From Candidatus Moraniibacteriota bacterium (lineage in GTDB: Bacteria; Patescibacteriota; Minisyncoccia; Moranbacterales; UBA2206), in contig JBAQUL010000035.1 of NCBI GenBank assembly GCA_049297495.1, forward strand, positions 21,203 through 85,202: a stretch of DNA of 64,000 bases, written 5' to 3'. Below the pieces are notes generated by a model. The model saw only the letters and a list, made by a program, of their open reading frames with translations, did not search any database and was not told where the DNA came from. Positions within the stretch are counted from its first letter, which is position 1. Each line of letters begins with the position of its first letter. Made by a program: the position numbers and the translations under genes. This document shows, piece after piece, positions 1-64,000 of this stretch.

Positions 1-3000
1 ACCAATCGTCAGGAGTGGGCGCGCCAACAGCAGATCTTGTTGCCTTACACTCACCGCTATCCACACCACCATTAAGACTCTTACACCTCCAACTAGTCGT
101 ATTGCCCGTTCCGGGAAAAGTCGGATTTGCCGGATCAGTTGAACCGGCTTCACAGAAGGTGTAGTTTCCCCAATTAGTTTCCGTGGATAAATACGTCCTC
201 GCGGCAGAACCACATTTTCCGTCAGTTTTAGCAGTAGGTGAAACACATTTGCAGTCTTTACAAGTTTTGTTTGTGGGACATGGAACATAACTAATTTGTC
301 CTGAAGACGGATCATAATCGCATTCTTCTTGGTTTTCAACGATATTATTTCCACAAGTCGATGGAGCTTCTACTTTAAATGAGACGGAGAAAGGTGTGCC
401 AGAAAGACTATCAGAGCTATTCTTGGGATAGAAGGTGCAGATTTCTGTGCCAGCTTGATTGGCAATAAATTTCAATTCATAGCCTTTATCGGTGCATTGT
501 CCGGCAATTTTACATTCGGCATCAGATATAAATGATCCGGCGCGACTGATAATAACTGGTCCGGAAAGGCAGGCTGCTTCCATACCCGAAGCATTGGTTG
601 AAGTCCATTTTAGATAAGCTGAGCCCGGAGCAGTTGCCGGATTAGGACTAGCCGTAGCGATTCCAGTAGCACAGTTTTCTGTTTTAGTTCCTGGAATATA
701 TTTTGTGCCATCCCAACAGGAGTTTCCGGTGCAGGTATTAGTATCGCAATCTGGAGTGCCAGCAATGTTGACCACCACTCTTGTCGTTGGGTCTTTGGCG
801 CAAACAGTATCGGCTACATGGACTTTTGGATTATACGTTCCGGCAGTGGCGTAGGTACAATTAAAGATACATTCTTCATTGGCATAAGGATAAGAGATTG
901 TTCCACCATTACAGTCTTGATTGCTACATTCAATTGGTCCATGAGAAGTGCTAACCGAAGCATTAATCCGTGTAGTAAGTGACGCACTGCCAGTGGCTGG
1001 AGTAGCATAGAGGTTGGCAGTGAGATCACAATTAGTTCCTGGAATATAGTATTCACATTTTCTTGGAGTAGTGCAACTTGAGGCTGCTGTTCCGACATAA
1101 TACCAATGCGTATCAGCCGGCACGTTAGTTTCATCTTCCGGACACGTCGTTGAACCTGTTCTTGGCGGCATAGGTTGGGCTGGAGAAGCGGGTGGAATTG
1201 GTTCAAGACATGGCGAAGAAGGGGCACTCACTGTGACTGTAGCACTAGCATTATTCACACAACTCGTGCTCTGAGCAGTGACCCGAATGGATGGAGCATA
1301 TGTTCCGGCGGATGGATAGACACAAGTAAAAGTTCTTCCATTAACATTAGTTGGAGCCGGTCCGCCAGTGCCGCAACTGTGGTTGCTGTAAATGTAATTC
1401 TCTCCTCCGGCAACTTGTTGAGTGCTTGCGGTTAAATTCACAGTAAGTGGCGATTGACCAGAAGTTGGAGCTGCACTGAGAGTTGCTGCCCAGGTGGTGC
1501 AGGTTGTCGATGCGTAGTATTCGCATTTTCTAGCTGTCGTACAACTCGCTGCAGCTGTTCCGACTGATTGCCAGCCAATATTCGCTGTTAAGCCCGTATT
1601 ATCATCGAAGCACATTACTGAGCCAGAAGGGAGAGTGCCGGTACAGGAATATGCTGTTGTTCCTGGAATATAGTATTCACATTTTCTTGGAGTAGTACAA
1701 CCAGTAGATGCAGTTCCGACTGATTGCCAAGACAGGTTAGATGTTAGTCCGGTATTATCGTCTGCACATGCTGTTGCTCCTGATGGGAGAGTGCCAGTAC
1801 AACTAAAAGAAGAACCATTTACAGTAACTTCCGCACTAGCATTATTGGCGCAACTCGTACTCTGAGCAGTGACCCGAATGGAAGGAGCATATGTTCCCGC
1901 GGATGGATAGACACAAGTGAAAGTTCTTCCATCAACATTAGTTGGAGCTGGTCCGCCAGTGCCACAGCTATGGTTGCTATAAATATAGTTCTCTCCTCCG
2001 GCAACTTGTTGAGTGCTTGCGGTTAAATTCACAGTAAGTGGCGATTGACCGGAAGTTGGAGCTGCACTGAGAGTTGCAGACCAGGTAGTGCAAGTTGTTG
2101 ATGCGTAGTATTCGCATTTTCCACCTGTCGTGGTGCAGGCTGCGAGGGTACCCTTATCTGTCCATGGAGTAGCAGAACTTAGTCCTGTTGTTTGAGTTCC
2201 GGGGCAGGCCGTTTTTCCAGTGGGAAGAGAGCCGGTACAATTGAAGGTTCCGGAATTTGAGCTAGTGACTGTCAGATTAGCAGTGCAAGTGGCGACTGTA
2301 TTTCCAGCTGAATTATAGCCCGTATAAATAAATGATCCGGCTCCCACGAAAGAGTCATTCGTAAAGGAATAATCGATACCTCCGTTGTGAACTATGTCTG
2401 TGTAAGTATGTGAACCGAATATACCTGTCGACGTCGCATTCACCTTATCCACATTAGTTGCATTCATAGACAGATGAGAAACGGTTCCATCGGCTTTTAT
2501 TGAGTCAGGATCGAATGAGCAAGTAATTAATGGGTCGGTTGATCCGCTATTGACTGTTAAATTAGCCTTACAAGTTTTCAGTAACACGCCGGAAGAGCTA
2601 TAGCCAGAAAAAACACACTCCGCCACGCCACTTTGAGTGAAAGGAATATCGCCATAACCGGCAGGAACAGTATCAACTTGATTTACTCCTTGTACTAAAC
2701 CAGAGCATGTTGTTTTCAAACTTGTAATTCCGCCACTAGAATTCCAAGATAGACGAGAAGAGCTTGGCGCAGTTATCGCTTCTGGATCAAAAGAGCAAGT
2801 CAGCACTGGTGTTTCCGCGTTCTTAGTTGCTTCACACCTCGCTAATCCAGTTATTTTTGGCCGAGAATCGCAAGTGTCACCACTGCAACTCCAAGTATAC
2901 TTCGTACTTTGATTGGAAAATTCACTCACCTTATTGTCTGCGCAAAGATTTGGCGATGTATTCGTCAAACTGGAAACCGTTGTTCCATTGACACTACCGC

Positions 3001-3865
3001 ATTTTCCTTCGGCGTAAGCTACGCAATCATAACCCGATCCTCCTCCCTCGCAAGTCCAAAGATATTCACCACACCACGTTGAAGATCCGGTAGCACTATC
3101 TTCATAGAAAAACTTAACGGCCTTACCTGCCGGACAAAGACCGGAAGATTGCCTATTCAATGTCGTCCCATAAGGAATAATTTTTTTATCCTGCGAGCCA
3201 CATGCTCCCGTTGGAAAAGTACTCACCAGCGAGTTACTTTCACAGGTCGGCGTCTGCTCTGATAATGGCCTACTGTCAATATTTAGATACAATCTGCAAC
3301 GTTCCGTTCCAGATCCTTGTGGAGTCCAATCAAGACTGCCAACCGGAGTTGCATGCAATGCATCATAAATACCAGTAGACCCAGACAAATCACAACTCAT
3401 GACAGCACTAGAAAAGTTTCCATCAACAGTCCAAGAGAAGACACTACTTCCTCCCACAACAACCGAAGGTGGGTCAAATTTCAAAGTACAAGTTGCAACA
3501 GGTTTGACCTCAAGAGGATTGCTCTCGCAAGCATGAGCAGAAATATCCCCATCAAAAAACAGGTCACATACTCCACTTCCGTATGTCGTACTGGATGTTG
3601 CCCACTCAACGCTGCCGATTGATTGCGCCTTTAAAGTATCTGTAACATCGATAAAATCAGTATTATTATTCGACCACCCTCCGCATCTAATCTTGGCACT
3701 AGTAAAACTTCCGCTGACATCCCAAGAGAGATTACTTTTCTCCCCCGCTTTGATCGGCGTCGGATTAAAAGTTAAGTCACATGTTGCGCCGATTGCCGAT
3801 CCGGCACTAAAAAAAGATAATGAAATTAAAAAACACAGAATGGGAAAGCTTTTTATTTTTATCAT
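1..3865 (-). CDS. Giant secreted cysteine-rich repeat surface protein with PKD-like domains; partial (C-terminus lies beyond window position 1)
   Basis: ATG at 3865 (reverse strand) followed by signal peptide MIKIKSFPILCFLISLSFFSAGSAIGA. My manual translation stays open to position 1 (about 1288 codons). The ORF track lists no complete ORF here, consistent with no stop inside the window. Repeated TTPRKCEYY(I/A) motifs and PKD-like units (SGQSPLTVNLTAS...RTFTCVYPSAGTYAPSIRVTAQ). Very Cys/Thr/Ser/Gly rich. Confidence 0.7.
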   Translation of the reverse strand, partial: MIKIKSFPILCFLISLSFFSAGSAIGATCDLTFNPTPIKAGEKSNLSWDVSGSFTSAKIRCGGWSNNNTDFIDVTDTLKAQSIGSVEWATSSTTYGSGVCDLFFDGDISAHACESNPLEVKPVATCTLKFDPPSVVVGGSSVFSWTVDGNFSSAVMSCDLSGSTGIYDALHATPVGSLDWTPQGSGTERCRLYLNIDSRPLSEQTPTCESNSLVSTFPTGACGSQDKKIIPYGTTLNRQSSGLCPAGKAVKFFYEDSATGSSTWCGEYLWTCEGGGSGYDCVAYAEGKCGSVNGTTVSSLTNTSPNLCADNKVSEFSNQSTKYTWSCSGDTCDSRPKITGLARCEATKNAETPVLTCSFDPEAITAPSSSRLSWNSSGGITSLKTTCSGLVQGVNQVDTVPAGYGDIPFTQSGVAECVFSGYSSSGVLLKTCKANLTVNSGSTDPLITCSFDPDSIKADGTVSHLSMNATNVDKVNATSTGIFGSHTYTDIVHNGGIDYSFTNDSFVGAGSFIYTGYNSAGNTVATCTANLTVTSSNSGTFNCTGSLPTGKTACPGTQTTGLSSATPWTDKGTLAACTTTGGKCEYYASTTCTTWSATLSAAPTSGQSPLTVNLTASTQQVAGGENYIYSNHSCGTGGPAPTNVDGRTFTCVYPSAGTYAPSIRVTAQSTSCANNASAEVTVNGSSFSCTGTLPSGATACADDNTGLTSNLSWQSVGTASTGCTTPRKCEYYIPGTTAYSCTGTLPSGSVMCFDDNTGLTANIGWQSVGTAAASCTTARKCEYYASTTCTTWAATLSAAPTSGQSPLTVNLTASTQQVAGGENYIYSNHSCGTGGPAPTNVNGRTFTCVYPSAGTYAPSIRVTAQSTSCVNNASATVTVSAPSSPCLEPIPPASPAQPMPPRTGSTTCPEDETNVPADTHWYYVGTAASSCTTPRKCEYYIPGTNCDLTANLYATPATGSASLTTRINASVSTSHGPIECSNQDCNGGTISYPYANEECIFNCTYATAGTYNPKVHVADTVCAKDPTTRVVVNIAGTPDCDTNTCTGNSCWDGTKYIPGTKTENCATGIATASPNPATAPGSAYLKWTSTNASGMEAACLSGPVIISRAGSFISDAECKIAGQCTDKGYELKFIANQAGTEICTFYPKNSSDSLSGTPFSVSFKVEAPSTCGNNIVENQEECDYDPSSGQISYVPCPTNKTCKDCKCVSPTAKTDGKCGSAARTYLSTETNWGNYTFCEAGSTDPANPTFPGTGNTTSWRCKSLNGGVDSGECKATRSAVGAPTPDDW
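1241..2126. repeat. Intragenic tandem duplication: two ~295-bp >90% identical copies (1241-1535 and 1831-2126, period ~590 bp) encoding a duplicated PKD-like domain; a further 37-bp repeat ttcctggaatatagtattcacattttcttggagtagt lies at 1036-1072 and 1660-1696
   Basis: Direct visual alignment of the two DNA stretches. The encoded peptide ...TTWSATLSAAPTSGQSPLTVNLTASTQQVAGGENYIYSNHSCGTGGPAPTNV(D/N)GRTFTCVYPSAGTYAPSIRVTAQSTSC... occurs twice. Confidence 0.8.
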
Positions 3866-3921
3866 TTTTCTATTTATAATAAAATTATTTTGACTAAACA
3901 TTGTTATCCAGGCCAACAATC

Positions 3922-4374
3922 CTATTCGTTAAATTCCCCGCCTTCAACTGAAATAGAAATTATATCAACTCGCTTGGTCAGATTGTCATATTCAACCTTT
4001 GCAAAATCACCAACTCGCAAATCAGATAGCTTTTTTCTTTCTATTAATCCCCCTTTTCCCATGAAAAATACCGAGGTTGCTTCAGTCGTCTTGAGAGAAA
4101 CTGTCGGACTAGTACCATCTTTTATCAATTTTTTGAGCGGGCTACTATCATTCGTAATCACCAAACTATCACCCTCAATTGTGTTTATCACTCCGATCAC
4201 CTCCAGCTTAAGTGACTCAGAAACATCCCTATTCTTCGCCAGATTTTCTTTTAGAAATGCCCCCGTCAAAGCTCCCTGCATGTTTTCATGGCTTCGTTTT
4301 TTCATAAAAAGCGCAACCACTACAAAAACAGCTATGATTAATAATAGCACTAGCGCTAATTTCTTTTTATCCAT
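3922..4374 (-). CDS. Small membrane-anchored protein (N-terminal TM helix plus ~120-aa domain); paralog of the 21810..22241 product
   Basis: N-terminal hydrophobic LALVLLLIIAVFVVVALF. C-terminal GDFAKVEYDNLTKRVDIISISVE resembles GDSVKVTYDKTTKNASMISITRA of the 21810..22241 protein. Lies immediately upstream of the giant surface-protein gene. Confidence 0.55.
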   Translation of the reverse strand: MDKKKLALVLLLIIAVFVVVALFMKKRSHENMQGALTGAFLKENLAKNRDVSESLKLEVIGVINTIEGDSLVITNDSSPLKKLIKDGTSPTVSLKTTEATSVFFMGKGGLIERKKLSDLRVGDFAKVEYDNLTKRVDIISISVEGGEFNE

Positions 4375-4514
4375 ACTTTTTATCTTTATTTTATATTTAT
4401 TGTCTTGTCTCTAAATTTTATCGCAAGAATATCTCACCCCAAAGAATAAAAATCAACAATCAAAAAACCTACATCTAACTGAATTATACTGCATTAACCC
4501 ACTTATAACAACTA

Positions 4515-5525
4515 TCATAAACCCGCTTTTTTCTTATTTGCAAGGTGCTCTTCATATGTCTTAGCATAAAAAGTTTTCTTATTTGCACCCGTACCAGCTG
4601 TCAAAAAGAAGGAGTAATTCGATTCCTCCGGACTCACTACCGCTAAAATTGCTTGCATTCCCGGATTAGCGATTGGTCCTGGCGTCAAACCCTTAGTATT
4701 ATAGGTATTATACGGGGAGATTATTCTGGTCTGCTCATAAGTATGGCTATCAATAGTATCATCCAAGAAATATGAAAGTGTTGCATCGCTTTGCAAGGGC
4801 ATATCGATCGCCAATCTATTTTCAAAAATACCGGCTACAATTTTCATGTCCGCTGCCGTCGGCACTTCTTTTTCCACGATACTGGCTAAAATAATAACAT
4901 CCCGAAGTTCTTTTTTTTGATTTTTGATCTCCGCCAAGACAGAAGCATCTATCCTATTTTCAAAATTATCCAACATCTTTTTTATGATATTCTCCGCCGT
5001 TAACTCTTTTTTGAAAAAATACGTATCAGGGAACAGATAGCCTTCAAGACTAGTAACTTTTTTGTCAGCAAGAAATGTATAGCGAGTCCGGAAACTTTCC
5101 GGAATACTATTCACCAGTTGCATGAAACCCTCGCTATCAAAACTGTTTTTTTTGAGCAGCCCTGCCATATCGCGCGCAGTCAATCCTTCGGGAAAAGTAA
5201 TTTTCACAGCTTGCGCTTCCGGATTAGTGATTACATGGGCAACTTCAGGAATGCTTAAATTTCCACTTAGCATATATACTCCGGGCATAATTTTGTCTAG
5301 CAAGTGATTCGTATAGAAATAGTAATAAAAATATAGCTCACTGGAAATAATTTTCTTGTCGAGCAAATTAGCTGCAATCAATTTATTCCCATCGCCCTTT
5401 TTAACTTCAAAAATTACCACCTGATTTTGCGCCCCACGTGAATAATAAACCTGATTTCGAAAATAAAAAAAGCCACCAAAAAGGAGAATCAGAATGATTG
5501 CTAAAAAAAATATTATTTTACGCAT
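4515..5525 (-). CDS. mltG: Endolytic murein transglycosylase MltG (YceG family)
   Basis: N-terminal TM anchor and the YceG-like domain with LQSDATLSY and GLTPGPIANPG motifs. Confidence 0.85.
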   Translation of the reverse strand: MRKIIFFLAIILILLFGGFFYFRNQVYYSRGAQNQVVIFEVKKGDGNKLIAANLLDKKIISSELYFYYYFYTNHLLDKIMPGVYMLSGNLSIPEVAHVITNPEAQAVKITFPEGLTARDMAGLLKKNSFDSEGFMQLVNSIPESFRTRYTFLADKKVTSLEGYLFPDTYFFKKELTAENIIKKMLDNFENRIDASVLAEIKNQKKELRDVIILASIVEKEVPTAADMKIVAGIFENRLAIDMPLQSDATLSYFLDDTIDSHTYEQTRIISPYNTYNTKGLTPGPIANPGMQAILAVVSPEESNYSFFLTAGTGANKKTFYAKTYEEHLANKKKAGL

Positions 5526-5529
5526 TTAT

Positions 5530-6147
5530 TTAATTACTAATTAAAGGTACGAAAGAAAAGCCAGGGTATTCTTCTTTGGTAAATTCGTCCTCGCTTTTTT
5601 TCTCGAGATAGATTAAATTGTTCCGAACCGGGATAACCATCTTACCACCGATTTTTAGTTGTTTTTTTAGTTCTCCCGGAATCTCCTCCGCTGAAGCCGA
5701 CACTAATATTCGATCAAATGGTGCTTCGGAGGGCAAGCCGACGCTGCCATCCCCCAGAACCATCTTCACTCTCCCATCTTCGATGTATTTAAATTTATCC
5801 ACGTTATACTCTCCCATTTCGAGCAGTCCCTCTTTTCTTTCAACAGCAAAAACTTTGCCTTTTTCACCTACAATATACGCCAGAAGCGCTGTTGACCAAC
5901 CGGAGCCAGAGCCAACATCCAACACCCTATGACCCTCTTGGGGATCAAGAAGCTCAAACATTAACGCCACTGTTGATGGTTGTGAAATTGTCTGGCCATA
6001 GCCAATCGGCAGGGCCACATCAACGTCTGCCTGCATGACAAACTCCTCTGGTAAAAATTCCAGCCGACTTATTTCGGAAAAAGCATCCACGGTCCGGCTA
6101 ATTCTCAAGCATCCCTTCCTGACCAAATCATTTACCAATTTACTCAT
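5530..6147 (-). CDS. pcm: Protein-L-isoaspartate O-methyltransferase
   Basis: GQTISQPSTVA and VLDVGSGSGW SAM motif typical of PIMT. Confidence 0.85.
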   Translation of the reverse strand: MSKLVNDLVRKGCLRISRTVDAFSEISRLEFLPEEFVMQADVDVALPIGYGQTISQPSTVALMFELLDPQEGHRVLDVGSGSGWSTALLAYIVGEKGKVFAVERKEGLLEMGEYNVDKFKYIEDGRVKMVLGDGSVGLPSEAPFDRILVSASAEEIPGELKKQLKIGGKMVIPVRNNLIYLEKKSEDEFTKEEYPGFSFVPLISN

Positions 6148-6206
6148 ATGCGAAATTCCCCCTTTTGTAAATTTAACTGTTCGCTCTTAAGGGGATTACC
6201 CAACAT

Positions 6207-6647
6207 CTAAAGCCCCATTACTTGAATGATTATTTCCCTTGTCCTTGCACCATCCATTTCTGCCATAAAGATATTTTGCTTTGCAGTAATCATCATATGC
6301 CCTTTCTCAATTGGCAGTGTTTCACTAATTCCAAGAAGCATCACCTTGCAATGCGAATGTCCGTTGCTCCGACCATCGGATTTATTTTTCTTCGCTAGCT
6401 CGAAAAGATCATGGGAATAGCGATCCTCAACTGGTGCTATGCGGCATAGAACGCGCATGAAATCCTGAATCAACATAGATTCATTATGGTTCACAAAGAT
6501 TCCTGTCGAAGTATGTGGAGAATAGATAAGCACTGTTCCTTCCCTCACGCCGGACGAACTAATAATCTCTTCTACCTTGCTTGTAATATCTATTATTTCT
6601 ATGCTACTTGTGCTTTTTATTTCGATTTTTTTGCGATAAATTTTCAT
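6207..6647 (-). CDS. YjbQ/UPF0047 family protein (secondary thiamine-phosphate synthase-like)
   Basis: TSSIEIIDIT...GTVLIYSPHTSTGI...NGHSH pattern of the YjbQ family. Confidence 0.7.
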   Translation of the reverse strand: MKIYRKKIEIKSTSSIEIIDITSKVEEIISSSGVREGTVLIYSPHTSTGIFVNHNESMLIQDFMRVLCRIAPVEDRYSHDLFELAKKNKSDGRSNGHSHCKVMLLGISETLPIEKGHMMITAKQNIFMAEMDGARTREIIIQVMGL

Positions 6648-6654
6648 ATTATTT

Positions 6655-6797
6655 TCTCTATGAACTACGAATTAAGTTTTTCTCTACGAACTACGAATTT
6701 TTACGAATATACGAATGATTTTAGGAAAACTTTCTTAAACTCATTCCGACTTGCTATTATCGATTAGTATATTCGTACTGATTCGTAATTCGTAGAG
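6655..6797. repeat. Palindromic 'tacgaat' element: direct copies tctcta(c/t)gaactacgaatt plus inverted arms ctctacgaactacgaatttttacgaatatacgaat (6682-6716) and attcgtactgattcgtaattcgtagag (6771-6797); a second copy lies at 46929-46965
   Basis: Read directly. The right arm abuts the malic-enzyme stop codon and the left side lies in the yjbQ 5' region. Confidence 0.7.
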
Positions 6798-6798
6798 A

Positions 6799-7935
6799 TT
6801 ACCGAAAGACTGCCGCTACTTTCCTCGCTACATTCTTATCCAACGCTTTTGGTATTATTTTATCACTAGTTGGCTTTTTTATCAAACCGGCAATCGCATA
6901 TGCCACCTTAATTTTATGTTCTTCGGTAATTTTTTTGACATGATTGTCCAGCACTCCGCGAAAAATTCCCGGAAAAGCCAAGACGTTATTGATCTGATTA
7001 GCAAAATCTGAGCGACCAGTCGCCACAATCCGCGCCCCGCCTGCTTTGGCGCGATCCGGCATAATTTCCGGCACAGGGTTCGCCATAGCAAACACGATTG
7101 AATTCTTATTCATTTGAGCGATATCTTCTTCAGTAAGAATGTTCGGCGCCGAAACGCCAATAAACACATCCGCGCCAGTCAGCGCATCACGCACATTCCC
7201 TTTGACATTTTCCGGGTTAGTAATTTTGGCAATTTCCATTTTTGAGCCATTTAGTCCGCCAACTCTTTCTTTATAGATAATTCCCATCCGATCAAGCATA
7301 ATAATATTTTTTGCCCCGGCTTTAATGAGCAGCTTGGCAATCGCCACCCCCGCCGCTCCGGTGCCGGAAATGACAATCTTTATTTTCGCCAAATCTTTTT
7401 TGACGACTTTCAGCGCGTTAATGAGACCGGCCAAAACCACAATCGCTGTGCCGTGCTGGTCGTCATGAAAAACCGGGATGTCCAATTCTTTTTTCAGCGC
7501 TTCCTCCACGTCAAAACAACGCGGAGCACAAATGTCTTCTAGGTTTATTCCACCAAACGTCGGTGCCAACGCTTTCACTATTTTAATTATCTCCTGGGTA
7601 TCTTGCGTATCAAGCACAATCGGAATCGCATCCACGCCAGCAAGCTCTTTAAATAGCAGGGCCTTGCCTTCCATCACAGGCAGCGCCGCTTCCGGACCGA
7701 TATTGCCCAATCCCAAAACCGCCGAACCATCAGAAATAACCGCCACTGTATTTTTGCGCATCGTATAGCTAAAAGATAATTTTTTATCTTTAGCAATCGC
7801 TTTCGAAACTTCCGCCACCCCCGGAGTATACAAAACCGCCAGATTCTTCTCTGTCAATTTTTCTTTACTCCTGATTTCGATCTTTCCACCGATTTTCTTG
7901 GAAAGCTTAATTGAAGGATATTCTTGGTTTTTCAT
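6799..7935 (-). CDS. NAD(P)-dependent malic enzyme (short MaeB-type)
   Basis: YTPGVAEVS, DGSAVLGLGNIG, GINLEDI, FHDDQHGTAIV and GTGAAG Rossmann motifs. Confidence 0.85.
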   Translation of the reverse strand: MKNQEYPSIKLSKKIGGKIEIRSKEKLTEKNLAVLYTPGVAEVSKAIAKDKKLSFSYTMRKNTVAVISDGSAVLGLGNIGPEAALPVMEGKALLFKELAGVDAIPIVLDTQDTQEIIKIVKALAPTFGGINLEDICAPRCFDVEEALKKELDIPVFHDDQHGTAIVVLAGLINALKVVKKDLAKIKIVISGTGAAGVAIAKLLIKAGAKNIIMLDRMGIIYKERVGGLNGSKMEIAKITNPENVKGNVRDALTGADVFIGVSAPNILTEEDIAQMNKNSIVFAMANPVPEIMPDRAKAGGARIVATGRSDFANQINNVLAFPGIFRGVLDNHVKKITEEHKIKVAYAIAGLIKKPTSDKIIPKALDKNVARKVAAVFR

Positions 7936-8037
7936 ATATTTAGATATGCAATTAGAAATCGTAGAATTGTTTGCTATTTTAAAACAGAAGGTTGATAGGT
8001 ATTACACATCAAAAGTAAAGTGTGACCAATATCTTTT

Positions 8038-8301
8038 TTACTGACCCATCATATACCTCCAGCTACCAGGCGAATACAAACCAAAGAAAACAACGATCAA
8101 AAACACAAAAAGAACGACAGTAAATACTAGTATACTGGCAATTTTAACCCCAGATACAATTTGGTTGCCCGCGCTAGGTTTCACGACGTTGATAATCCTA
8201 TTCTCGCCAGTATTTTTAAAATTTTTCCAAAACCAAAATAGCATTGAAAAAAGTATCCCAAGAAAAAAAATCAAAAGCAATGCAAAGAAAGTTATTACCA
8301 T
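8038..8301 (-). CDS. Small hydrophobic membrane protein (2 TM), hypothetical
   Basis: ORF directly downstream of trxB on the same strand with two hydrophobic segments. No family recognised. Confidence 0.35.
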   Translation of the reverse strand: MVITFFALLLIFFLGILFSMLFWFWKNFKNTGENRIINVVKPSAGNQIVSGVKIASILVFTVVLFVFLIVVFFGLYSPGSWRYMMGQ

Positions 8302-8316
8302 TTTTTATTTTAACTA

Positions 8317-9240
8317 TTATTTCAACTTGAGCAATTTATACGCCCCATTCGCCGCCACTGCGCCTTCAGCTGAAGCAGTGATGATTTGGCGGAATTTGTT
8401 TGATCCGGTCGTAATATCCCCGGCTGCAAAAATGCCAGAAACATTAGTACTCATATCGGCATTGACTTTAATATAACCCTGCTCATCAATTTCCACGCCC
8501 AATGTCCTTGCCAACTCCACACCCGGATCTGATCCAATCTCCACAAACACGCCGTCAGTTTCCAAATAGGTCTTGTCATTGTGGGCTTTGTCCAGAATCA
8601 CCTTTTCTACTTTTTGCTCGCCTTTAATTTCAATAATATTAGTATTTTTAATCGCTTCAATTTTGGGATTATTCGCCAGTTTTTCCAGCCAGATCGGTTC
8701 GGCCGGAAAACGGTCTCCGCGATAAATCAGATAGACCTTGGAAGCAAAATCAGTTAGCCCGAGTGCTGCCGTCACCGCTGAATTTCCTCCGCCAATTACC
8801 GAAACGACTTTATCGCGAAAAAACATCGCGTCGCAAGTGGCGCAATAGGAAACACCTTTGCCGGTCAATTCTTTTTCGCCGGGGATGTTCATCTTGCGAT
8901 ATTCAGTCCCCATCGCCATAATCACCGCGCGCGTCTTGTGCGTATCTTTTCCTGTCACCACCTCAAAAAAACCGTCGTCGTTTTTCTTCACAGAAACCAC
9001 CGATTCATTTTGAGGAGCCACGCCTAAGACTTTACAATGCTCCACAAAACGCGAAAGTAGGTCAAAACCAGTAACAGAAATATCACCCGGCCAATTTTCG
9101 AGATTACGTATTTCACTCACCTGTCCGCCAATTGTCGCACCAAGTAGCAAATGATTTAGCTTATACCGCGAAGCATAAATCGAAGCCGCAAGACCAGCTG
9201 GTCCCGCGCCAATAATAATTAAGTCGTATGTTTCTTGCAT
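8317..9240 (-). CDS. trxB: Thioredoxin-disulfide reductase
   Basis: DLIIIGAGPAG FAD motif, CATCDA redox-active disulfide and GGGNSA NADPH motif. Start moved to the internal Met (MQETYDL) at 9240; the 35-aa extension in the track ORF runs through GC-rich hairpins. Confidence 0.85.
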   Translation of the reverse strand: MQETYDLIIIGAGPAGLAASIYASRYKLNHLLLGATIGGQVSEIRNLENWPGDISVTGFDLLSRFVEHCKVLGVAPQNESVVSVKKNDDGFFEVVTGKDTHKTRAVIMAMGTEYRKMNIPGEKELTGKGVSYCATCDAMFFRDKVVSVIGGGNSAVTAALGLTDFASKVYLIYRGDRFPAEPIWLEKLANNPKIEAIKNTNIIEIKGEQKVEKVILDKAHNDKTYLETDGVFVEIGSDPGVELARTLGVEIDEQGYIKVNADMSTNVSGIFAAGDITTGSNKFRQIITASAEGAVAANGAYKLLKLK

Positions 9241-9272
9241 AATAATATTTTGAGAAATTCTATTTATATCCC

Positions 9273-9434
9273 CTTCTCCATTAGGGAGAAGCCTGCCTGC
9301 CGGTAGGCAGGGTGGCTGAAAGCCGGATGAGGGATTAATATTCACATAGAGAGTGTTAAAATTTAATCAAAACTATTATTGACCAATAACACTCCCTCAC
9401 CTGTCCTCCGGACATCCTCTCCCGGAGGGAGAGG
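9273..9434. repeat. Cluster of GC-rich hairpins in the trxA-trxB spacer: cttctccattagggagaag (9273-9291), cctgcc-ggta-ggcagg (9296-9311), cctctcccggagggagagg (9416-9434); a related hairpin cctctccttgataaggagagg lies at 32558-32578
   Basis: Perfect short palindromes read from the sequence, standing out in AT-rich surroundings. Confidence 0.6.
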
Positions 9435-9490
9435 AGGAATTTAACTGAACTTATAAATTATTAAAGCCCATAGCTACTTAAATAGGATTG

Positions 9491-9528
9491 TTTCATGTTT
9501 CATGTTTCATGTTTCATGTTTCATGTTT
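9491..9528. repeat. Tandem heptamer (tttcatg)x5 immediately 3' of the trxA stop codon
   Basis: tttcatgtttcatgtttcatgtttcatgtttcatg read directly. Degenerate copies of the same motif form the 5' leader of smc (about 21593-21640). Confidence 0.8.
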
Positions 9529-9842
9529 TACGCCTTCTCCAGCGCCTCCTTCAAAACTTCCTTCGCCTGCATTCCCACAAATTCTTGCACTACTTTTCCG
9601 CCTTTGAAAATCTTAAGCGCGGGAATGGACATGATGGCGAAATCCTGGGCAGTCTTGGAATTTTCATCTACATTAATTTTCCCCACTTTAGCTTTTCCAT
9701 CAAATTCCTTGGCCAATTCTTCGATAATTGGACCCATGGCTAGGCATGGTCCACACCAAGGCGCCCAGAAATCCACCAAAACCGGCTTATCACTTTTTAA
9801 AACTTCCGCCTCAAAATTTTGATCCGTAAATACTTGTTCCAT
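9528..9842 (-). CDS. trxA: Thioredoxin
   Basis: WAPWCGPC active site, 104 aa. Confidence 0.9.
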   Translation of the reverse strand: MEQVFTDQNFEAEVLKSDKPVLVDFWAPWCGPCLAMGPIIEELAKEFDGKAKVGKINVDENSKTAQDFAIMSIPALKIFKGGKVVQEFVGMQAKEVLKEALEKA

Positions 9843-9912
9843 ATGATATTTAATCTGTTAATCATAAATTTAGCTATAATTAACAAATTGTAAGTTAAAA
9901 AATTATCCTCAC

Positions 9913-10028
9913 GAATTTCAAAATCCTAATATCAAATTTCCAATCAAATCCAAAGCTCAAAGCTCAAGATATTTTTGACATTTGAATTTTTAATTTGGTT
10001 TGACATTGGAAATTTGAGTTTTGAAATT
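9913..10028. repeat. Palindromic intergenic element of the 'aatttccaat / caaatccaaagctcaaa / tttgacattggaaattt' family (solo copy)
   Basis: Left half gaatttcaaaatcctaatatcaaatttccaatcaaatccaaagctcaaagctcaag, right half tttgacattggaaatttgagttttgaaatt. Same family at 53586-53662, 54938-54987/55357-55380 and 57812-57941. Confidence 0.65.
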
Positions 10029-10072
10029 ATCTTAATTTGATTTTAATATCAACATATACGAAGATGGATTTT

Positions 10073-10786
10073 TTATCCCCCAAACCGTCTTTGTCTTCTC
10101 GTATATTCCGCCAACGCTTCCTCAAACTTTTCCTCATTAAAATCAGGAAACTTTTCAGGTGAAAAAAATAGTTGCGCGTCAGCCACGTCCCACATCATAA
10201 ACCCGGCGCTATTGTGAGGCTCGCCCCCGGTCCTGATCATATAATCCACTGGTGGAATTTTGGCAGTCATCAAATTTTCCTTAACTATCTCTGCGGTAAT
10301 CTTCATGCCTTTTTCATATTTAGCGCCAATTTTCTCAATCGCATAAAGCATCTCGTCCGTTCCTCCGTAGGCTAGCATAAAATTCAACATTCGTTTTTGA
10401 TAATTTTTTGTTTTTTCCAATACCGCATAAATTATCTGCTTTAGAGAATCTGGAAATTGTTCTTCCCAGCGACCAATAAAATTCACCTGAACCTCATTCT
10501 CATAGATCTCTTTTCCTTCAAGCATTTTTGTGAAATAGCGTTTATAGATATCCAATAGCGCTTTTTTCTCTTCCAGCGGCCGCTTGGTCAGATTATCAAT
10601 AGACGATCCCCAAATAGAAAGACACTCAATTCCTCTTTTCAAAGAATAGCTAATTATTTTTTCAAAATTTTCCGCCCCAGCCTCATGCCCCTTCCAGGAT
10701 GGAAGACCTTTTTCCCGTGCCCAACGCCGATTAGCATCAGGAATAATCGCAACATGTTTTGGCAAATTGTCCGACTTATTTTCCAT
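10073..10786 (-). CDS. uppS: Undecaprenyl-diphosphate synthase (cis-prenyltransferase)
   Basis: HVAIIPDANRRWA motif and cis-IPPS fold signatures. Confidence 0.88.
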   Translation of the reverse strand: MENKSDNLPKHVAIIPDANRRWAREKGLPSWKGHEAGAENFEKIISYSLKRGIECLSIWGSSIDNLTKRPLEEKKALLDIYKRYFTKMLEGKEIYENEVQVNFIGRWEEQFPDSLKQIIYAVLEKTKNYQKRMLNFMLAYGGTDEMLYAIEKIGAKYEKGMKITAEIVKENLMTAKIPPVDYMIRTGGEPHNSAGFMMWDVADAQLFFSPEKFPDFNEEKFEEALAEYTRRQRRFGG

Positions 10787-10803
10787 AATCTAATAACACT
10801 TAA

Positions 10804-11895
10804 TTAAACCTCTCTTTTTATAATATACTCTGCGATACCCTCTAGAAATTCTTTCGCTTCATTATTCTTAAACTCAATGCCCTTTAAGGCCCTGAGCGAT
10901 ATCGCAACCAGCTTCTCGGCCAATTCACGAGAATAGTCCAGAGATCCGGTTTCTCGAATAATCTTTCGAAACTCCCCTATCTCACCTTTCGTCAAATCTT
11001 TTTTTCCAAGCAACCGCCTTATCCTGTCAACTTGGCGCGCATCTCCAGTTTGAAGAGCCTTAAAAACCAATAGCGTTTGCTTTCCTTCTATTATATCAGC
11101 TCCAACAGATTTGCCTAGTTTTTTCTCATCACCAAAAACTCCCAAAATATCATCACGAATCTGAAAGGCTTTTCCAACCGGCAAAGAATAAGCGGAAAAG
11201 GCCTCTAGCAGCTTGGAATTATTTTCTTGCCCCGCAAGAACTGCGCCAAGGTGCAGGGGTCCTTCAAATGTATAGCAAGCGGTTTTTCCTTCATGCATAC
11301 GCGCTATTTCCCCCTCTGTCGCCGCTCCCTTTGCGCCCATCAAAACATCCACCATCTCACCAGGGATAGTCCGCGCCACGATTATCTGAATCCTCCTAAG
11401 AGCACTCAGGATTATTTTCGGTTCAAAATCAATGTCATAAAGAATCTGACTCGCCATCGCATGAGCATAGTCACCAGTTACAATCGCCATCGAATTGCCA
11501 AAATGCATCGCCTCACTATCTGAAAGTCTCAATCTTTTGCCCCATTTGTAATAGGTCTTATGTACTGTTTCAATGCCATGTCGCGTATCATCTCGATCAA
11601 TAATATCGTCATGAATCAAGAGAAAAGCGTGCACCAATTCAATCGCCATAGAAGCCTTGACTATCTTTTTATCATCCTTGCCCCCCGCTGCTAGATAACC
11701 ATAGTAAGTCAACGCTGGACGCACTCTTTTTCCACCGGAAAGCACAAATTTTTCAATTATCTTAATGGTTTTAACGGCTAATGGATCGACTTTCTTGGCC
11801 TGAATAATCTTGGTCAAAAAGTATTCTTTCAGATGAGGGTCTAGGCGCTTTTTGTAGGCTTTCAACATTTCGATAGCTTGCAGATTGTTTTTCAT
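10804..11895 (-). CDS. trans-Polyprenyl diphosphate synthase (IspA/IspB family)
   Basis: Aspartate-rich motifs LLIHDDIIDRDDTRHG and FQIRDDILG. Confidence 0.8.
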   Translation of the reverse strand: MKNNLQAIEMLKAYKKRLDPHLKEYFLTKIIQAKKVDPLAVKTIKIIEKFVLSGGKRVRPALTYYGYLAAGGKDDKKIVKASMAIELVHAFLLIHDDIIDRDDTRHGIETVHKTYYKWGKRLRLSDSEAMHFGNSMAIVTGDYAHAMASQILYDIDFEPKIILSALRRIQIIVARTIPGEMVDVLMGAKGAATEGEIARMHEGKTACYTFEGPLHLGAVLAGQENNSKLLEAFSAYSLPVGKAFQIRDDILGVFGDEKKLGKSVGADIIEGKQTLLVFKALQTGDARQVDRIRRLLGKKDLTKGEIGEFRKIIRETGSLDYSRELAEKLVAISLRALKGIEFKNNEAKEFLEGIAEYIIKREV

Positions 11896-12304
11896 TAGTT
11901 TAACCCTTAAATTTATTTTAAACTTTCATCTCTATAATATACTAGAAAACCAGACACTTGTCGAGAAATCAACCACTCAATAAAAAAACACCTCACTGAG
12001 GCATTTTTTCATGTTTTTGAAGATATTTATATAATTAAAAAAAACTTATTTTTAGGCGGACCAAATAATTGCCTTGAGTCCAATTTTTTCGACGATTGGC
12101 GTGGGTAATTCAATTGCCCGCGCAAACAATCTGCCGTCATCTGGTCCTGGAAAAAATATGCTCAAATTATCTCACCCCCAACCGTCAAAGCACATTTCTC
12201 AAGGTTCTTTTTTATTATATCAAAGGCAAGGTTAAATTTTTGTTAAAAAAATAGGACCCATCGCTTATTAGGCAATGAGTCCCGGGAAGGGTATTTTTTC
12301 ATAG

Positions 12305-13561
12305 CTACCTCCGTCCTCCAATCCTGGCATCCATTTGGCCGCAAGCGGATCCAATTTCGTCACCAAGAAGAATAAGAACTCGGCAGGGCACTTTAGCGGA
12401 ATCGAAAATTCCTTTCATCTGCATAATCCGTTCTTCAGTTGCAGGATTAAAACTTCCAACTCGCATAGCCTTTGTTAATTTAGCCTCAATTCTCTTCCGG
12501 CCTAGTAGCAATTCCACCATAGCGGCAGTAACTCTTTGAGAAGAATTCACTCCTTGAAAAATGGAGAAATTTGCGCATCCAGGATTTAGGCTATAGCAAG
12601 AAAACTCCTCGACTAAATCGAGTACTGGCTCCAACAAAGATCCTTTGGTTGCTGGCATTATCTCAAGCCTTTTTTTATCTTCCGGAATATGCACCGAGAT
12701 TTGAATCTCAACAATTCTCGGATCACCACGAAATCTTCTCACAAATTCCGCTAATTTTGAGAGTATGCCAACCGTAGAAACAGCAACGGAATATCGATCA
12801 CTATCCAAACCGTCAACAAACCGAGCGATATTATCAATGTTCGATGTTGGTTCGCCCATTCCCATGATAGAGATTAGGATTTTTTGCCTGCGGTCGTTGG
12901 GATATTCTTGCTCGCTTACCTGCTTCCACAGTTCTGCTTCAGTTAAGTTTCTGGCAGGATATCCCCGTGTTCTTGTGGATATGCCTGTTTCACAAAACTT
13001 GCAACCCATATTACACCCATTCTGCGAAGAAATGCAAATCACATCAGAAGCACCTCGTCGTCGATTCGGTAGATATAGTCTGGCGGATTCCATTGGCCCA
13101 TCAACAAATAACTCACGAATGGTTTTGTCCGCTGATTGCTCAACATACATTTTTTCATGGAAGCCACGTTCTCTGATTTTAGATGCCTTATTGAGGAACT
13201 CCAGGATGAGATCGAGAGAAACGGGCTTGCTTATGAAAAAGGTCACGCCCAGCTCTTGTGTGCAAATCTTAACCTTATTTTCATCCGCATAACCAGTGAG
13301 AATGATTACCTGGTTATAAATCCCGTTTTCCCTCAACCATCTCACAAAATCGATTCCGTTCAAATCACCACCAAAACCAATATCCGTTAGAAAGACCCCG
13401 TCATACCTATCCATCTTTTGAAGAATTTTTATGGCTTTTTCCGGGGACGACGCGAAAATTATTTCGTGTCCAAGTCGCGAAAGAAATACAGACAACATTC
13501 CTACAATCATATTATCATCTTCCACAATGAAAACTTGCATATCTTTTCCTCCTTCTTTCAA
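12305..13561 (-). CDS. Response-regulator receiver domain fused to an RlmN/Cfr-type radical-SAM methyltransferase domain
   Basis: N-terminal REC with all conserved residues (VEDD, VFLTD, ILTGY, ISKP). C-terminal part has ICISSQNGCNMGCKFCETG (CX3CX2C), SIMGMGEP, VSTVG and SACGQ, matching RlmN motifs (CVSSQVGC..C..C, FMGMGEP, VSTSG, AACGQ). Confidence 0.8.
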   Translation of the reverse strand: MKEGGKDMQVFIVEDDNMIVGMLSVFLSRLGHEIIFASSPEKAIKILQKMDRYDGVFLTDIGFGGDLNGIDFVRWLRENGIYNQVIILTGYADENKVKICTQELGVTFFISKPVSLDLILEFLNKASKIRERGFHEKMYVEQSADKTIRELFVDGPMESARLYLPNRRRGASDVICISSQNGCNMGCKFCETGISTRTRGYPARNLTEAELWKQVSEQEYPNDRRQKILISIMGMGEPTSNIDNIARFVDGLDSDRYSVAVSTVGILSKLAEFVRRFRGDPRIVEIQISVHIPEDKKRLEIMPATKGSLLEPVLDLVEEFSCYSLNPGCANFSIFQGVNSSQRVTAAMVELLLGRKRIEAKLTKAMRVGSFNPATEERIMQMKGIFDSAKVPCRVLILLGDEIGSACGQMDARIGGRR

Positions 13562-13569
13562 AGTTATTT

Positions 13570-14766
13570 TTATTTTAAATTACTATTTCTCGGAAAAGTA
13601 ACAACGAATGTCGCACCCTTCCCGAGTCCCTCACTTCCTGCCTTCAGCACACCTCCATGCGCTGAAACTATTTTTTGACAGATTGCCAGACCCAGTCCAA
13701 ACCCCCGTTTTTCAATATTCCCTCCTGTGGTTTTTTCAACTTGAAAAAACGGTTCGGTAACGTACTCTAGCATATGCTTCTCAATCCCACAACCGTCATC
13801 TTTGAAAAATATCCTTGTATCATTTTTGTCTTGCTTGATAAGAATTTCCAGTTTTCCTTTTTCTCTCCCAAACTTAAGGGAATTCTCAATTAGATTGCTC
13901 ACTAAAGTGATTATCTTAGCCTTGTCAGCGCGCAACGTGATCTGCCCAATAGCTGTTTTTTTCAACTGGATGGTAATCTTTTTATTTTTAGCAATGATAC
14001 GATAACTTCCCACTAGCTCATTAATCAAACTTACTAGATTAAACGTTTCCAACTGCAACGAATTGGCATAAACTTCTGATCGACTCACCGAAACCAGCTC
14101 AGAAACAATTTTACTCATTCTTTCAATTTCTCGCTTAACTTCCTCATTGCATTCAATCTTTAGCGGACTCGCACCCTGATCCTCCAGGGCTAGCAGGTCC
14201 AAATTGCCGCGAATAATCGTCAGGATGGTTTTTATCTCATGCGCGATATTAGAAATTAAAACACCTTTCTCATTGGAAAGCTTTTTTAGTTTTGCGTTAG
14301 CCAGTGTTAATTCATCCGTCCTTTCTTTGACTCGCTTTTCTAGTGTTGCGTTTAATTTTAATAATTTTTGCTTCGCCAAATGCCGCGCAGTCCCATCTTT
14401 AGCAATAGAATAGGCTCCGATTATTTCTCCATCCAAATCACGCAACGGTCCAACTATAAAATCCAAAAAACGCCGCGTTGTTGTTGATCGCGACTTATAG
14501 GAATAATTAAACACCTCCGATATCTTTCCTTCTTTCAAAGCAAGATTGATTTTTTCATACAAATACTCATTCTTCCGCGTGCCATCAGTTGTTAATTCAG
14601 AAGTGAATCCCCGCGAACTATCTTTTCCTGCAAGATGATAGAAGAAAGAATTAACAAAAATTCTTTTGCCATTTTTGTCAAAAATATTAACACTAACTGG
14701 AATATTATCCATAATACTCCTCCGAAGCCCTGGGCTTATCTCAGATTCTTTTTTTGACTTATTCAT
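13570..14766 (-). CDS. Cytoplasmic sensor histidine kinase (PAS-HisKA-HATPase_c)
   Basis: PAS-like N-terminus, H-box ISNIAHEIKT, and N/G1/G2 boxes (LIENSLKF, DDGCGIE, GFGLGLAI). No TM segment. Confidence 0.85.
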   Translation of the reverse strand: MNKSKKESEISPGLRRSIMDNIPVSVNIFDKNGKRIFVNSFFYHLAGKDSSRGFTSELTTDGTRKNEYLYEKINLALKEGKISEVFNYSYKSRSTTTRRFLDFIVGPLRDLDGEIIGAYSIAKDGTARHLAKQKLLKLNATLEKRVKERTDELTLANAKLKKLSNEKGVLISNIAHEIKTILTIIRGNLDLLALEDQGASPLKIECNEEVKREIERMSKIVSELVSVSRSEVYANSLQLETFNLVSLINELVGSYRIIAKNKKITIQLKKTAIGQITLRADKAKIITLVSNLIENSLKFGREKGKLEILIKQDKNDTRIFFKDDGCGIEKHMLEYVTEPFFQVEKTTGGNIEKRGFGLGLAICQKIVSAHGGVLKAGSEGLGKGATFVVTFPRNSNLK

Positions 14767-14772
14767 AGGACA

Positions 14773-15447
14773 TTAATAGATGCGATAACCTGATTTAGGG
14801 ACAGTATGAATGAGATCAGAGTTATTGTTGAGTTTTTTCATCTTTGCTTTTAGACGACTAATGGTTGCTGTGACCGTATTGGATATGTTTTCTTTTTCGC
14901 CCCAAACATTTTCACTCAGCATCGTTCTGGTGCAAAAGCGATTTTGATTTCTGATGAGATATTCTAAGAGTTTAAATTCAGTTAATGTAATCTTTAAAGG
15001 TTTGTTATTTATGGTCGCGGTTCGCGTAGCCAAATCAAGCACCAAGGAATCAACCTTGAGTTTTACTTCCGATGATAATTTTTCCCGCCTCCCCAGTGCT
15101 CGCACCCGAGCATTCAATTCTTCCAGCGAAAAAGGCTTGGTCATATAATCATCCGCGCCAATATTCAAACTCAAAACTTTGCTGTCCAAATCACTTTTGG
15201 CGGTGAGCATCAAAATTTTCAAATCCAAGCCAATTTTACGGATATGTCGACAAACTTCAAAGCCATCCGCTCCAGGCAAAAACACATCCAAAATAGCCAA
15301 ATCGTAATCATAAATTTCCATCCGTTCCATCGCTTCTGCTCCATCATCAATATGATCAACAAGATGACCACTACGCTCCAATCCATTTTTGATGATTCTG
15401 GCAATCGCAGGCTCATCCTCAACTACAAGTATTTTCATATTTTTCAA
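14773..15447 (-). CDS. OmpR-family response regulator (REC plus winged-helix)
   Basis: MKILVVEDE, LDVFLPGADG and LMLTAK motifs. C-terminal LTLTEFKLLEYL...GYRIY trans_reg_C domain. Confidence 0.85.
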   Translation of the reverse strand: MKNMKILVVEDEPAIARIIKNGLERSGHLVDHIDDGAEAMERMEIYDYDLAILDVFLPGADGFEVCRHIRKIGLDLKILMLTAKSDLDSKVLSLNIGADDYMTKPFSLEELNARVRALGRREKLSSEVKLKVDSLVLDLATRTATINNKPLKITLTEFKLLEYLIRNQNRFCTRTMLSENVWGEKENISNTVTATISRLKAKMKKLNNNSDLIHTVPKSGYRIY

Positions 15448-15527
15448 AAAAATTATGACTACTTGTATTATAGTCTAACTATAGGTTAAAAAAAGGTTAA
15501 AAAAGCACCTCAACCCAATCGTGACTT

Positions 15528-16256
15528 TTAGTATAAATAATGTTCCAAAGTATAGATCCAGTTTTCATCATTTCCCTCGCCCTGATCTCTTGCCCTAATT
15601 TTTTCATTCAAGAGCCATTGCAAATAGCCCCGATCGCGTCTGGCAACATCTGCCACGCTCACGCCGATATACTTCCCAAAATTAAACTTCTTAACTAAAA
15701 TTGGGCGAGAAGAAATAGCTAGCATTTCCCCAATCGAAGTCACTTCATCCTTTCCCTCAATTAACATTTTCTGGAGATAGTAATCAAACAATTTTTCTAA
15801 AACGCGAATATCTCCCAAGGCATCATGCGCCGGAGCATCTAGCACTTCTAGGTCATGATAATAGCGCAAATATTGCAGAGCATATTTGGGAATCTCGCCA
15901 CTAGCATCAAAATATTGCGCTAGCTTGAAAGTATCAATCATTGATTTCGGTTCCAAATTTTCCCGCCTGAGCATTTCTGCATCAAACCCAACATTGTGCG
16001 CCACTAAAATATGTTCTCCGGAAAAAATTTCCGCTAAATGCTTTTGCATCTCAGAGTCAATAAAAGGCTCCTTGTCAGCCACCATTCGATTGGTAATATG
16101 CGCCACGGCCATGGCATCGATACCAATTGGAACAGGCGGTTTAAAAAGAGCTTCTTTTTCCAGTCCTTGAAATTTATACGCTACCTGACATAAACGATCG
16201 TCCGGTCCAATACCAGTCGTTTCTGTATCTAAGAAAATTAGATGTGATTTATCCAT
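15528..16256 (-). CDS. DnaQ-like DEDDh 3'-5' exonuclease with a C-terminal accessory domain
   Basis: Exo motifs IFLDTETTG, VAHNVGFD and HDALGD. Confidence 0.7.
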   Translation of the reverse strand: MDKSHLIFLDTETTGIGPDDRLCQVAYKFQGLEKEALFKPPVPIGIDAMAVAHITNRMVADKEPFIDSEMQKHLAEIFSGEHILVAHNVGFDAEMLRRENLEPKSMIDTFKLAQYFDASGEIPKYALQYLRYYHDLEVLDAPAHDALGDIRVLEKLFDYYLQKMLIEGKDEVTSIGEMLAISSRPILVKKFNFGKYIGVSVADVARRDRGYLQWLLNEKIRARDQGEGNDENWIYTLEHYLY

Positions 16257-16344
16257 TATTTTTGAAAGTTATTATTTACCAGTAACCTCATCCATTATGA
16301 CACATTATTTATCAGTAGCAAATAAACAATCCACGAACTCACCA

Positions 16345-16983
16345 CTATTCCCTATCCGTAAACACCACTAATCGCTGAGAATAACTCTTGGCGTCTTTAT
16401 CCCAAACTCCTTCACAAGTAATGAGATTGAGATGCGCATGCCCATCACTTGAACTAAATATTTCTGAAGCGTCTACATCTGGGTCATAACTTCGGCTTTC
16501 ACGCACCACAAAAGGAATACTCACACCTTCAGCATCTTCAATGTATAATTTATCGCCTTTGCTCAATTTGTGCAGATTATCAAACACAGATTTCTTTCCA
16601 CCCTTCCATAAACCATAATGACCAGCAATAACCGCGCTGCCACTTTCTCCGGGACGAGTTCCCAATTTGAACCACCCCACCTCATCAGGACCTTTTGGTG
16701 TATCCATTGCTCCAGTAGAAGTAAGCCCTAGAGAATCAACAGCAGAATCGACATCAATCCCGGGAATCTTGAGCCGCACCGGCACACCAAAATTTATCTG
16801 CTCTTGTTTTGGAAAAAAATCAACCTCTTTGGTAGACGACGTCACATCATCAAAAGCCTGCCTCGCTATGGATAACCGGATAAAATAAAAAAGGAGCGCT
16901 GCAAAAAACACAACTCCCGCTAGATTGACTACTAATAATATTCGTCCGGCTGAACTTTTTGATGAATACATAAATAATCTCAA
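16345..16983 (-). CDS. Sortase (class E-like)
   Basis: N-terminal TM anchor, VIAGH catalytic His, LITC catalytic Cys motif, conserved C-terminal Arg. Confidence 0.75.
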   Translation of the reverse strand: MRLFMYSSKSSAGRILLVVNLAGVVFFAALLFYFIRLSIARQAFDDVTSSTKEVDFFPKQEQINFGVPVRLKIPGIDVDSAVDSLGLTSTGAMDTPKGPDEVGWFKLGTRPGESGSAVIAGHYGLWKGGKKSVFDNLHKLSKGDKLYIEDAEGVSIPFVVRESRSYDPDVDASEIFSSSDGHAHLNLITCEGVWDKDAKSYSQRLVVFTDRE

Positions 16984-17099
16984 AAAAAGTCAAACCAGCT
17001 TCGGTCCGACTTTTTATCTATCAGAAAACCAGGAAAGTAAAAATTTTTAATTTCTTCAACACCCAAAACTAAAATAAAAACTGCTTTTAAGTTAGTTAG

Positions 17100-18275
17100 C
17101 TAGAGGAGATTAAGAATCGATGACACTTTTTGGATGACAGCCTCCCATAGGCTGCTATTTTCTTCATCCGGACCAATTCCCGCATTTGGAAGACCTGGGA
17201 CAGAAACGGTGACAGTCACCTTGTCCGTATCTTTTACTTCCTCACCGTTGGTTCCGCGAGCAGTAGCTGTGTTCGTTTCAGTTTCCGAAACTAGCTTAGT
17301 ACACGTATATCTCCACCTCTCATTAGTATCTAGTTTTGAATCATGATCTCCATCGCCAGAAACAAATTTCACAGGGCTACATTTGTCATCCTTAACTGAT
17401 ACAAACTTCAATGCACCATCGCCTTCATTCCTCACATCATAGGTATAAGTGACAAACCCGGGACCGGAATATAGGGCTGAGGGAGTGGCTCTTTTTTTAA
17501 CACTAATGTCGACATCGCCGCTGTCATCATCCTCATCATCATCGTCGCTATCATCCCCTGATGAAGAATCGCATATTGCCCGAGTAATCGTATTTGTATC
17601 AAGAGTGACAGCGCCATTTCTCGCCAATACTCGACCCTCTATAGTGGCACTGTTGTTTAGTGTAATAGATGTTAAGGCTAAGATGTTTCCACTAAAATCT
17701 GTTGTTGTTCCGAGCGTTGCTGAACTAGTGATTTGCCAAAAAACATGGCATGCTTGTCCGCTATTAGTCATTACAACATTACTATTTGATGCCGTAGTAA
17801 GCGCAGAGCCAATCTGAAAGATAAAAACTGCATCCGCGTTACCTTGAGCATCAAGCGTTAATGTTCCCGTTAACTGAGCTGAACTACTAAAGCAATAAGT
17901 GCCCGGCGTGAGCGTAAGCCCACCCAAATCTTGACCCGTCAAATCCACATCACATGACTGACCAGCAGCGGAATTATAGGCCGTAACCAAATCGTCCTTG
18001 GCTCCTTGTGTAACTGCATCGCCAGCGTGATTTGTTCCATTCAAGACAACATTTCCGATCCCTGTGATAGACGTCGTTGGAAATGTTCCAATATCGCCCG
18101 TTATTGTAGTTGAGTTAACCGCACCTGCGATTGTAATCCCCGAACCACCCAAAACCGCAAAATTTCCAGCCGTGCCAAGATTCACATTGGTCGCAGCCTC
18201 AACTTTTCCGAAGAAACCGAACACGGTCGCAAAAACCAAAATAACAACCATGGCAACCCAACTAAATTTTTTCAT
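17100..18275 (-). CDS. Secreted protein: DUF3494 (ice-binding-like) N-domain plus DUF11 repeat, acidic linker, C-terminal LPNAG motif
   Basis: Signal peptide. LGTAGNFAVLGGSGITIAGAVNSTTITGDIG is the hallmark DUF3494 start. DUF11-like segment GPGFVTYTYDVRNEGDGAL...VSGDGDHD..L...ERWRYTC. Poly-Asp/Glu stretch. C-terminal PGLPNAGIG. Confidence 0.6.
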   Translation of the reverse strand: MKKFSWVAMVVILVFATVFGFFGKVEAATNVNLGTAGNFAVLGGSGITIAGAVNSTTITGDIGTFPTTSITGIGNVVLNGTNHAGDAVTQGAKDDLVTAYNSAAGQSCDVDLTGQDLGGLTLTPGTYCFSSSAQLTGTLTLDAQGNADAVFIFQIGSALTTASNSNVVMTNSGQACHVFWQITSSATLGTTTDFSGNILALTSITLNNSATIEGRVLARNGAVTLDTNTITRAICDSSSGDDSDDDDEDDDSGDVDISVKKRATPSALYSGPGFVTYTYDVRNEGDGALKFVSVKDDKCSPVKFVSGDGDHDSKLDTNERWRYTCTKLVSETETNTATARGTNGEEVKDTDKVTVTVSVPGLPNAGIGPDEENSSLWEAVIQKVSSILNLL

Positions 18276-18398
18276 CTTTTTATTTTATTAATTATTCATT
18301 TTTAGGTAAAATTTCACTAGGTAAACTATACCACAAGAGCAAAAAGTTGACAACACACTTGTACTAAACTTGTCAAGCCCGAAGCAATTTAAAATAAA

Positions 18399-18428
18399 AC
18401 GCCCGCTATGTTCACACATAGGGGGCGT
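18399..18428 (-). terminator. Rho-independent terminator (minus strand) after the small ORF 18454..18738
   Basis: aacgcccgctatg-ttcaca-catagggggcgtt hairpin, followed on the minus strand by tttattttaaatt. Confidence 0.6.
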
Positions 18429-18453
18429 TGCCAAGCATTTCCGCTTCTTGTTG

Positions 18454-18738
18454 TCAAATTATTGACCAGTCGACGTTAGCCACAGTTCTTCCTTTCTCAC
18501 GATCTCCGCAAACGATGGCGAAAAACGGTAAAAGAGAAGGTAGACTATCGGGACTATTCCTGATCGTATCAATGTAAAGCTGGTTAAGCACCATGCGCAT
18601 TCCTGCGCTACGATCATCGATGCCGTTTCCCGCGACCAATGCTTCGCAAAGTAAGAATTGGATTTCCACGCGCCGCTTCCCAGTACAATCAGATTTAGCG
18701 GCTTCTTCAAGCAATTCTTTTAATTGCCTTTGTTTCAT
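18454..18738 (-). CDS. Small hypothetical protein (94 aa) in a locally GC-richer segment next to tRNA-Glu
   Basis: ORF with a downstream terminator. GC content is visibly higher than the flanks. No family recognised. An alternative overlapping frame (18459..18710) exists. Confidence 0.3.
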   Translation of the reverse strand: MKQRQLKELLEEAAKSDCTGKRRVEIQFLLCEALVAGNGIDDRSAGMRMVLNQLYIDTIRNSPDSLPSLLPFFAIVCGDREKGRTVANVDWSII

Positions 18739-18938
18739 AACTCGTCTCCTTTTGTTTTATTTATACCCATGATGAGATTAATCTTAATAACACATCATTC
18801 AACGAAGAACGACATGTCATATTAGCACATTTATGCCAATTAGTCAATAGACCGCTTCCTTACCCAAATTATTAGGCTCTATAAAGCCCAGATCCAAAAT
18901 CAGGCAGAATTACTTATTTTACGCCCACATCAAACAGA

Positions 18939-18978
18939 CAAACAAAAACCACCAACAGATGCTGGTGGTTTTTGTTTG
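18939..18978. terminator. Bidirectional rho-independent terminator downstream of tRNA-Glu
   Basis: Perfect 16-bp stem caaacaaaaaccacca / tggtggtttttgtttg with loop acagatgc, and A/T runs on both sides. Confidence 0.7.
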
Positions 18979-19014
18979 ACATATGATGTCTGTCCATCTT
19001 TAAGTTACTGATAG

Positions 19015-19086
19015 TAGCCTCAAGGGGAATCGGACCCCTGTTTCCAGGATGAGAACCTGATGTCCTAGCCGCTAGACGATGAGGCC
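19015..19086 (-). tRNA. tRNA-Glu (anticodon CTC)
   Basis: Reverse complement GGCCTCATCGTCTAGCGGCTAGGACATCAGGTTCTCATCCTGGAAACAGGGGTCCGATTCCCCTTGAGGCT folds into a cloverleaf (7-bp acceptor, D-arm with GG, anticodon loop TTCTCAT). T-loop TCCGATT has a C at position 55, which is unusual. Confidence 0.6.
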
Positions 19087-19119
19087 ATTTTCTACATACT
19101 CTATTATTATTTTTAATTT

Positions 19120-19181
19120 CCAGGATGCTTGTCCGCCTCGGGCGGAAGAACCTGACGTCCTAACCGATAGACGATGGGGCC
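19120..19181 (-). other. Partial duplicate of the tRNA-Glu 5' half (acceptor 5' strand, D-arm, anticodon arm) with a 19-nt hairpin-forming insertion in the anticodon loop; no T-arm or 3' acceptor
   Basis: GGCCCCATCGTCTATCGGTTAGGACGTCAGGTTCT[TCCGCCCGAGGCGGACAAG]CATCCTGG aligns with the intact tRNA except for the bracketed insert (plus strand 19128-19146), then degenerates into AT-rich spacer. Confidence 0.5.
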
Positions 19182-19240
19182 AAAATATCCAAAACTTAGC
19201 TTATCAGTAACTGGAAAAATTATCAAGTGAACGGCGCAAA

Positions 19241-21589
19241 TTACTGAATTATCTTTCCGCCCTTTCCTACCTGATCAATTTTCACAGAAAGCATCTTGGA
19301 CATTCCGTCCTCTCCCATTGTAACGCCATAGAGCAAGGATGCTTGACGCATTGTTTCGCGATTATGAGTGATAATCACAAATTGAGTGGAGTCGGAAAGC
19401 TCCTGGATAATCCGACCAAAACGCTTTGAGTTTGCCTCATCAAGCGCCGCCTCCACTTCGTCTAAAATCGAAAAGGGAGGTGGATTATGAGCAATTATGG
19501 CAAAAAGTAGAGCTAGTGAAGTGAGTGAACGCTCTCCACCAGAAAGCATTGCAAGGCTCGCGATTTTTTTGCCTGCCGGACAGGCTGAGATATCGATACC
19601 AATTTCGTCCTTATCATCCTCATCCTCCACAACAGCTTCTTTTTCGGCTTCGCCGTCTTGCTCATTGACCTCAACATTCTCAGCTAAATCATCCTTCGTT
19701 CTGCGCGTTTTTATCTTCACCTTAGTCAGATGAGCGTCTCCACCGCCAAAAATAATGCGAAAATATTTAGAAAACTCTCTATTAATTTCATCGAAAGTCT
19801 CATGAAACTTCTCGTTCACTTTTTTCTCCATCTCTTTGATCACTTCCCGAAGTGACACCAAGGCATTTTCCAGGTCCGCAGATTCAGTCGTCAAGAATTG
19901 AAAGCGCTTTTCAGTTTCATCATATTCAGTCACAACCAAGGGATCAATCCCCCCGATTTGCTCCATTTGAAATTTCAACTTAGCAATATCTCTTTCCAGA
20001 GAAAACTGATCAACTACTTCCAGCGTTTTTGCCAAAAGTTCAGCGTCCAATTTCAGCTCTTCCAAAATTCTCGCCCGCAAATCCTCTTCCCGCACCTCGA
20101 TCTTTGCCAAGGAAATCTTGAAATCATTATACTTATCCTTAAACGAATTAGTCTCATCCTGTTTTAGGCGCAACTCACGCTCCAACATGAAAAATTGCTG
20201 GCGCTTTTCGCGATCCAGCGCAATTTCCGCTTGAATTTCCCGAGAAATTTTTTGCAAATCTTCTTCAATCGCTTTGATTTCTTCGCGCGCTTTTCGCGAT
20301 TTAGCCCTCAGTTCAATGATTGCCTGAGAATCAACAGACACAACAACTGGAACGGGTTTGATTTCCACCTTTTTTTGCGAAGACGGGGTCTCTTTTTTCC
20401 CCTTTTCAATGTCGCCCCTAAGTTCAGTTAATTTTTGCTGAATTTTTCGTGCCAATTCGCGAACAACCTCGATATCCTTCAAATCCTTCGCGTCATTCAG
20501 CTTTTGCACCAACACCTCCTGATCACGTCTGATTTCTTCCAAATTACCTTTGACATAACTCAAGTCCACTGGCTGACTTTGAATCTTGATTTCTTCGATG
20601 ATTTGAATGCTTTTTTGCTTTTCTTTTTCCAATTCAATCCGTCCTTCAGAAACAATCAATTCGCGCTCTAAATCGTTCAAGCGACTGCGCTTTTCCCTTT
20701 GAATTTTTTCCAATTCTTGCAAGGTTTCATTGGTTTTTTCTTCCTTGGAACGTCGATTGACCTCGTCCAAAAGTTTGTCCGCTTCGCGCTGGATATTATT
20801 CATCTTTGCACCCAGCGTATCTTTTTCTTCGTTCAGTTTTATCTTATCCTCATTAAATTTATTCCAAAGGTAGGTATAGAGCTTCGTTTGTTTTTCTTTT
20901 AGCTCCTTAGCGACAATCTCTCCTTGTGCCGCTTTTTCTGCTTGACGCTTAAGCACTTTCAGATGTGGCCGTATCTCTTCGATAAGTTCACCCACTCGCA
21001 CTAAATTTATCTTCGTTGTTTCCAACTTTCGGAGTGCTCGTTCTTTTTTGATTTGATATTGCTTCACCCCCGCCGCTTCCTCAATCACAAATCGACGTTC
21101 AAGTGGCGTCGCATTGAGCACGGAATCGGCCATGCCTTGATTGATGATGGCGTGACTTTCTTTGCCCACACCGGCCTTAGCTAGAATATCCACAATGTCT
21201 TGCAATCTTACCCTCGAACCATTGACCAGATATTCACTTTCACCACTGCGAAAAATTTTTCGAGAAATTGCCACTTCATCAAATTCCAAAGGCAATCTTT
21301 TTTCACTATTATCGAAATAGAGTGTCACCGTAGCACTGCCCAATTTGGCCTTTTTTCCTGAACCGGCGAAAATAATGTCCTCTGATTTTTTGCTCCGCAA
21401 GTTTTTCATCGACTGCTCCCCAATCACCCAACGCATGGCGTCAGCAATATTCGATTTTCCTGAACCATTCGGCCCGACGATAGCGGTTATCCCGCGAACA
21501 GCACCCTCCACAGAAGACGACGAAAAATCCAACACTGTTTTTGTTGCGAATGACTTAAATCCATTAATTTCCAATTTTTTCAAAAACAT
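19241..21589 (-). CDS. smc: SMC-family chromosome-segregation ATPase, short form (~783 aa) without a recognisable hinge
   Basis: N-terminal MFLKKLEINGFKSF and GPNGSGKSNIADAMRWV Walker A. C-terminal LSGGERSLTSLALLFAI signature and ILDEVEAALD Walker B. Long coiled-coil middle. Start moved to ATG at 21589; the track's extension runs through the catgttt repeats. Confidence 0.75.
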   Translation of the reverse strand: MFLKKLEINGFKSFATKTVLDFSSSSVEGAVRGITAIVGPNGSGKSNIADAMRWVIGEQSMKNLRSKKSEDIIFAGSGKKAKLGSATVTLYFDNSEKRLPLEFDEVAISRKIFRSGESEYLVNGSRVRLQDIVDILAKAGVGKESHAIINQGMADSVLNATPLERRFVIEEAAGVKQYQIKKERALRKLETTKINLVRVGELIEEIRPHLKVLKRQAEKAAQGEIVAKELKEKQTKLYTYLWNKFNEDKIKLNEEKDTLGAKMNNIQREADKLLDEVNRRSKEEKTNETLQELEKIQREKRSRLNDLERELIVSEGRIELEKEKQKSIQIIEEIKIQSQPVDLSYVKGNLEEIRRDQEVLVQKLNDAKDLKDIEVVRELARKIQQKLTELRGDIEKGKKETPSSQKKVEIKPVPVVVSVDSQAIIELRAKSRKAREEIKAIEEDLQKISREIQAEIALDREKRQQFFMLERELRLKQDETNSFKDKYNDFKISLAKIEVREEDLRARILEELKLDAELLAKTLEVVDQFSLERDIAKLKFQMEQIGGIDPLVVTEYDETEKRFQFLTTESADLENALVSLREVIKEMEKKVNEKFHETFDEINREFSKYFRIIFGGGDAHLTKVKIKTRRTKDDLAENVEVNEQDGEAEKEAVVEDEDDKDEIGIDISACPAGKKIASLAMLSGGERSLTSLALLFAIIAHNPPPFSILDEVEAALDEANSKRFGRIIQELSDSTQFVIITHNRETMRQASLLYGVTMGEDGMSKMLSVKIDQVGKGGKIIQ

Positions 21590-21752
21590 CCTATCATGAA
21601 GCATGAAACATAAAACACGAAACAAAAAAGCTTGAGCCTAATTCGTCCTATGTTATATGCTTCATATTATATGTTACATGTTATGCTACATGTATTTTTA
21701 TTCTACAACACTTTTTAAAATAAATAAACCCAGAGTCACAAGTTAACAAAAA

Positions 21753-21773
21753 CACCGGATTTATTCTGGTGTT
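21753..21773 (-). terminator. Rho-independent terminator after gene 21810..22241
   Basis: acaccgga-tttat-tctggtgt hairpin flanked by an A-run and TTTTT. Confidence 0.55.
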
Positions 21774-21809
21774 TTTGCTCTATCTTTTCTCCAAATGTCA
21801 AGGTCTTAT

Positions 21810-22241
21810 TTATTTTTTCTTTTCCACTGCCTGCGCTCTTGTGATAGAAATCATTGAGGCGTTTTTGGTTGTTTTGTCATATGTGACCTTGACCGAATCA
21901 CCCTTTTTTAAATCAGCCATTTGACCAGCAATTGGTTGATCTGCGCCTAAAGTAATTATGACCGGTGTAGTGCCATTAATATTAACTACTGTCAATTCTT
22001 GAGGAGTTTTAATAGTAAGGGTCTTCTCTGCGATAGCTTCTACGCTACCCGAAACATCTACTCTAGCATTCTTATTGTCTTTTGCAGCATCTTGACCAAA
22101 CATATTGCTTTTGACAATTGCATTTTGGTCCACTGGATTATTTACGACATTCTTATCTCGAATACTCTTGGCGATAATAAAAATTCCGCCAAAAAGAACA
22201 ACGAGTGCGAAGACAAGAATGAGTGTTTTTTTTGTGTTCAT
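21810..22241 (-). CDS. Small membrane-anchored protein, paralog of the 3922..4374 product
   Basis: N-terminal TM (LILVFALVVLFGGIFIIA). Shared C-terminal motif GDSVKVTYDKTTKNASMISITRA. Immediately downstream of the second giant surface protein. Confidence 0.5.
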   Translation of the reverse strand: MNTKKTLILVFALVVLFGGIFIIAKSIRDKNVVNNPVDQNAIVKSNMFGQDAAKDNKNARVDVSGSVEAIAEKTLTIKTPQELTVVNINGTTPVIITLGADQPIAGQMADLKKGDSVKVTYDKTTKNASMISITRAQAVEKKK

Positions 22242-22274
22242 ATTTTTTTAATTATTATAAATTAATTTATTATT

Positions 22275-25271
22275 CTATTTCTCTTCCCATAGACCAGAAC
22301 CGCAAGGACCACAATAGGCAGAATCACACGTATTTGCCGGACAGCTCGCACAGATCCGAGGTTGTGTTCCGCAAACTCCCACTCCACACGGATTTGAACA
22401 ACCTGTAGTGCAAACTCCTGGTACACAGTCCGCTACACAAGAATTTCCACTTCGCGTAAATCCAACTTTGCAAGTATATTCACATTTTGGCTCGCTTCCT
22501 ACTGGTGAACTGCAAACGTCAACAACCACTCCGTCAATATTCGCCGCTAAAAAATAATCGTCATCAGCACAAAGATCAGCGTTACTAGGTGGGTTAGTAC
22601 ACGTAGCAGTGTTCAAGACACAAGCTCCGGCGCCACCATCCCAAATATAGCCATCTGCGCAAGAATAGCATTTCTGAGCACCACAACATGTCGAACCATC
22701 AGTTACAGTTTTAACTTTATACATCGCCTCATCAGCTGCCGAAATCGGATCGGCACACGCCCGCATATCAGTCCCGATAGGTTGACAAGTTGCCGCACAA
22801 ACGCTTGCCGAGGTCACACAAGGAGTCCCTGTGACCGCTCCATTATAGGGTGTAAGTAAGCAATTAACAGTCCCGTTTTCGTTCAGCAAAACACCGAAAT
22901 TAGTATACTCGGAAGGAACATTAAGCCCCAGGACTGGTGGCGTGAGACCATTGCAAGATAAGGTGCAACCTTTAGCTTTTGTCGTTGTCCAACTCAGAGG
23001 ACCCCAGGTATCCTTAGAATATGACGCGCTGCTAAAAGAAAAGCTATTGCAAACAGGAGTTTGCGTATAATATTCGCATGCCCCAACCGCTCCAGTACAG
23101 CCGGTAGCTGTCACATCTTTCCATAGGGTAACATTAGGTAATCCTGATGTTTTTGTGCTAGGACAAACTTCTTGAAATTCTCCAATCGGATCAGGAGGAG
23201 TACCTGTGCATGAATAACTTGCTGCCGGACCAACTGTTGTTGAAGCATAACAAGGTTCACCCACAACGGCACCCTTGCGAGGAAGAAGAGAGCAATTCAC
23301 CAACCCTTCTCTATTTAGCATCATACCATAATTAGTATATTGCTTGTTAACTATGCTACCAGAAAACTCAGGGTCAAGACCTGTGCAAGATAGCGCGCAA
23401 TCATCAGCGCCAGTAGTTGTCCAACTCAGCGACCCCCAAGCGTCCTTGACATAGCTACTATTGTCAAAGGAAAAAGCATTGCAAACTGGCGCCACTGCAA
23501 CTTCATACTCGATATCCGCTTGTCCACTGGAAATATCTCCATAATATACACTTCCTGAGAAATGTGCCCTATAAACACCAGGCACCGATTGCGCAACACC
23601 AACAACCGTAGCTGTCGAAGTACTGGACTGACCTACAATTGAAGTGCCATTAGAAAGCAAACTATAGCTGGTTTCATTTATTTCTGCTTCCAATGTTATG
23701 CCCATAGTTGTGTTGGAACAAGTTGATGAATACGCGTTACCAGTAGCAATAATCGCCTCGTTTGGTTTGTACACAGTCTTATCTAAGTTTACATTATATG
23801 TAATAGCACCAATGTAATTAAAATCCACAACAAATGTGGCCCCTGCTGCCCATACACCGCTCGATACCAATAGCCCGGAAGCAACTAAAATCAATAAAAG
23901 AAATGTATTAATATGCCTTTTTTTGATTAATATAACTGCGAAGGATATTATGGAGAGCAGAAAAATAAAGGAAATTCCATAGAATAATAAATTATTTTTT
24001 TGATTTTCTTTTTTTTGCTCCTGCTTGATTGTTGTATTTACCGACTCACCTTTACTCGTGAGCCTATAATCGCTTTGGTCCAGAATTAAGCCCTTCGCAT
24101 CTTGGATTGCGACACTGATTTGGGGGTCAAGACAATCAGCAATGACAGGAAAATCAAAAGACGGAGTTCTTTCCTTGGAATCAAGTTCTTTTTTACTATT
24201 TATAGCAACACAATTAGTGTTGTTTTTATCTTTTATGGAAATTATTGCAAACAACTTTCCACCATCCGTTGCGCCGAAACGAGAACCAGAAAAACTATCA
24301 GCAGAGGGAGTCCAAAAGAAGGAAGCCTTGGCCGCATCACCTTTTTGATAATAATCCTTATCTAAACGAAGATTTTGAATTGTAGCACTAGCTCCTCGCA
24401 ACACATAATGGAAAATTGCTTTATTGGAAATCACGTTACCATTCGCATCGGATAGATTGACAATAATATCATAGGCCTGAGGCACAGTAGCCTTGGGAAG
24501 GGTAAAACTAACTTGCTTTTTTTCTTGTGGATTTAGTACTAGGACTTTTTGAGGTTCTTGATTATCCGGAACAACTCGTCCAAAAGTAGTGCGCCAATGC
24601 GTTTCGGCTTTTGGAGTAACTGTCAATGTTGTTTTTGAATGATTCGTAATTTCACAAGTTGCAGTTAGCCTTTCCGTATCTTTGATGTCCACACCTTGAC
24701 CTAATGCATATTGCCGACCACTCACTTCTCCCGTAACTATCATAAAGCAAGAATTGACATCAATTTCCGCATATTGTCCATCTCCACTCAATACAACATC
24801 TCCAGGATGAACCATTGCCAACAGAAGACCATTTTGATTTTTAGCAACAAGCCAAAGCTGAAAATTACCAGAAAAATAGGCGGGAGCGATATAATTAATT
24901 TCTTTTGAAATTGTCTCATTCTCACCAAGATTGACTATTTCCGGATAAATCTGCTCGTCCACGACCACTTGCCCACCTTTGTCTTTTTTGATTAACTGAA
25001 CGGCGTATTTAACATCCGGCTGAACATTGGCGCGGTTAGAAAGTCCAAAAGTTACCTTGAGCTGATTTTTATCCTGAGAAACTATTTTTGCATTATCAAT
25101 TCCAGTCGTGGCTACTGTGTCTGTCTTTTTTTGTTTTGGCGATGAAATCTCGGCGGCTTGAACATTTGAGATAAAAAAAGCCAATCCAAAAATGACCAAG
25201 ATACTAATGGTTAATTTTTGGAAAGCACTTTTTTGTTTCATTCTTTTTGTTTTATTTTGTTCATTACTCAA
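22275..25271 (-). CDS. Large cell-surface protein (998 aa): signal peptide, ~400-aa N-domain, internal two-helix TM hairpin, C-terminal Cys-rich repeats sharing the CEYY motif with the first giant protein
   Basis: N-terminal KQKSAFQKLTISILVIFGLAFFISNVQA. Internal LLFYGISFIFLLSIISFAVILIKKRHINTFLLLILVASGLLVSSGVWAAG. Two C-terminal ~110-aa repeats CN(A/S)FSF..S(Y).KD.WG.LSWTTT...C.LSC.GL. Confidence 0.7.
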   Translation of the reverse strand: MSNEQNKTKRMKQKSAFQKLTISILVIFGLAFFISNVQAAEISSPKQKKTDTVATTGIDNAKIVSQDKNQLKVTFGLSNRANVQPDVKYAVQLIKKDKGGQVVVDEQIYPEIVNLGENETISKEINYIAPAYFSGNFQLWLVAKNQNGLLLAMVHPGDVVLSGDGQYAEIDVNSCFMIVTGEVSGRQYALGQGVDIKDTERLTATCEITNHSKTTLTVTPKAETHWRTTFGRVVPDNQEPQKVLVLNPQEKKQVSFTLPKATVPQAYDIIVNLSDANGNVISNKAIFHYVLRGASATIQNLRLDKDYYQKGDAAKASFFWTPSADSFSGSRFGATDGGKLFAIISIKDKNNTNCVAINSKKELDSKERTPSFDFPVIADCLDPQISVAIQDAKGLILDQSDYRLTSKGESVNTTIKQEQKKENQKNNLLFYGISFIFLLSIISFAVILIKKRHINTFLLLILVASGLLVSSGVWAAGATFVVDFNYIGAITYNVNLDKTVYKPNEAIIATGNAYSSTCSNTTMGITLEAEINETSYSLLSNGTSIVGQSSTSTATVVGVAQSVPGVYRAHFSGSVYYGDISSGQADIEYEVAVAPVCNAFSFDNSSYVKDAWGSLSWTTTGADDCALSCTGLDPEFSGSIVNKQYTNYGMMLNREGLVNCSLLPRKGAVVGEPCYASTTVGPAASYSCTGTPPDPIGEFQEVCPSTKTSGLPNVTLWKDVTATGCTGAVGACEYYTQTPVCNSFSFSSASYSKDTWGPLSWTTTKAKGCTLSCNGLTPPVLGLNVPSEYTNFGVLLNENGTVNCLLTPYNGAVTGTPCVTSASVCAATCQPIGTDMRACADPISAADEAMYKVKTVTDGSTCCGAQKCYSCADGYIWDGGAGACVLNTATCTNPPSNADLCADDDYFLAANIDGVVVDVCSSPVGSEPKCEYTCKVGFTRSGNSCVADCVPGVCTTGCSNPCGVGVCGTQPRICASCPANTCDSAYCGPCGSGLWEEK

Positions 25272-25543
25272 CCAAAGTTTTTTACATCTATATACTACAA
25301 CACATTTGGAAATTTGTCATTTTTTCTAAGCAAGCTTCGCTTCAAGCCGCCAAAAAGCCAAACCTTCTCATCTGTTGAATCTCTCGCCATCCACAGGAAT
25401 TACAAGCAAAAATATCATCAGTACAAACTTCCAAATAAAGCTTTCTTCATTATTCAAAAAGGTTACTCCTTACATAAATAGCACACCCTGTTTGAGAAAA
25501 ATTGGACAATGACCCTTTTGCTGATATAATTAATATGCGCTTA

Positions 25544-25652
25544 AACCTCCTTCGCTCCGAGAGTACTCGGAGCTACGGCGTGTCAAAGAAAAATAAATAA
25601 ACCATCACAAACCTCCTTCGCTCCAACATAACTTCGGAGCTATGGCGGTCGA
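25544..25652. repeat. Two tandem copies (25544-25582, 25609-25652) of a ~40-nt structured motif aacctccttcgctcc-[hairpin]-ggagcta(c/t)ggcg; an inverted third copy lies at 61004-61039
   Basis: Copy 1 aacctccttcgctccgagagtactcggagctacggcgtg. Copy 2 aacctccttcgctccaacataacttcggagctatggcggtcg. Copy 3 (reverse complement) aatcctccaacgtttcgagagtactcggaactacggcgtg. Confidence 0.7.
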
Positions 25653-25658
25653 AGCAAG

Positions 25659-26564
25659 ATGCAAGAAATAAAAACTGAAAAATTTAGCTGGATTGATTTT
25701 CAAGAACCTAATGCTGATGATGTCCTCCAGATTCAGAAAAGATTCAAACTCCATCCCTTAGTTGTGGAAGAATTTTCCACTCCGACTCTGCGACCCAAAG
25801 CGGCGGAATATGACAATTGTGTCTATCTTGCCATTCACATCCCCCTCTATGACAGCGAGAATAAAACTACCTACCCCGGAGAGCTCGACATCGTAATTTG
25901 CGAAAATACACTCATCACCTCTCACGACGTGGAAATATACCAGTTAACTGATTTTTTCAATGAACTGAAAAAAAGTAAAAAAAAGCGTGAGATTTATATG
26001 CAGCAAAGCCCAGGAGCACTTCTGCGCTATCTTCTTGAAATGCTCCTCGAATCCTGCTTTCCGCGCCTAGATCACATCTCCCGAAAACTAGATAATATTG
26101 AAAAGGAAATTTTTGCCCAACATGAAAAAGAAATGGTCTTTGAAATTTCCCTGGTTAAAAGAGATATTCTCAATTTTCGTCGCACCATGAAACCACAACG
26201 CAGTGTTTTTGAGTCTCTCACCCAAGAACACAAATATATCGAAAAAGAACTCAGGCCCTATTTCCAAGATCTTATTGGAACAAACATTCGCATTTGGAAT
26301 ATGCTGGAAAGCGCCAAGGAAACGATTGAGTCACTGGAGGCCACCAACAACTCCCTCCTTTCCAACCAGCTCGACATGACCATGAAAGTGCTTACGATTT
26401 TTTCCGCTGTGATGCTTCCCATGACTGTCTACTCCAATATCCTGGCTATGAGCGCCGATATCCCCTTTGGCAAAGATCCTAACGCTTTTTGGATTCATTT
26501 GAGCATCATGCTCGCGCTATCACTGATTACTATCACCGTTTTTAAGGCAAGAAAGTGGCTATAA
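25659..26564 (+). CDS. CorA-family divalent-cation transporter, divergent (GMN motif replaced by AMS)
   Basis: ~230-aa cytoplasmic domain plus two C-terminal TM helices. TM1 LTIFSAVMLPMTVYSNILAMSADIPFG aligns with the CorA LT.ist.FLPlTfiaGiYGMNF region. Confidence 0.55.
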   Translation: MQEIKTEKFSWIDFQEPNADDVLQIQKRFKLHPLVVEEFSTPTLRPKAAEYDNCVYLAIHIPLYDSENKTTYPGELDIVICENTLITSHDVEIYQLTDFFNELKKSKKKREIYMQQSPGALLRYLLEMLLESCFPRLDHISRKLDNIEKEIFAQHEKEMVFEISLVKRDILNFRRTMKPQRSVFESLTQEHKYIEKELRPYFQDLIGTNIRIWNMLESAKETIESLEATNNSLLSNQLDMTMKVLTIFSAVMLPMTVYSNILAMSADIPFGKDPNAFWIHLSIMLALSLITITVFKARKWL

Positions 26565-26581
26565 TTATGAAAAGTTAGATT

Positions 26582-28051
26582 ATGCTCAAACTCTACAACA
26601 CCCTAACTAAGACAAAAGAGGAATTCAAGCCAATTAACCCCGGTAAAGTTGGTTTTTATACTTGCGGCCCAACCGTCTATGACTATATTCATATAGGCAA
26701 TATAAAATCCTACATGACTGCCGACACTCTACGTCGCTATCTAACCCATCTTGGCTATGAGGTAAAGCACATTAAAAATATCACAGACGTGGGACATCTC
26801 ACTGAAGATGACATTGCTCAAGGTGACAGCGGCGATGACAAGTTGGCAAAAAAAGCCATAGCAGAAAAAAAATCTCCGGCTGAAGTAGCCAAATTCTATG
26901 AAGCTTATTTTCATGAAGTAGAAAAAAAAATCAATATCCTACCGGCGCATTTTTTCCCCAGAGCGACAGCGCATATCCCACAGATGATTAAAATTATCAC
27001 TGCTCTCATTGAAAAAGGATTCGCCTATGAAAAAAATGGTAATGTCTTTTTCAGTGTTAAAAAATTTCCGGATTATGGAAAACTTTCCGGCAATACCCTA
27101 TCCAATTTGAAAGTCGGCGCACGCCTAGAGGAGCACCCAGACAAAGACGACCCATGGGATTTCGCTCTCTGGCTGCGCGCGCCCAAGGAACACTTAATGA
27201 AATTTGATTCTCCTTGGTCAATCGGCTATCCCGGCTGGCACATTGAATGTTCAGCCATGAGCTCAGACTATTTAGACGATACTTTCGATATTCACACCGG
27301 AGGCGAGGATAACATTTTTCCTCATCATGAAGCAGAAATTGCGCAAAGTGAATGCTTTTCTGGAAAAAAATTCGTTAATTATTGGCTGCACACTCGACTA
27401 CTCCTGGTAGATGGAATAAAAATGTCCAAATCTAAGGGTAATTTTTATCGGCTAGATGATGTCTTAGCAAAAGGCTATGACGCCATGGCTCTGCGAATCC
27501 TAATTCTATCTTCTCATTATCGAAGCCAAATGAATTTCACTTGGGAATCAATGGATCAAGCCAAGAGTAATTTTGAAAGAATAGTGTCCTGGCTTAATAA
27601 TTTAAAAGATATTGCCCCAGACGCTCCAAAGACAAAAACCGAGATCAGCTTCACCCATATCTATCAAAAACGCTTTGAAGAAGCGATGAATGATGACCTC
27701 AATACTCCGCTCGCACTCAGCGTAATTTATGACTTAATTACCGAAACCAACAAACTATTGTCAGAAGATAAGCTCTCTCCTGCCACCGCTAAGGAAATTT
27801 TGTCTTTTTGGAATCGGATTAATAAGGTTTTTGGACTTATCATTTCTGATCAAGAAAAAATTCCTGAAAATGTAATTCTTATCGCCGAAAGGAGAAAGCA
27901 AGCGAGGAATGAAAAAGATTTTCAACTCTCCGATGATTTGCGTGAAGAAATTGAAAATCTAGACTATCTAATAGAGGATTTAAAAGAGAATAACTATTCA
28001 TTAAAACCTGCCCGCAATGCTTCGCATAGCGATGCAGGCGTGGAAAAATAA
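26582..28051 (+). CDS. cysS: Cysteinyl-tRNA synthetase
   Basis: HIGH motif (FYTCGPTVYDYIHIGN), KMSKS (KMSKSKGN), and zinc ligands. Confidence 0.9.
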   Translation: MLKLYNTLTKTKEEFKPINPGKVGFYTCGPTVYDYIHIGNIKSYMTADTLRRYLTHLGYEVKHIKNITDVGHLTEDDIAQGDSGDDKLAKKAIAEKKSPAEVAKFYEAYFHEVEKKINILPAHFFPRATAHIPQMIKIITALIEKGFAYEKNGNVFFSVKKFPDYGKLSGNTLSNLKVGARLEEHPDKDDPWDFALWLRAPKEHLMKFDSPWSIGYPGWHIECSAMSSDYLDDTFDIHTGGEDNIFPHHEAEIAQSECFSGKKFVNYWLHTRLLLVDGIKMSKSKGNFYRLDDVLAKGYDAMALRILILSSHYRSQMNFTWESMDQAKSNFERIVSWLNNLKDIAPDAPKTKTEISFTHIYQKRFEEAMNDDLNTPLALSVIYDLITETNKLLSEDKLSPATAKEILSFWNRINKVFGLIISDQEKIPENVILIAERRKQARNEKDFQLSDDLREEIENLDYLIEDLKENNYSLKPARNASHSDAGVEK

Positions 28052-28052
28052 T

Positions 28053-28298
28053 ATGAACGATTTTTGCGATTGCTCACAATGCCCACATCATTGCGGCGGA
28101 GATGAGGAAATAGTTTCACCAGCCAATAAAAATGATGATACGGCTACGACTGCGCTTTCTGATGATTCAGACGAAGTTTCTGATGACGAAGACGCCAAGG
28201 CTATGGCGGTCGAGAAGGTTAAAAAACTCAAAAAGGATATCAAGGCTCTCGGCTTTAAATTAAAAGATACAGATGAGGGGATAAGGGTAACGATGTAA
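28053..28298 (+). CDS. Small acidic Cys-rich protein (CDCSQCPHHCGG motif), hypothetical
   Basis: ATG 2 nt after the cysS stop. The track's ORF 28017.. overlaps the end of cysS. Confidence 0.35.
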   Translation: MNDFCDCSQCPHHCGGDEEIVSPANKNDDTATTALSDDSDEVSDDEDAKAMAVEKVKKLKKDIKALGFKLKDTDEGIRVTM

Positions 28299-28314
28299 AA
28301 AGCCTTGTGTTTCC

Positions 28315-28725
28315 ATGAGAAAAACCAAACTATTTGAAAAGGCCCTACCGTCACTCATGAATGTTTCTTTTGTTGCTATATTATCAATCCCGTTGACATG
28401 GATACACTGCGACACTGCGACCAAGAAAATTATCGTAATTGGTCTGTTTTTTGCATACAATTTATTCTTCCTCATTTTCAATAATAATCGCTGTCTGGGA
28501 ATGATTATCACTGACACACATTGGAAAAAAACCTATCCCCTCAAAAATAAATTTATGTTTATCTTTCTTTATTCACTCAGTTTTTCAACGCTGTTTTTTT
28601 GGTTTTTCTTTCCATTTGATTTATTCCTTTTTAATATGCTAATATTGCAGATACCTTTAATCCTAATCAAAGGCACGACTTTGCACGGTTTTTTATCTGG
28701 AGATATGGTAACTATAAAAAAATGA
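28315..28725 (+). CDS. Polytopic membrane protein, hypothetical
   Basis: Three to four hydrophobic helices. No family recognised. Confidence 0.4.
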   Translation: MRKTKLFEKALPSLMNVSFVAILSIPLTWIHCDTATKKIIVIGLFFAYNLFFLIFNNNRCLGMIITDTHWKKTYPLKNKFMFIFLYSLSFSTLFFWFFFPFDLFLFNMLILQIPLILIKGTTLHGFLSGDMVTIKK

Positions 28726-29693
28726 CAAAAAACTTCTGGCAAAAAATTGAAAAACCGATTTTAGCACTAGCTCCAATGGCCGGAATTACTGATAGTGCTT
28801 TTCGCCAAATCTGCCGACTTCACGGAGCTGATGTGACCTATTCCGAAATGGCAAGCGTGAGCGCGCTATTTCATAAACCACAAAAAACTTTAGAGCTAGT
28901 GAGGTTTAATAAAAAAGAGCGCCCCTACATCGTCCAGCTCTTTGGCAACAAGCCGGAACATTTTGCTGTAGCGACAAAAATTATTACCGCAGAAGTAAAG
29001 CCCGACGGCATCGACATTAATTTCGGTTGTCCCGCCAAAAAAGTTTTCAAACACGGCAGTGGTTGCGCACTGATGCCTCAAGTTGAACTGGCGCGCGAAG
29101 TCATTTCGGCTGTTTGTGATAACACCGATTTGCCAGTGTCAATCAAAATCCGCGCTGGCCTAAAAGATTTTAATGCCTTAGAGTTTATCAAAAAAACCAA
29201 AGACTTCCCCTACTGCGCAGTGATGGTGCACGGCCGAACATATGAAGGCGGTTTTTCCGGCACCGTTAATTGGGAATTGATTTCAAAAATTAAAGAAATA
29301 ATTCCCGAAAAAATTGTTCTCGGAAATGGAGGAATCACCACACCCGAAGGCGCACTCGAAATTTTGCAAAAATATCCCAACATTGACGGCCTCGGCATTG
29401 CTAGAGGCGCATGGGGCAAACCATATCTTTTTGAACAGATTAAGGATCTTATTGAGAAAATTCACCCTGTTAAATACGCCTTCGGCGTTCTTGCTTCGCA
29501 GGAATTTAACAGGGTAAAAAAAATAATGCTCACCCACGCCAAATTAATTTTTGCCGACAAAGCCGAAATGGGAAAATTTGAAATCCGAAAACACCTCGTC
29601 TGGTATATCAAAGGCTTCCCTGGCGCGTCCGAACTGCGCCGAAAACTGGTCCGCGCGGAAAGTGTCAAAGAAATTAAGGAAATTTTGAAATAA
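28722..29693 (+). CDS. dusB: tRNA-dihydrouridine synthase
   Basis: LAPMAGITDSAFR, DINFGCPAKKV and GSGCALM motifs. Confidence 0.85.
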   Translation: MTKNFWQKIEKPILALAPMAGITDSAFRQICRLHGADVTYSEMASVSALFHKPQKTLELVRFNKKERPYIVQLFGNKPEHFAVATKIITAEVKPDGIDINFGCPAKKVFKHGSGCALMPQVELAREVISAVCDNTDLPVSIKIRAGLKDFNALEFIKKTKDFPYCAVMVHGRTYEGGFSGTVNWELISKIKEIIPEKIVLGNGGITTPEGALEILQKYPNIDGLGIARGAWGKPYLFEQIKDLIEKIHPVKYAFGVLASQEFNRVKKIMLTHAKLIFADKAEMGKFEIRKHLVWYIKGFPGASELRRKLVRAESVKEIKEILK

Positions 29694-29768
29694 AAAAACA
29701 GGAGTAACGCATGTTTCCGGTGTTTACCGAAACTCAAACATCACTCCTTTAAAATTCACTGCCCCGAT

Positions 29769-29993
29769 TCAGCAACAGTCCCTGAAACAATCAGCGTAAT
29801 AATCCTCTATCTTTCCAGGGAATGGTCGGGCGCAAGTTTCGTCCGTATTAAACTCATGCCGTATAATCTTATTTGTCAAAATAACAACCTGCCTGGTTTC
29901 AGTAAGACGCATAAAATCGGCAAGTCCCGTGCCATCAAACAAGCCCGACTCTTTTGCATATTCTACCAGCTCATCCGAAGAGTTTTCTATCAT
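29769..29993 (-). CDS. Small protein (74 aa), member of a tandem paralog pair, unknown function
   Basis: ELVEYAKESGLFDGTGLADFM resembles VLITYAKEAELFSKEGLKVFL of the neighbour. Ends in CFRDCC. Confidence 0.4.
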   Translation of the reverse strand: MIENSSDELVEYAKESGLFDGTGLADFMRLTETRQVVILTNKIIRHEFNTDETCARPFPGKIEDYYADCFRDCC

Positions 29994-30020
29994 ATCCCTT
30001 TTCCTCCTTATTGATTATTA

Positions 30021-30260
30021 TCAACCTGTTGGCAATACGGCCAAATAAAATTTTATCCCCATTTTATTGTTTCCGATATAATTAACCACTTCATCGGGAA
30101 CAGGCATCAAGATCGGCTTTCTTTGGTTATGCAATGCTTTAAGTGCTACTGCAATCATTTCCACTTGCCTTCCCAAGCAATCATCCAGAAAGACTTTCAA
30201 GCCCTCTTTCGAAAAGAGTTCAGCTTCCTTAGCATACGTTATTAGCACACCAGCACTCAT
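30021..30260 (-). CDS. Small protein (~79 aa), paralog of the 29769..29993 product
   Basis: Start moved to MSAGV (ATG at 30260), which is preceded by a strong SD ggagggaggtgaaatt. Confidence 0.45.
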   Translation of the reverse strand: MSAGVLITYAKEAELFSKEGLKVFLDDCLGRQVEMIAVALKALHNQRKPILMPVPDEVVNYIGNNKMGIKFYLAVLPTG

Positions 30261-30409
30261 AATTTCACCTCCCTCCCGGTTCGCCCTATTGGACATTAAT
30301 TGTTGTTTTTTTGTAAAGTTACAGATTTCTCCTTGTGCACAATCATTGCATAAACTGGGCAAAAGTGCAAGTTGCCGAACTGGCCCGCTCCTGCTAGAAT
30401 AGATTAGCT

Positions 30410-31771
30410 ATGAGCACCACTGAAAACAAAGATCTTAAATTACCACCCCAAAACATCGACGCGGAAAAATCCGTCCTCGGTGCTTTAATGTTGGATAAAG
30501 ATGCCATCATCCGCGTGGCTAACCTCGTACGCCTCGGTGATTTCTATAAAGACACGCATAACATCATCTATGAAACGATGATTGATCTCTATGAAAAACG
30601 CGAGCCGATTGATGTGCTCAGTCTTTCTAATCGCCTAGAAGAAAAAGGTCAGCTTGATGCCATCGGCGGATCAAGCTATCTCGCGACTCTCGTCAATATC
30701 GTCCCTTCCAGTTCCAATGTCTCGCACTATGCCAAGGTGGTGCAAAAAAAATCCACTTTGCGAAAATTAATTGAAACTGCCAGCGAAATTGTCGAGCTCG
30801 GTTACCATGAAGAAGAAGACGTGGATAAGTTGCTTGATGAAGCCGAGCAAAAACTATTTGCTGTTTCGCAAAAGTACATCAAGCAAGACTTCGTACCAAT
30901 TCGCTCCATCCTTGAAGCAGCCTTCAATCGCATCGATGAGTTGCACAAAGGCGACCATCAGTTGCGCGGAATCCCCACTGGCTACACCGACCTCAATAAT
31001 GTGCTCGCTGGTTTTCAAAAATCCGATCTCATCATTTTGGCAGCGCGTCCCAGTATCGGAAAATCTACCCTAGCCATGGATTTTGCCAGAAGTATTGCCG
31101 TAAAGGAAAAAATTGGTGTTGGTGTTTTTTCTCTGGAAATGGGCGCTGATCAATTGATTGACAGGATGCTCGCCGCTCAATCGGGCGTGGACTTGTGGCG
31201 CTTACGCACGGGCCGCCTCAAAACCGGCGAGGGCGATGACGACTTTCAACGAATCGGCGAAGCAATGGGAGTGCTCAGTGAAGCCCCAATTTTCATTGAT
31301 GACTCCGGTTCGGCCAACATCATGGAAATTCGCACCATGGCAAGACGCCTACAAATGGAGCATAACGTTGGGATGATTATTATCGACTACTTGCAGCTTA
31401 TGGAAGGTCGCTCATCTAGTGGAGATAATCGCGTCAATGAAATTTCCGAAATATCTCGTTCCCTAAAACAACTAGCCCGCGAACTCAATATTCCCGTTAT
31501 CGCCCTCTCACAACTTTCGCGTAATGTCGAATCACGCAGCCCACAAATTCCAAAGCTATCCGACTTGCGTGAATCCGGTTCCATCGAGCAAGACGCTGAC
31601 ATCGTACTATTCCTCTATCGCGAAGACCGTGAAAAACCAGACACTCCCAACAAAAATATCGTCGAGGTTCACATCGCCAAGCACCGCAATGGTCCCGTTG
31701 GAAAAATATCCCTCTATTTCGATGAGTCATCCGCAACCTTCAAATCACTAGAACGAGTGCATACTGAATAA
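30410..31771 (+). CDS. dnaB: Replicative DNA helicase
   Basis: DnaB N-domain, Walker A ARPSIGKST, and IIIDYLQLM motif. Confidence 0.9.
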   Translation: MSTTENKDLKLPPQNIDAEKSVLGALMLDKDAIIRVANLVRLGDFYKDTHNIIYETMIDLYEKREPIDVLSLSNRLEEKGQLDAIGGSSYLATLVNIVPSSSNVSHYAKVVQKKSTLRKLIETASEIVELGYHEEEDVDKLLDEAEQKLFAVSQKYIKQDFVPIRSILEAAFNRIDELHKGDHQLRGIPTGYTDLNNVLAGFQKSDLIILAARPSIGKSTLAMDFARSIAVKEKIGVGVFSLEMGADQLIDRMLAAQSGVDLWRLRTGRLKTGEGDDDFQRIGEAMGVLSEAPIFIDDSGSANIMEIRTMARRLQMEHNVGMIIIDYLQLMEGRSSSGDNRVNEISEISRSLKQLARELNIPVIALSQLSRNVESRSPQIPKLSDLRESGSIEQDADIVLFLYREDREKPDTPNKNIVEVHIAKHRNGPVGKISLYFDESSATFKSLERVHTE

Positions 31772-31778
31772 AGGTATA

Positions 31779-31829
31779 ATGTATGAAGTATTATGTATAA
31801 AGTATTTTTAAATACATTATACATCATAC
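31779..31829. repeat. Solo palindromic unit of the 'gtattatgtat' family (arms atgtatgaagtattatgtataaagtat / atacattatacatcatac)
   Basis: Read directly, in the dnaB-recR spacer. Same arm sequences flank the four-helix-bundle gene at 48173..48550 and occur inside porA. Confidence 0.65.
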
Positions 31830-31846
31830 CAAATACTTACTACATT

Positions 31847-32440
31847 TTGTATCCCAAATCTTTCAAAAAGCTAATCGACAACTTCGCAGCCCTGCCATCA
31901 ATCGGTCCCAAAATGGCCGAGCGATTGGTATTGTATTTATTTAAAGAAGATAATCAAAAATTATCTGATTTTGCCAAAAGCCTTGAGGATTTCAAGAAGA
32001 ATCTTCGTCACTGCAAAAAATGCTGGAATATCAGCGAAGAAGAGCTTTGCTCTATCTGCAAGGATAGTTCACGCGACCAAGCTACTATCTGCGTTGTCGA
32101 AGATACGCTGGATGTTTTCGCGATTGAAAAAACCAAAAAATATAACGGCCTGTACCATGTCCTCGGCGGAGTCCTTAATCCAACAAAAACCGTCGGATCG
32201 GACAATCTACATTTCAAGGACTTGGAAAACAGAGCCGAAAAAGAAGCAATCAAAGAAGTGATCCTAGCGATGAACCCAACCACGGAAGGCGACGCCACAG
32301 CGCTCTATATTACCAGAAACCTAAAAGATAAGGGCATAAAGATTACCCGCCTCGCAAGAGGCCTCGCCACCGGCGCTGACATTGAACATGCCGATGAGCT
32401 GACGCTTAGCTCGTCGCTTGCCAATAGAAGGGAAGTATAA
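31847..32440 (+). CDS. recR: Recombination protein RecR
   Basis: LYPKSFKKLIDNFAALPSIGPKMAERL matches the RecR N-terminus (TTG start at 31847). C4 zinc finger CKKCWNISEEELCSIC and Toprim domain. Confidence 0.8.
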   Translation: MYPKSFKKLIDNFAALPSIGPKMAERLVLYLFKEDNQKLSDFAKSLEDFKKNLRHCKKCWNISEEELCSICKDSSRDQATICVVEDTLDVFAIEKTKKYNGLYHVLGGVLNPTKTVGSDNLHFKDLENRAEKEAIKEVILAMNPTTEGDATALYITRNLKDKGIKITRLARGLATGADIEHADELTLSSSLANRREV

Positions 32441-32668
32441 AAAACCCAAACTGGAATCCACCCCGTCCGGTCCTTCGGCTTTGCCTTACTGAAGCTTTAG
32501 CAAAAGCAGCTCACCTTCTCATTGGCAAGGATAAGAGCTTTCTTCAACTTTTTATCCCCTCTCCTTGATAAGGAGAGGGTTGGGGTGAGGTGAATTTTTT
32601 ATAGCAAAAACCCGAACAGCGACAGGGTTAAAAACCAATCACAATAATAATCAATGGGTCACAAAAAA

Positions 32669-32694
32669 AGCCGACAGGAATCTCCTGCTGGGCT
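32669..32694 (-). terminator. Rho-independent terminator for the minus-strand gene 32726..33430
   Basis: agcccagcagg-agattc-ctgtcggct hairpin followed (minus strand) by TTTTTTT. Confidence 0.55.
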
Positions 32695-32725
32695 ATTATT
32701 TTTATAATATTGTTTTTTTATTAAC

Positions 32726-33430
32726 CTATTTTGTGAATTTGAATGAAGAAATTATCAACTTTTCTTGAGCTGAAAGTTTGCCACCATCCCAAAAGGTGAT
32801 GTGAAAAATATAATCATTTTTTTGTGCTGTAATCTGATAAGTTCCACCATAACCAGCACCACCATCCTTTTGAGAGTTACCCACCGCAGCTCCACCTGCG
32901 AAAGAAATCGGTGTTCCCTCTAGTAATTTTGATTGAGGATTGTAATTGTTAGAATAACTAACATACATCCGGGATGGCCCTCCTTGATAACCACCATGTT
33001 CAACTTTTTTGTTATAATCTTCTTCCGTGAGCATTCCGATAGTATAAGCACCTGCTGCATGATCAGCACTTTCTTTACAAATAACAAACTCGGCAGGATA
33101 TTTAAATTCGAGACCAATTTGTGCATCAACATAGGTTTTCCATCCTGCATATTTACCTGAAACATCCGGCTGTACAATTGATGGTATCGCGGGGTATTCT
33201 TCCGACTGAGTTTCAACTGGTTGCGTTAGTGTTTTTTTTATAGGAGTCGACGCGGCTATCTGAGCCGCAATCAATTGCGCTGGCGATTTTGTCACAGGAA
33301 CCGACACTGCTGTCTGAGTCAAATCAGTCGACATATTTTTTTCATATTGCCATACAAACATCCCTGCCGTAATTGCAATAATCACAATCACGATTGTTCC
33401 TGAAAGTGTTGGAATTTTTTTATTATCCAT
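32726..33430 (-). CDS. Membrane-anchored secreted hypothetical protein
   Basis: Start at MDNKKIPTLSGTIVIVIIAITAGMF (TM anchor). Gly/Tyr-rich C-terminal domain. Confidence 0.45.
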   Translation of the reverse strand: MDNKKIPTLSGTIVIVIIAITAGMFVWQYEKNMSTDLTQTAVSVPVTKSPAQLIAAQIAASTPIKKTLTQPVETQSEEYPAIPSIVQPDVSGKYAGWKTYVDAQIGLEFKYPAEFVICKESADHAAGAYTIGMLTEEDYNKKVEHGGYQGGPSRMYVSYSNNYNPQSKLLEGTPISFAGGAAVGNSQKDGGAGYGGTYQITAQKNDYIFHITFWDGGKLSAQEKLIISSFKFTK

Positions 33431-33522
33431 TTTTTTATTTTTTAAAATTATTGTTTCAATCTTTTTTCCTAACTTATTTATACCAAAAAAGCACACTTCT
33501 GTCTAATTCGCAAAACAAAAAA

Positions 33523-33543
33523 CCCGAACCATTTCAGTTCGGG
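33523..33543. terminator. Bidirectional terminator downstream of rplU
   Basis: cccgaac-catttcag-ttcggg with an A6 run 5' and a T6 run 3'. Confidence 0.65.
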
Positions 33544-33585
33544 ATTTTTTATCTAAAGAATACCAAATACTTTATACCAGATACC

Positions 33586-33894
33586 CTATACTATCTTAGT
33601 AATTTCCACCTCTGTGAAGATTTGGCGATGTCCAAATTTAACCTTATATCTTTTTTTGGCTTTAAATTTGATACCGGTCACTTTGTCACCTTGCTCGGTG
33701 CGAAGAATCTTGCCTTCCACTATTGCGCCAGTGAGAAATGGTGTCCCGACTTTTATTTCTTTTTCGTCGCCCACAAAAAGCACTTCGCGAAATTCGATTG
33801 TGCTCCCAACTGCATCTTCCAGTTTTTCAACCTTAATTTTGTCGCCGACCTTAACCTTGTATTGCTTGCCGCCGGTTTTGATAATTGCCAACAT
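33586..33894 (-). CDS. rplU: 50S ribosomal protein L21
   Basis: MLAIIKTGGKQYKVKVGDKIKVEKL. Start at the second Met. Confidence 0.88.
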   Translation of the reverse strand: MLAIIKTGGKQYKVKVGDKIKVEKLEDAVGSTIEFREVLFVGDEKEIKVGTPFLTGAIVEGKILRTEQGDKVTGIKFKAKKRYKVKFGHRQIFTEVEITKIV

Positions 33895-34014
33895 AATAGA
33901 ATTCACTAAATTTAATTAAAAGCTTTAACTTAGCCATTGTACTGTACTTTTTAGCTCCTGTCAACATAACCCGCCCGCAACTTGTCCCCCTTAGTCAAAA
34001 AAACGCAATAAGCC

Positions 34015-34746
34015 CTAAATTTCTGACCGGTCGATACCAATACTCGCAAGGAGCTCTAGCTGCTCAGGACCTTCGATTTCTCGATATTCTCGCGTTTTCA
34101 GGCCTCCCAGCTTAATATTCATGATTCTTACTCGCTTGAGCTCAGTCACTTTGCGCTCTAGTTTTTCACACATCCGTCTGATTTGTCTTTTTTTACCTTC
34201 TGTAAGCACGATAGAAAAAGCTAAATCATTAACTTTTTCGACCACGCAAGGCCTTGTCCGATATCCATCATCTAAAATTACCCCTTCAGCCATATTCTTT
34301 ATAAACGCCGGGCTAATTGTCCTGTCAACTTTGACCAAATATTCCTTTTCGTGATAATGATCAGGATTAAGTAGCCTGTCTGTCACGCGACCATCGTTTG
34401 TGAGAATAATTAGCCCATGTGAATCCTTGTCGAGCCTGCCAACCGGAAAAACTTTTTGTGAATAGTTGAAAATATCTTCAATACTCCGCTCTCCTTTTTG
34501 AGGACTATGCGTCACAATACCTTGTGGCTTATTATACGCCAAGTACACCATTTTTTTATTGCGGCGGATATCCTTGTCAATTGTCACTTCATCAGCTTCG
34601 TTAACCTTAGCACCAAGAACTGCTACTTGACCATTGATTTTGACTCGTCCAGATTTAATGATTTCATCTGCTGCGCGACGTGTGCAAAAATTATTATAAG
34701 CCAGATACTTATTAATCCGGATTGGAAAAATGATTTCTTTTTTCAT
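34015..34746 (-). CDS. RsuA/RluB-family pseudouridine synthase (S4 plus catalytic domain)
   Basis: S4 domain INKYLAYNNFCTRRAADEII and catalytic VGRLDKDSHGLIILTNDG. Confidence 0.8.
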   Translation of the reverse strand: MKKEIIFPIRINKYLAYNNFCTRRAADEIIKSGRVKINGQVAVLGAKVNEADEVTIDKDIRRNKKMVYLAYNKPQGIVTHSPQKGERSIEDIFNYSQKVFPVGRLDKDSHGLIILTNDGRVTDRLLNPDHYHEKEYLVKVDRTISPAFIKNMAEGVILDDGYRTRPCVVEKVNDLAFSIVLTEGKKRQIRRMCEKLERKVTELKRVRIMNIKLGGLKTREYREIEGPEQLELLASIGIDRSEI

Positions 34747-34799
34747 TTAGTTCGCTTTATACAATTAGGACCCATGCCTCTATCTAAAAAACAAAAAAA

Positions 34800-34939
34800 T
34801 GTCATCCTGAGCGTAGTTCGTACTCGAACGCAGTCGAAGGATCTGCCCACCAATACCTCGATTTTTTTAAATATAAACCAAGCTCTGGATAACGCAAAGC
34901 AGATTCTTCGACTCCGCTGCGCTACGCTCAGAATGACAG
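34800..34939. mobile_element. MITE-like 140-bp palindromic element, copy 1 (~40-bp imperfect terminal inverted repeats tgtcatcctgagcgtag... / ...ctacgctcagaatgaca)
   Basis: About 92% identical to the copy at 44924-45052. The arms are reverse complements of one another (gcagtcgaaggatctgcc vs ggcagattcttcgactc) around an AT-rich centre. Confidence 0.65.
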
Positions 34940-34979
34940 AGATTGTTTATTTTTTTCATGCAAATGCGCAAGTTTTAAT

Positions 34980-35816
34980 CTAGCATAAGGCATCAATTTT
35001 GTCCACCACCTCATCAATTAGAAACTGCGCCGTCGAAGCACCAGCAGCGATGCCCACCTTTTTGACCCCTGCGAACCATTCAAGTTGCAACTCGGAAGCT
35101 GTTTCAATGTGCTTAGTCGATGTTTTTTGCGCCTCACACAATTGCACCAACTTTCCAGTATTACTGGAATTTCTTCCTCCAATCACAAGCATGATGTCCA
35201 CCTCTTTTGCTAACGCGGAAACCTCCGCTTGCTTGGTTGAGCTATCAAGACAAATCGTATTTTCAATCACTAAGTGTTTTGTTTTTTCCAAGAGTTCCGC
35301 CACCACATTTTTCAAAAGTTCCATTTTCTGCGTTGTCTGACTGAGCACGCCAACCTTGCCTTTGAATTTTATATTCCTTACCTCACTTGCATCATGGATT
35401 ATTTTCGCCGAATTACTAGCCCAAGCATTTATTCCGATTACTTCAGCATGCTCCGGGTCACCACAAATAACCACATCATACTCATCGTCGTGAAATTTTT
35501 TCGCCACCAATTGAGCGCGCCGCACGAAAGGACAAGTTGCATCTAAGATTTTCCCGCCCTGAGCAATAACATCTTTCACAATATTCGGATCAATTCCATG
35601 ACTACGCACCAAAAAAAGACTCCCTGCTGGAACTTCCGCCAGATCTTTGACAGTCACAAGACCCCGTTGCTCCAACTTTTCAATCACTTGCTGATTATGA
35701 ATAAGGGAGCCCAAGCAATAAACTTTGCGCCCACCCTCCAAGGCTTTTTCCGCCATGTCCACCGCACGCCTAACTCCGAAACAAAAACCAGCATGCTTAG
35801 CAATTATAATTTCCAT
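34980..35816 (-). CDS. ispH: 4-hydroxy-3-methylbut-2-enyl diphosphate reductase
   Basis: MEIIIAKHAGFCFGVRRAV, ATCPFV and SSNTGKL motifs (three Cys ligands). Confidence 0.88.
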   Translation of the reverse strand: MEIIIAKHAGFCFGVRRAVDMAEKALEGGRKVYCLGSLIHNQQVIEKLEQRGLVTVKDLAEVPAGSLFLVRSHGIDPNIVKDVIAQGGKILDATCPFVRRAQLVAKKFHDDEYDVVICGDPEHAEVIGINAWASNSAKIIHDASEVRNIKFKGKVGVLSQTTQKMELLKNVVAELLEKTKHLVIENTICLDSSTKQAEVSALAKEVDIMLVIGGRNSSNTGKLVQLCEAQKTSTKHIETASELQLEWFAGVKKVGIAAGASTAQFLIDEVVDKIDALC

Positions 35817-35834
35817 AAGAAAAAATTTAATGTG

Positions 35835-35905
35835 TTCGGAGATAGGGATTCGAACCCCAATTAACAGAGTCAGAGTCTGTTGTCCTACCGTTAGACGATC
35901 TCCGA
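35835..35905 (-). tRNA. tRNA-Gln (anticodon CTG)
   Basis: Reverse complement TCGGAGATCGTCTAACGGTAGGACAACAGACTCTGACTCTGTTAATTGGGGTTCGAATCCCTATCTCCGAA. U1-A72 acceptor, canonical TTCGAAT T-loop, anticodon loop CTCTGAC. Confidence 0.7.
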
Positions 35906-36127
35906 AATATTTAGTTCAAAACTAGCAACCCTACATTTCCCAAACTGGCAAAACAGCGCGAGCTAGCATTGCAACTCTTGGTTTATACACTAGATTCCCG
36001 CCGGAGTTTATACTCGTGAAAACGGGTGCGGGAATGACATGCAATTAAATCATATTACAAAACAACTGCTTTGGCAAAAAAATTCAGGCCGTCTTGGCCT
36101 GAATATTGAAACTAAAATAATTCTTGC

Positions 36128-37360
36128 CTATTTCCCCATTTTTCTGCGAATAAAGGCGGGGATTTCCAATTCATCGTCGTCATCCTCATCGGACAATTCC
36201 TTATCTTTTTGCATGAAAGCTGTTGATCTTTGAATTTTTGGTGGAACCTTTTCTTCAATAATCATCCTTGATTCCTCTCTGACTGAAAAAGTGTTTTTCA
36301 AATCTTCCTCCGGCTCATCGCGAATAATAGAAATTTCCGGCTCAGTTACTGTTTTGACTCTTGATAATCTTTCCATTGGAGACAAGCGAGACTCACTAAT
36401 CATCTCCTCATCAAATCCAGTTGCCACAACAGTAATTTGCACCTCACCTTTTTTGAGCGTTTCATCAACCACCGCTCCAAAAATAACCTTCGCGTTTGGA
36501 TCAATTGCTTCCGTGATAATGTTAGCCGCCTCATTAATCTCAAGCATCGTAAGATCGGAAGATCCGGAGACATTGAAAAGCACGCCCTTGGCACCATCGA
36601 TTGAAAGTTCAAGTAGTGGACTGTTAATTGCCGCTTTGGCTGCTTCGGCTGCGCGATTCTCGCCCGTGCCAATTCCAATTCCCATAAGCGCTGAACCACT
36701 ATTACTCATAATGGCCTTCACGTCGGCGAAGTCGACATTGACGATACCTGGCTTGGTGATCAAATCAGAGATACCTTGCACGCCTTGGCGGAGCACATCA
36801 TCAACAATCTTAAAGGAATTGATCAGAGTAGTCTTCTTGTCGATTATTTGCAGCAATTTATCATTAGGAATCGTAATTAAAGTATCCACCCGTTCTCGCA
36901 AATTTTGTAAACCTTCTTCGGCAATTGCTCTTCTTTGTGCGCCCTCAAAACTAAACGGCTTTGTAACAACAGCTACTGTAAGGGCCCCCAATTCCTTTGC
37001 GGCCTCTGCAACAATCGGAGCGGCTCCGGTTCCCGTTCCTCCACCGAGTCCACAAGTAATAAAAACCATATCAGCGCCTTTCAGCACATCTAAAATTTCA
37101 TCACGATTTTCCTCCGCTGCTTGACGACCAATATCAGGATTCATTCCTGCGCCAAGACCCTTGGTCAAATTCTTTCCAATGTGCACTTTCTCAGCTGCCT
37201 TATTATGATGCAAATCTTGAGCATCTGTATTAATTGCAACAAATTCTACTCCTTTAATTTTAGTTTCGATCATGCGACTGATTCCATGCCCTCCTGATCC
37301 GCCGACACCAACCACTTTGATGCGCGCAAAAGTTTCTACCGGTGGTTTTATTTCTGCCAT
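36128..37360 (-). CDS. ftsZ: Cell-division GTPase FtsZ
   Basis: GGGTGTGAAPIVAE tubulin signature and an acidic C-terminal tail. Confidence 0.92.
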   Translation of the reverse strand: MAEIKPPVETFARIKVVGVGGSGGHGISRMIETKIKGVEFVAINTDAQDLHHNKAAEKVHIGKNLTKGLGAGMNPDIGRQAAEENRDEILDVLKGADMVFITCGLGGGTGTGAAPIVAEAAKELGALTVAVVTKPFSFEGAQRRAIAEEGLQNLRERVDTLITIPNDKLLQIIDKKTTLINSFKIVDDVLRQGVQGISDLITKPGIVNVDFADVKAIMSNSGSALMGIGIGTGENRAAEAAKAAINSPLLELSIDGAKGVLFNVSGSSDLTMLEINEAANIITEAIDPNAKVIFGAVVDETLKKGEVQITVVATGFDEEMISESRLSPMERLSRVKTVTEPEISIIRDEPEEDLKNTFSVREESRMIIEEKVPPKIQRSTAFMQKDKELSDEDDDDELEIPAFIRRKMGK

Positions 37361-37591
37361 ATATTTTTATTGATGAATAGAAAATTTAAATAAACAAAAA
37401 CACAGATTCTTCGAAATCTATTTTAAAAATTTTATTTTTTATTTTGGTTTTACTGACTGCCAATCGGCATCGATTCTCAGCCCCTTTTTCGTTAATTAAA
37501 TCTAGCATATTAGATTAGTAGCTGTCAAACAGAGAATTAATACCACTTAACAACAATTTTAAAACCCAATATTGCCCAATTTCAGGGCAAA

Positions 37592-38857
37592 TTAGGGTAA
37601 AAATTTTCCAAACCATTTCTTCATACCATCCACCTTCCCTCCCATATCCGAGATAACCCCCCCAACCATCTTATTTCCAAAACCACCCCCACCTTTTTTG
37701 GACCCCTGATCCTCTTCAAACCCCCACAAAACCAAACCAACCACTGTCGCGAAAGCCGGATCATCAATTTTATCCACTAAACCGCCCAGCGGAGTAGGAA
37801 AGCCGGTTTGTGAAGGTAAGGCCAAAATGTTCTTCGCTAAGTCAACACAACCGGGCAATTTTGCAGTACCGCCGGTAATTACCGCTCCAGCAGGAAGCAG
37901 GCGTTCCTTTCCGATTAACTTTAACTCTTTATTTACCATCGTAAAAATCTCTTCCAGCCGAGCTTCGATTATTTCTGCCACATGATGCCGAGAAACAATC
38001 CCCTCTTCGCTTGAATCCATCTGGGAAAGATCAATATTTTCCTTTTTTCCAATCTCCTTTGGACTCGCATTGCCAAATTCTAATTTAATTTTCTCCGCCA
38101 CATCAATTGAGGTGCGAAGACCAATAGCGATATCATTTGTAATATGATTGCCACCAATCGGGATAACTGAAACACGGAGCAAGTCATTTTCCTCAAAAAC
38201 AGCGACTGACGTTGAACCGCCACCAATATCAACAAGCACAACCCCGAGTTCTTTTTGCCTTTTGGAAAGCACCGCTTTAGCAGCGGCCAAGGGAGAAAGC
38301 ACGAAACTTTCTGCAACAACACCGGCTTCTTCAATGCATTTATTTAGATTTTTAATATGCGGGGTTGATCCCTCAATAATCATGGCATCAACTTCAAGCC
38401 GCACGCCACTCATGCCAAGCGGATCACGAATATTTTTTTGATCATCTAATGAATAGTTTTTGGGAATTATGTGGATAATTTCTTTATTTGGCGGAATCGA
38501 AATGGCTTGCGCAGCATTAATCACGCGAGCAATATCATCAGATACAACCTCACCATCAGCTCTACCAACCGCAATCACACCCTTGGAATATTGTGAAGAT
38601 ATGTGATTTCCTCCAATTCCTGTAATGGCATATTTGACCTCAACACCGGCAGTCCTTTCCGCAATCGCCATAGATTCATTGATTGATTTGATAATCTCCT
38701 CAAGATCAACAATAATTCCACGCCGCACACCAAATGCAGGCGCTATTCCAACGCCAATTACTCGCAAGTTTTCTTCCGTAGGAATAATCTGAGCAATCAC
38801 TGTGCGAGCAAACGAAGAGCCGATATCCAGGCCCACAATAATCTCTTTTTTTGACAT
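37592..38857 (-). CDS. ftsA: Cell-division protein FtsA
   Basis: Actin-like ATPase motifs (IVGLDIGSS, DIGGGST) and a C-terminal amphipathic helix. Confidence 0.85.
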   Translation of the reverse strand: MSKKEIIVGLDIGSSFARTVIAQIIPTEENLRVIGVGIAPAFGVRRGIIVDLEEIIKSINESMAIAERTAGVEVKYAITGIGGNHISSQYSKGVIAVGRADGEVVSDDIARVINAAQAISIPPNKEIIHIIPKNYSLDDQKNIRDPLGMSGVRLEVDAMIIEGSTPHIKNLNKCIEEAGVVAESFVLSPLAAAKAVLSKRQKELGVVLVDIGGGSTSVAVFEENDLLRVSVIPIGGNHITNDIAIGLRTSIDVAEKIKLEFGNASPKEIGKKENIDLSQMDSSEEGIVSRHHVAEIIEARLEEIFTMVNKELKLIGKERLLPAGAVITGGTAKLPGCVDLAKNILALPSQTGFPTPLGGLVDKIDDPAFATVVGLVLWGFEEDQGSKKGGGGFGNKMVGGVISDMGGKVDGMKKWFGKFLP

Positions 38858-38966
38858 GCCTTATTTTTATTTCTTAACTTGCATTATAAATTATATTACA
38901 TTTAGCGATAATCGACAACCCGCCACCGTCCCGCCGAGGCGCGACTACGGCGTGGCGAAGCCCAAA

Positions 38967-39347
38967 TCAAAATCTCCAGAGTGCAAAAATATAGGGTAAA
39001 AATATGATGAAACCAATAATCACTGCAAAAATCGCTGATATAAGGACAATCGCCGCCATCAAATCCTTAATCAGTCGCGCATAAGGGTGTATTCTTGGCT
39101 TAAGAATATCCACTACTCTTTCCACTACGGTGTTTAAAAGCTCCAGAATTAAAACGCCAGCAATCACCAAAACCAGAGCAACCGTTTCCGTTCGCGTGAC
39201 ATTGAAATATGCCATCGCCAAAATCACCACAAAAGAGATCGCCAGCTCATTTTGAAAATTCTTTTCATTCTTGATAACATGCACCAGTCCGCGCAGCGCG
39301 CAAGAGAGGCTTTTGGCAAATTGATCGATTCGGTTTATTCCAGTCAT
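38967..39347 (-). CDS. dgkA: Diacylglycerol/undecaprenol kinase (DgkA family)
   Basis: Three TM helices and the ELLNTVVERVVD motif. Confidence 0.75.
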   Translation of the reverse strand: MTGINRIDQFAKSLSCALRGLVHVIKNEKNFQNELAISFVVILAMAYFNVTRTETVALVLVIAGVLILELLNTVVERVVDILKPRIHPYARLIKDLMAAIVLISAIFAVIIGFIIFLPYIFALWRF

Positions 39348-39411
39348 TGTATAAATAAATTACCATTTAACGAGATCTACTCTAAAATTATTCTTTGTCG
39401 CGCCATATCCA

Positions 39412-39870
39412 CTAGCTGGCGAAGAAGGAGGCTGCCACAGCATCCTGAAGAGCAAACATTTTCTTGCCATGTGAAAATCCAAGCAAATGCAAAACACCAT
39501 GAGCAATGATTCTTGCCAGTTCTTTTTGTAAATCATTTTCTGAGGTACACTCCGCGGCAGATTCTTTAATATAATTATAACACAAAATAAGCTCTCCGAG
39601 AAATAGCTCCGATTCAGAATTTTTTCGCAACTGACTAGCATCTTCATATTCACAAAAAGACAAAACATCTGTGACTTTGTTTTTCTTGCGATAAAGCTTA
39701 TTAATCTCTCGCATCTCGCTTTCCGAAACCCAAGCCATACTCACATTAAGACTCTTATCGTCCAGTTCCAAATAGCCACTCATCTTCAACGTTCTTGAAA
39801 CTACTTTTTTAACAAGCGCTTTTTTGACTGGGCTTTTATCAGTGTTATTGATTTCTAATTTGATTTTCAT
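39412..39870 (-). CDS. ybeY: Endoribonuclease YbeY
   Basis: HGVLHLLGFSH zinc-binding motif. Confidence 0.8.
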   Translation of the reverse strand: MKIKLEINNTDKSPVKKALVKKVVSRTLKMSGYLELDDKSLNVSMAWVSESEMREINKLYRKKNKVTDVLSFCEYEDASQLRKNSESELFLGELILCYNYIKESAAECTSENDLQKELARIIAHGVLHLLGFSHGKKMFALQDAVAASFFAS

Positions 39871-39889
39871 GAAATTATAATTTATCGCA

Positions 39890-40600
39890 TTATTTCTTCT
39901 TTAGGATTAAGATAATATTTTTTCCACTATTCAAAAAACATTTTTCAATTTCAAATCCCATGGATTGAAAAATATTCGAAAGGCTCTTTGGGGTATACAT
40001 ACGATGATAACGAATGAACACCTCTCCTTGATTTACTTGAAATGGAATAAAGATATCACCAAGGCCAAAACCACGATATCTCCCTGATTGAAAAATTTTT
40101 CCCAAAATGGCAGGAAAATTGAGGATATCTTTGCGTCTTTTCTTCTGCCAAAGATTCCAGACCGTAATTACAACTGTTCCGCCAGGCTTCGTGATGCGAA
40201 AAAGTTCTTTTGCCATATCACAAGCGTACTCTTTCGGAAAGTGATGGAAAACTGCCACAGAAATGATTCTATTGAAAAAATCCGCTGGAAATGCTAGACT
40301 GGCTTGACTGGTGACTTTGGAAATAGACGCCGCATGCTCAGGATATCTTACTCTTGCCAAGTCAATCAGCTTTTGCGAAACATCTACTCCGAAATATTCG
40401 ATTTTTTTGTCTTTCAAAATTTCCAAAAGTCGACCATTGCCACAACCATAATCAAGGACTTTATCCCCGTCATGGATATAATCGGCAATAAAAGCGAGGT
40501 CACCCCAAAAGTTTTTTCGAGTATGCGAAAACTTATCCGCTACCAAATCATAGCCACTTTCTGTTTCCTTAAGAATATTTAATATTATCTCTTGTTTCAT
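39890..40600 (-). CDS. Class I SAM-dependent methyltransferase
   Basis: VLDYGCGNGRLL motif I. Start at MKQEIIL (ATG at 40600), only 2 nt from the divergent Elp3 start codon. Confidence 0.7.
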   Translation of the reverse strand: MKQEIILNILKETESGYDLVADKFSHTRKNFWGDLAFIADYIHDGDKVLDYGCGNGRLLEILKDKKIEYFGVDVSQKLIDLARVRYPEHAASISKVTSQASLAFPADFFNRIISVAVFHHFPKEYACDMAKELFRITKPGGTVVITVWNLWQKKRRKDILNFPAILGKIFQSGRYRGFGLGDIFIPFQVNQGEVFIRYHRMYTPKSLSNIFQSMGFEIEKCFLNSGKNIILILKKK

Positions 40601-40602
40601 AT

Positions 40603-42249
40603 ATGTTTCAATCCTACGATGAATTTGTAAAATGTGCAATGAAAGAGCTTGCGACCACCTCTGGTGATTTTTTACGCATTAAAAAAGATATTTCTAAGCT
40701 CTTACAAATTCCCGTTCCGACCAACGCTGATCTGCGTGAAGCTTATGAAAAACTAGTCCTAGCAAGAAAAATTAAACGAAATTTGGCTTTTGAAAACGTC
40801 CTTGTCAGCAAAAAAATTCGCACACGCTCCGGGGTTGCTGTCATTGCAGTTCTCACCAAGCCTTATCCTTGCCCAGGGAAATGTCTCTATTGTCCCAGTG
40901 AATCCAAAATGCCCAAAAGTTACCTCAAAAATGAGCCAGCTGTTATGCGAGCTATTTCTGTCAAATTCAAACCCTACGCTCAAGTGCAAAAACGCTTGCA
41001 CGCATTGGAATTAAATGGACACAAAACAGACAAAATCGAACTGATCGTGATGGGTGGAACTTTTTCCTATTTTCCCAAAAAATATCAAAGTTGGTTTATT
41101 ATGGAATGTTTTCGGGCAGCGAATGATTATGGTCATGAAACATGTAACATAAAACATGAAACAAATACGAAGACGCCCCAGCGGTGGAGAAATGTATCAC
41201 AATGCATTTCTCCTACGACACTAGGCCGCGAACAAAAGAAAAATGAAACTGCCAAGCGCCGGATTATTGGACTAACATTAGAAACTCGACCAGATTATAT
41301 TGATGAAAAGGAAATTCTCAATTTTCGTGCCCTTGGTTGTACTAGAGTGGAACTGGGCGTGCAAAGTATTTTTGATGACGTGCTCAAAAAAAACAATCGC
41401 GGGCACGCTGTGGCCGAAACAATTCGTGCCACAAAACTCTTGAAAAACGCTGGTTTTAAAATCAACTATCACATGATGCCGGGACTCTATAAATCGGACG
41501 CGAGAAAAGATTATCAAATGTTCGAGAAATTGTTCTCCTCGCCAGATTTCCAACCGGATATGCTCAAAATCTATCCAACGGTTGTTCTGCGCGATAGCGC
41601 GCTGTATGCTGTTTGGAAAAAAGGGAAATATAAAGCGTTAACCGACAAACAATTTGAAAAATTCATCCTGCGCGTGAAAGAAAATCTCATTCCACCCTAT
41701 GTCCGCATTGCCCGTCTTGTGCGTGATGTTCCTGCAGAATCAATCATTGCCGGGCCAATTGTTTCTAATTTACGACAATTGATTGCCGAAAAATCGAAAT
41801 GTCAGTGCATCAGATGTCGAGAGGTAGGAATAAATTTCGAACCAGCAGAAGGCATTATCCTTAACCGCATCGACTACGACGCTTCCGATGGCAAGGAAAT
41901 ATTTCTGGAATATGTAACAGAAAATAAGAAAAAATTATTTGCTCTTCTGCGCTTGCGCATAAATCCACTTGAGCTGGAGAATCAAAAAACGGGGGTTTCC
42001 ACTCTCAAAAATTCCGCCATCATCCGCGAAGTACATACTTATGGAAAAATGACTGAAATTGATAAAAAAGACTTGAACTCACCGCAACATATTGGTCTTG
42101 GAAAAAAACTCATTGCCGAAGCCCAGAAAATTGCCAAAGAGGAATTCGGCCTCAAAAAGATTGCCATCATTTCCGGCATCGGAGCGAGAGAATATTATCG
42201 AAAACTCGGCTATCGCTTGAAAGATAGTTATATGGTAAAATATCTTTAA
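40603..42249 (+). CDS. Elp3-like radical-SAM plus GNAT protein (tRNA wobble-uridine carboxymethylation family)
   Basis: CPGKCLYCP radical-SAM cluster motif, ELP3-type middle region, and C-terminal GNAT (HIGLGKKLIAEAQKIA...GIGAREYYRKLGY). Confidence 0.75.
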   Translation: MFQSYDEFVKCAMKELATTSGDFLRIKKDISKLLQIPVPTNADLREAYEKLVLARKIKRNLAFENVLVSKKIRTRSGVAVIAVLTKPYPCPGKCLYCPSESKMPKSYLKNEPAVMRAISVKFKPYAQVQKRLHALELNGHKTDKIELIVMGGTFSYFPKKYQSWFIMECFRAANDYGHETCNIKHETNTKTPQRWRNVSQCISPTTLGREQKKNETAKRRIIGLTLETRPDYIDEKEILNFRALGCTRVELGVQSIFDDVLKKNNRGHAVAETIRATKLLKNAGFKINYHMMPGLYKSDARKDYQMFEKLFSSPDFQPDMLKIYPTVVLRDSALYAVWKKGKYKALTDKQFEKFILRVKENLIPPYVRIARLVRDVPAESIIAGPIVSNLRQLIAEKSKCQCIRCREVGINFEPAEGIILNRIDYDASDGKEIFLEYVTENKKKLFALLRLRINPLELENQKTGVSTLKNSAIIREVHTYGKMTEIDKKDLNSPQHIGLGKKLIAEAQKIAKEEFGLKKIAIISGIGAREYYRKLGYRLKDSYMVKYL

Positions 42250-42270
42250 CCTAATTTTTAATAAAAAACT

Positions 42271-42669
42271 ATGAACCCAAAAATCATCATCGCATCTGGT
42301 CCAGTTATCGTAGAGAACAATAAAGTTCTCCTTGCTGTTCAAGGAGAGGATAATTTCTGGAAGTTTTGCGGAGGAAGAGTGAAGGAAGGTGAGACACTCA
42401 AAGAAACCGCCAAAAGAAGAGCAAAAGAAGAATTGGGGATTGAAATTGAAATCACGGACGAAAAACCACAACTCTTTCACACCACAAAAGAATCCGCAGA
42501 TGGACCAATTGATGTTATCCTTGTACACTACGCTGCAAAACGAATTGGGGAGATAAGACCAGGTTCAGACATTCGCGAATGGAAATGGATCGTAATCGAA
42601 GAATTGGAATCAGAAAATCTAGCACCGAATATTCTTCCAACGCTCATGAGTTTCGGACTTTTTGCATAA
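42271..42669 (+). CDS. NUDIX hydrolase
   Basis: Nudix box GGRVKEGETLKETAKRRAKEELG. Confidence 0.8.
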   Translation: MNPKIIIASGPVIVENNKVLLAVQGEDNFWKFCGGRVKEGETLKETAKRRAKEELGIEIEITDEKPQLFHTTKESADGPIDVILVHYAAKRIGEIRPGSDIREWKWIVIEELESENLAPNILPTLMSFGLFA

Positions 42670-42800
42670 AATACCGCCCCTAGGCCACAAATTGCATCAA
42701 AAAAACACCCGCCAACGCCATTCTTGACAAGATGGCGTTTTTGTGCTAATATTAAAAGCTAAAAAAATAAAACAACTCACAAAAAAGGAGGGGCAGAAAG

Positions 42801-43082
42801 ATGAGATTAACAAATAATTTCATTTACCGGGTCATGGCGGCATACGCCAACCCAAAATATCCAAGAGCTTCAAGAAAGCTCTTGGAAGTACTAATCAATG
42901 GCAACAGTACATATATTGAAATATTCCTGGGCACAGGAGTAAGGAATATGAAAATGGGCTTCTACGAGGAGCTCGTTGTTGCCACTCAAGATAAACGACT
43001 CTTAGGGGCGCGAAGAATTGCACACGCGAAACGCGCAAAATTGCACCAAGAATTCAAAGGGATGCTTGAACATGCGAATTAA
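42801..43082 (+). CDS. Hypothetical protein (93 aa)
   Basis: Strong SD aaggagggg 6 nt upstream of the ATG. Followed by a compound terminator. Confidence 0.45.
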   Translation: MRLTNNFIYRVMAAYANPKYPRASRKLLEVLINGNSTYIEIFLGTGVRNMKMGFYEELVVATQDKRLLGARRIAHAKRAKLHQEFKGMLEHAN

Positions 43083-43103
43083 CATCATTCGCATCTCAAA
43101 ATT

Positions 43104-43145
43104 CAGAAAACCGCCGAATCCTCTCAAGGATAGGCGGTTTTTCAT
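43104..43145. terminator. Bidirectional compound hairpin terminator between convergent genes
   Basis: aaaccgcc / ggcggttt outer stem with inner atcct-ctca-aggat hairpin. A-run 5' and T-run 3'. Confidence 0.6.
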
Positions 43146-43155
43146 TGATTGAAAC

Positions 43156-43818
43156 CTAAATACCATCAAAATACTCAATCACTTGTCCAAAATCCTTGGC
43201 CACATAATCAGCTTCCCTAGTGACATTTTCGCGAAAAACATTTTCAACATAAGCGATAAACTTATTTGCCACGCCAGACCTCCTAACTTCAAAGTCTGTC
43301 CAACCATCTCCAACAATAACAATCTCTCCATGTAAGCCCAAAGACTTAACTTGGTTAGACTTTCCATTAACATTCGCCAGCAAAGAATTTTTATCCACCC
43401 CAGTCAAAATTCCTTTTTCATCAAACACAAATCGATTGGCTAGAACATGACTTCTTTCTATTCCCAATTTATCAGTCGTAGGAAAAATTAAATCTTCAAA
43501 CCCGCCAGTAATAATGAAAATATCTTCTTTATTTTTTCTGAAATATTCCAGATTAGCCAAAATAGAATCGGAAATCTCCCGCTCAAAAGTTTTCGCCACT
43601 TCCGCCACTGTTTTTTTGTCCGTTCTGATGAGTGCGATTCTTCGACTTAAAGATTCAGGAAAAGTAATTTCACCGACCATTCCCAGTTCAGTTATGTTTT
43701 TTATTTCACAAAGAATCTTTTCATAATCAGCATTATTTTCCAGCGCTTTTTCCGCTAACTTATCCAAAGTCTCAACCTTAACTAGTGTACTATCAAAATC
43801 AATAATCAGTTTATTCAT
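43156..43818 (-). CDS. HAD-family phosphoserine phosphatase-like hydrolase
   Basis: IIDFDSTL motif I and GDGWTD motif. Confidence 0.65.
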   Translation of the reverse strand: MNKLIIDFDSTLVKVETLDKLAEKALENNADYEKILCEIKNITELGMVGEITFPESLSRRIALIRTDKKTVAEVAKTFEREISDSILANLEYFRKNKEDIFIITGGFEDLIFPTTDKLGIERSHVLANRFVFDEKGILTGVDKNSLLANVNGKSNQVKSLGLHGEIVIVGDGWTDFEVRRSGVANKFIAYVENVFRENVTREADYVAKDFGQVIEYFDGI

Positions 43819-43838
43819 ATTTTTTAATCAATATATTG

Positions 43839-44876
43839 CTACTTTCCAGCTAACTGCCCACATGCCCCTGCTACCTCCTGCCCAAGACTTTTTCGGATCG
43901 TCACACTCATTCCACCTTTTTCCAGATAGTCTTTGAAGAGATGCGTTTTATTGCCAGAAGAAGCCTTAAATTCTTTGCCAGTTTCATTATAAGCAATCAA
44001 GTTAACATGCAAAAGTTGGCGATTGCCAATTGATTTTAAATAGGTCGAAAGTGCATAAGCGTCTTCTTCGCTATCGTTTATACCTGCGAGCATCACATAT
44101 TCCACGAATACTTGCCTGTTAGTTTTAGAAAAATAATCCTTGAGCGCTTTTTTTAGCTCTTCAAGATTATATTTTTGATTGATTGGCATATACTGATTTC
44201 TCTTAACGTCGCTCGCAAAATGCAAAGAAATCGCCAAATTAATTTGCGAAAATTCTTCGGCCAAGCTTTTAATTCCCTCCGGAATTCCCGCCGTCGAAAC
44301 GGAGATGCTCCGCGAGCCAAATGCGAATAAGTCTTTATCAACAAGGTCGTGCAAAGTTTTTTTCACTTCTTCCCAATTCAAAAACGGCTCCCCCATTCCC
44401 ATGAAAACGACATTCGTCAATTTGAAATTTGAAATTTGAAATTTGAAATTTTTCTCAAGGTACTGCCTCCAAAACAAAACCTGGTCACTAATTTCTTCCG
44501 CCGTTAGATTTCGTTGAAATCCGCTTTTCCCTGTCGAGCAAAAACCGCAATTCAAGGGACAGCCGACTTGAGATGAGATGCAAACTGACCATTTATTTTC
44601 CATAGGCGAAAGCAAGACCGATTCAATTTTATTCCCATCAGCTAATTTCAAAAGTGCTTTCAGAGATTTTTCATCTTTCGAAACTAGAACTTTTTCCACT
44701 TCAAAGGACAAGATTTTCATTTCTTTTTCCAGCTGTTCACGCAAATTCTTGGAAATAGTTGAAATTTCCGAAAAATCAGAAACGCCATCCTGATAGATGG
44801 CTTTTTGAATTTGGCTCAGACGAAATTTCGGTTCGCCGTTTTCAGTGAGAATTTTTTTTAGTTTTTCTAGTTGCAT
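43839..44876 (-). CDS. rlmN: 23S rRNA/tRNA adenine-C2 methyltransferase RlmN (canonical)
   Basis: CISSQVGCPLNCGFCSTG, VVFMGMGEP, VSTAG and GACGQL motifs. Contains an in-frame octamer-repeat insertion (see 44420..44451). Confidence 0.85.
   Translation of the reverse strand: MQLEKLKKILTENGEPKFRLSQIQKAIYQDGVSDFSEISTISKNLREQLEKEMKILSFEVEKVLVSKDEKSLKALLKLADGNKIESVLLSPMENKWSVCISSQVGCPLNCGFCSTGKSGFQRNLTAEEISDQVLFWRQYLEKNFKFQISNFKLTNVVFMGMGEPFLNWEEVKKTLHDLVDKDLFAFGSRSISVSTAGIPEGIKSLAEEFSQINLAISLHFASDVKRNQYMPINQKYNLEELKKALKDYFSKTNRQVFVEYVMLAGINDSEEDAYALSTYLKSIGNRQLLHVNLIAYNETGKEFKASSGNKTHLFKDYLEKGGMSVTIRKSLGQEVAGACGQLAGK
44420..44451. repeat. Tandem octamer (aatttgaa)x4 in-frame inside rlmN, encoding NFKFQISNFK
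   Basis: caatttgaaatttgaaatttgaaatttgaaattttt read directly. The motif is related to the ggaaatttga intergenic repeat family. Confidence 0.7.
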
Positions 44877-44923
44877 ATTATTACTCCAAAGCTCGTGTGC
44901 TCAAAATTAAATTGTCATCCTGA

Positions 44924-45052
44924 GCGAAGTCCGTACTCGGACGTAGTCGAAGGATCTGCCCGCCAATGCCTCAATTTTTATAAATATAAGATAAGCTTCA
45001 GGTAACGCAAAGCAGATTCTTCGACTCTGCTGCGCTACGCTCAGAATGACAG
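44924..45052. mobile_element. MITE-like palindromic element, copy 2 (same family as 34800-34939)
   Basis: tgtcatcctgagcgaagtccgtactcggacgtagtcgaaggatctgccc...gcagattcttcgactctgctgcgctacgctcagaatgacag. Lies in the rlmN-ogt spacer. Confidence 0.65.
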
Positions 45053-45084
45053 AAATGGCTTACTCTTGATAAATACGCAATTTC

Positions 45085-45414
45085 TTACTCAAAACAAAAC
45101 AATTTCTCCTTAAAATCCACCACTTTCCCATCTCTTACTTTTACCCCATCTCTCCTCAAAAGTCCAGCTTTGGCCTTTGTCCCTTGCGCAAAACCACCGA
45201 TTCTTCCATTGGAGCGCACTACGCGATGACAAGGAACAACCGGCGCGTAGGGATTGCAATTGAGCGCATTGCCCACAGCGCGTGACGCACCAGGTCTTCC
45301 AATTGCCTTCGCAATCTGACCATAGGTCGCTACACGACCACGCGGAACCAACTTAGTTTTTGCATAAACTAAATCGGCAAAAGATTTGGAAGTATTTCTC
45401 AAAAGATACTTCAT
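45085..45414 (-). CDS. ogt: Methylated-DNA-protein-cysteine methyltransferase
   Basis: PCHRVV active-site motif. Confidence 0.85.
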   Translation of the reverse strand: MKYLLRNTSKSFADLVYAKTKLVPRGRVATYGQIAKAIGRPGASRAVGNALNCNPYAPVVPCHRVVRSNGRIGGFAQGTKAKAGLLRRDGVKVRDGKVVDFKEKLFCFE

Positions 45415-45432
45415 TTATTTCAAACTAGAAAA

Positions 45433-45987
45433 TTACTTAATTTTATTGCAGCGAGAAGATAATTTTCCACTATCAACAATTTGATTCAATTCTTTTTCCA
45501 GTTCTCCAAATTCATTCCGACTACCGCAATCATAAATCTCCAAAAATGGATCACTATCCACTAGCATGCCATATAGTTTCTCAGGAGAAGGCAATTCCTT
45601 CAAGGCCGCGTATTCTTCCATAGTAAGCTTCAAAAAGCCGCTATTAACACTCACGTTTCCGAAAAGATAACCTTTATTCAATTTTATTGGATAATTATTT
45701 GGCAACATATCAGTCATATTGGGATATGAGACGATCGATTTCTTGTCTTGGGAAACGCCAACAGGAACCAACTTAGCATAATCTGCTTTTGTTTTATAGA
45801 TAATAGTTGAGGGTCCAGCTACTGGAGTGACGTCCGTTTTTTTCATCTCCGTTCCATTTTTGACTTTCTTGCCATCCTCCCCACCTAAAAAACCAGCTCT
45901 TCGCAACAAAACAAAAACGCCGACCGCAACAACCAGCAATAGTACAATTCTGATAATATTCTTCCTAGCAGCCATACTTGTTTCCAT
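45433..45987 (-). CDS. Membrane-anchored hypothetical protein
   Basis: N-terminal TM IIRIVLLLVVAVGVFVLL. No family recognised. Confidence 0.4.
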   Translation of the reverse strand: METSMAARKNIIRIVLLLVVAVGVFVLLRRAGFLGGEDGKKVKNGTEMKKTDVTPVAGPSTIIYKTKADYAKLVPVGVSQDKKSIVSYPNMTDMLPNNYPIKLNKGYLFGNVSVNSGFLKLTMEEYAALKELPSPEKLYGMLVDSDPFLEIYDCGSRNEFGELEKELNQIVDSGKLSSRCNKIK

Positions 45988-46018
45988 CTTTTAATTTAAT
46001 ATAAATCCTTTTAAAATT

Positions 46019-46924
46019 TTAAAGCCCACATAAACTCGCAATTCTCGCGAACTCATCATTAACTATTTTTTGAATCTTACCTAAAATCAATTTATTCTTA
46101 GGAAGAAATAAATGCTTAAAACGTCCTTGGGTTTTCAAAAATTCACTCACCGGTTTTAGGGTTTTTGGTTCCCAATTCAATTTATACTTTCCATTTTCAA
46201 TTTCATAGAGCGGCCAAAAATTGGTTTCTGTCGCCAGCTTCGCAATCGCCACATATTGCGAAGTGGGAAATTTCCAATTATTTGTGCAAGGTGAAAAAAC
46301 CGTCAGAAAACTCGGTCCGTCCACGGCGAGTGCTTTCTTGGCTTTCATTTTGAGGTCAGCCAAATTGGCAATATTTGCTTGCGCGGCATAGGGAATATTG
46401 TGCGCTGCCACAATCCCCATAAGATTTTTTCGCATTTCCACCTTGCCAAAAGACTCATCTCCGACCGGTGTCGTTTCCGTCCCAGCGCCGTAGGGCGTGG
46501 CTGACGATCTTTGATTACCAGTATTCATGTAACCACCATTGTCATAGACAACGTAGAGAAAATTATGTCCGCGTTCGAGTGCGCCAGAAAGTGCTTGGAG
46601 CCCAATGTCATAGGTTCCGCCATCTCCACCAAAGGCAACGAATTTGATTTTCTTCTTAATCTTGCCTTTTTTCCTCATTGCAAGATATGCCCGCTCGACA
46701 CCAGAGATTGTCGCGGCCGCATTTTCAAAGGCACTGTGGATATAGGGCACGTTCCAAGCAGTGTAGGGATAGATAGTCGAAGTCACTTCGAGGCATCCCG
46801 TCGCATTAGAAATCACCACTGGCGTAGTCGCTTCACCCAGAATCGTTCGCACAATTGAGGGAAAAGCGCATCCTGCGCAAGCGCTGTGACCAGGAGCTAA
46901 ATTTTTTGAGAGTTCTTTGTTCAT
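46019..46924 (-). CDS. porB: Pyruvate/2-oxoacid:ferredoxin oxidoreductase beta subunit (TPP-binding)
   Basis: CAGCAFPSIV Cys motif and GGDGGTYDIG TPP motif. Confidence 0.85.
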   Translation of the reverse strand: MNKELSKNLAPGHSACAGCAFPSIVRTILGEATTPVVISNATGCLEVTSTIYPYTAWNVPYIHSAFENAAATISGVERAYLAMRKKGKIKKKIKFVAFGGDGGTYDIGLQALSGALERGHNFLYVVYDNGGYMNTGNQRSSATPYGAGTETTPVGDESFGKVEMRKNLMGIVAAHNIPYAAQANIANLADLKMKAKKALAVDGPSFLTVFSPCTNNWKFPTSQYVAIAKLATETNFWPLYEIENGKYKLNWEPKTLKPVSEFLKTQGRFKHLFLPKNKLILGKIQKIVNDEFARIASLCGL

Positions 46925-46928
46925 GAAT

Positions 46929-46965
46929 TCTCTACGAATTACGAATTTGTACGAATATACGAATT
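46929..46965. repeat. Second copy of the 'tacgaat' repeat (ttctctacgaattacgaatttgtacgaatatacgaatt) in the porA-porB spacer
   Basis: Near-identical to 6681-6717. Confidence 0.7.
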
Positions 46966-46971
46966 GTAATA

Positions 46972-48162
46972 TTAGGTTAAATATTTATCCTTAAACTTCC
47001 CCTCCAAAATTTTCTCGATCTGTTTTTTAAACACATCTCGTCCGCCCAGGCCATAAATGTGGGAATGTATTATGTATGATGTATTATGTATCATGCCTTT
47101 TTTTTCTTCTTCCATACTTGATACATTATACATACTACATAATACTTCTGCGTATAGCGGCGGATGTGAACCAATTGATTGCGCGCGATCCATCACGATT
47201 ATTTCTTTCACTGTAGAGACGCGATTTATCGCGTCTTTGAGCGCATCAAATGCAAACGGACGAAACAGTTCAATTTTCAAAAGTCCGACTTTTTGGCCCT
47301 TCTTCCTTAGGCCATCAATCGCATCCTTGGCCGTACCAGCAACTGATCCGATTAGCACTAAAACTTTTTGGGCATCTCCCGACTCATATTCTTCAAACAA
47401 TCCATATCCCCTTCCACTTATTTTTTTATATTCCTTGGCAATCTTCAAATATTCTTCCGCAACTTTTCCCATCGCCTCTTCTTGATCAATCTTAAACTCA
47501 AAATAGGATTCTTGGAGCGCCACCGGACCATAAGTCACTGGTTTTTCAAGGTCGAGCAATGAATGTTCGGGCTGATACTCTCCAATAAATTTTTTGACAA
47601 GTTTCGCATCCAAAATTTCCAAATTTTCCACGGAGTGCGAAGTATTAAACCCGTCCATAATCACCATCACCGGCAGTCCGACGCGCTCGGCCAGTTTCAT
47701 CCCAATAATTGTTTTGTCATAGACTTCTTGAGGATTTTCACAAAAAATTTGCACCCAGCCGGAGTCGCGACTTCCCATCACATCACTATGATCACCGTGA
47801 ATGCTTAAGGGAGCAGAAAGCGCACGAGCTGCCACAACCATCAGAATTGGCAAACGCATACCGGAAGCCACATAAAGCATTTCATGCATATAGGCGAGTC
47901 CCTGGGAGCTTGTAGCCGTTGCTGTGCGTGCTCCCGCGGCTGACGCGCCAATAGCTGCACTCATTGCGCTGTGTTCAGATTCCACTTCAATCATTTCTGT
48001 TTCCACCTCACCATCCGCCACAAACTTAGCATACGTTTCAATAATCGGCGTCTGCGGGGTAATTGGATAGATCGGCATCACGTCCGGCTCAATCTGCTTC
48101 AAGGCATACGCCGCAGCATAACCACCAGTCAATGCAAGCTGTTTTTTAGTATTAAGTATCAT
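46972..48162 (-). CDS. porA: Pyruvate/2-oxoacid:ferredoxin oxidoreductase alpha subunit
   Basis: ALTGGYAAAYALKQ N-terminus, the PFOR domain I/II pattern, and C-terminal IYGLGGRD. Contains an inverted-repeat insertion near its 3' end. Confidence 0.85.
   Translation of the reverse strand: MILNTKKQLALTGGYAAAYALKQIEPDVMPIYPITPQTPIIETYAKFVADGEVETEMIEVESEHSAMSAAIGASAAGARTATATSSQGLAYMHEMLYVASGMRLPILMVVAARALSAPLSIHGDHSDVMGSRDSGWVQIFCENPQEVYDKTIIGMKLAERVGLPVMVIMDGFNTSHSVENLEILDAKLVKKFIGEYQPEHSLLDLEKPVTYGPVALQESYFEFKIDQEEAMGKVAEEYLKIAKEYKKISGRGYGLFEEYESGDAQKVLVLIGSVAGTAKDAIDGLRKKGQKVGLLKIELFRPFAFDALKDAINRVSTVKEIIVMDRAQSIGSHPPLYAEVLCSMYNVSSMEEEKKGMIHNTSYIIHSHIYGLGGRDVFKKQIEKILEGKFKDKYLT
47065..47145. 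repeat. Inverted repeat of the 'gtattatgtat' family inside the porA coding region (arms 47065-47095 and 47114-47145, 18-nt spacer), read through in-frame as ...SSMEEEKKGMIHNTSYIIHSHIYG
   Basis: Left arm atgtattatgtatgatgtattatgtatcatg. Reverse complement of right arm gtattatgtagtatgtataatgtatcaagtat. No stop codons are introduced. Confidence 0.65.
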
Positions 48163-48580
48163 GTATTATGTATCAAGTATTAAAATTCTTAATTTTCTTT
48201 AGGCCTGTAATTAATTTGTGAACAATGATGGTTTGATTGGCAATTTTATTAAATTCTTCTTTATTTATATGTCCAATATCCCTGCCTACAATTAATTGAT
48301 TCTGTAATTCAGTAAGTGACCCATGGGCTATAGAATAAAATTGGCACTTATCCTTAGCTGTACTTCTACTAAAGCCTTCCGCAACATTAGAAGTAATAGA
48401 TATAGCTGCCCTACGCATTTGACTAACGAGTCCAAATAATTCTTCTCTAGGAAAACTCTTAGTAACTCCGTAAATCATTAAGACTAATTTATGACCTTCC
48501 TGCCAAGCATATAAATCTGTAAATGATTTTATCTTTGCCTTTTCCTCCATACATTATACATAATACTTCATACATACTAC
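48148..48580 (-). mobile_element. Putative TIR-bounded mini-cassette carrying a four-helix-bundle gene, inserted between porD and porA
   Basis: About 32-bp imperfect inverted repeats of the gtattatgtat family at both ends (48148-48185 and 48549-48580). The repeats overlap the porA start codon and the porD stop codon. The same arms occur as cargo-less palindromes at 31779-31829 and 47065-47145. Confidence 0.55.
48173..48550 (-). CDS. Four-helix-bundle protein (TIGR02436 / '23S rRNA intervening-sequence protein' / Avd-like family)
   Basis: AWQEGHKLVLMIYGVTKSFPREELFGLVSQMRRAAISITSNVAEGFSRSTAKDKCQFYSIAHGSLTELQNQL matches the family consensus. Confidence 0.75.
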   Translation of the reverse strand: MEEKAKIKSFTDLYAWQEGHKLVLMIYGVTKSFPREELFGLVSQMRRAAISITSNVAEGFSRSTAKDKCQFYSIAHGSLTELQNQLIVGRDIGHINKEEFNKIANQTIIVHKLITGLKKIKNFNT

Positions 48581-48837
48581 TTCTTCATAATAATCGCGCG
48601 AACTGGACAAACCTGCGCACAGACACCGCAACCCTTGCAAAATTCATAGTCAATATCCGCCTTATCCCGCTTATCGTTTTTATGCTTTTTCATTTCGATG
48701 CATGCATCAGGACAAAACGGCACGCAAGTCGTGCAGCCGATGCACTTATCCTTATCCACTTCCGGCTTCATATACCGCCAAGAGCCAGTCCGGGGAGATT
48801 TTTTGATGTCATGTTTTATGATTGCGCCTTTTTCCAT
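48577..48837 (-). CDS. porD: POR delta subunit: 2x[4Fe-4S] ferredoxin
   Basis: CIGCTTCVPFCP and CKGCGVCAQVCP motifs. Confidence 0.8.
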   Translation of the reverse strand: MEKGAIIKHDIKKSPRTGSWRYMKPEVDKDKCIGCTTCVPFCPDACIEMKKHKNDKRDKADIDYEFCKGCGVCAQVCPVRAIIMKK

Positions 48838-48843
48838 TATGTT

Positions 48844-49878
48844 TTATTCCATTTTAGTATTATCACCAAACCATTTTACATATAATTCGTCATACCTGCC
48901 AGATTCTCGCAATTCCAATAATACTCTATTTATAGCTTCTCGTAAAACAGTTGCACCCTCTTTAACCACGATGCCATAGACATGTGGATTGAAGACATCG
49001 CCCACGATTTCAAATTCTTTCATACCGGCATTTCTGACGAAATAAAGAAGTGAGGGCGCATCAAAAACTACCGCGTCCACCAAGCCTGCTTTCAATTTTT
49101 CATAGGCTTTTTCGATATTCTTCACCGTCACGATTTTGGCGTTCAATTTCCTCAAGACCTCAACGCTGATTGTTTTTTCGACTGTCGCGACATTTTTTCC
49201 CACCAGATCCTTGTGTCCACTGATATTGCCTTGCAATTTTGACATTGTGATGAGTGAGCTAGTTTCAGCAATAAAAAAACCAAAAATAATGTATCCGCCA
49301 AGAATCACCACTGTGCTAAAAATCCTACCAATCCAAGATTGAGGAACAAAATCTCCATAACCAACGGTACTCATTGCCACAATCGCCCACCAAAATGACT
49401 CAAAAATTCCCGGAAAATAATGGCTATTAAACGTTCCCGTATTCTTCTCCGCAAACCAAACAATATTTCCAAATACTCCGATAAAAAGAGCGATGCCAAA
49501 AATAGCTTCCAATATTTTTTTATACCCATTCTTGATTAGATTTCTAATTGTAATAAAAATATTGATATTTTTGTTACTAGAAACCAACACTAAGAGTCCT
49601 GATTCAAGCGTATTATGGGAAAAATCAATAATCTCTTCTCGCTCTTTATTAATGGTTATTCCAGCTAGCGCCAAATCCGCTTTCCCATCACAGACATTGT
49701 CGAATATGCTAGAAAAACCAACTTTTTTATATTGAAAATCCAACTTCAGCCTTCGGGCAATCATGCCCCAAAGCTCGATTTCAAAACCAGAAAAATTCCT
49801 CCCTTTTTTCATCACTAAAGGTGGAATTTCGCTTACAGCAACAGTTAAAATTGCTTTCTTAGTAACACTATTTTTCAT
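48844..49878 (-). CDS. GluR0-type ionotropic glutamate-receptor-like K+ channel (periplasmic-binding-protein fold interrupted by a pore module)
   Basis: S1 lobe (ADLALAGITINKEREEIIDFS). M1-pore helix-selectivity filter AMSTVGYGDFVP-M2. S2 lobe (DAVVFDAPSLLYFV...). Confidence 0.7.
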   Translation of the reverse strand: MKNSVTKKAILTVAVSEIPPLVMKKGRNFSGFEIELWGMIARRLKLDFQYKKVGFSSIFDNVCDGKADLALAGITINKEREEIIDFSHNTLESGLLVLVSSNKNINIFITIRNLIKNGYKKILEAIFGIALFIGVFGNIVWFAEKNTGTFNSHYFPGIFESFWWAIVAMSTVGYGDFVPQSWIGRIFSTVVILGGYIIFGFFIAETSSLITMSKLQGNISGHKDLVGKNVATVEKTISVEVLRKLNAKIVTVKNIEKAYEKLKAGLVDAVVFDAPSLLYFVRNAGMKEFEIVGDVFNPHVYGIVVKEGATVLREAINRVLLELRESGRYDELYVKWFGDNTKME

Positions 49879-49912
49879 TAATTTTTGTTTTTATTTCCCA
49901 CTTATCCAGCCG

Positions 49913-50461
49913 TCAAATCGCATCGTATGCCTTCTCAATCGCTAAAATATTTTTTTCACAATTTTCTTTGCCGATTTTAGCTTCGAAAATTTTGCGAAAT
50001 TCTTCCAAGATACTTTCCAGTTTGACAACTTCCGTCACTTTGATAATTTTACCAAGAATTACCGTGTTTGGTCTTGGTTGACCAACAATGGCCATGGAAA
50101 TTCCATTAGCATCTACGGCGTGAATTTTTCCGTCAAAACGAATCAGGTCTCGAATTTCATGCGGGCTTTTGGTAGAATTAATAATCAATGCCTCATTTTT
50201 GTCCAACCCTTCAGTTACTTTCTGACTAGAAAGCAACGTATCATCCAAGACTACCACCACATCGGGATCAATGACTGGCTCTTTGGTGCGAATAGCTTTA
50301 TCGGAAATGCGCAAATAGGTCTTAGTCGGCGCACCGCTTCTTTCCGGCCCAAAATTGGGAAAAGTTTGCACAAAATTGCCCTCAAGCACTGCCGCTTGCG
50401 CAATAATTTCCGCCGCGGTTTTTGCCCCTTGCCCACCCCGCGCAAAAAAGATGATTTCCAT
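49913..50461 (-). CDS. porG: POR gamma subunit
   Basis: MEIIFFARGGQGAKTAAEI. ATG at 50461 with SD aagga. The track's ORF starts further upstream at a TTG. Confidence 0.8.
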   Translation of the reverse strand: MEIIFFARGGQGAKTAAEIIAQAAVLEGNFVQTFPNFGPERSGAPTKTYLRISDKAIRTKEPVIDPDVVVVLDDTLLSSQKVTEGLDKNEALIINSTKSPHEIRDLIRFDGKIHAVDANGISMAIVGQPRPNTVILGKIIKVTEVVKLESILEEFRKIFEAKIGKENCEKNILAIEKAYDAI

Positions 50462-50518
50462 TGTGTCCTTATGATATTTCATAGGATTAGTATAGCATAA
50501 ATTCTGATTCAATTGTAG

Positions 50519-50592
50519 AGACGCCCGCTGGGGCGTCTAGAATTATCATTTTTTCATAACAACACAAAAAAGACGCCCCGACGGGGGCGTCT
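50519..50592. terminator. Twin GC-rich hairpins sharing the same stem (agacgccc-gctg-gggcgtct at 50519-50538; agacgcccc-gac-gggggcgtct at 50571-50592); the second is a strong terminator for dsbA
   Basis: Second hairpin is preceded by AAAAAA on the plus strand, which is a T-run on the minus strand just after the dsbA stop. Read directly. Confidence 0.6.
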
Positions 50593-50614
50593 TTACGTGA
50601 ATCAAAACAGAACC

Positions 50615-51667
50615 TTATTTAATCAATTCCGCCTCAATTGATGCTTTCAGTTGCTCGTAGGAAACAGCACCTTCTTGAAATTGATCATTCACGAAGACAC
50701 CTGGCGTCCCAGAAATAGCAAAACTATCTGCTTCCTTTTTATCACTGTCAATCCTGTCTTGATATTTCTTACTATCCAAGCACTGGTTAAACTTAGCACT
50801 ATCCAATTTTAAAATTCTTGCGTATTCCTTGAATTTATTCACATCCTTAGTCCCACCCCAAACTGTTTGATCGGCATAAAGTTTGTCAGCGTATTCCCAA
50901 AATTTTTCTTGTTCTAAGGCGCATGCAGAGGCAAGCGCGGCACTATTGGCTTGAGGATGAATTTCGAGTGGTAAAAATTTATAATCAAACACAACCCTGT
51001 CGCCATAATTTTTAATAGCATCTCGCATCGCTTTGTGAAAAAGCTTACAATAGGGGCATTGAAAATCAGAAAAAACTATCACCTTAACTTTGGTCTCGAC
51101 TGACCCAGTGATAGCATCACCTTCATTGATTGTGGGAGTGGCAAGATATTTTCCCACAGGAATCCCGATATCCTGCGTCCGCAAAGAAAACTGACTATTC
51201 TTTTCATCAAAAAGAGTTTTCGCCTGTGTATAGAAATCAGTTTTTGTCACAGGTTCTGCGAAAATAAAAGCTGGCAATGTTTTTATTCCAAATCTCTTAA
51301 TCAACTCCTTACCGTTGTCTGATTTATAGTCAACTTTTTCAGTTGAGACAGTTGGCACAATGCGACGAAGCCAAACTAATACTTCGGAAACATCACATTT
51401 TTCACATGCATCATCATTAATCACTGAAACTGTAACCGCTGGCTCACTATAGGCCACCCATGTTTTTCCACTAGCTTCGAAAATATCAGACTTGTTAAGA
51501 TTTTTTGCAGAAAAACCACTTTTACTTACAAGCTGCGCGGTATCAATGAAAAGGCTCCCCAAAAACATTCCCAGAAGCAAGATTATAATGGAAACCAAAT
51601 TTTGCATTTTCTTTTTTTGCTCCAGAATCTCCTTTGCCTCGATTTCTTTTTGCATATCCTCTTCCAT
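50615..51667 (-). CDS. Membrane-anchored thiol:disulfide oxidoreductase, DsbA family
   Basis: N-terminal TM, FSDFQCPYCKLFH (CPYC) thioredoxin-fold active site, and a DsbA-like helical insertion. Confidence 0.7.
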   Translation of the reverse strand: MEEDMQKEIEAKEILEQKKKMQNLVSIIILLLGMFLGSLFIDTAQLVSKSGFSAKNLNKSDIFEASGKTWVAYSEPAVTVSVINDDACEKCDVSEVLVWLRRIVPTVSTEKVDYKSDNGKELIKRFGIKTLPAFIFAEPVTKTDFYTQAKTLFDEKNSQFSLRTQDIGIPVGKYLATPTINEGDAITGSVETKVKVIVFSDFQCPYCKLFHKAMRDAIKNYGDRVVFDYKFLPLEIHPQANSAALASACALEQEKFWEYADKLYADQTVWGGTKDVNKFKEYARILKLDSAKFNQCLDSKKYQDRIDSDKKEADSFAISGTPGVFVNDQFQEGAVSYEQLKASIEAELIK

Positions 51668-51694
51668 AAGCTTATTTTAGATTATTTAAAAAAT

Positions 51695-52204
51695 TTAATT
51701 TCCTTCTTGATTAATCGCCTCTCCCGTGCTAGCCGGAGCAGCTGAATCATCCATACTTCCTGAATCATCGACACTGCCCTGTTCTTGCGATTTCGCATCA
51801 TCCTCAATTTGCTTTTGCAACTTAGTCTGAATCTCGTTAATATCAAAACTTTGCGGTTTTATCTTCATCAAATAGTCATCATAGCCAATAGTAATTTTTT
51901 TTAGTGCTTCAGCTTTAAATGCGATACCGACCAAAAATCCAAGTATTAGTGTGAGAATAAGGCGTGAACGCAGTTCTGATTTAGTTTTTTTAGCACGCGC
52001 TTCTTTTTCAATTTCATCATCTCCACCGATAGATTCTACCACATTTTCTTTCTGCAAATCTTCCTCTTTGACCGCTTGAGAAATTTCAGCATCTTGAATC
52101 TTATTTTCTTCGTTAGTTTCCATACTTCGATACGACGAAGCTTTCTCTTGGTTTACCGTCGCTCTCTTACCCACCAAACACCTGAGGGTAGAGAGTTTTT
52201 GCAA
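51695..52204 (-). CDS. Hypothetical protein with one TM segment and an acidic C-terminal tail
   Basis: ORF only. LILTLILGFLVGIAF TM segment. Confidence 0.35.
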   Translation of the reverse strand: MQKLSTLRCLVGKRATVNQEKASSYRSMETNEENKIQDAEISQAVKEEDLQKENVVESIGGDDEIEKEARAKKTKSELRSRLILTLILGFLVGIAFKAEALKKITIGYDDYLMKIKPQSFDINEIQTKLQKQIEDDAKSQEQGSVDDSGSMDDSAAPASTGEAINQEGN

Positions 52205-52326
52205 AGAAGATTGGCGTAGTCGATTTATGACTTATGCTTTCTTAAGTTCCTTGCTAGCAGTCTACCACAAACAAAAAAGCGCTACAACTTGCGCTTTTTT
52301 AGGATTTATTGTGTAATTTTTCAAGG

Positions 52327-53580
52327 CTAATCCTTGCGCAAAGCCTCCATCGGGCTTAAGCGCGAAGCCGCGCGGGCAGGATAATAGCCAAAAATTACGC
52401 CTGTGGCGACAGAAAAACTAACTGCAAGACTGATCGCATTAGCACTAAGATTAAAATTAATGGGAAAACCAAAAGAAGCGGATGCATAGGAAAGAACCAG
52501 AAGTAAAAGATAGCCCAAAATGATTCCAACCATTCCGCCGAAAAAAGTGATGAAAATTGCTTCCCAAAGAAACTGGCGCAAGATATTTTTCGACTTAGCC
52601 CCAACAGCTTTGCGCAGACCAATCTCAAATGTCCGTTCTGCCACAGCCACATACATCACATTCATAATTCCCACTCCGCCTACAACCAGAGAAATAGAAG
52701 TAAGCGCCAAAAGCAAAATATTAATTGTTTTGAAAACTTTTTCAATTGTCGCCTGAGCCTCTTTAATTGAAGTTACACCAAAATCATCCTTATCCGGATC
52801 GGTGATTTTATGCAATCGTCGCATCTCGTCCGTGAGATCCCTTGCAGTCATATCGATTAATTTTTCATCGCGCACTTTGACCATGATAAAACGAATATAC
52901 TCGATGCCCAAAAGTTTCTTTTGCATCGTTTGCACTGGGACATAAATTAAATCATCATAATTAAAACCGGCCACCGCACCTCGCTCAGAAGCAACGCCAA
53001 CCACCTTATAGTTCTGATTATTGATTTTGATATTTTCCCCTAAAGGATTGTCATCGCCAAAAAACGCCTCAGCAATATTACTGCCGACCACTGCCACTTG
53101 CGCCAAACTCCTATCATCTTCCTCGGAAAAAAATGCTCCTCCGGAAAGTTTCGTATTTTGATCAATTTGATTATACTGCGCTCCGACGCCAAACAGAAAT
53201 GCGCGCTTATTACTGTTTTGATAGCTGACTAATTCTTGTGTCATAGTGCCTGGCGCGTAAGCCGCAACATTTGGCAATTTGCCAAGTTCCTTAGCATCAT
53301 CAATTGTCATGGTTGTGATTTGAATGCCCGTCGCCTGACCCATGGCATTTTGCGTGGAGGCTTTTCCTGTGGCCGGAACTTTGACTTCAACTTGAATCAG
53401 ATCAGTGCCAAAGGTGCCAACTTGACCTAAAATGAAACCTTTCACGCCTTGTCCCAAAGAACTCACCAAAATAACAGCAATTACTCCGATCACCACGCCA
53501 ACCAACGTCAAAATTGTCCGCCCCAGATTCGAGCGAAGATTTTTGAAGGCCAGTTTGATTGAAACGATTAGTTCATGCAT
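52327..53580 (-). CDS. ABC transporter permease, MacB/FtsX family
   Basis: MacB_PCD periplasmic domain plus FtsX C-terminal four-TM. Start at MHELIVSIKLAFKNLRSNLGRTILTL. Confidence 0.85.
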   Translation of the reverse strand: MHELIVSIKLAFKNLRSNLGRTILTLVGVVIGVIAVILVSSLGQGVKGFILGQVGTFGTDLIQVEVKVPATGKASTQNAMGQATGIQITTMTIDDAKELGKLPNVAAYAPGTMTQELVSYQNSNKRAFLFGVGAQYNQIDQNTKLSGGAFFSEEDDRSLAQVAVVGSNIAEAFFGDDNPLGENIKINNQNYKVVGVASERGAVAGFNYDDLIYVPVQTMQKKLLGIEYIRFIMVKVRDEKLIDMTARDLTDEMRRLHKITDPDKDDFGVTSIKEAQATIEKVFKTINILLLALTSISLVVGGVGIMNVMYVAVAERTFEIGLRKAVGAKSKNILRQFLWEAIFITFFGGMVGIILGYLLLLVLSYASASFGFPINFNLSANAISLAVSFSVATGVIFGYYPARAASRLSPMEALRKD

Positions 53581-53585
53581 AATAT

Positions 53586-53662
53586 TAATTTCAAAGCTCA
53601 AATTTCCAATCAAATCCAAAATTCAAAGCTCAAAAAATTTTTGACATTAGGATTTGGAAATT
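53586..53662. repeat. Solo palindromic element of the aatttccaat family between the two permease genes
   Basis: aatttcaaagctcaaatttccaatcaaatccaaaattcaaagctcaaaaaatttttgacattaggatttggaaattc. Confidence 0.65.
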
Positions 53663-54904
53663 CTACTCGTACCGCAGCGCTTCCATCGGAGAAATTTTTG
53701 AAGCTTTGCGGGCAGGATAGATTCCAAAAATAAGACCGATCACCACCGAAACAGATGTAGCCAGAAGCATAGAACTCAGAGTAACAATAAATTCCCAATC
53801 ATAGCCCAGACTCTTGATGATTATGGCAGCCAGAAAAGCCACGAGGATTCCAAAAATTATGCCTAAAATTCCACCAATTAGCGTGATAAAAATCGCTTCA
53901 ATCAAAAACTGAGAAATAATATGGACATTTTTTGCGCCAACCGCCTTTCGCAGGCCAACTTCTCGTACTCGCTGATGCACAGAGATCAGCATAATATTCA
54001 TTATCCCCACTCCGCCCACAACAAGCGAAATGGCCGCTACTGCCGCCAGAAAATACTTGAGCACATTTGTCACGGTTGTGAGCGTTTCAATCGCTTGAGC
54101 ACTATTTCTTACTGAAAAATCATCACTCGCGCCCTCTTTTATCCGATGCCGTTCACGCAAAGTTTTCTTCACATCGATTACAGCGCGATCGATATTGCTT
54201 TGTGCATCAATCTTGATCCGCATAAAATTGAGATAATCAATACCAAGAAGCAATTTCTGCCCACTAAATAAGGGCACATAAATCATATCATCTGTATTGG
54301 AAAAACCGACTGACCCTCGCTCTGAGAGAACTCCGACCACAGTGAAACTCAAATCTTTCAGCGTAATTGTTTTTCCGATGGAATCAACATTTGGAAAAAG
54401 ATCATGAGCGCGATTGGAACCAAGGACTGCCACATGCGCTAAATTTGTGTCCTCTTCTTTAATAAAAAATCTCCCGGATTGCAACTTAATATCCTCGACA
54501 TCAAGCAGGCTGGCTGTCACTCCCTGATAACTGGTCTGATATGATCCGCTTTTACTTTTCACTGTCGCTGAACCAGTCACATAAGCTGTGACGGCAGAAA
54601 GATTGGGCACATTTCTTTTTTGCTCCAACGCTAAAAGATCGGCATATTTCAGAGTCGTCACCACAATTCCCATGGCTGAGGCCGGTGGACCATCTTCCTC
54701 CGATGCTCCGGGCAAAACTCCAATCAAATTTGATCCAACGCCGGAAACCTGACTAATAACCAATTTTTGCGCACTCCCGCCAATCGCCATTACCACAATC
54801 ACGGAAGCAATCCCGATAATGATTCCTAGAATTGTCAAAAAAGAGCGGAATTTGGCCGCTACTAGATTTTTGTAGGATATTTTAATTGGAGAAAGGATAT
54901 TCAT
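53663..54904 (-). CDS. ABC transporter permease, MacB/FtsX family (second paralog)
   Basis: Start at MNILSPIKISYKNLVAAKFRSFLTILG. MacB_PCD plus FtsX domains. Confidence 0.85.
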   Translation of the reverse strand: MNILSPIKISYKNLVAAKFRSFLTILGIIIGIASVIVVMAIGGSAQKLVISQVSGVGSNLIGVLPGASEEDGPPASAMGIVVTTLKYADLLALEQKRNVPNLSAVTAYVTGSATVKSKSGSYQTSYQGVTASLLDVEDIKLQSGRFFIKEEDTNLAHVAVLGSNRAHDLFPNVDSIGKTITLKDLSFTVVGVLSERGSVGFSNTDDMIYVPLFSGQKLLLGIDYLNFMRIKIDAQSNIDRAVIDVKKTLRERHRIKEGASDDFSVRNSAQAIETLTTVTNVLKYFLAAVAAISLVVGGVGIMNIMLISVHQRVREVGLRKAVGAKNVHIISQFLIEAIFITLIGGILGIIFGILVAFLAAIIIKSLGYDWEFIVTLSSMLLATSVSVVIGLIFGIYPARKASKISPMEALRYE

Positions 54905-54946
54905 AAATTCCAAGAAACAAGATAATGTCTTTAATTTCAAAATTCT

Positions 54947-55378
54947 AATTTCCAATTTCCAATCAATTTCAAAATCAAAATGTCAAACTATTTTTTCTTA
55001 CTAATTGATGAAAATATTAGTGTTAGTTCATGAGCTTCTTGCCATAATTTTCTGCATTTTTCTTTCTTGTCTGGATTTGCGATTGCAAACATATGCAGCC
55101 AATGAGTAGTTTCTTTTGCTTCTTTCTTGCAAATACTGATTTTATGCTGAAAATCTTTTTTTGATTCAGCACAGTCAGCTTCCATATAATTAGCACCGAT
55201 ACTTGTTGCGGATCTAATTAATTGACTTATGAGTGGTCGATTTATAGTATTTTCCTGAATTGTTTTTATGAATAAAATAATTTCTCCACCAAACTTGGAA
55301 GTTCTTTCAACTAAATCATACTTTTTATCATTTGGATTTTGAATTTTGTTTGGCATTGGGAATTGGAAATTGGAAATT
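54947..55378 (-). mobile_element. Putative TIR-bounded mini-cassette carrying a four-helix-bundle gene, inserted between the ABC ATPase and permease genes
   Basis: Perfect 17-bp terminal inverted repeats aatttccaatttccaat (54947-54963) and attggaaattggaaatt (55362-55378). The right TIR overlaps the ATPase stop codon. Cargo-less relatives lie at 9913-10028, 53586-53662 and 57812-57941. Confidence 0.6.
54988..55356 (-). CDS. Four-helix-bundle protein (TIGR02436 / IVS-protein / Avd-like family), second copy, divergent from the first
   Basis: KKYDLVERTSKFGGEIILFIKTI...ISQLIRSATSIGANYMEADCAESKKDFQHKISICKKEAKETTHWLHM matches the family consensus. Confidence 0.7.
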   Translation of the reverse strand: MPNKIQNPNDKKYDLVERTSKFGGEIILFIKTIQENTINRPLISQLIRSATSIGANYMEADCAESKKDFQHKISICKKEAKETTHWLHMFAIANPDKKEKCRKLWQEAHELTLIFSSISKKK

Positions 55379-56105
55379 ATTTTAGTAGTTCATTCTCCCC
55401 CTCCGCAATCCGCCTGTTTTTGACTGGATCATCCGCAATCAATTTCCCATCCTTGACATAGAGGATTCTTTTGGCGTGTTCAGCTGTATAGGTTTCATGT
55501 GTAACCAAAATTACAGTATGCCCAGAATCATTTAGTTTCTGTAAAATTTTCATTACTTGAAGACCTGACTTTGAGTCCAGATTTCCCGTTGGCTCATCAG
55601 CAAAAATCACCTCTGGATCATTGACTAGAGCTCTTGCTATTGCCACTCGCTGTTTTTCCCCACCAGAAAGCTGATTGGAAAAATACTGCGCGCGATGCTC
55701 CATCCCCACGGCCATAAGTGCATCCATCACTTTTTTGGTATTGCTCTTATCCGGCTTTTCATCATATAGCAATGGCAATTCGACATTTTCAAACACTGTT
55801 GTGCGAGAAAGCAGATTGAAAGATTGAAACACGAAACCGATTTTCTTGTTTCTAATTTTAGCCAAAGTATCGTCGTCAAAAGAAAAAGTGTCCCGACCTT
55901 CAAAAAAATATTTCCCCTCCGTCGGCCGATCCAGAAAACCCAAAATCTGCATCAAAGTCGATTTGCCAGAACCTGATGGACCCATAATGGAAATAAATTC
56001 CCCTTTTTGAATCTCAAAAGTTGCCTCACAAAGCGCCTGCGTTTCCACGCCGTCATTAGAATAGGTCTTGCAAAGATTTTGGACTTGAATTAGGGGGTTT
56101 GACAT
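55377..56105 (-). CDS. ABC transporter ATP-binding protein (MacB/LolD type)
   Basis: Walker [10 protein letters not shown], signature [15 protein letters not shown], and Walker [12 protein letters not shown]. Confidence 0.9.
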
Positions 56106-56182
56106 AGAAAATGATTAGACTATTATGAAAGCAAGGAGAAAGTTGTTTTAACATAAACACAAATTAAGCTGAAGGAGGCGCT

Positions 56183-56347
56183 ATGTCTACCGTAATCTAT
56201 TACATCAAAGACAGAGGAAGGAATGGCATTCCAGAAACTCCGCCATATCCACACGGTGCCTACAATAGCATTCCTACTGCCACAGTAAAATCAAGTAACA
56301 ACGACGGGTCAAGTCAAAACGATTCGCAAGAAACAACAAAACAGTAA
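56183..56347 (+). CDS. Small ORF (54 aa, Pro/Ser/Asn-rich) with a strong SD and its own terminator, on the opposite strand inside the ABC-transporter operon gap
   Basis: gaaggaggcgct-ATG. Peptide MSTVIYYIKDRGRNGIPETPPYPHGAYNSIPTATVKSSNNDGSSQNDSQETTKQ. Below the track's size cut-off. Confidence 0.35.
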   Translation: MSTVIYYIKDRGRNGIPETPPYPHGAYNSIPTATVKSSNNDGSSQNDSQETTKQ

Positions 56348-56364
56348 CCTTCCAAAGTTATAAA

Positions 56365-56416
56365 AGCATGCCCATGTGTTCATCGAACACAATAAGCGAC
56401 ATGCTTTTTCTTTTTT
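56365..56416 (+). terminator. Rho-independent terminator after the small ORF
   Basis: agcatg...catgct outer stem with inner tgtgttc-atc-gaacaca, followed by tttttctttttt. Confidence 0.6.
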
Positions 56417-56500
56417 GTCTGAACCACATGATTTTTCTAATTGCACGTGATTGAATTTTAAATTCAGTGAAATCAAGCGTAATCAGAGATAATCAGCGGT

Positions 56501-57811
56501 TCAGATATCTTTTGTAAAAGTAACGACCTTGTCACCATCTTTCAAGCCAGATTTTGCCTCCACCATTCCACCGTCGCCTTCCAGCCCAGTGGTAATTTTC
56601 ACTTCTTGGACCAAATTATCATCACTCAAAACATCCACAAATTTCTCTCCATTTCTAATTTTAATGGCCCTAAGGGGAATCATAAGCACATCACTTTTTT
56701 CATTGGTCCTCACGTCAACATTAGCACTCATCCCTGGCTTCAACCTCTGATCAACCGTGGAAAGCTTCAATTTAATCCCATAATAAACTACGTCTTGGAT
56801 AACAGTTTCGGCTGGATTAATTTCAATGAGCTCTGCCTCGAATTCATCGCCAGTCGGCAACGCATCAAAAGTAACTTTGGCTTTTTGACCGAGCTTTAAT
56901 TTCACGATATCTGACTCGGGAATATTAGACTCAATAATAAAATCATCAGCAATAATCCGCGCAAAGGATTCCTTAATCACGCCGGTACCTAAAATTTCTC
57001 CCACCTTATTGTTCACTTCCACGATTGTGCCAGAAACCGGTGCTTTGAGCACGGCTTTCGAAAGATTATTAAGCGCAATCTCATAATTGGCTTTGGCGTT
57101 ATCCACCGAGGCGTTTTTGGAATTGAGCGTGAAATCTGACTGGGTCGTTTTCAATCTAGCTTTCGCCGCGTCCAAAGAATTCTCCGCCGAAGTAATCGCC
57201 AAATCGCGAGATTTTTTGGCAGTATCCAATGCTTCCTCGGCCGCTTTCTTGCTATTTAGAGCCGTAGTCAAAGTCAACTTATTGGTCTTGGTTGGGCTGT
57301 CATTATAGAAATCCAACGCGTCAGAATAATAGTCCTTGGCATTATCGAGCGCCGTCTCCGCCGCGTCAACTCTTTGTTTTTCCAACTTTTCTGTTTCATC
57401 CAAAAAATTATCAGCATTATCCACTGCCACGTCCGATTCACGGATCGCATCATTATTTGATCCAGCATCGGCCACCGCTTTATTGAGTGTTGCCTTCGCT
57501 ACTGCGACTTGACCGGATAGATTGACATTGTCAAGCATCGCGATCGAATCACCCGCTGCCACTTTATTACCTTTCTTGATAAAAACCTTGCTAATTCTTC
57601 CTCCCAACTCAAAGTTGAGAACGATCTCAGAATCATCTTTGAGATCCCCGGTCGCTGAAACAGTTTGTGATAGACTGCCTTTCTCCACCGTCGCCGTCGT
57701 ATATTCAACTTTGACCTTTTTGGACCGCGCATAGAAAAAGTAGCCTCCAGCTAAAAGCAACATTGATATAATAGCGATGGTTTTTTTGTATTTAAACATA
57801 AAATTTTTCAA
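56501..57811 (-). CDS. HlyD/MacA-family periplasmic adaptor (membrane fusion protein)
   Basis: N-terminal TM, long Ala/Asp-rich coiled coil, and biotinyl-lipoyl-like plus beta-barrel segments. The real start may be the ATG at 57799. Confidence 0.8.
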   Translation of the reverse strand: MKNFMFKYKKTIAIISMLLLAGGYFFYARSKKVKVEYTTATVEKGSLSQTVSATGDLKDDSEIVLNFELGGRISKVFIKKGNKVAAGDSIAMLDNVNLSGQVAVAKATLNKAVADAGSNNDAIRESDVAVDNADNFLDETEKLEKQRVDAAETALDNAKDYYSDALDFYNDSPTKTNKLTLTTALNSKKAAEEALDTAKKSRDLAITSAENSLDAAKARLKTTQSDFTLNSKNASVDNAKANYEIALNNLSKAVLKAPVSGTIVEVNNKVGEILGTGVIKESFARIIADDFIIESNIPESDIVKLKLGQKAKVTFDALPTGDEFEAELIEINPAETVIQDVVYYGIKLKLSTVDQRLKPGMSANVDVRTNEKSDVLMIPLRAIKIRNGEKFVDVLSDDNLVQEVKITTGLEGDGGMVEAKSGLKDGDKVVTFTKDI

Positions 57812-57941
57812 TTTCTAAATCCTAATTTCCAATGTCAAACAAAATCCAAAGCTCAAAATCCAAAATATTAATCTAGCAAAATTATTTTTGTTATTTGGAT
57901 TTTGAAATTGATTGGAAATTTGACATTAGAATTTTGAAATT
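57812..57941. repeat. Solo palindromic element of the aatttccaat family between hlyD and rnhA
   Basis: Left atttctaaatcctaatttccaatgtcaaacaaaatccaaagctcaaaatccaaaat. Right atttggattttgaaattgattggaaatttgacattagaattttgaaatt (reverse-complement related). Confidence 0.65.
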
Positions 57942-57942
57942 T

Positions 57943-58374
57943 TCATATTAATGTCTTTTGTTTGTACTGCTCATCCAGCGCTTCGTTCACCAGTGCGTCA
58001 GCAACCGTATTCTTCTCTCTAGGTATATGATAAAACTTAACTGATTTAAAATCAAGCATAAGATTCCAAATTTCAATAAAATTCTTTTGAATATATTCCT
58101 CTTTCAATTTATACTCGTGATTCAATTGTTTTACGACCAATTCCGAATCTAAACGGCATTCAATCTCATATTGTCGCGTTTTATCCTTGCCTAAGAGTTG
58201 CTTTAGTTTTTTCAGCCCACATATGAGCGCGGCGTATTCAGCAACATTATTTGTTGCGCTGCCAATGCATTCACCATATTTTTTGTCTAATGTTTCTACC
58301 CAAACACCAATTCCCGCCGGTCCGGGATTGCCCCTTGATCCACCATCAGTATAAATTACGATTTTATTTGACAT
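57943..58374 (-). CDS. rnhA: Ribonuclease HI
   Basis: VIYTDGGSRGNPGPAGIGV and the DEDD catalytic residue pattern. Confidence 0.8.
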   Translation of the reverse strand: MSNKIVIYTDGGSRGNPGPAGIGVWVETLDKKYGECIGSATNNVAEYAALICGLKKLKQLLGKDKTRQYEIECRLDSELVVKQLNHEYKLKEEYIQKNFIEIWNLMLDFKSVKFYHIPREKNTVADALVNEALDEQYKQKTLI

Positions 58375-58547
58375 AAAATGATATTATGACTTACGCTTTT
58401 ACCAAAAACAATCTTTAAAGCGCGTGGTTCTACAGAGTTTGTTTTTGTTTATCTCAATCCCTAAAATCATCAGGGTTTTCTCAAATTAATCTTGGCTTTA
58501 GAAAAGCTTGCTTTTGGCAAACGCGTAAGTCCTAAATATATTAAAGA

Positions 58548-60260
58548 TTATGCAGATTGTCGCAAATCAATTATTTTCATTTGAATTTTTTTACTCCCAT
58601 TCCATTCGTCCTCGCTTAAATTGAAAACGATATCAATCTGATCATCCTTTTTCAAATCAGGAAATTCGGTTCCTAGCTTAAATCCGATTGCATCAAATAT
58701 CTTTGGATTCCCATCTATTGACCGAAGTGCCAGCTTCAAGTGTTTACTACCATTTCCCACCATTCTCACATCGCTAACCCGCATATTGCGGAGCATAAAC
58801 ACTGGATCCTTATTCCCCATTCCGAATGGCTCCATTTGCCGCAAGTCAGTTATAAATTTCCATTCAATATCTTCTGCTTTTAACTCCAAGTCGATCTTCA
58901 AAGTAGAGATTATTTCTTTTTCTGCAAGCTCAAGATTGATAATCTCTGTCATTTTTGCGCAAAATTGAGGGACGTTTTCCGGCACAATTCGCACACCAGC
59001 CGCCTGAGAATGCCCACCAAATTTAGAAAGCAAGTCAGCGCACTTCTCCAAACACTCTACAATATTAATCTCTGGTATACTGCGAAGAGACCCCACATAT
59101 TCTTTTTCTTGAATTTGAAAAACAACTACCGGTTTCTTGTATTTTTCCACGACCTTTCCAGCGACAAGACCCAAGATTCCAACCGGCCAATGTTCGCTTT
59201 TAGCAAAAACGAATTTCTTGTCAGAAAAATCACGTTCGGCAACCTCCTCAATCTCTTTGACAATTTCCGCGGTCATTTTTTGTCTTTCTTGATTTTTTTC
59301 TTCAACTTCCAGAGCCAAAACTCGCGCTGCGACACGATCCTTTTCCATGATTAGTTTATAGGAGACGCTGGCATGATCCATCCTACCTGCCGCATTGATT
59401 CTCGGCGCAATCTGATAGGCAATTTTTTGTGTGTCAGGAATATTATTCTCTGAAATCTCAATCCGCCCAACCTTAAACATCTCCATCAGTCCCACACGAC
59501 GAGTCTTGGAAAGAACAACTAGCCCGTATTTTACAAATGTGCGATTTTCTCCAAGTAGCAGCACACAATCAGCCACAGTTCCAATTGCCACAAGATCAAG
59601 CATCCATTTTAACTGATCAATTTTCTCTGGAGCCATCTTCTGATATATTGCCTGAGCCAATTTAAAGGCTACTCCAACACCGGCCAGATCAGAAAAATCA
59701 AAACCGGAATTTTTGAGATGTGGATTGATAATTGCGACTGCTTTTGGTAAAATTTCTGGTGCGTGATGATGATCAGTTATAATCACATCTATTCCCAAAC
59801 TTTTCGCTTTTTCCACTTCGGGGACATTGGTGATTCCCGAGTCCACTGTAATAATCAAAACAACCCCCTCTTTTTGCAAAAATTCAATAGCCCTATCATT
59901 CATGCCATAGCCTTCCAATTGGCGGTCAGGGATATAATAAGTTAGATTAGTAAAACCCAGACTTTCCAAAGTTTCATAGAGCAATGCTGTCGCGGTAACT
60001 CCATCAGCGTCATAGTCTCCAAAAATAGCCACTTTCTCTTGATGCTTCCGAGCAAGTCCAATTCGAGCCACAGCATCGGACATTCCAGAAATCTTTGAAA
60101 GATTATCCGAAACAGCATAATTAAAACTAAAAAAATCCTCAATTTCTGCTTGAGACACAATACCTCGTCCGGATAATAATTCCAAGATTTGAGAACTATA
60201 CTTTTCCGACAAAGAAAGGATGTTATTATTTTTTTCCCTCAATTCCCATTTTTTTTGCAT
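58548..60260 (-). CDS. recJ: Single-stranded-DNA-specific exonuclease RecJ
   Basis: DHH motifs (VAIFGDYDADGVTA, ITDHHH) and DHHA1 domain. Confidence 0.85.
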   Translation of the reverse strand: MQKKWELREKNNNILSLSEKYSSQILELLSGRGIVSQAEIEDFFSFNYAVSDNLSKISGMSDAVARIGLARKHQEKVAIFGDYDADGVTATALLYETLESLGFTNLTYYIPDRQLEGYGMNDRAIEFLQKEGVVLIITVDSGITNVPEVEKAKSLGIDVIITDHHHAPEILPKAVAIINPHLKNSGFDFSDLAGVGVAFKLAQAIYQKMAPEKIDQLKWMLDLVAIGTVADCVLLLGENRTFVKYGLVVLSKTRRVGLMEMFKVGRIEISENNIPDTQKIAYQIAPRINAAGRMDHASVSYKLIMEKDRVAARVLALEVEEKNQERQKMTAEIVKEIEEVAERDFSDKKFVFAKSEHWPVGILGLVAGKVVEKYKKPVVVFQIQEKEYVGSLRSIPEINIVECLEKCADLLSKFGGHSQAAGVRIVPENVPQFCAKMTEIINLELAEKEIISTLKIDLELKAEDIEWKFITDLRQMEPFGMGNKDPVFMLRNMRVSDVRMVGNGSKHLKLALRSIDGNPKIFDAIGFKLGTEFPDLKKDDQIDIVFNLSEDEWNGSKKIQMKIIDLRQSA

Positions 60261-60358
60261 TTCTTGTTTTTTTCAGATTATTCAGCCTGTCCGCAATATT
60301 GCACAAATTGTCAGCCAGTACCACTCAAAACAATACACCAAAATCAGACAGTTTAGCA

Positions 60359-60928
60359 CTACGCCTGGCTAGAATCACACCTCAAACAAATGATTTTTCC
60401 TGTGAATTCTCTTCTTTCTACATTTGTCATTTCTATATTCAACACTAAATCCTCTCCACAATTTGCACAAGAAAAGTCTTCTTTTAGGCCTAGGTCTTTC
60501 GTTAAGTTGGAAATATCTCCACCCTTGATATTTAACTTCAATTTGTATTTAACTTGGCTAAATAAACCAACAACGCGCGCCACAACATCCTTTGGTGTAA
60601 TCATACCTGCCACAAAGAATTCCTTAACTCCTGCCTCGTCTGCTTTTTTTCGATCTTCCTCTCTTCCGATATGCGAAGACATCACTACTGGGATATTGCT
60701 TGTCGCAACATTTTTTGAAAGCGCCTCCTTCATTCCAAATCCATCCATTTTTGGCATGATAATGCCAGTGAAAATGACATCAGGAATGTTTGCAATTGCC
60801 TTATTTATTCCGTCCAATCCATCCTCCGCCTCTATCACCTTGAAGCCTTCTGCCTTAAACACATCTGAATATAGACTTCTCGTTCCAGCATCATCATCAA
60901 CAATCAAAATTTTGTATTTTTTGTCCAT
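60359..60928 (-). CDS. Atypical response-regulator receiver (phospho-acceptor Asp replaced by Gly) fused to a C-terminal CxxC...CxxC zinc-ribbon
   Basis: ILIVDDDAGTR acidic pocket is present, but PDVIFTGIIMPKMDG has Gly where consensus has the phospho-Asp. C-terminal CANCGED...CLRCDSS zinc-ribbon. Confidence 0.6.
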   Translation of the reverse strand: MDKKYKILIVDDDAGTRSLYSDVFKAEGFKVIEAEDGLDGINKAIANIPDVIFTGIIMPKMDGFGMKEALSKNVATSNIPVVMSSHIGREEDRKKADEAGVKEFFVAGMITPKDVVARVVGLFSQVKYKLKLNIKGGDISNLTKDLGLKEDFSCANCGEDLVLNIEMTNVERREFTGKIICLRCDSSQA

Positions 60929-61003
60929 TGTAATATCAATCCTAAAACAAGCACTGGGTTTTCTTTCATGCTAGGCGATGAAAAATAAACCGACGAGCTC
61001 GTC

Positions 61004-61039
61004 ACGCCGTAGTTCCGAGTACTCTCGAAACGTTGGAGG
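61004..61039. repeat. Third (inverted) copy of the 25544-25652 hairpin motif, upstream of the atypical response-regulator gene
   Basis: cacgccgtagttccgagtactctcgaaacgttggagg. Adjacent perfect palindrome gacgagctcgtc at 60992-61003. Confidence 0.65.
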
Positions 61040-61051
61040 ATTAGATTAAAT

Positions 61052-63115
61052 TTAAATGATTATTTTGACATCAACTCCAACCGCCTCATTTCCATTATTA
61101 TAAACCAGAAGCGGATTTATATCAAACTCGGTAACACCATCTGCTTCCTGCGAAAATTCACCCAAAGCCAGAATAATTTGCGCCAACTCCGAAACATTAT
61201 ACGCTTTTTGCCCACGCACGCCCCGAAAAAGAAAGCCCAACTTTCCCTCTCGTAAAGATTTTTCTATGGCCTCTTTCGAAAACGGCGGGATAATCATCTC
61301 AGCTAATTTGAATATTTCCGTGTAAATACCTCCTAAGCCATAAACGATGACCGGTCCAAAGTTAGCGTCTCTTTTGATTCCTAGGATTATTTCCATGTCC
61401 CTTCCAAGCATTGGCTGGATAATCAATCTCGCTCCAGGAAAATTACTCCGCATTTTTTGAAATGCCATCTCCAATTCAATCTGATTTCTTAAGTTCAAAA
61501 TCAATCCCTGCTTGTCAGTTTTATGCAAAACCGCATCGCTATCCACCTTGAGCACTACTGGAAAATTATTGTGCGCTGGCAACTCATCACCGGCACAAAT
61601 CTCATAAGCATCGACTGTTTTGATGCCATACATATCCATAATTTTTCGACTTTCTGAAAAATAAAGTGCATGCCTATTTTCCGCTCTAGCAAAGTTAATA
61701 AATGTCCCTATTTGATCTTTTCGCCACTGATTCACATTACCAGAAAAATTTTCATCACAATCGCCTTCCTTTGAATTCCAGCGATAATACGCATCCAAAA
61801 CAGAAACGGCACTTTCAGGAAAAGCAAAATTAAAAATATTTTCTGTTCGCAGTTTCTTTATTCCCTTTTCTACTTTTTTACCGCCCACAAATGATGCCAC
61901 GATTGTTTTTTCACTTTTTGTATTAAATCTTGTAATCACACGAGCAATTTTTTCCACTGGCGTTTGATCTTGCGGAGTTAGAAGACAAATAATAGCACCG
62001 ATCTCAGAATCTTTTTCAATAATTTGCAATACTTTTTTATAGCGGTCCTCTTTCGCATCACCTAAAAGATCAATCGGATTTTCCACCGATGATTCTTCTG
62101 GCAAAATTCCCCTAAGAGCTTGTTTTGTTTTTTCGCCAAGTTCTGCTAGAACTATTTCTTTTTGGGAAAATGCATCCGTCGTAAGAACACCCAATCCTCC
62201 GGCATTAGTAACGACTGCGATTTTATTTTTCACCATTTTCTTGTTATGCGAAATAAATCCGATCAAATTAAAAAATTCTTCCAGATCCTTGGCACGCAAA
62301 ACTCCCGCCTTCCGGAAAGCCACATTCATTATTTCATCACTACCAGCCAACGCTCCCGTATGCGAAGCAATCGCCTTTTGAGAACGCTCCGTTTTCCCCG
62401 CTTTCAGAATCACTATCGGCTTGGTTTTCGAAACACGATTCGCGATTTTCATAAACTCAACACCATCTTCAATTCCTTCAAGATACATTCCGATCACCGC
62501 CGTATCTTCGTCTTTTTCCAGATACTCCAGCATTTCGGTCTCAGCTATATTCATCTTATTGCCAATTGAAACGATTTTGGAAAAATAGATTTTTTCTGCT
62601 TTGGCTAGATCAGTAAGCGCCACTGCCAGTGCGCCTGATTGAGTCACAAAAGCGATATTCCCTGCTTCAGGAAGACCACTCGCAAAAGAAGCGTTGAGCT
62701 TCAATTTAGGAATGATAAAACCCAAGCAATTCGGGCCCAAAATATTCAAATCATTTTCTTTCGCAAGCTGCAAAAGCTCTGCTTCGCGCAGCTTTCCCTC
62801 TTCACCCATCTCCGAAAATCCAGCAGAAATAATCACAAAATTTTTCGTTTTGCTCACATTTTCGCGAATTTCGCTGACCACAAATTTGGCCGGAATTGCC
62901 ATGATCACCAAATCAACCTCGCCTTCCACATCAGTTAGTTTGTGGTAACACTTAGTATTGGAGATTTGATCATATTTTGGATTGACCAAAAAGACTTTTC
63001 CCGCATAACCAAGTTCCAAAATATTTTTCGCAATCACCGTCCCCACCTTGCCCACCTCTTGCGAAGCACCAACGATAGCAATTGATTGTGGGTTGAATAG
63101 TTTTTCTAGATTCAT
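61052..63115 (-). CDS. ADP-forming acetyl-CoA synthetase (fused alpha/beta; acetate-CoA ligase, ADP-forming)
   Basis: CoA-binding N-terminus SIAIVGASQEVGKVGT, succinyl-CoA-synthetase-like flavodoxin domain, and ATP-grasp C-terminus. Confidence 0.8.
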   Translation of the reverse strand: MNLEKLFNPQSIAIVGASQEVGKVGTVIAKNILELGYAGKVFLVNPKYDQISNTKCYHKLTDVEGEVDLVIMAIPAKFVVSEIRENVSKTKNFVIISAGFSEMGEEGKLREAELLQLAKENDLNILGPNCLGFIIPKLKLNASFASGLPEAGNIAFVTQSGALAVALTDLAKAEKIYFSKIVSIGNKMNIAETEMLEYLEKDEDTAVIGMYLEGIEDGVEFMKIANRVSKTKPIVILKAGKTERSQKAIASHTGALAGSDEIMNVAFRKAGVLRAKDLEEFFNLIGFISHNKKMVKNKIAVVTNAGGLGVLTTDAFSQKEIVLAELGEKTKQALRGILPEESSVENPIDLLGDAKEDRYKKVLQIIEKDSEIGAIICLLTPQDQTPVEKIARVITRFNTKSEKTIVASFVGGKKVEKGIKKLRTENIFNFAFPESAVSVLDAYYRWNSKEGDCDENFSGNVNQWRKDQIGTFINFARAENRHALYFSESRKIMDMYGIKTVDAYEICAGDELPAHNNFPVVLKVDSDAVLHKTDKQGLILNLRNQIELEMAFQKMRSNFPGARLIIQPMLGRDMEIILGIKRDANFGPVIVYGLGGIYTEIFKLAEMIIPPFSKEAIEKSLREGKLGFLFRGVRGQKAYNVSELAQIILALGEFSQEADGVTEFDINPLLVYNNGNEAVGVDVKIII

Positions 63116-63152
63116 AAAAATAAGTTAAATATTACAACTAGAATTTATCATC

Positions 63153-64000
63153 CTAATCCTTAATTATCACTGCGCCCTTATCACTTTTTAACTTTTTAAA
63201 TAAAACGTATTTCGTACCATTAAAATAGCGACAGAAATTATTATCAATGACTTCCTCTTTAGGTATATCTTCTATCTTTCTGCCTTTTCTCAAATTATCT
63301 GCTTCAGTAATTATTGCCTGCTCCTCTTCCAAGATCTCACGATCCATTTCATTGAGCTCAATTGGATAATTTTCTCCATTGAGCACAAAACTACGGATTA
63401 TCCTGCGCGTATCTTTAAGCCTAACCCTTTCGGTTCTTTTCTCGGAGAATTTGAACCATCTAGCATTCTCCTTTCCAATACCCTCCATTATATCATCAAA
63501 ATCAGTTTCTAGCTCTTCCCTTTTTTCTATCATCAATATTTTTGCCCGATAGTTACTTCCCGAAGAAATTTCTCCACTTTCGCTTTCTACCATTTCAAAG
63601 CCAAGCTTTTTAATATTCTCAAAAAACCCACTGGAATTTTTATAATCAAAAGAGTAATCGAAAATGATCGCCGCACGGCCACCCATTTTTAATGTTTGAC
63701 TTAACTCATAAAAAATCCTTGCTCTTTCGTAATCATCCTCCTTAATCACAAGACTGGATTCCTGGATGGCCAGATTGAGCGTTGCATAATCAAAGGATTC
63801 TTTGGCAAACGGTAAATTAGCAAAACTTCCTGCCACCGCTTTTCCCGAAGATGACTGCGCAAAATGATGCACATTCAAATCAAGGCTAAAGATACTCTTC
63901 TGCATTTTCCCGCTAGAATGCTCACGCAAAAGTTCCGGCCCAGATGCAAGATCTAGTATTTTCAATTCAGCGCTATTTTTTCCCGCCTCTTTTGATATTC
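63153..64000 (-). CDS. Methyltransferase-like hypothetical protein; probably partial (reading frame stays open upstream to the window end)
   Basis: ILDLASGPELL motif-I-like segment. Track start at 63965 is a TTG. The in-frame upstream codons to 64000 contain no stop. Confidence 0.4.
   Translation of the reverse strand, partial: ISKEAGKNSAELKILDLASGPELLREHSSGKMQKSIFSLDLNVHHFAQSSSGKAVAGSFANLPFAKESFDYATLNLAIQESSLVIKEDDYERARIFYELSQTLKMGGRAAIIFDYSFDYKNSSGFFENIKKLGFEMVESESGEISSGSNYRAKILMIEKREELETDFDDIMEGIGKENARWFKFSEKRTERVRLKDTRRIIRSFVLNGENYPIELNEMDREILEEEQAIITEADNLRKGRKIEDIPKEEVIDNNFCRYFNGTKYVLFKKLKSDKGAVIIKD

Follow-up and report, generated by a model that had tools for sequence, protein, structure and literature searches.

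A receiver domain fused to an RlmN/Cfr-like radical-SAM methylase core in a two-component operon of a Moranbacteria bacterium, with an adjoining structured sRNA

Can two-component signalling act directly through the carbon-methylation of an RNA? This question is raised by a stretch of 64,000 nucleotides from Candidatus Moraniibacteriota bacterium (GCA_049297495.1 JBAQUL010000035.1:21203-85202), hereafter the window, in which the last gene of a two-component operon encodes a receiver (REC) domain joined to a core of the RlmN/Cfr type of radical-SAM methylases. Fusions of REC to enzymes place the latter under environmental control, and fusions of narrow phyletic range are a recognised class (PMC5847659). 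The literature search found no receiver domain coupled with RlmN or radical SAM, in agreement with the original prediction, which knew of no such output in two-component signalling; regulators combining REC and an enzyme are themselves known, and a radical-SAM RNA methylase in this role was not met in the literature searched. With moderate confidence, the fusion is interpreted here as a phospho-gated RNA adenine C-methylase, which would serve the two-component system as a second and enzymatic branch, and the locus suggests an affirmative answer to the question above.

The minus strand of the window shows three co-oriented and tightly packed ORFs (14773..15447, 13570..14766 and 12305..13561), as had been predicted; their features are collected in Table 1. 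The first encodes the expected OmpR-type response regulator (RR), with Pfam matches to Response_reg (2e-28) and the winged-helix Trans_reg_C (8e-20). Its start is probably the ATG at 15438, its homologs are of 221 aa, and it is 95% identical to its ortholog in the related locus L001. The second encodes a histidine kinase (HK) matching HisKA (8e-11), HATPase_c (6e-22) and, weakly, PAS_4 (0.0096), which agrees with the PAS kinase originally described. About 24 orthologs of HK were found (42-100% identity), several of them sharing contigs with fusion genes, such as those of the fusion family members P0121 and P0127. This regulator and this kinase lie together in one operon, in which 6 nt separate the RR stop from HK and 29 nt separate HK from the fusion gene. 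The latter probably starts at the ATG at 13540, with GGAGG upstream, and the NCBI model is also of 411 aa; fusion residues are numbered from this ATG. The terminator-like hairpin after the fusion gene is kept in L001, L002 and L092.

Table 1. Features of the operon and the adjoining sRNA, in positions of the window.
Feature	Position	Strand	Basis or remark
TTTAAC-N5-TTTAAC direct repeat before the operon, period 11 bp	15485..15501	-	Putative OmpR-type regulator box
Operon -10 hexamer TATAAT	15467..15472	-	Sequence reading, pattern match; 12 nt past the box
OmpR/PhoB-type response regulator (RR), 221 aa	14773..15438	-	Pfam; mechanical ORF start is TTG 15447
Soluble PAS-HisKA-HATPase_c histidine kinase (HK), 398 aa	13570..14766	-	Pfam
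Gene of the REC/radical-SAM (class A methylase) fusion, 411 codons and stop	12305..13540	-	Pfam, TIGR00048, AF2, Foldseek
REC domain, aa 1-122	13175..13540	-	PF00072; E7/D8 acid pocket, D53, T82, K105
Linker and beta-strand extension, E151 (= RlmN E105) and C169 (= RlmN C118)	13031..13174	-	3rf9 alignment
Radical-SAM core, CX3CX2C C176/C180/C183, MGMGEP, C400 (= RlmN C355)	12308..13030	-	PF04055; TIGR00048
Intrinsic-terminator-like hairpin and T-run, operon end	12253..12283	-	22 nt past the fusion stop
Second TTTAAC-N5-TTTAAC copy, upstream of the sRNA	12231..12247	-	Pattern match
Extended -10 TGATATAAT of the sRNA promoter	12214..12222	-	Sequence reading; 11 nt past the box
Unclassified structured sRNA, ~155 nt	12043..12200	-	5' hairpin, long branched helix, then T-run

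The N-terminal part of the fusion, predicted to be a complete REC domain of about 120 aa, passes the Pfam cut-off for Response_reg (53.5 bits against 30.2, 3e-14, aa 10-122 of the 418-aa ORF), and distant members of the family match PF00072 at 33-77 bits. The acid-pocket motif reads VEDD and the codon of the phospho-acceptor D53 is at 13382..13384; across 17 family members D8, D53 and K105 never vary, and position 82 holds only T or S. In the AF2 model, aa 2-125 form five strand-helix units, (beta-alpha)5, and this domain superposes on solved receivers with TM values of 0.77-0.87 in Foldseek, which bears out the prediction.

The C-terminal part is supported as a class A (RlmN/Cfr-like) radical-SAM methylase core by sequence and by the structural model. 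It matches Radical_SAM PF04055 at 43.3 bits (cut-off 29.5, 5.6e-11), it carries VSTVG and ACGQ besides the CX3CX2C and MGMGEP motifs, and its best PDB matches by sequence are RlmN 6fz6, Cfr 9p0p and RlmN 3rf9, so that the RlmN/Cfr assignment of the original prediction was right. The AF2 model of the whole fusion (pLDDT 92.8, pTM 0.91) retrieves RlmN first, then Cfr and then REC domains in Foldseek, with E values of 3e-18 for 6fz6, 2e-16 for 5hr6 and 7e-11 for 9p0p, at probability 1.0. In this model the beta-strand extension directly follows REC helix alpha5, with a linker of only about five residues (helix 109-125, then strands 131-135, 141-145, 150-156 and 166-170). C169 (codon 13034..13036) and C400 (codon 12341..12343, in the C-terminal loop, within ACGQ) align to C118 and C355 of RlmN and are invariant in 18/18 fusion proteins. 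Two additional conserved cysteines, for methyl transfer and for resolution, define the class A methylases, and in RlmN the C-terminal C355 bears the methyl group and the N-proximal C118 resolves the adduct (PMC9692996). The N-proximal cysteine that had been predicted is thus present as C169, but the role of methyl carrier assigned to it belongs to the C-terminal cysteine.

RlmN, the C2-methylase of 23S rRNA A2503 and tRNA A37 (3RFA, 5HR7, 6FZ6), shares its class A radical-SAM fold with the fusion, ranks first among the matches by both sequence and structure, and has equivalents of E105, C118, CX3CX2C, GxGEP and C355 in the fusion. The fusion differs from it in showing REC in place of RlmN_N, in an identity of 22-31%, in forming a separate clade, in a longer and variable loop before the resolving cysteine (C169), and in belonging to a genome that already has a canonical rlmN. 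This separate gene is found at 43839..44876, as predicted, and shows both TIGR00048 (317.2 bits, cut-off 290) and RlmN_N PF21016 (4.7e-12). The fusion matches TIGR00048 only at model positions 70-344 and shows no match to PF21016 even at E<=0.1, nor do the distant members, which agrees with the predicted replacement of this domain by REC. Cfr, the C8-methylase of the same A2503, which confers PhLOPSA resistance (9P0P), belongs to the same mechanism class, is the second-best structural match and has the same catalytic residues as the fusion (E91, C105, C112, C116, C119 and C338 in Cfr). In contrast, the fusion lacks the N-terminal lobe of Cfr, its gene lies outside any mobile resistance element, and the residues described for RNA binding and regiospecificity in Cfr differ.

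Other assignments were rejected. The fusion is not an RlmN ortholog (TIGR00048 at 112.7 bits against 290), nor does it fall inside the RlmN clade, since it has its own clade in the NJ tree. It is not Cfr, since TIGR04432, NF000424 and NF011024, whose cut-offs are 550, 530 and 468 bits, give 82.8, 90.9 and 85.1. A class B (cobalamin-dependent) methylase was discarded because there is no B12-binding Pfam match and the N-terminus is a REC whose phospho-acceptor site is complete; TsrM is a weak and partial structural match at rank 46 in Foldseek. The fusion stays well short of the equivalog thresholds of RlmN and Cfr, so that its target may have changed. This counts against the RNA-methylase reading, as do two other observations: the N-terminal domain, implicated in RNA binding (PMC2836569) and thought to aid it in RlmN and Cfr, is missing from the fusion, and the fusion residues at RNA-binding and regiospecificity sites agree with neither enzyme, the position of Cfr S151, an N in RlmN, being occupied by L, C and others. 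In favour of this reading, the core has remained basic, its pI being 8.5 and that of RlmN cores 8.8, which is a hint about the substrate.

About 17 different proteins, encoded on contigs independent of each other, show the REC/radical-SAM architecture, and about 16 cluster representatives align to the fusion end to end. Besides D8, D53 and K105, the residues E151, C169, C176, C180, C183, G227, G229, N234, S282, R291, N332, C400 and G401 show no change in 17-18 family members whose identity to the fusion of the window is only 24-49%, and the key residues of the core are invariant in 18/18 fusion proteins and in nearly all of the 52 aligned RlmN relatives. In an NJ tree calculated from 251 core columns, all 18 fusion proteins fall into a single clade (98/100 bootstrap), separate from the sequences labelled as C8-methylases by JGI, and the canonical rlmN of the window groups with CPR RlmN sequences. 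The fusion gene adjoins a sensor gene in 11/11 contexts examined, and in 7/11 this is a HisKA/HATPase_c kinase directly upstream: the order is RR-HK-fusion in the window/L089, L001, P0123, P0130 and L090, and HK-fusion in L083 and L094. The other four contexts show an adjacent PAS/GAF protein without a kinase domain, which speaks against the interpretation favoured here. The dN/dS of the fusion, 0.17, indicates purifying selection, with a dN of 0.44 against L001, and it evolves 6-12x faster than its partner genes. Such fast evolution is unusual for a housekeeping RNA-modification enzyme and counts against the interpretation favoured here.

The direct repeat TTTAAC-N5-TTTAAC, a candidate binding box of the OmpR-type regulator, has only two exact occurrences in the 64-kb window, one before the -10 of the operon and the other before that of the sRNA, and the composite pattern of box and TATAAT gives 2 matches against 0.00 expected. 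The operon promoter shows no -35 hexamer, and in both promoters the half-sites, with a periodicity of about 11 bp, overlap the -35 region. Upstream of the RR gene, L001 shows TGTAAC-N5-TTTAAC and L090 shows ATTAAC-N5-ATTAAC; downstream of the fusion gene, the exact repeat is also present in L001, L002, L089, L092 and L094, TTTAAT-N5-TTTAAT in L090 and L091, and ATTAAC-N5-TTTAAC in L083 and L084. In a scan of 94 loci, matches to the box pattern are confined to these related loci, and the extended -10 of the sRNA is invariant in four loci. Operon and sRNA are apparently co-regulated through this shared box. The sRNA has a consensus fold of 46 pairs (RNAalifold), 21/46 of them with double compensatory changes and 96% of cells paired in five copies, a result reached by 0/500 shuffles, and no Rfam family matches it. 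In the window, L001, L002, L092 and L094, and partially in L090, it lies directly 3' of the fusion gene; the homolog in L094 scores 50.7 bits (E 9e-12), while the fusion of L094 is only 27% identical to that of the window. Beside the PAS/GAF-type cassette fusions and in L083 the search gave no homolog, even after the speed filters had been switched off. The original prediction contained neither the downstream sRNA nor the shared box nor the hypervariability of alleles.

In the interpretation favoured here, this Moranbacteria (CPR) bacterium would have at the locus a two-component system that branches into two outputs. The cytoplasmic PAS histidine kinase would phosphorylate two receivers, that of RR and that of the fusion. 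RR would bind the TTTAAC-N5-TTTAAC repeats standing in for the -35 element at the two promoters, and in this way it would autoregulate the operon and drive the adjoining sRNA. The REC of the fusion, in the place of the helical N-terminal domain, is joined via alpha5 to the strands that contain E151 and C169. The catalytic part retains all that class A radical-SAM chemistry requires. A methyl group would be loaded onto C400, the 5'-dA radical would take a hydrogen from this methyl, and the resulting radical would add to an sp2 carbon of adenine, with C169 resolving the adduct. Phosphorylation of D53 may switch activity or substrate access, much as the CheB receiver gates its esterase. The analysis demonstrates the domain architecture, the conserved catalytic and phospho-acceptor residues, the fold, the recurring kinase neighbourhood and the box shared with the sRNA, whereas the direction of the gating, the phosphotransfer from this particular kinase, the binding of the box and the substrate are inferred. 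Candidate substrates are the 23S A2503 region, tRNA A37 and the adjacent sRNA.

That the gene is an artefact or in decay, by a frameshift or misassembly of a stand-alone receiver and a truncated rlmN or as a pseudogene, could be argued from its fast evolution (the dN of 0.44) and from the low Radical_SAM and RlmN scores. However, the same single ORF recurs, down to 24-27% identity, in about 17 independent sequences whose samples and assemblers differ, so that no frameshift joins two genes, a point on which the original prediction was sound; the catalytic residues are all invariant, dN/dS is low and the confidence of the AF2 model extends over the junction of the two domains. This reading is effectively refuted, its chance being negligible. 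We hold it distinctly unlikely that the REC is present without catalytic gating, as a phosphate sink, a kinase docking module or a pseudo-receiver on a constitutive second RlmN-like methylase. Phosphate-sink receivers and pseudo-receivers exist (bioRxiv 10.1101/2025.06.23.661182), and the four contexts without an adjacent kinase fit this reading, but pseudo-receivers usually lose some of the acid-pocket Asp, phospho-Asp, Lys and T/S that are kept family-wide here. Also against it, alpha5 runs straight into the catalytic strands in a rigid model, and the covalent fusion is retained in one clade across deep divergence.

Two further readings concern the target, and both bear on the divergent alleles of the cassette. 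L092 and L002 have flanks that are 99-100% identical, with a sharp breakpoint, and fusion proteins only 47% identical, and their identity resumes exactly at the 3' end of the sRNA, which places the sRNA within the exchanged cassette. RR/HK/fusion identities in three comparisons are 95/86/49, -/52/42 and 65/48/31%, the fusion being the fastest-evolving gene of the cassette in each. Diversifying or balancing selection would produce such swapped, highly divergent alleles if the enzyme were an inducible, Cfr-like protector of the ribosome (or tRNA) at a conflict locus, in which an antibiotic, toxin or phage cue triggers the methylation of a base at or near 23S A2503. The place of Cfr as second-closest solved relative also agrees with this, but the reading is unlikely: the fusion matches no PADLOC defence family (HK and RR give weak generic domain matches only), the Cfr equivalog models give 83-91 bits where their cut-offs demand 468-550, the clade is apart from the JGI-labelled C8-methylases, antibiotic or phage genes are absent nearby, and a chimeric assembly could account for part of the allele swap. 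It is quite improbable, in turn, that the dedicated substrate or partner is the downstream sRNA, REC having replaced the generic RNA-binding domain as the target changed, and that kinase, regulator, methylase and sRNA form a self-contained module, with strongly divergent cassettes of enzyme and sRNA exchanged between genomes that are otherwise near-identical. The position of the sRNA directly 3' of the fusion in five loci (partially in a sixth), the common promoter box and its inclusion in the exchanged cassette point that way; against it, the PAS/GAF-type cassettes and L083 show no sRNA homolog, adjacency and co-regulation are equally expected of an ordinary sRNA under two-component control, and no conserved unpaired adenine is singled out as a target. 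If true, one self-contained module would convert a signal into a covalent modification of RNA.

The phospho-gated methylase favoured here has partial parallels among known systems. CheB consists of REC and a methylesterase gated by the receiver, and PleD/WspR (GGDEF), RpfG (HD-GYP) and PorX (PglZ) likewise show an N-terminal receiver followed by an enzyme; regulators of the CheB type are also encoded with a kinase that serves a second regulator, but the predicted output of the fusion is a radical-SAM RNA methylase. The ANTAR response regulators (AmiR, EutV) are two-component outputs that act directly on RNA instead of DNA (PMC3369931); they bind RNA hairpins and prevent termination, whereas the fusion would modify RNA covalently. 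RlmN of E. faecalis is a sensor of ROS, through which an environmental signal modulates the level of methylation and tunes translation (PMC10336011). There the signal hits the Fe-S cluster of a housekeeping enzyme, in contrast with a dedicated paralog that has a phospho-receiver within a two-component operon. The window also shows an OmpR-family regulator and direct-repeat boxes positioned to drive a structured sRNA, an arrangement in which regulation is suggested by the shared box. OmrA and OmrB are OmpR-dependent sRNAs under two-component control; unlike them, the sRNA of the window has no Rfam family and is physically coupled to, and co-inherited with, the gene of an RNA methylase.

The window contains three closely spaced minus-strand genes, co-oriented as the original prediction had it, and Pfam domains assign them to an OmpR-type response regulator (RR), a PAS histidine kinase (HK) and a fusion of a receiver domain (REC) with a radical-SAM core. 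The two gaps between the genes are of 6 nt and 8-29 nt. The start of RR is most likely ATG 15438, given the 221 aa of its homologs, and the fusion is numbered from ATG 13540, because GGAGG lies 8 bases ahead of this codon and the NCBI model of an identical protein has 411 aa. The separate canonical rlmN predicted in the same window is real: it shows 317 bits with TIGR00048 (cut-off 290) and contains the RlmN_N domain. All examined genes of the window are on the minus strand and the window (1..64000) has a strong, uniform negative GC skew past about 2 kb (cumulative -5.4), so that it probably lies inside one replichore.

Coordinates of the features in the window and in fetched loci (L) that contain relatives of the fusion
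Feature	Location	Strand	Description
RR	14773..15447	minus	REC + Trans_reg_C (Pfam), OmpR-type
HK	13570..14766	minus	PAS (weak) + HisKA + HATPase_c; N-terminus without hydrophobic stretch
Fusion ORF	12305..13561	minus	Response_reg + Radical_SAM (Pfam)
Terminator-like hairpin	12283..12253	minus	after the fusion gene
Direct-repeat box, operon promoter copy	15501..15485	minus	12 nt ahead of TATAAT
Direct-repeat box, sRNA promoter copy	12231..12247	minus	11-nt spacer to extended -10 (TGATATAAT)
sRNA	12200..12043	minus	~155 nt; promoter 12214..12247
Second hairpin and promoter-like stretch	11936..11964 and 11975..12010	minus	
Divergent allele stretch	L092 2190..3174 vs L002 1..1400		equivalent to window ~12040..13380
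Second cassette type	L085 6171..9671; L093 3045..6554; L087 7001..10353; L088 7001..10337		

Both halves of the predicted architecture are found in the fusion protein. Its N-terminus is a REC, matched by Response_reg at 3e-14 (53.5 bits, cut-off 30.2), and in comparisons with the sequences of solved structures residues 1-130 are matched by NtrC1-type and other receivers. Its C-terminus is an RlmN/Cfr-type core, matched by Radical_SAM at 5.6e-11, and the nearest solved structures by sequence are Sphaerobacter RlmN 6fz6 (1.4e-18), Cfr 9p0p and E. coli RlmN. The AlphaFold2 model, obtained from a 70-sequence alignment, is confident throughout (pLDDT 92.8, pTM 0.91), and Foldseek with this model retrieves RlmN (E 1e-16 to 3e-18), then Cfr (7e-11) and then dozens of receivers with TM of 0.8-0.87. 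Class A radical-SAM methylases are defined by one radical-SAM domain and two conserved cysteines (PMC9692996). Aligned with E. coli RlmN, the fusion shows E151 at the position of E105, C169 at C118, C176, C180 and C183 at C125, C129 and C132, and C400 at C355; because the defining features are present, it is a class A radical-SAM methylase in the broad sense. In RlmN, the methyl group sits on C355, and C118 serves to resolve the adduct (PMC9692996), so the methyl-transfer role originally given to the N-proximal cysteine has to be reversed. A class B enzyme, which has a cobalamin-binding N-terminal domain, is ruled out by the domain search and by the REC active-site residues.

Orthology of the fusion with RlmN or Cfr is rejected: its scores are below the cut-offs, the N-terminal domain is absent and it falls in a separate clade. 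Its top NCBIfam matches are RlmN with 112.7 bits (model positions 70-344; curated cut-off 290) and the Cfr models with 83-91 bits (cut-offs 468-550). RlmN_N (PF21016), present in the canonical rlmN of the window, is not found in the fusion and the RlmN match begins at model position 70, so the REC is located in place of the RlmN N-terminal domain, as anticipated. This helical domain is predicted to bind RNA in RlmN and Cfr, and mutations in it partly lower Cfr activity (PMC2836569). The core of the fusion is basic (pI 8.5 versus 8.8 in RlmN cores), the fusions match neither RlmN nor Cfr at the positions which the Cfr structure paper ties to RNA binding and regiospecificity, and the loop ahead of C169 is longer and variable in them. 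A known defence system was also considered for the fusion and rejected, PADLOC giving no match.

The size of the family is based on an HMM search run exhaustively over 1.84 billion cluster representatives, which gave about 16 proteins of 405-436 aa with end-to-end profile matches, ranked above ordinary RlmN cores. When 5.8 billion proteins were searched by word index, just two relatives with REC and core fused came up (75% and 48% identity), and the profile version of this search gave only four members; pattern-based searches are swamped by ordinary rlmN genes, the motifs GCxMGCKFC and MGMGEP being generic. All clusters are metagenome singletons labelled RlmN by JGI, and the organism labels are only Candidatus Moraniibacteriota/Moranbacteria. 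The 17 aligned members share 24-49% identity with the window fusion. Invariant in their REC are the acid-pocket D8, the phospho-acceptor D53 and K105, with T82 always T or S, and invariant in the core are E151, C169, the three cluster cysteines, the GxGE motif, N234, S282, R291, N332 and C400-G401. In a neighbour-joining tree of 251 core columns, 18 fusion proteins form one clade (98/100 bootstraps) apart from 52 RlmN-/Cfr-like sequences, and the canonical rlmN of the window clusters with CPR-type RlmN. This single clade points to one ancient fusion event, followed by rapid divergence. Recent duplication of the REC of the neighbouring RR is without support, the two RECs being only 26% identical.

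Eleven distinct genomic contexts of the fusion were examined. The order RR-HK-fusion is present in the window and L089, L001, the metagenome contigs of family members P0123 and P0130, and L090; L083/L084 and L094 have HK-fusion on contigs that are cut upstream. In L085/L086, L093, L087 and L088 the fusion is followed by a PAS/GAF protein of 440-632 aa without kinase domain, and two of these four cassettes show an HD-domain protein upstream of the fusion. Orthologs of HK are few (about 24), and the contigs of P0121, P0122, P0123, P0124, P0127 and P0130 carry several of them. In these contexts the fusion always adjoins a sensor, and mostly the three-gene cassette is kept, also where identity is down to about 30%.

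The window and L001 share 82% identity over about 300 nt after the stop codon of the fusion gene, a comparison in which four-fold sites of the flanking genes are near saturation. This stretch contains, in order, the terminator, a direct repeat (the box), an 11-nt spacer, an extended -10 and a structured RNA of about 155 nt (sRNA). RNAalifold predicts 46 pairs in it; in five copies, 96% of the cells are paired and 21 of the 46 pairs show changes on both sides, counts to be read with an alignment that was fitted to the structure model. None of 500 shuffles reaches the observed value, and slid controls give 0-5. No Rfam family was matched (best IS128, 22 bits versus a gathering score of 80). Covariance-model searches place the sRNA after the fusion gene in L001, L002, L089 and L092, and also in L094 (2405..2554; 50.7 bits, E 9e-12), whose fusion is only 27% identical to that of the window and whose sRNA is preceded by an identical box at identical spacing. 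As a universal companion of the family the sRNA is unsupported, since it was not detected in the PAS/GAF-type cassettes or L083. Small ORFs in the region were rejected as genes: they are not conserved, and 1-nt indels and compensatory pair changes break them. A stretch resembling the 23S A2503 context, GAUGACGG, was dropped as not conserved in L002. Past the sRNA, a second terminator-like hairpin (GCCTCAGTGAGGT and a T-run) is present in the window and L002 and absent from L001; it is followed by a promoter-like TCGACA-17-TATATT ahead of the polyprenyl synthase gene (10804..11895).

The box has the form TTTAAC-N5-TTTAAC, and within the 64 kb of the window its exact form is confined to two places, ahead of the operon and ahead of the sRNA; the copy downstream of the fusion terminator, TTTAAC-AAAAA-TTTAAC, is invariant between the window and L001. 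The composite of box and TATAAT gives two matches versus 0.00 expected, and among 94 fetched loci (~0.95 Mb, mostly unrelated rlmN loci) its matches are confined to kinase-type fusion loci. The architecture is kept upstream of the RR genes in L001 and L090, and variants of the box at corresponding places in L001, L083, L090 and L094. L090 shows TTTAAT-N5-TTTAAT and the start of a similar RNA after the fusion gene, up to the contig end, and L083 (2604..3250) shows, in place of the sRNA, ATTAAC-N5-TTTAAC and TGTAATAT ahead of another response-regulator gene (MDKKGLLIIEDDE...). The TTTAAC box was not detected in the PAS/GAF-type cassettes (L085, L093, L087 and L088). In OmpR/PhoB operators the -35 element is usually replaced by direct repeats of 11-bp periodicity. 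By analogy, the box is probably the operator of RR, and because its layout matches such operators we infer that RR may autoregulate the operon and drive the sRNA.

The fusion is the least conserved gene of the cassette in every comparison. Identities of RR, HK and fusion are 95, 86 and 49% with L001 and 65, 48 and 31% with L090, and those of HK and fusion are 52 and 42% with L083. Against L001, dN is 0.44 for the fusion, 0.04 for RR and 0.07 for HK; against L002, dN/dS is 0.17 for the fusion and 0.04-0.08 for neighbouring genes. By sequence comparison, the fusion is still under purifying selection. Dating of the alleles from dS gave no result, synonymous sites being saturated in all three genes. 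L092 and L002 share polyprenyl-synthase and UPPS proteins that are 99-100% identical (DNA 98.7% over 2.5 kb), but their fusion proteins are only 47% identical, and identity picks up again right at the sRNA 3' end. In the window/L001 comparison, 5' homology stops near REC codon 53. At least three to four very divergent classes of fusion-plus-sRNA alleles appear to circulate among close relatives, and since the divergent stretch lies between near-identical flanks, most of the fusion gene and the sRNA seem to behave as a cassette exchanged among them. Chimeric assembly across the conserved sRNA could also generate the L092/L002 pattern, but the pattern at the 5' side, seen in independent assemblies, speaks for genuine recombination. 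Loci under diversifying or balancing selection typically show such allele patterns.

The receiver and the class A catalytic set of the fusion are both complete, and its kinase partner is conserved. HK would phosphorylate D53 of the REC, the alpha4-beta5-alpha5 change would pass to the extension strands or free the RNA-binding face, and methylation of an adenine carbon in a candidate RNA substrate would be turned on or off. This HK-driven, phospho-gated RNA adenine C-methylase is the probable reading, if not strongly so. An ungated enzyme, with the REC as a sink or docking module, is unlikely: the AlphaFold2 model shows a rigid two-domain arrangement, REC helix alpha5 (109-125) leads in it after 5 residues into the strands with E151 and C169, and the phospho-acceptor is invariant in the family.

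A role of the fusion in inducible, Cfr-like protection at a conflict locus is doubtful; the allele classes are to be set beside a protein that is no Cfr ortholog. The sRNA as dedicated substrate of the enzyme is quite unlikely, this RNA following the fusion gene in some cassettes and being undetected in others. An artefact or pseudogene is very improbable, the divergence of the gene being accompanied by purifying selection; the same ORF is present on many independent contigs, so a frameshift or misassembly joining two genes, the danger named in the original prediction, is rejected.

As a phospho-gated methylase, the fusion would work like the CheB-type regulators, in which a REC is joined to an enzyme. 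REC-enzyme fusions of narrow distribution are a recurrent theme in the Galperin census (PMC5847659), and the nearest conceptual precedent is the E. faecalis RlmN as ROS sensor (PMC10336011). Response regulators with enzymatic output are already known; an RNA methylase output of the radical-SAM type was not found in the literature searched, where full-text searches gave no paper joining a receiver domain with RlmN or radical SAM, and none on two-component systems of Patescibacteria with radical SAM. If the phospho-gated reading holds, two-component signalling would act directly and post-transcriptionally through RNA carbon methylation (m2A/m8A type), and what is sensed in the environment would be connected with the epitranscriptome of ribosome, tRNA or sRNA. 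CPR/Patescibacteria have small genomes and very little regulatory capacity, and for this reason the conserved four-part module (regulator, kinase, methylase and sRNA) is likely important to them. A C169A mutant, the counterpart of the RlmN C118A trap, should become covalently cross-linked to its substrate and reveal the target. Further findings, each testable on its own, are the sRNA, the putative operator and the cassette-like exchange of alleles.

The surroundings of the cassette differ among loci. L001 (4915..7069) differs from the window in what follows the fusion gene: 1.4 kb downstream comes a 16S rRNA gene (1305 bits with Rfam) and then a LAGLIDADG homing-endonuclease ORF. The P0123 and P0130 contigs (JGI 3300075153) both contain a gene-free gap of about 600 nt after the fusion gene, which could be a site for the sRNA, and both show an Rrf2 - cysteine desulfurase - NifU Fe-S assembly cluster 4-5 kb downstream.

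Follow-up and report, generated by a model that had tools for sequence, protein, structure and literature searches.

Head-to-head pairs of TGTC-tagged hairpin units, probably a REPIN-like mobile repeat, in a Candidatus Moraniibacteriota genome

Two copies of a 139-nt element between co-directional genes

The stretch of DNA analysed here (64 kb in length, referred to as the window) belongs to a metagenome-assembled genome of Candidatus Moraniibacteriota, a member of the CPR, and carries two copies, A and B, of a 139-nt repeat. Both are intergenic and lie between co-directional genes of the minus strand, in the order ispH, copy A, rsuA-like gene and ogt, copy B, rlmN. Copy A falls between the stop of ispH (34980) and the start of the rsuA-like pseudouridine synthase gene (34746), and copy B between the stop of the ogt-like gene (45085) and the start of rlmN (44876), a placement that an initial annotation, made from the letters of the sequence, had given correctly. 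The features are as follows:

34800 to 34938, minus strand: element copy A, 139 nt, a head-to-head heterodimer with the minus-strand order unit a, spacer, unit b
34899 to 34938, minus strand: unit a of copy A, minus-strand sequence TGTCATTCTGAGCG-TAGCG-CAGCG-GAGTCGAAGAATCTGC
34847 to 34898, no strand: spacer of copy A, AT-rich and variable, 52 nt between the CTGC/GCAG tails
34800 to 34846, plus strand: unit b of copy A, plus-strand sequence TGTCATCCTGAGCGTAG[GTTCGTACTCGAAC]GCAGTCGAAGGATCTGC
34816 to 34829, plus strand: mini-hairpin in unit b of copy A, GTTCG-TACT-CGAAC
44913 to 45051, minus strand: element copy B, 139 nt, architecture and orientation as in copy A
45012 to 45051, minus strand: unit a of copy B
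44960 to 45011, no strand: spacer of copy B, 52 nt, 79% identical to the spacer of copy A
44913 to 44959, plus strand: unit b of copy B, with the mini-hairpin GTCCGTACTCGGAC at 44929-44942

The start of copy A (34800; its end is at 34938) had been recognised from the outset, but copy B had been made to begin at 44924, which is 11 nt too far in. The two copies are identical at 123 of 139 positions (88.5%, rather than the roughly 92% first estimated), and the agreement is unevenly distributed, with 97.5% in the a-unit (the right-hand 40 nt), 91.5% in the b-unit (the left-hand 47 nt) and 79% in the spacer. In copy A the spacer keeps its length class, and neither its sequence nor its structure is conserved. 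Both inverted repeats described earlier, an outer one (TGTCATCCTGAGCG / CGCTCAGAATGACA) and an inner one (GTCGAAGGATCTGC / GCAGATTCTTCGAC), are real in the window copies, and a 13-mer search allowing up to two mismatches confirmed them: it returned six matches where 0.65 were expected, four of which are the ends of the element and two unrelated matches with two mismatches.

Since A and B are the only copies within the window, and both lie upstream of genes for RNA modification, they might have arisen once and together with their flanks, by segmental duplication of a regulatory region, an outcome that the initial annotation had itself allowed for. Homology between them, however, ends exactly at TGTCA...TGACA, and the 40-nt flanks match at 15-16 of 40 positions, which is the AT-rich background, so that the pair is not part of a larger duplication. 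Many further copies occur at unrelated sites and in other genomes, and the flank comparison and these copies together refute a duplication.

Hairpin units with covarying stems

We extracted 32 doublets from CPR loci and aligned 15 copies of the element. All 32 doublets share one design, an a/b heterodimer with TGTC tags facing outwards, in which unit a reads TGTCATTCTGAGCG-NAGCG-NAGCG-NAGTCGAAGAATCTGC and the inverted unit b TGTCATCCTGAGCGNAG-[mini-hairpin]-GNAGTCGAAGGATCTGC. Both units are nearly invariant between genomes, a being of T-A type with a pentamer-repeat loop and b of C-G type with a mini-hairpin in its loop. In copy A, accordingly, the TGTC tag of unit a is followed by the stem ATTCT/AGAAT, tandem G.A and a pentamer-repeat loop, and that of unit b by the stem ATCCT/AGGAT and the nested mini-hairpin. 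The tag before the stem is TGTC in both window copies and in 31 of the 32 CPR copies; the remaining one has CGTC, which is also found in Peptoniphilus. Spacers of the CPR doublets fall into two length classes (31-33 or 55-57 nt) and are free in sequence, and a test for hidden self-complementarity within them found none (mean z -0.47 and -0.01).

The general unit can be written TGTC + A-T-N-C-T + GA + G...C + GA + A-G-N'-A-T + C-T-G, that is, a stem of five Watson-Crick pairs with a covarying middle pair, extended by tandem G.A pairs and a G-C pair and closed by a variable loop. Counted in this way, and with the additional C-G of simple units included, the stem has 8-9 positions, two of which are non-canonical G.A. 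The simplest form, ATCCT-GA-GC-GAA-GC-GA-AGGAT, has a GAA loop, whereas the units of the window have loops of 14-22 nt made of pentamer repeats or a nested hairpin. In the tail, CTG(C), the C is conserved, and the sequence is not CCA. The mini-hairpin of unit b varies by compensated substitutions and paired insertions (GTTCG..CGAAC, GTCCG..CGGAC, GTCCTG..CAGGAC): copy B has GTCCG-TACT-CGGAC, a compensated change from T-A to C-G relative to copy A, this place is taken in other genomes by GTCCTG..CAGGAC or by unrelated hairpins, and some copies contain further small palindromes nested inside a unit.

Covariation was scored in 139 distinct non-seed units from many genomes, which had not been picked by the search patterns, by comparing the variable position of TCAT[N]CTGAG with that of GAAG[N']ATC in the same unit. 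The N-N' pair is C-G in 85 units, T-A in 35, G-C in 14, T-G in one and something else in four; this amounts to 49 double changes, and none of 500 shuffles gave as strong an association. In this alignment the tag keeps its G with a conservation of 90% or more; the invariance of its TC was fixed by the search pattern. Independent switches of the stem are seen in the relative L030, whose ortholog of the T-A unit a of the window is C-G, and in L046, where unit b is T-A; L108 and L132 are single-change intermediates. In the long hairpin between the units, the same positions form a T.G pair and a mismatch of A with C (A/C) in every one of the 15 aligned copies. The covarying pairing thus lies within the unit and not between units, and the covariation analysis proposed by the initial annotation supports a conserved fold for each unit, but finds a conserved mismatch where the two units face one another. 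The sequences first called terminal inverted repeats are in fact a pair of autonomous hairpin units, and each of them contains a covarying stem. Wobble pairs hardly occur at N-N', which points to DNA rather than RNA as the level at which the pairing matters.

A unit folded by itself is weak (-2.7 to -7.2 kcal/mol, with z not significant), and on a free strand the long hairpin between the units is thermodynamically favoured over single-unit hairpins; the unit hairpin therefore probably matters when a protein binds it or when just one of the two units is single-stranded. We also considered reading CUGA...CGAA as a hammerhead-like motif and rejected this on inspection, as its core has no G8-A9 positions.

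Folded as RNA, the whole element reaches -51.6 kcal/mol on the plus strand (z = -7.1) and -64.9 kcal/mol on the minus strand (z = -8.0), and as DNA -33.6 kcal/mol (z = -6.7). These z-scores (-6.7 to -8.0 against shuffled sequence) place the folding far beyond chance, so that the RNA-folding check suggested at the outset turned out positively for both strands. The more stable strand is the transcribed one, both window copies sit in identical orientation inside co-directional gene pairs, copy A is followed on the sense strand by TTTTTTTGTTTTTT, a U-run, and the ispH-rsuA copy has been kept in three genomes. Promoter-like hexamers are found between element B and rlmN, and for copy A the sole promoter-like site is upstream, overlapping the stop of ispH. 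All this would suit a cis-acting RNA, the long structured RNA of the initial annotation, in which an intercistronic hairpin is selected as a terminator, an RNase III site or a block to 3'-exonucleases and would set the relative expression of ispH/rsuA and ogt/rlmN.

We consider such an origin unlikely and the case for a structured RNA weak. Copies face either way, with counts of 8:5 against flanking tandem genes and of 13:9 against the majority gene strand (neither ratio is significant), and they also lie between divergent genes (in L030) and in frame within ORFs. The spacer diverges and has no conserved or significant structure, wobble is nearly absent at the covarying position (1 U-G in 139), and the TGTC-tagged unit is found in viral contigs and in arrays as well. 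Rfam 15 at gathering score gave no match over the element (in the window only two tRNAs reach the threshold), and the weak matches obtained at permissive E-values (WsnRNA46 and plant miRNA precursors, 16-22 bits) are of the generic kind that any long hairpin gives. It is nevertheless plausible that the hairpin has secondary effects on both operons at the RNA level. Where a copy lies inside an operon, as both window copies do, a read-through transcript would carry a hairpin of -52 to -65 kcal/mol, and this hairpin (in copy A with the U-run after it) could terminate, process or stabilise the mRNA, as a side effect and not as the reason for the element's existence.

Gain, loss and spread of the element

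Syntenic contigs of relatives were obtained via homologues of RlmN. In L035 and L036 (RlmN 83% identical) both sites are empty, with gaps of 19 nt between ispH and rsuA and of 8 nt between ogt and rlmN. L030 (RlmN 89%) and L135 (a LacPavin Moraniibacteriota MAG), in contrast, carry an orthologous, diverged element in the ispH-rsuA spacer, in which the motifs of the units are intact and the spacer and nested hairpins differ from those of the window copy. An extra copy in L030, about 86% identical to the window copies by BLAST, lies between a divergent radical-SAM/methyltransferase gene pair whose members are immediate neighbours in the window and in L035, the site being empty there. Copies 86-90% identical to A and B are found at unrelated sites in other metagenome contigs of the CPR, and the spacers of A, B and the close relative L030 are more alike than those of more distant genomes. 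Two independent Logan contigs with identical IspH and RlmN genes both break off about 30 nt into the element, as is expected of de Bruijn assembly at a repeat that is multi-copy in the sample. A metagenome scan for an empty site of copy B at the population level found none.

Neither of the outcomes that would have refuted the initial proposal is thus borne out, as filled and empty sites exist along with copies elsewhere, and the flanks are unrelated. This is a genuine interspersed repeat undergoing gain and loss, and the core of the initial proposal, a small non-autonomous interspersed repeat with presence/absence polymorphism, stands on the comparison of the window with L030, L135 and L035. 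The copy between ispH and rsuA persists in three diverged genomes with the sequences of its units intact, and this persistence might reflect selection at the level of the host, or homogenisation, instead of recent mobility.

When the 32 CPR copies were oriented a to b, no target-site duplication, no direct repeat and no conserved target was detected, although duplications had been named as something to look for. The sole bias in the flanks is a T at position -1 of unit a in 23 of the 32 copies. The turnover of copies at orthologous sites thus involves neither a duplication of the target nor a target of specific sequence. The a-to-b orientation follows local GC skew in 22:10 copies overall and in 21:5 where |skew| exceeds 0.05 (p = 0.0025), a statistic in which a few orthologous, non-independent sites are counted twice and skew is confounded with gene direction. 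The window as a whole has negative GC skew, and both of its copies read a to b on the minus strand. This bias is suggestive of a strand-specific process and fits one linked to the replication fork.

Some copies have entered essential genes in frame. All four elements of 115 nt and one of 142 nt lie inside long ORFs and use one reading frame (CHPERS...AQND or CHSERS...AQDD). Two of them sit at the same position of RecG, where they account for about 37 extra residues relative to the RecG of T. maritima (PDB 1GM5), and the others in a MiaB-like radical-SAM enzyme, a HypF-like carbamoyltransferase and KsgA/RsmA (one each). Copies A and B have stop codons in the frames used by the in-frame copies, and a search of a representative library with the stop-free frame of the window gave three weak matches only. 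A literature search for the DNA motif and the translated peptides returned nothing relevant, and one for MITEs in Patescibacteria likewise.

A pattern scan of a genome collection found the termini and inner motifs in at least 114 stretches, several often from one genome. The hosts include Acidobacteriota, Latescibacterota, Clostridia/Oscillospiraceae, Peptoniphilus, Spirochaetaceae, Alistipes, Gemmatimonadales, Kryptoniota, Chloroflexia, Saccharibacteria and many Patescibacteria, so that a nearly identical TGTC-tagged unit is present in multiple copies in about ten phyla. The termini and inner motifs also occur in viral contigs of very different G+C content, with copies located between structural genes. 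BLAST of the element against a curated phage collection gave no match, and against a curated plasmid collection only partial matches to the arms in two Hymenobacter plasmids. Among the 114 loci listed, dimers are head-to-head in 97 cases, tail-to-tail in 35 and head-to-tail in 28, and units also stand alone or are strung, singly, into tandem arrays.

No candidate for a mobilising gene emerged from the neighbourhoods searched. ORFs between units or within 250-400 nt of them at about 150 loci form no recurrent family and include no transposase or related full-length IS, the latter being a further item that the first description had proposed to look for. Pfam analysis of 150 proteins beside CPR copies showed no enriched nuclease or transposase among the 25 commonest families, a survey in which a single-copy gene could hide, and the flanking genes together with 20 small or unassigned ORFs of the 64-kb window contain neither a transposase nor a RAYT. 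A multi-copy 'gene' of 494 aa beside units of Latescibacteria was discarded, its similarity being confined to the translated repeat. Genes for GIY-YIG and other small nucleases were likewise dismissed as flankers of the units, as they are not enriched among the 150 CPR neighbours, in the clustering of ORFs or among the small ORFs of the window.

These results bear on the 'MITE-like' label under which the element was first described. Correia, Nezha, RUP and ERIC are MITEs with target-site duplications (a TA duplication in Correia) and, where it is known, a cognate DDE transposase. Our element resembles them in size, terminal inverted repeats, a stable transcribed hairpin and intergenic insertion, and differs from them in that neither a target-site duplication nor a cognate DDE transposase was seen. 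A classical MITE, i.e., an internally deleted DDE-type IS whose terminal inverted repeats are recognised in trans and which moves by cut-and-paste with target duplication, could account for ends of about 14 nt, a length of 139 nt, an AT-rich centre, intergenic location, multiple copies and presence/absence polymorphism. Yet direct repeats and a conserved target are missing at all 32 copies, no longer element with the same ends (TGTCATYCTGAGCG) and no transposase turned up near the approximately 150 loci, and solo units, tail-to-tail pairs and single-unit arrays are not predicted from terminal inverted repeats. Moreover, covariation lies inside each of the supposed terminal repeats and not between the two, and the unit is near-identical across about ten phyla, unlike IS-derived MITEs. 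This origin is already disfavoured and in our view very improbable: the part of the label that says small, non-autonomous and mobile holds, but a MITE of DDE type does not agree with 32 copies lacking duplications and with the absence of a parent IS near about 150 loci.

A role in chromosomal-protein binding has been proposed for the BIMEs of E. coli, and by analogy the loci could be host sites at the DNA level, a binding or structural motif for gyrase, a nucleoid protein or a recombinase, maintained by selection and spreading through gene conversion. The units hardly vary while the spacers drift, and the two fixed classes of spacer length (31-33 and 55-57 nt) suggest a geometric constraint; persistence at an orthologous site, and the lack of a transposase among CPR neighbours and the ORFs of the window, would also agree with it. 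Selection for a chromosomal site, however, hardly explains lineage-specific sites and in-frame insertions in conserved enzymes, or copies between structural genes of viral contigs, and the covariation requires intrastrand pairing and not just a recognition sequence in duplex DNA. We give this explanation only a small chance.

Kinship with REP-type repeats and possible mobilisation

The closest published description is that of the CGTC-tagged REP superfamily (Di Nocera, De Gregorio & Rocco 2013, BMC Genomics 14:522; PMC3733652), which is known from five phyla and includes dRS3/NIME of Neisseria and RPE-4 and RPE-6 of Rickettsia. According to the relevant passages of that survey, its units have an unpaired terminal CGTC 'changed to TGTC in many repeats' (with CCTC as a further variant), a stem of 8-9 bp with complementary A and T at the first and second positions, a loop of 4-5 nt (in some species of a different length) and a tail, short and unpaired, that is mostly CCA. 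They form mostly head-to-head dimers with the tags outside, frequently heterodimers, with spacers of 20-100 bp, occur as clusters or arrays in some genomes and inside genes, notably those of replication and repair, and are reported there without an associated transposase (PMC3733652). The element shares the tag, the stem starting with A-T, the tail starting with C, the head-to-head heterodimers, the range of spacer lengths, the arrays, the copies within genes, the spread over several phyla and the orphan status, and departs from these passages in its CTG instead of CCA tail, its long loops instead of loops of 4-5 nt and the tandem G.A in its stem. Membership in the CGTC/TGTC-tagged REP superfamily thus appears to be the best description, as matched on the text of these passages and not on the CGTC-1 to CGTC-4 consensus sequences. 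Patescibacteria/CPR, Latescibacteria, Acidobacteria, Clostridia and further phyla, as well as viral contigs, in which we find the element, are not named in the passages concerned (PMC3733652).

Classical REPs are species-specific and have a GT[AG]G tag (GTAG) 5' of the foot of the hairpin, and each family has its own single-copy RAYT gene (Y1 HUH, PF01797) flanked by REPs; REPINs and BIMEs are moved by these RAYT (TnpA_REP) HUH-Y1 transposases (Bertels & Rainey 2011; Nunvar 2010; Ton-Hoang 2012, via PMC6006769). In the terms of this account, the element is like a REPIN in being an inverted hairpin doublet that forms a long hairpin and is replicated as a doublet without target duplication, in its intergenic location, often between co-directional genes, and in its amplification within lineages, and unlike the RAYT system in its TGTC/CGTC instead of GTAG tag and in a unit that is conserved across phyla (PMC6006769). 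A RAYT was seen neither within the 64-kb window nor among the 25 commonest families beside CPR copies. Since the doublet is the unit that is amplified, and since it leaves no target duplication, the element nevertheless seems to work like a REPIN.

Palindromic elements of about 100-150 bp in Rickettsia are reportedly tolerated in frame within conserved protein genes. Our element parallels them by its in-frame copies in RecG, MiaB-like, HypF-like and KsgA proteins, and is unlike them in sequence and host and in that both window copies are intergenic and contain stops. The Rickettsia elements have themselves been tied to the CGTC REPs in the superfamily survey (PMC3733652).

On this evidence we assign a probability of roughly 65% to each locus being one REPIN-like, non-autonomous mobile repeat, a head-to-head heterodimer of TGTC/CGTC-tagged hairpin units of REP type. 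Covariation of N-N' without wobble, the mismatch within the heterodimer, the lack of target duplication and the orientation linked to skew all point to recognition of a hairpin in single-stranded DNA. The hairpins of the units may form in the single strand exposed at the replication fork, where, in what we take to be the most likely mechanism, a hairpin-specific enzyme acting in trans would recognise and cut them. This putative enzyme might be an HUH/Y1 nuclease, as is the RAYT for classical REPs, or another enzyme, and it would excise the doublet and re-insert it without duplication. The mismatches of the heterodimer would keep the long palindrome from perfection.

A further-reaching possibility, which we put forward tentatively and hold to be rather unlikely, starts from the near-identity of the unit in CPR, Latescibacteria, Acidobacteria, Clostridia, Bacteroidota, Spirochaetes, Gemmatimonadota, Chloroflexota and viral contigs. 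The TGTC-tagged unit might then be among the most widespread orphan mobile hairpins, moved by a conserved enzyme of the host or of phages, and not by a dedicated RAYT-like transposase, that would act on single-stranded hairpins with tandem G.A at the replication fork. Were this the case, it would explain why CGTC REPs have never been linked to a transposase, and the enzyme would best be sought in the tiny genomes of the CPR, where close relatives differ in having sites filled or empty.

The finding extends the CGTC/TGTC-tagged REP superfamily to Patescibacteria, to several other poorly studied phyla and to viral contigs. What mobilises this widespread orphan family is the part most worth following, and minimal CPR genomes, with relatives that bear the element and relatives free of it, make the question approachable by phylogenetic profiling. 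For annotation it is relevant that the repeats break assemblies, create spurious ORFs (the CHPERS.../...AQND and VILS... peptides) and can insert in frame into real genes.

Element copies within genes and units in arrays

In several genomes of other CPR bacteria, copies of the TGTC-tagged element family, whose members are built from REP-type units a and b, lie in frame within protein-coding genes (L-numbers denote loci from other genomes or metagenomes).

In-frame copies of the TGTC-tagged element family in other CPR genomes
L039:1527-1641
L042:5102-5243
L046:1405-1519
L101:1377-1491
L075:2286-2400

RecG carries such a copy at the identical site in two genomes, with about 37 extra residues relative to PDB 1GM5. 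The other in-frame hosts, likewise from CPR genomes, are a MiaB-like enzyme, a HypF-like carbamoyltransferase and KsgA. The short class of 115 nt is represented by four copies, every one of which lies within a gene. In being placed in frame inside protein genes, the CPR copies resemble the RPEs of Rickettsia.

Some genomes carry the units in arrays of as many as about 12-19. These arrays, reminiscent of the NIME arrays of Neisseria, consist either of repeated doublets of ~170-190 nt or of single units in tandem, ~130 nt apart. Arrays were found in L060, L063, L086, L099, L104, L118 (Peptoniphilus sp. MAG) and L026 (viral contig), and the genes flanking them are ordinary.

Nested palindromes and an adjoining motif

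Extra small palindromes were found within units a or b in L030 (20338-20358), L140, L147, L091, L135 and L047, for example CCTGCCTGCCGGTAGGCAGG or CCGCGTGCCGCC..GGTGGAGCA. They share one position in the unit, within GTCGAAG^GATC, which suggests insertion of hairpin into hairpin or a modular exchange among repeat families.

At the ispH-rsuA site, the motif AAATGCGCAAG / CTTGCGCATTT(GCATG) adjoins the element in three genomes (window 34941-34979, L135 and L030) and is missing from the empty site of L035. The same motif also stands beside an apparently different element copy, in the opposite relative orientation (L102:3466-3495).

Other repeats and strand organization of the window

Two small genes match the 23S_rRNA_IVP family (PF05635, four-helix-bundle) with E = 2e-35 and 7e-15, and both are flanked on either side by long AT-rich periodic inverted repeats of the types GTATTATGTATGATG... 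and AAATTTCCAATC..., which recur at further sites in the window.

23S_rRNA_IVP genes and AT-rich periodic repeats
48173-48550, minus strand, 23S_rRNA_IVP family gene
54988-55356, minus strand, 23S_rRNA_IVP family gene
9914-10037; 47050-47150; 48148-48204; 48549-48597; 53586-53662; 54932-55015; 55322-55387; 57795-57957, repeats

Genes and bracketing repeats together look like a second kind of small selfish cassette, unrelated to the TGTC-tagged element.

Additional repeat families
25542-25582; 25605-25655; 61003-61043, palindromic repeat AAACCTCCTTCGCTCCGAGAGTACTCGGAGCTACGGCG...
6652-6716; 6763-6798; 46926-46964, short repeat TCTCTACGAAYTACGAATTTNTACGAATATACGAAT

The AAACCTCCTTCGCTCCGAGAGTACTCGGAGCTACGGCG... 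family, distinct from the TGTC-tagged element, is present as a tandem pair upstream of the gene at 25659 and as one inverted copy at 61003; the centre of its palindromes, CGAGTACTCG, is similar to the mini-hairpin in the loop of unit b. Direct and inverted copies of TCTCTACGAAYTACGAATTTNTACGAATATACGAAT occupy two distant intergenic sites. A very long minus-strand ORF running off the window start, probably encoding a repetitive surface protein, contains tandem and dispersed repeats of 300 nt (90% identical), 131 nt and 72 nt within 1-2110.

Every 8-kb bin of the window has a negative GC skew (-0.10 to -0.24), and the minus strand encodes nearly all genes, which places the whole window inside one replichore, with the minus strand leading.

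Follow-up and report, generated by a model that had tools for sequence, protein, structure and literature searches.

ORF-bearing intervening sequences (IVSs) of rRNA have been known since the early 1990s, but there is still no explanation of where they come from, how they move or what the four-helix-bundle protein they encode does. They interrupt 23S rRNA in helix 9, 25 or 45 and occur, among others, in Leptospira, Xanthomonas and Brucella. Among the 'hypothetical' families of Bacteroidota, cyanobacteria and CPR bacteria, the protein family concerned, PF05635, is one of the most abundant. In the IVS of Coxiella burnetii, two to three GACAGAT heptamers precede the ORF and the ends form a 28-bp stem; the element was excised by RNase III in vitro, with its ends mapped by RACE, and its ORF (S23p) is reported as decaying (PMC4990558). 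We found the same build in the 23S rRNA IVS of Azospirillum lipoferum AZO_p2 (L172), in which a homologue is flanked by inverted GGACAGA/GGACGGA arrays. The organisation described below, which the initial annotation of the locus had not recognised as described, has thus been published for Coxiella and is verified in Azospirillum. We consider it rather probable that our locus holds a cassette of this ORF-bearing 23S rRNA IVS type, which resides in an mRNA operon and is expressed from the host transcript. What appears to be undescribed is the residence in mRNA operons and coding sequences, together with a heptamer rule that extends across phyla: a literature search on heptamer or STRR arrays with PF05635, or on IVS-like elements in mRNAs, yielded the Coxiella paper only (PMC4990558).

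The window, that is, the whole 64,000-nucleotide stretch of Candidatus Moranbacteria DNA that was analysed, contains the following por genes and their neighbours, given in the order of transcription:

49913-50512, minus strand: porG
48844-49878, minus strand: GluR0-like channel gene, between porG and porD
48577-48837, minus strand: porD
48173-48550, minus strand: HB1, four-helix-bundle gene of 125 aa (PF05635 / TIGR02436)
46972-48162, minus strand: porA
46019-46924, minus strand: porB

HB1 sits between porD and porA in sense orientation. Its ORF position and profile matches bear out the 125-aa TIGR02436 gene that had been annotated at this place; the porGDAB operon is, however, not otherwise conserved as had been assumed, because the ligand-gated-channel-like gene also splits porG from porD. 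HB1 belongs to the PF05635 / TIGR02436 family, scoring well above the curated cut-offs of both models (PF05635: E 2e-35, 121.5 bits, cut-off 33.8; TIGR02436: E 9e-32, 109.6 bits, cut-off 24), and its nearest solved structure is PDB 2GSC (XCC0516; E 6e-22). The protein is under strong purifying selection, with a dN/dS of about 0.04-0.15 in the HB1 clade. As dS is saturated, dating of transfers by dS was abandoned. An Rfam scan of the window gave two tRNAs as its sole matches, and thus neither an rRNA within the window nor a known RNA family at the cassette.

The spacer around HB1 is taken up entirely by two arms, which form an inverted repeat (48148-48180 / 48549-48581) of 33 nt with 82% complementarity and delimit a cassette of about 435 bp:

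48549-48581, minus strand: transcript-5' arm, five imperfect heptamers (GTAGTAT GTATGAA GTATTAT GTATAAT GTATGG)
48148-48180, minus strand: transcript-3' arm (ATACTTGATAC ATAATAC ATGATAC TTAATAC T)

The heptamers stand in tandem, share the consensus G-W-A-T-N-N-N and run, five in number, up to the HB1 ATG, i.e., they lie directly upstream of the start codon as in the Coxiella IVS. The porD-side arm contains the porD stop codon TAG (48579-48577) and is overlapped at its inner end by the HB1 ATG (48550-48548), while the porA-side arm contains the HB1 stop codon TGA (48175-48173) as well as the porA ATG (48162-48160) and encodes PorA residues 1-5 (MILNT). The imperfect inverted repeats of about 32 bp proposed by the initial annotation, and their overlap with the porA start and the porD stop, could therefore be confirmed. 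Its motif gtattatgtat indeed recurs, but does not represent a unique terminal sequence, as the arms are arrays of about five imperfect heptamers. With at most one mismatch, GTATTATGTAT has 17 matches compared to 0.77 expected, a number reached in 0 of 100 shuffles, and all matches except one fall within 31774-31829, 47067-47145 and 48149-48580.

Consensus scans for a promoter or terminator belonging to HB1 remained at background level, and no terminator-like site was seen between the por cistrons. HB1 would thus lack a promoter of its own and be transcribed together with porGDAB. In this transcript, the arms are predicted to pair as an imperfect stem of about 33 bp that closes the ORF and that, by analogy with rRNA IVSs, would be a substrate of RNase III; in view of the apparent cost, the stem may stay uncleaved at this locus. 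Ribosomes would stop in one arm and re-initiate in the other, and the continued translation of the neighbouring genes could make the insertion tolerable. As in IVSs, the terminal complementary sequences are able to form a long stem, and the minimum-free-energy RNA fold as well as the centroid fold has the arms paired. For the whole HB1 region, in which most of the folding energy comes from the ORF and weakens the signal, the fold z-score is only -1.2.

HB1 is not the only heptamer-flanked unit in the window, as the following features show:

31774-31829, flanked by recR and the dnaB stop codon (31771): ORF-less palindrome of the HB1 heptamer family
47065-47145, minus strand: ORF-less palindrome of the HB1 heptamer family, in frame within a variable PorA loop (…EVLCSMYNVSSMEEEKKGMIHNTSYIIHSHIYGLGG…)
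54932-55379, minus strand: second cassette, HB2 with inverted arms, heptamer AATTTCC
54988-55356, minus strand: HB2, 122 aa, separating the gene of a MacB-type ABC ATPase from that of its permease
57806-57938: ORF-less palindrome of the second family (AATTTCC / CCAATGYCAAACAAAAT)
9920-10035: further ORF-less palindrome with the second heptamer (AATTTCC), upstream of a thioredoxin-like gene
21590-21693: palindrome of a third heptamer family, CATGAAA
9489-9528 and 41134-41163: solo arrays of the CATGAAA family
44419-44451, minus strand: AATTTGA x4.7 as a direct array within rlmN, in frame

The first two palindromes correspond to the cargo-less copies of the same arms already noted at 31779-31829 and 47065-47145, where GTATTATGTAT clusters. 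The centre of the palindrome in porA, GTATGGAAGAAGAAAAAAAAGGCATGATAC, resembles the HB1 5' end (GTATGGAGGAAAAGGCA) plus the first unit of the 3' arm. The PorA loop that harbours it comprises 30 residues here compared to 17 in orthologues without a heptamer array (e.g., L004, L007, L008, L009, L043, L050), and the same loop carries direct arrays of other heptamers in further orthologues. With a conserved host protein and orthologues that are devoid of the insert, the porA palindrome behaves like an in-frame palindromic element, a likeness of behaviour only that implies no homology to RPEs. HB2 matches TIGR02436 with 77 bits (E 1e-21), and its arms (54932-54987 / 55324-55379) measure 56 nt each, are 77% complementary and consist of a heptamer unlike that of HB1; like the HB1 cassette, the HB2 cassette has its own ORF-less derivatives. 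At the point of the rlmN array, relatives hold different inserts. In total, the window contains 15 period-7 arrays versus 0.8 in shuffles, and across periods 4-12 only period 7 is enriched, the others being at background. Copies within the window have a heptamer family in common, whereas between genomes even one and the same site can hold a different unit in a different number of copies.

The two arms of a cassette match each other better than they match the arms of other cassettes: own arms reached a median score of 17, compared to 8 when the two arms came from different cassettes (p = 6e-19). In phase-aligned arms, 79.7% of the cells pair as opposed to 65.5% in shuffles (0 of 500 got to this value) and 35-41% with the partner slid, and double changes numbered 137 versus 71. 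One such change separates the window from L173, in which GTATTAT/ATAATAC is replaced by GTAGCAT/ATGCTAC. The arms are hence shown to co-vary within each cassette in a manner that keeps them complementary. Most of the arm mismatches are accounted for by A·A and G·A at positions 5 and 7 of the heptamer, and there is no excess of G·U over A·C (25 versus 32, p = 0.43), so that selection for pairing could act equally well on the DNA or on the RNA.

This association is not confined to HB1. The four-helix-bundle genes of the window and of related Moranbacteria por loci all have inverted heptamer arms (8 of 8), with differing heptamers; an iterative HMM search of por loci retrieved eight four-helix-bundle genes only and failed to link the HB1 clade with that of HB2. 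Among 59 distinct metagenome relatives, 75% reach an arm score of 15 or more and 69% show period 7 on both flanks, compared to 7% and 5%, respectively, of control ORFs (122 for the arm score). The relatives are almost always co-directional with the upstream (51/53) and the downstream gene (49/51), at a median distance of 35 and 32 nt. Heptamer arrays also flank PF05635 genes on cyanobacterial and Bacteroidota plasmids, and those around four-helix-bundle genes on plasmids of Nostoc, Trichormus and Calothrix look like STRRs. It seems highly improbable to us that the arrays are generic, slippage-prone simple sequence of an STRR-like kind without any tie to the gene and that their inversion is coincidental. 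Such a view could invoke the period-7 arrays that stand alone, for example two in the CATGAAA family and one in rlmN, and the direct arrays in the loop of porA orthologues, but it is contradicted by the frequency of matched inverted arms at these genes relative to control ORFs, by the co-variation of arms within cassettes and by an association that spans phyla and includes a true rRNA IVS. Three cassettes have direct instead of inverted arrays (L088, L149 and Pseudanabaena L163), and their existence suggests that the heptamer arrays rather than the stem may be the more fundamental feature. L089 is a single octamer case. The idea that stops and starts in all three frames explain a period not divisible by 3 was rejected, as other heptamers, among them those of the upstream arms GGACAGA and CAGGAGT, do not fit. 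It does suit some heptamers and the octamer of L089.

In the closest relatives of the window, L050 and L081, whose flanks are about 90% identical on both sides, the porD|porA junction is empty and conserved, and the same empty-junction sequence is common to many other lineages. The HB2 site likewise lacks a four-helix-bundle gene in four close relatives. Since its nearest relatives have neither window site occupied, the cassettes are insertions, and the HB1 cassette is shown to have been inserted into an ancestral junction that is conserved. We therefore regard it as quite improbable that HB1 is a resident, vertically inherited por accessory gene with ordinary intercistronic regulators as hairpins, whose junction was never empty in this lineage. 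Genes of the HB1 clade do occupy porD|porA in several other Moranbacteria (L006, L010, L042, L173 and L083-L086), and both the saturated dS, which points to an old association, and the purifying selection on the protein would agree with residence. The majority of the clade members, however, lie in unrelated operons; the identity of the cassettes does not correlate with that of PorA (rho 0.08), and in 22 of 28 pairs the cassette gene is the better conserved of the two; and the same junctions hold other cargo, namely GxxExxY and NUDIX genes, in other genomes. Our reading as an IVS-type cassette would instead involve spread between lineages, either by recombination or by another mechanism in which the four-helix-bundle protein possibly takes part.

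How the cassette entered the operon bears on a further explanation, a classical DNA transposon or MITE, in which the inverted repeats would be TIRs for a transposase encoded elsewhere, HB1 a passenger and the ORF-less palindromes MITEs. Inverted repeats that bound the unit, several copies of the same arms within 64 kb, presence/absence polymorphism at two sites and the ORF-less derivatives could all be accommodated in this way. We nevertheless think it unlikely. About 24 nt of the porD|porA junction are replaced by the cassette and not split, and no target-site duplication was detected there when the occupied junction was compared with nine empty or differently filled ones, nor was one seen at the HB2 junction. 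Moreover, the arms appear to be without a fixed terminal sequence when genomes are compared, the near-absolute sense orientation in operons points to selection on the transcript, and a scan of 30 large ORFs in the 64-kb window found no transposase, reverse transcriptase or RNase III. Of the initial proposal, a TIR-bounded insertion element to be checked against related por operons for empty junctions with target-site duplications, the insertion has thus held up, supported by the empty junctions, by other copies of which some are gene-less and by the second cassette, whereas the duplications and with them the TIR transposon have not, given also the variable arrays.

PF05635 is homologous to Avd (PMC10053308), and HB1 could in principle serve a diversity-generating retroelement as its Avd accessory gene, sharing with such an Avd a homologous four-helix-bundle fold and family; close homologues also match the PF22296 bAvd model. 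We give this explanation hardly any credence. The surroundings of the cassette, where the neighbours of HB1 are porD and porA, and the 30 large window ORFs that were scanned yielded no reverse transcriptase. A genuine Avd and reverse transcriptase pair is present beside the por operon of L173, but this Avd (L173 130-525) has no heptamer arms and matches NF033474, a DGR-Avd model that is absent from the family matches of HB1.

If the reading as an IVS-type cassette is correct, the locus shows such a cassette living in protein-coding operons, with datable presence/absence polymorphisms and ORF-less derivatives, and the IVS problem becomes testable outside the ribosome. It would also offer a possible origin for heptamer repeats (STRRs) and reveal where some in-frame insertions in CPR proteins come from. 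A wider proposal, which we put forward tentatively and with more doubt than confidence, is that PF05635 four-helix-bundle genes, and probably also GxxExxY/PD-(D/E)XK_3 genes, are the cargo of a widespread, as yet unnamed class of cassettes with inverted heptamer arrays, for which 23S rRNA would be only the best-known landing site. Such cassettes might colonise mRNA operons in sense orientation and decay to ORF-less palindromes and solo arrays, including in-frame ones, thereby giving rise to the cyanobacterial STRR-type and the CPR period-7 repeats, while the protein might bind, maintain or mobilise the arrays.

Several known systems share single traits with the elements described here. Like MITEs and REPINs, they are short palindromic multi-copy intergenic units with presence/absence polymorphism, and their short forms resemble internal deletions; unlike these, they show no target-site duplication, apparently no conserved termini and no linked transposase or RAYT in the DNA analysed, and the arms of their cassettes consist of tandem repeats with a unit that varies from copy to copy. 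Rickettsia palindromic elements, reportedly described by Ogata and colleagues in Science in 2000, are said to insert in frame into protein genes without destroying them, as the 47065-47145 palindrome does in porA. They are, however, not heptamer arrays and lack a linked cargo gene, and we know of no sequence relationship between them and the heptamer palindromes. STRRs, the heptamer repeats that Mazel and colleagues are said to have described in cyanobacteria in 1990, likewise consist of heptanucleotides in tandem and lie in the intergenic stretches of operons, whereas the host here is a CPR bacterium; to our knowledge, no report ties STRRs to PF05635 genes, and none was found in the literature searched. 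The closest resemblance is to the 23S rRNA IVSs. The HB1 cassette differs from them in its site between protein-coding cistrons and outside helix 9, 25 or 45, in an ORF-less form inside a coding sequence and in arms that double as stop and start codons of the neighbours, and from the decaying Coxiella ORF in the strong selection on its protein. It shares with them a PF05635 protein, a sense ORF in a highly transcribed unit, a terminal complementary stem, tandem heptamers of variable copy number directly before the start codon and the existence of ORF-less versions.

We found a four-helix-bundle (4HB) gene, HB1, at the porD-porA junction of a por operon, where it forms a cassette with two flanking inverted arrays of imperfect heptamers (arms). 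The operon comprises the following genes:

49913-50512, minus strand: porG
48844-49878, minus strand: GluR0-like gene with SBP_bac_3 and ion-channel domains
48577-48837, minus strand: porD
48173-48550, minus strand: HB1, 125-aa ORF (PF05635 and TIGR02436)
46972-48162, minus strand: porA
46019-46924, minus strand: porB

By its sequence match, HB1 is an established member of PF05635 (E 2e-35; TIGR02436, E 9e-32), and the only solved structure among its relatives is 2GSC, the Xanthomonas XCC0516 protein. The inverted repeats (48148-48180 and 48549-48581) measure 33 nt each and are 82% complementary, which confirms the bracketed gene reported in the initial annotation. The proposed overlap with neighboring codons was also borne out: the porD-side arm (coding strand, ...ATG AAG AAG TAG-TATGTATGAAGTATTATGTATAATGT-ATG GAG...) holds the porD stop and HB1 start codons, and the porA-side arm (...AATACT TGA TACATAATAC ATG ATA CTT AAT ACT AAA...) the HB1 stop and porA start codons. 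Each HB1 arm consists of about five imperfect tandem heptamers (GTAGTAT GTATGAA GTATTAT GTATAAT GTATGG). With at most one mismatch, the motif GTATTATGTAT has 17 matches in the window, compared to 0.77 expected, which cluster in the HB1 cassette, at 31774-31829 and at 47067-47145 in porA; the latter two are the cargo-less arm copies that had been suggested. The operon had been described as otherwise conserved, but the GluR0-like gene also splits porG from porD, so that it is interrupted twice in the window. This 344-aa GluR0-like protein has an SBP_bac_3 domain split by an Ion_trans_2 pore; its gene is shared with L050, L081 and L009 (comparison loci from related genomes, metagenome contigs and plasmids carry L-numbers), and is missing from most Moranbacteria por operons.

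The cassette is a general module. Inverted heptamer arrays flank all eight 4HB genes of the window and of Moranbacteria por loci (8/8), with heptamers that differ among these genes (GTATNAT, GGTATTT, AATTTCC, AATTTTT, AATTTCT). A metagenome scan yielded 80 loci, including 59 distinct HB1-clade genes whose flanks were complete and which were compared with 122 control ORFs: inverted-repeat scores of at least 15 occurred in 75% of these genes versus 7% of the controls, and period-7 arrays on both flanks in 69% versus 5%. The genes are co-directional with their upstream (51/53) and downstream (49/51) neighbors, and the median gaps of 35 and 32 nt indicate that the arms fill the spacers. Arms match their own partner better than arms of different cassettes (median score 17 versus 8, p = 6e-19). 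Phase alignment of 33 arm pairs gave the consensus G-W-A-T-N-N-N, and in the opposite arm a C recurs invariantly every 7 nt; here 79.7% of cells were paired, compared to 65.5% in shuffled pairs (0/500 reached the observed value) and 35-41% with slid partners, and double changes numbered 137 versus 71, statistics for which the structure was derived from the same sequences it was tested on. Heptamer position 2 shows A:U/U:A co-variation, and mismatches are frequent at positions 5 and 7. In L173, which has the closest cassette to that of the window (88% protein identity), GTAGCAT/ATGCTAC stands in place of GTATTAT/ATAATAC. The 4HB protein, with a dN/dS of about 0.04-0.15 at saturated dS, is under strong purifying selection. 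The repeat period is not always 7, since inverted octamer arrays, ATTGAATA, surround a divergent paralogue with 38% identity to HB1 in L089-L093 (1048-1437 / 3906-4295).

The window DNA is specifically enriched in repeats of period 7. At a 70% self-match threshold, and with TRF also run, we counted 15 period-7 arrays against 0.8 in shuffles, and 1-6 arrays for each of the periods 4-6 and 8-12 against 0.3-1.3. Arrays and associated genes beyond the por operon include:

54988-55356: HB2, 122-aa TIGR02436 gene between a MacB-type ABC ATPase and its permease
57806-57938: ORF-less palindrome (paired arms without 4HB gene), HB2 heptamer family
9920-10035: ORF-less palindrome, HB2 heptamer family
~21590-21693: palindrome, third heptamer family (CATGAAA)
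9489-9528 and 41134-41163: solo arrays, CATGAAA family
31774-31829: ORF-less palindrome, HB1 heptamer family, between dnaB and recR
44419-44451: direct array AATTTGA x4.7, in frame in rlmN (43839-44876, minus strand), encoding FKFQISNFK

The HB2 arms are inverted, 56 nt long and built on AATTTCC, which differs from the HB1 heptamer. At the same rlmN point, the in-frame inserts of L050, L043 and L006 are longer and unrelated, which marks another insertion hot spot in coding sequence. The longest recR ORF (31793-32440) would start at an ATG inside the palindrome at 31774-31829, which would add about 18 residues; a TTG at ~31848 better matches the usual RecR N-terminus. Two window ORFs, 22275-25271 (minus strand, 998 aa) and 32726-33496 (minus strand, 256 aa), had no Pfam match at E <= 1e-5.

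The palindrome at 47067-47145 lies in frame within porA and makes a variable loop 30 residues long instead of 17; its center retains the apparent first codons of HB1. This loop holds direct arrays in L005, L012, L010, L031, L036 and L017, arrays into which a small GC-rich hairpin is set (L006, L014 and L174), and no array in L004, L007, L008, L009, L015, L043 and L050; such variation across orthologues makes it a hot spot. In the window, L006, L010 and L173, the loop and the porD-porA junction of the same genome share one heptamer family. The GC-rich mini-hairpin (~20 nt, CCTGCC-N5-GGCAGG and variants), nested in frame within heptamer arrays of the L006, L014 and L174 porA loops and of rlmN in L006, resembles an independent, tiny mobile repeat targeting heptamer arrays.

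PorA homologues assign the window to Candidatus Moranbacteria (CPR/Patescibacteria), and a PorA genome scan provided about 43 Moranbacteria por operons for comparison. The closest relatives, L050 and L081, are ~90-91% identical to the window across porG-porD (L081 also ~90% over the first 355 nt of porA), and their porD-porA junction is empty. Many other lineages have this junction sequence, ...ATGAAAAAAAATTAG-CTT-ATG-TCT..., too; the empty state is therefore ancestral and the window carries an insertion, as had been proposed. The clean junctions with target-site duplications looked for were not seen: about 24 nt, including the last codons and stop of porD and the first codons of porA, were replaced and none duplicated. 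HB1-like genes occupy this junction also in L006, L010, L042, L173 and the metagenome loci L083-L086. Across the eight occupied loci, 4HB and PorA identities are uncorrelated (Spearman 0.08), and in 22 of 28 pairs the 4HB proteins are more alike than the PorA proteins. The window porA is 78.7% identical to L050 6015-7138, between flanks (porG-porD and porB) of ~91%, and porA of ELA543 (L081/L043) is ~90% identical to it in the 5' part and only ~74% in the 3' part; porA is a recombination mosaic. Together with the uncorrelated identities, this points to exchange by recombination.

At the HB2 site, the 4HB gene is absent from four relatives with 93-95% identical ATPases, whose spacers (27-173 nt) hold other, non-heptamer palindromes. 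The HlyD-ATPase spacer of the window (56417-56505) contains a different palindromic element, TCAGAACCACTGATT...AATCA...GTGGTTCAGA, with units of ~9-10 nt, which recurs in the ATPase-permease spacers of L176, L177 and L178; L175 has yet another palindrome, which is GC-rich, GTCATCCTGAGCGAAG...CTTCGCTCAGGATGAC.

The arms also accommodate a second cargo family of the same architecture. At the porG-porD junction of L006 and L173, inverted heptamers TTACNAA/TACTAAT (TTACGAA/TTACTAA; TACTAAT) surround GxxExxY / PD-(D/E)XK_3 genes (TIGR04256, PF13366):

L006 4853-5257: GxxExxY gene
L173 3287-3676: GxxExxY gene

In L173 (1-8378, Logan SRR28495929 contig), all por junctions are filled (porG / GxxExxY / porD / 4HB / porA / 4HB / porB). 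A genuine DGR-type Avd (NF033474) and RT pair lies immediately upstream of this operon, and this Avd has no heptamer arms.

Scans for a promoter or terminator of the cassette itself remained at background level and detected no terminator-like site between the por cistrons; the cassette would lack both and be transcribed with its host operon. The arms pair in minimum-free-energy and centroid RNA folds of the HB1 region and may thus pair in the transcript. Arm mismatches show no G·U bias, so that pairing at the DNA level is equally possible. When paired in the transcript, the arm stem may, by analogy with the intervening sequences of rRNA, serve as an RNase III substrate, and termination and re-initiation within the arms would maintain translation of porD, the cassette gene and porA. 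A weak point of the RNase III step is that the cut would fall beside the porA start codon; the few cassettes with direct arrays are a weak point of the stem reading.

The proposed TIR-bounded element is not supported: we saw no target-site duplication and no fixed termini, and among 30 large window ORFs we found no transposase. The patchy occupancy of porD-porA and the mosaic porA favor spread by homologous recombination, for which heptamer arrays and ORF-less palindromes could, speculatively, be landing pads.

Related cassettes extend beyond the CPR. A tblastn search of plasmids with HB1 returned 29 records, mostly Nostocales, and the flanks of ten matches were inspected. Inverted heptamer arrays surround the 4HB genes of Nostoc punctiforme (CAGGAGT/ACTCCTG, 44 nt), Trichormus variabilis, Calothrix NIES-22 (GGGTGTA), Geminocystis (GGGAAAA) and the Bacteroidota member Riemerella (AAGGTTC). 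In Pseudanabaena galeata pPg_01 (L163, 1-3360), the gene lies between cas6 and cas4, with long direct arrays of (AAAAGCT) x14 on its upstream side and (AAAAGCC) x10 on its downstream side. Our literature search, which was incomplete, found nothing on IVS-type cassettes in mRNA operons, on a cross-phylum heptamer rule, or on a link of PF05635 cassettes to STRR repeats, although a prior description of any of these is possible. The view that this organization is undescribed appears to hold for the mRNA-operon setting, but not for the cassette build, which is known from ORF-bearing intervening sequences (IVS) of bacterial 23S rRNA (PMC4990558). The Azospirillum lipoferum match lies within a 23S rRNA gene (Rfam LSU, 2537 bits) and is a true IVS, with inverted GGACAGA/GGACGGA arrays of 36 nt. 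In Coxiella burnetii, the IVS has a terminal stem of 28 bp and is excised by RNase III in vitro, with ends mapped by RACE; two or three tandem GACAGAT copies and a degenerate one, varying in copy number among strains, directly precede the S23p start codon (PMC4990558). The window cassette therefore has the architecture of a classical ORF-bearing IVS: it shares the PF05635 ORF, the terminal complementary arms and the heptamers before the start codon, and, of the IVS features compared, lacks only the location in 23S rRNA.
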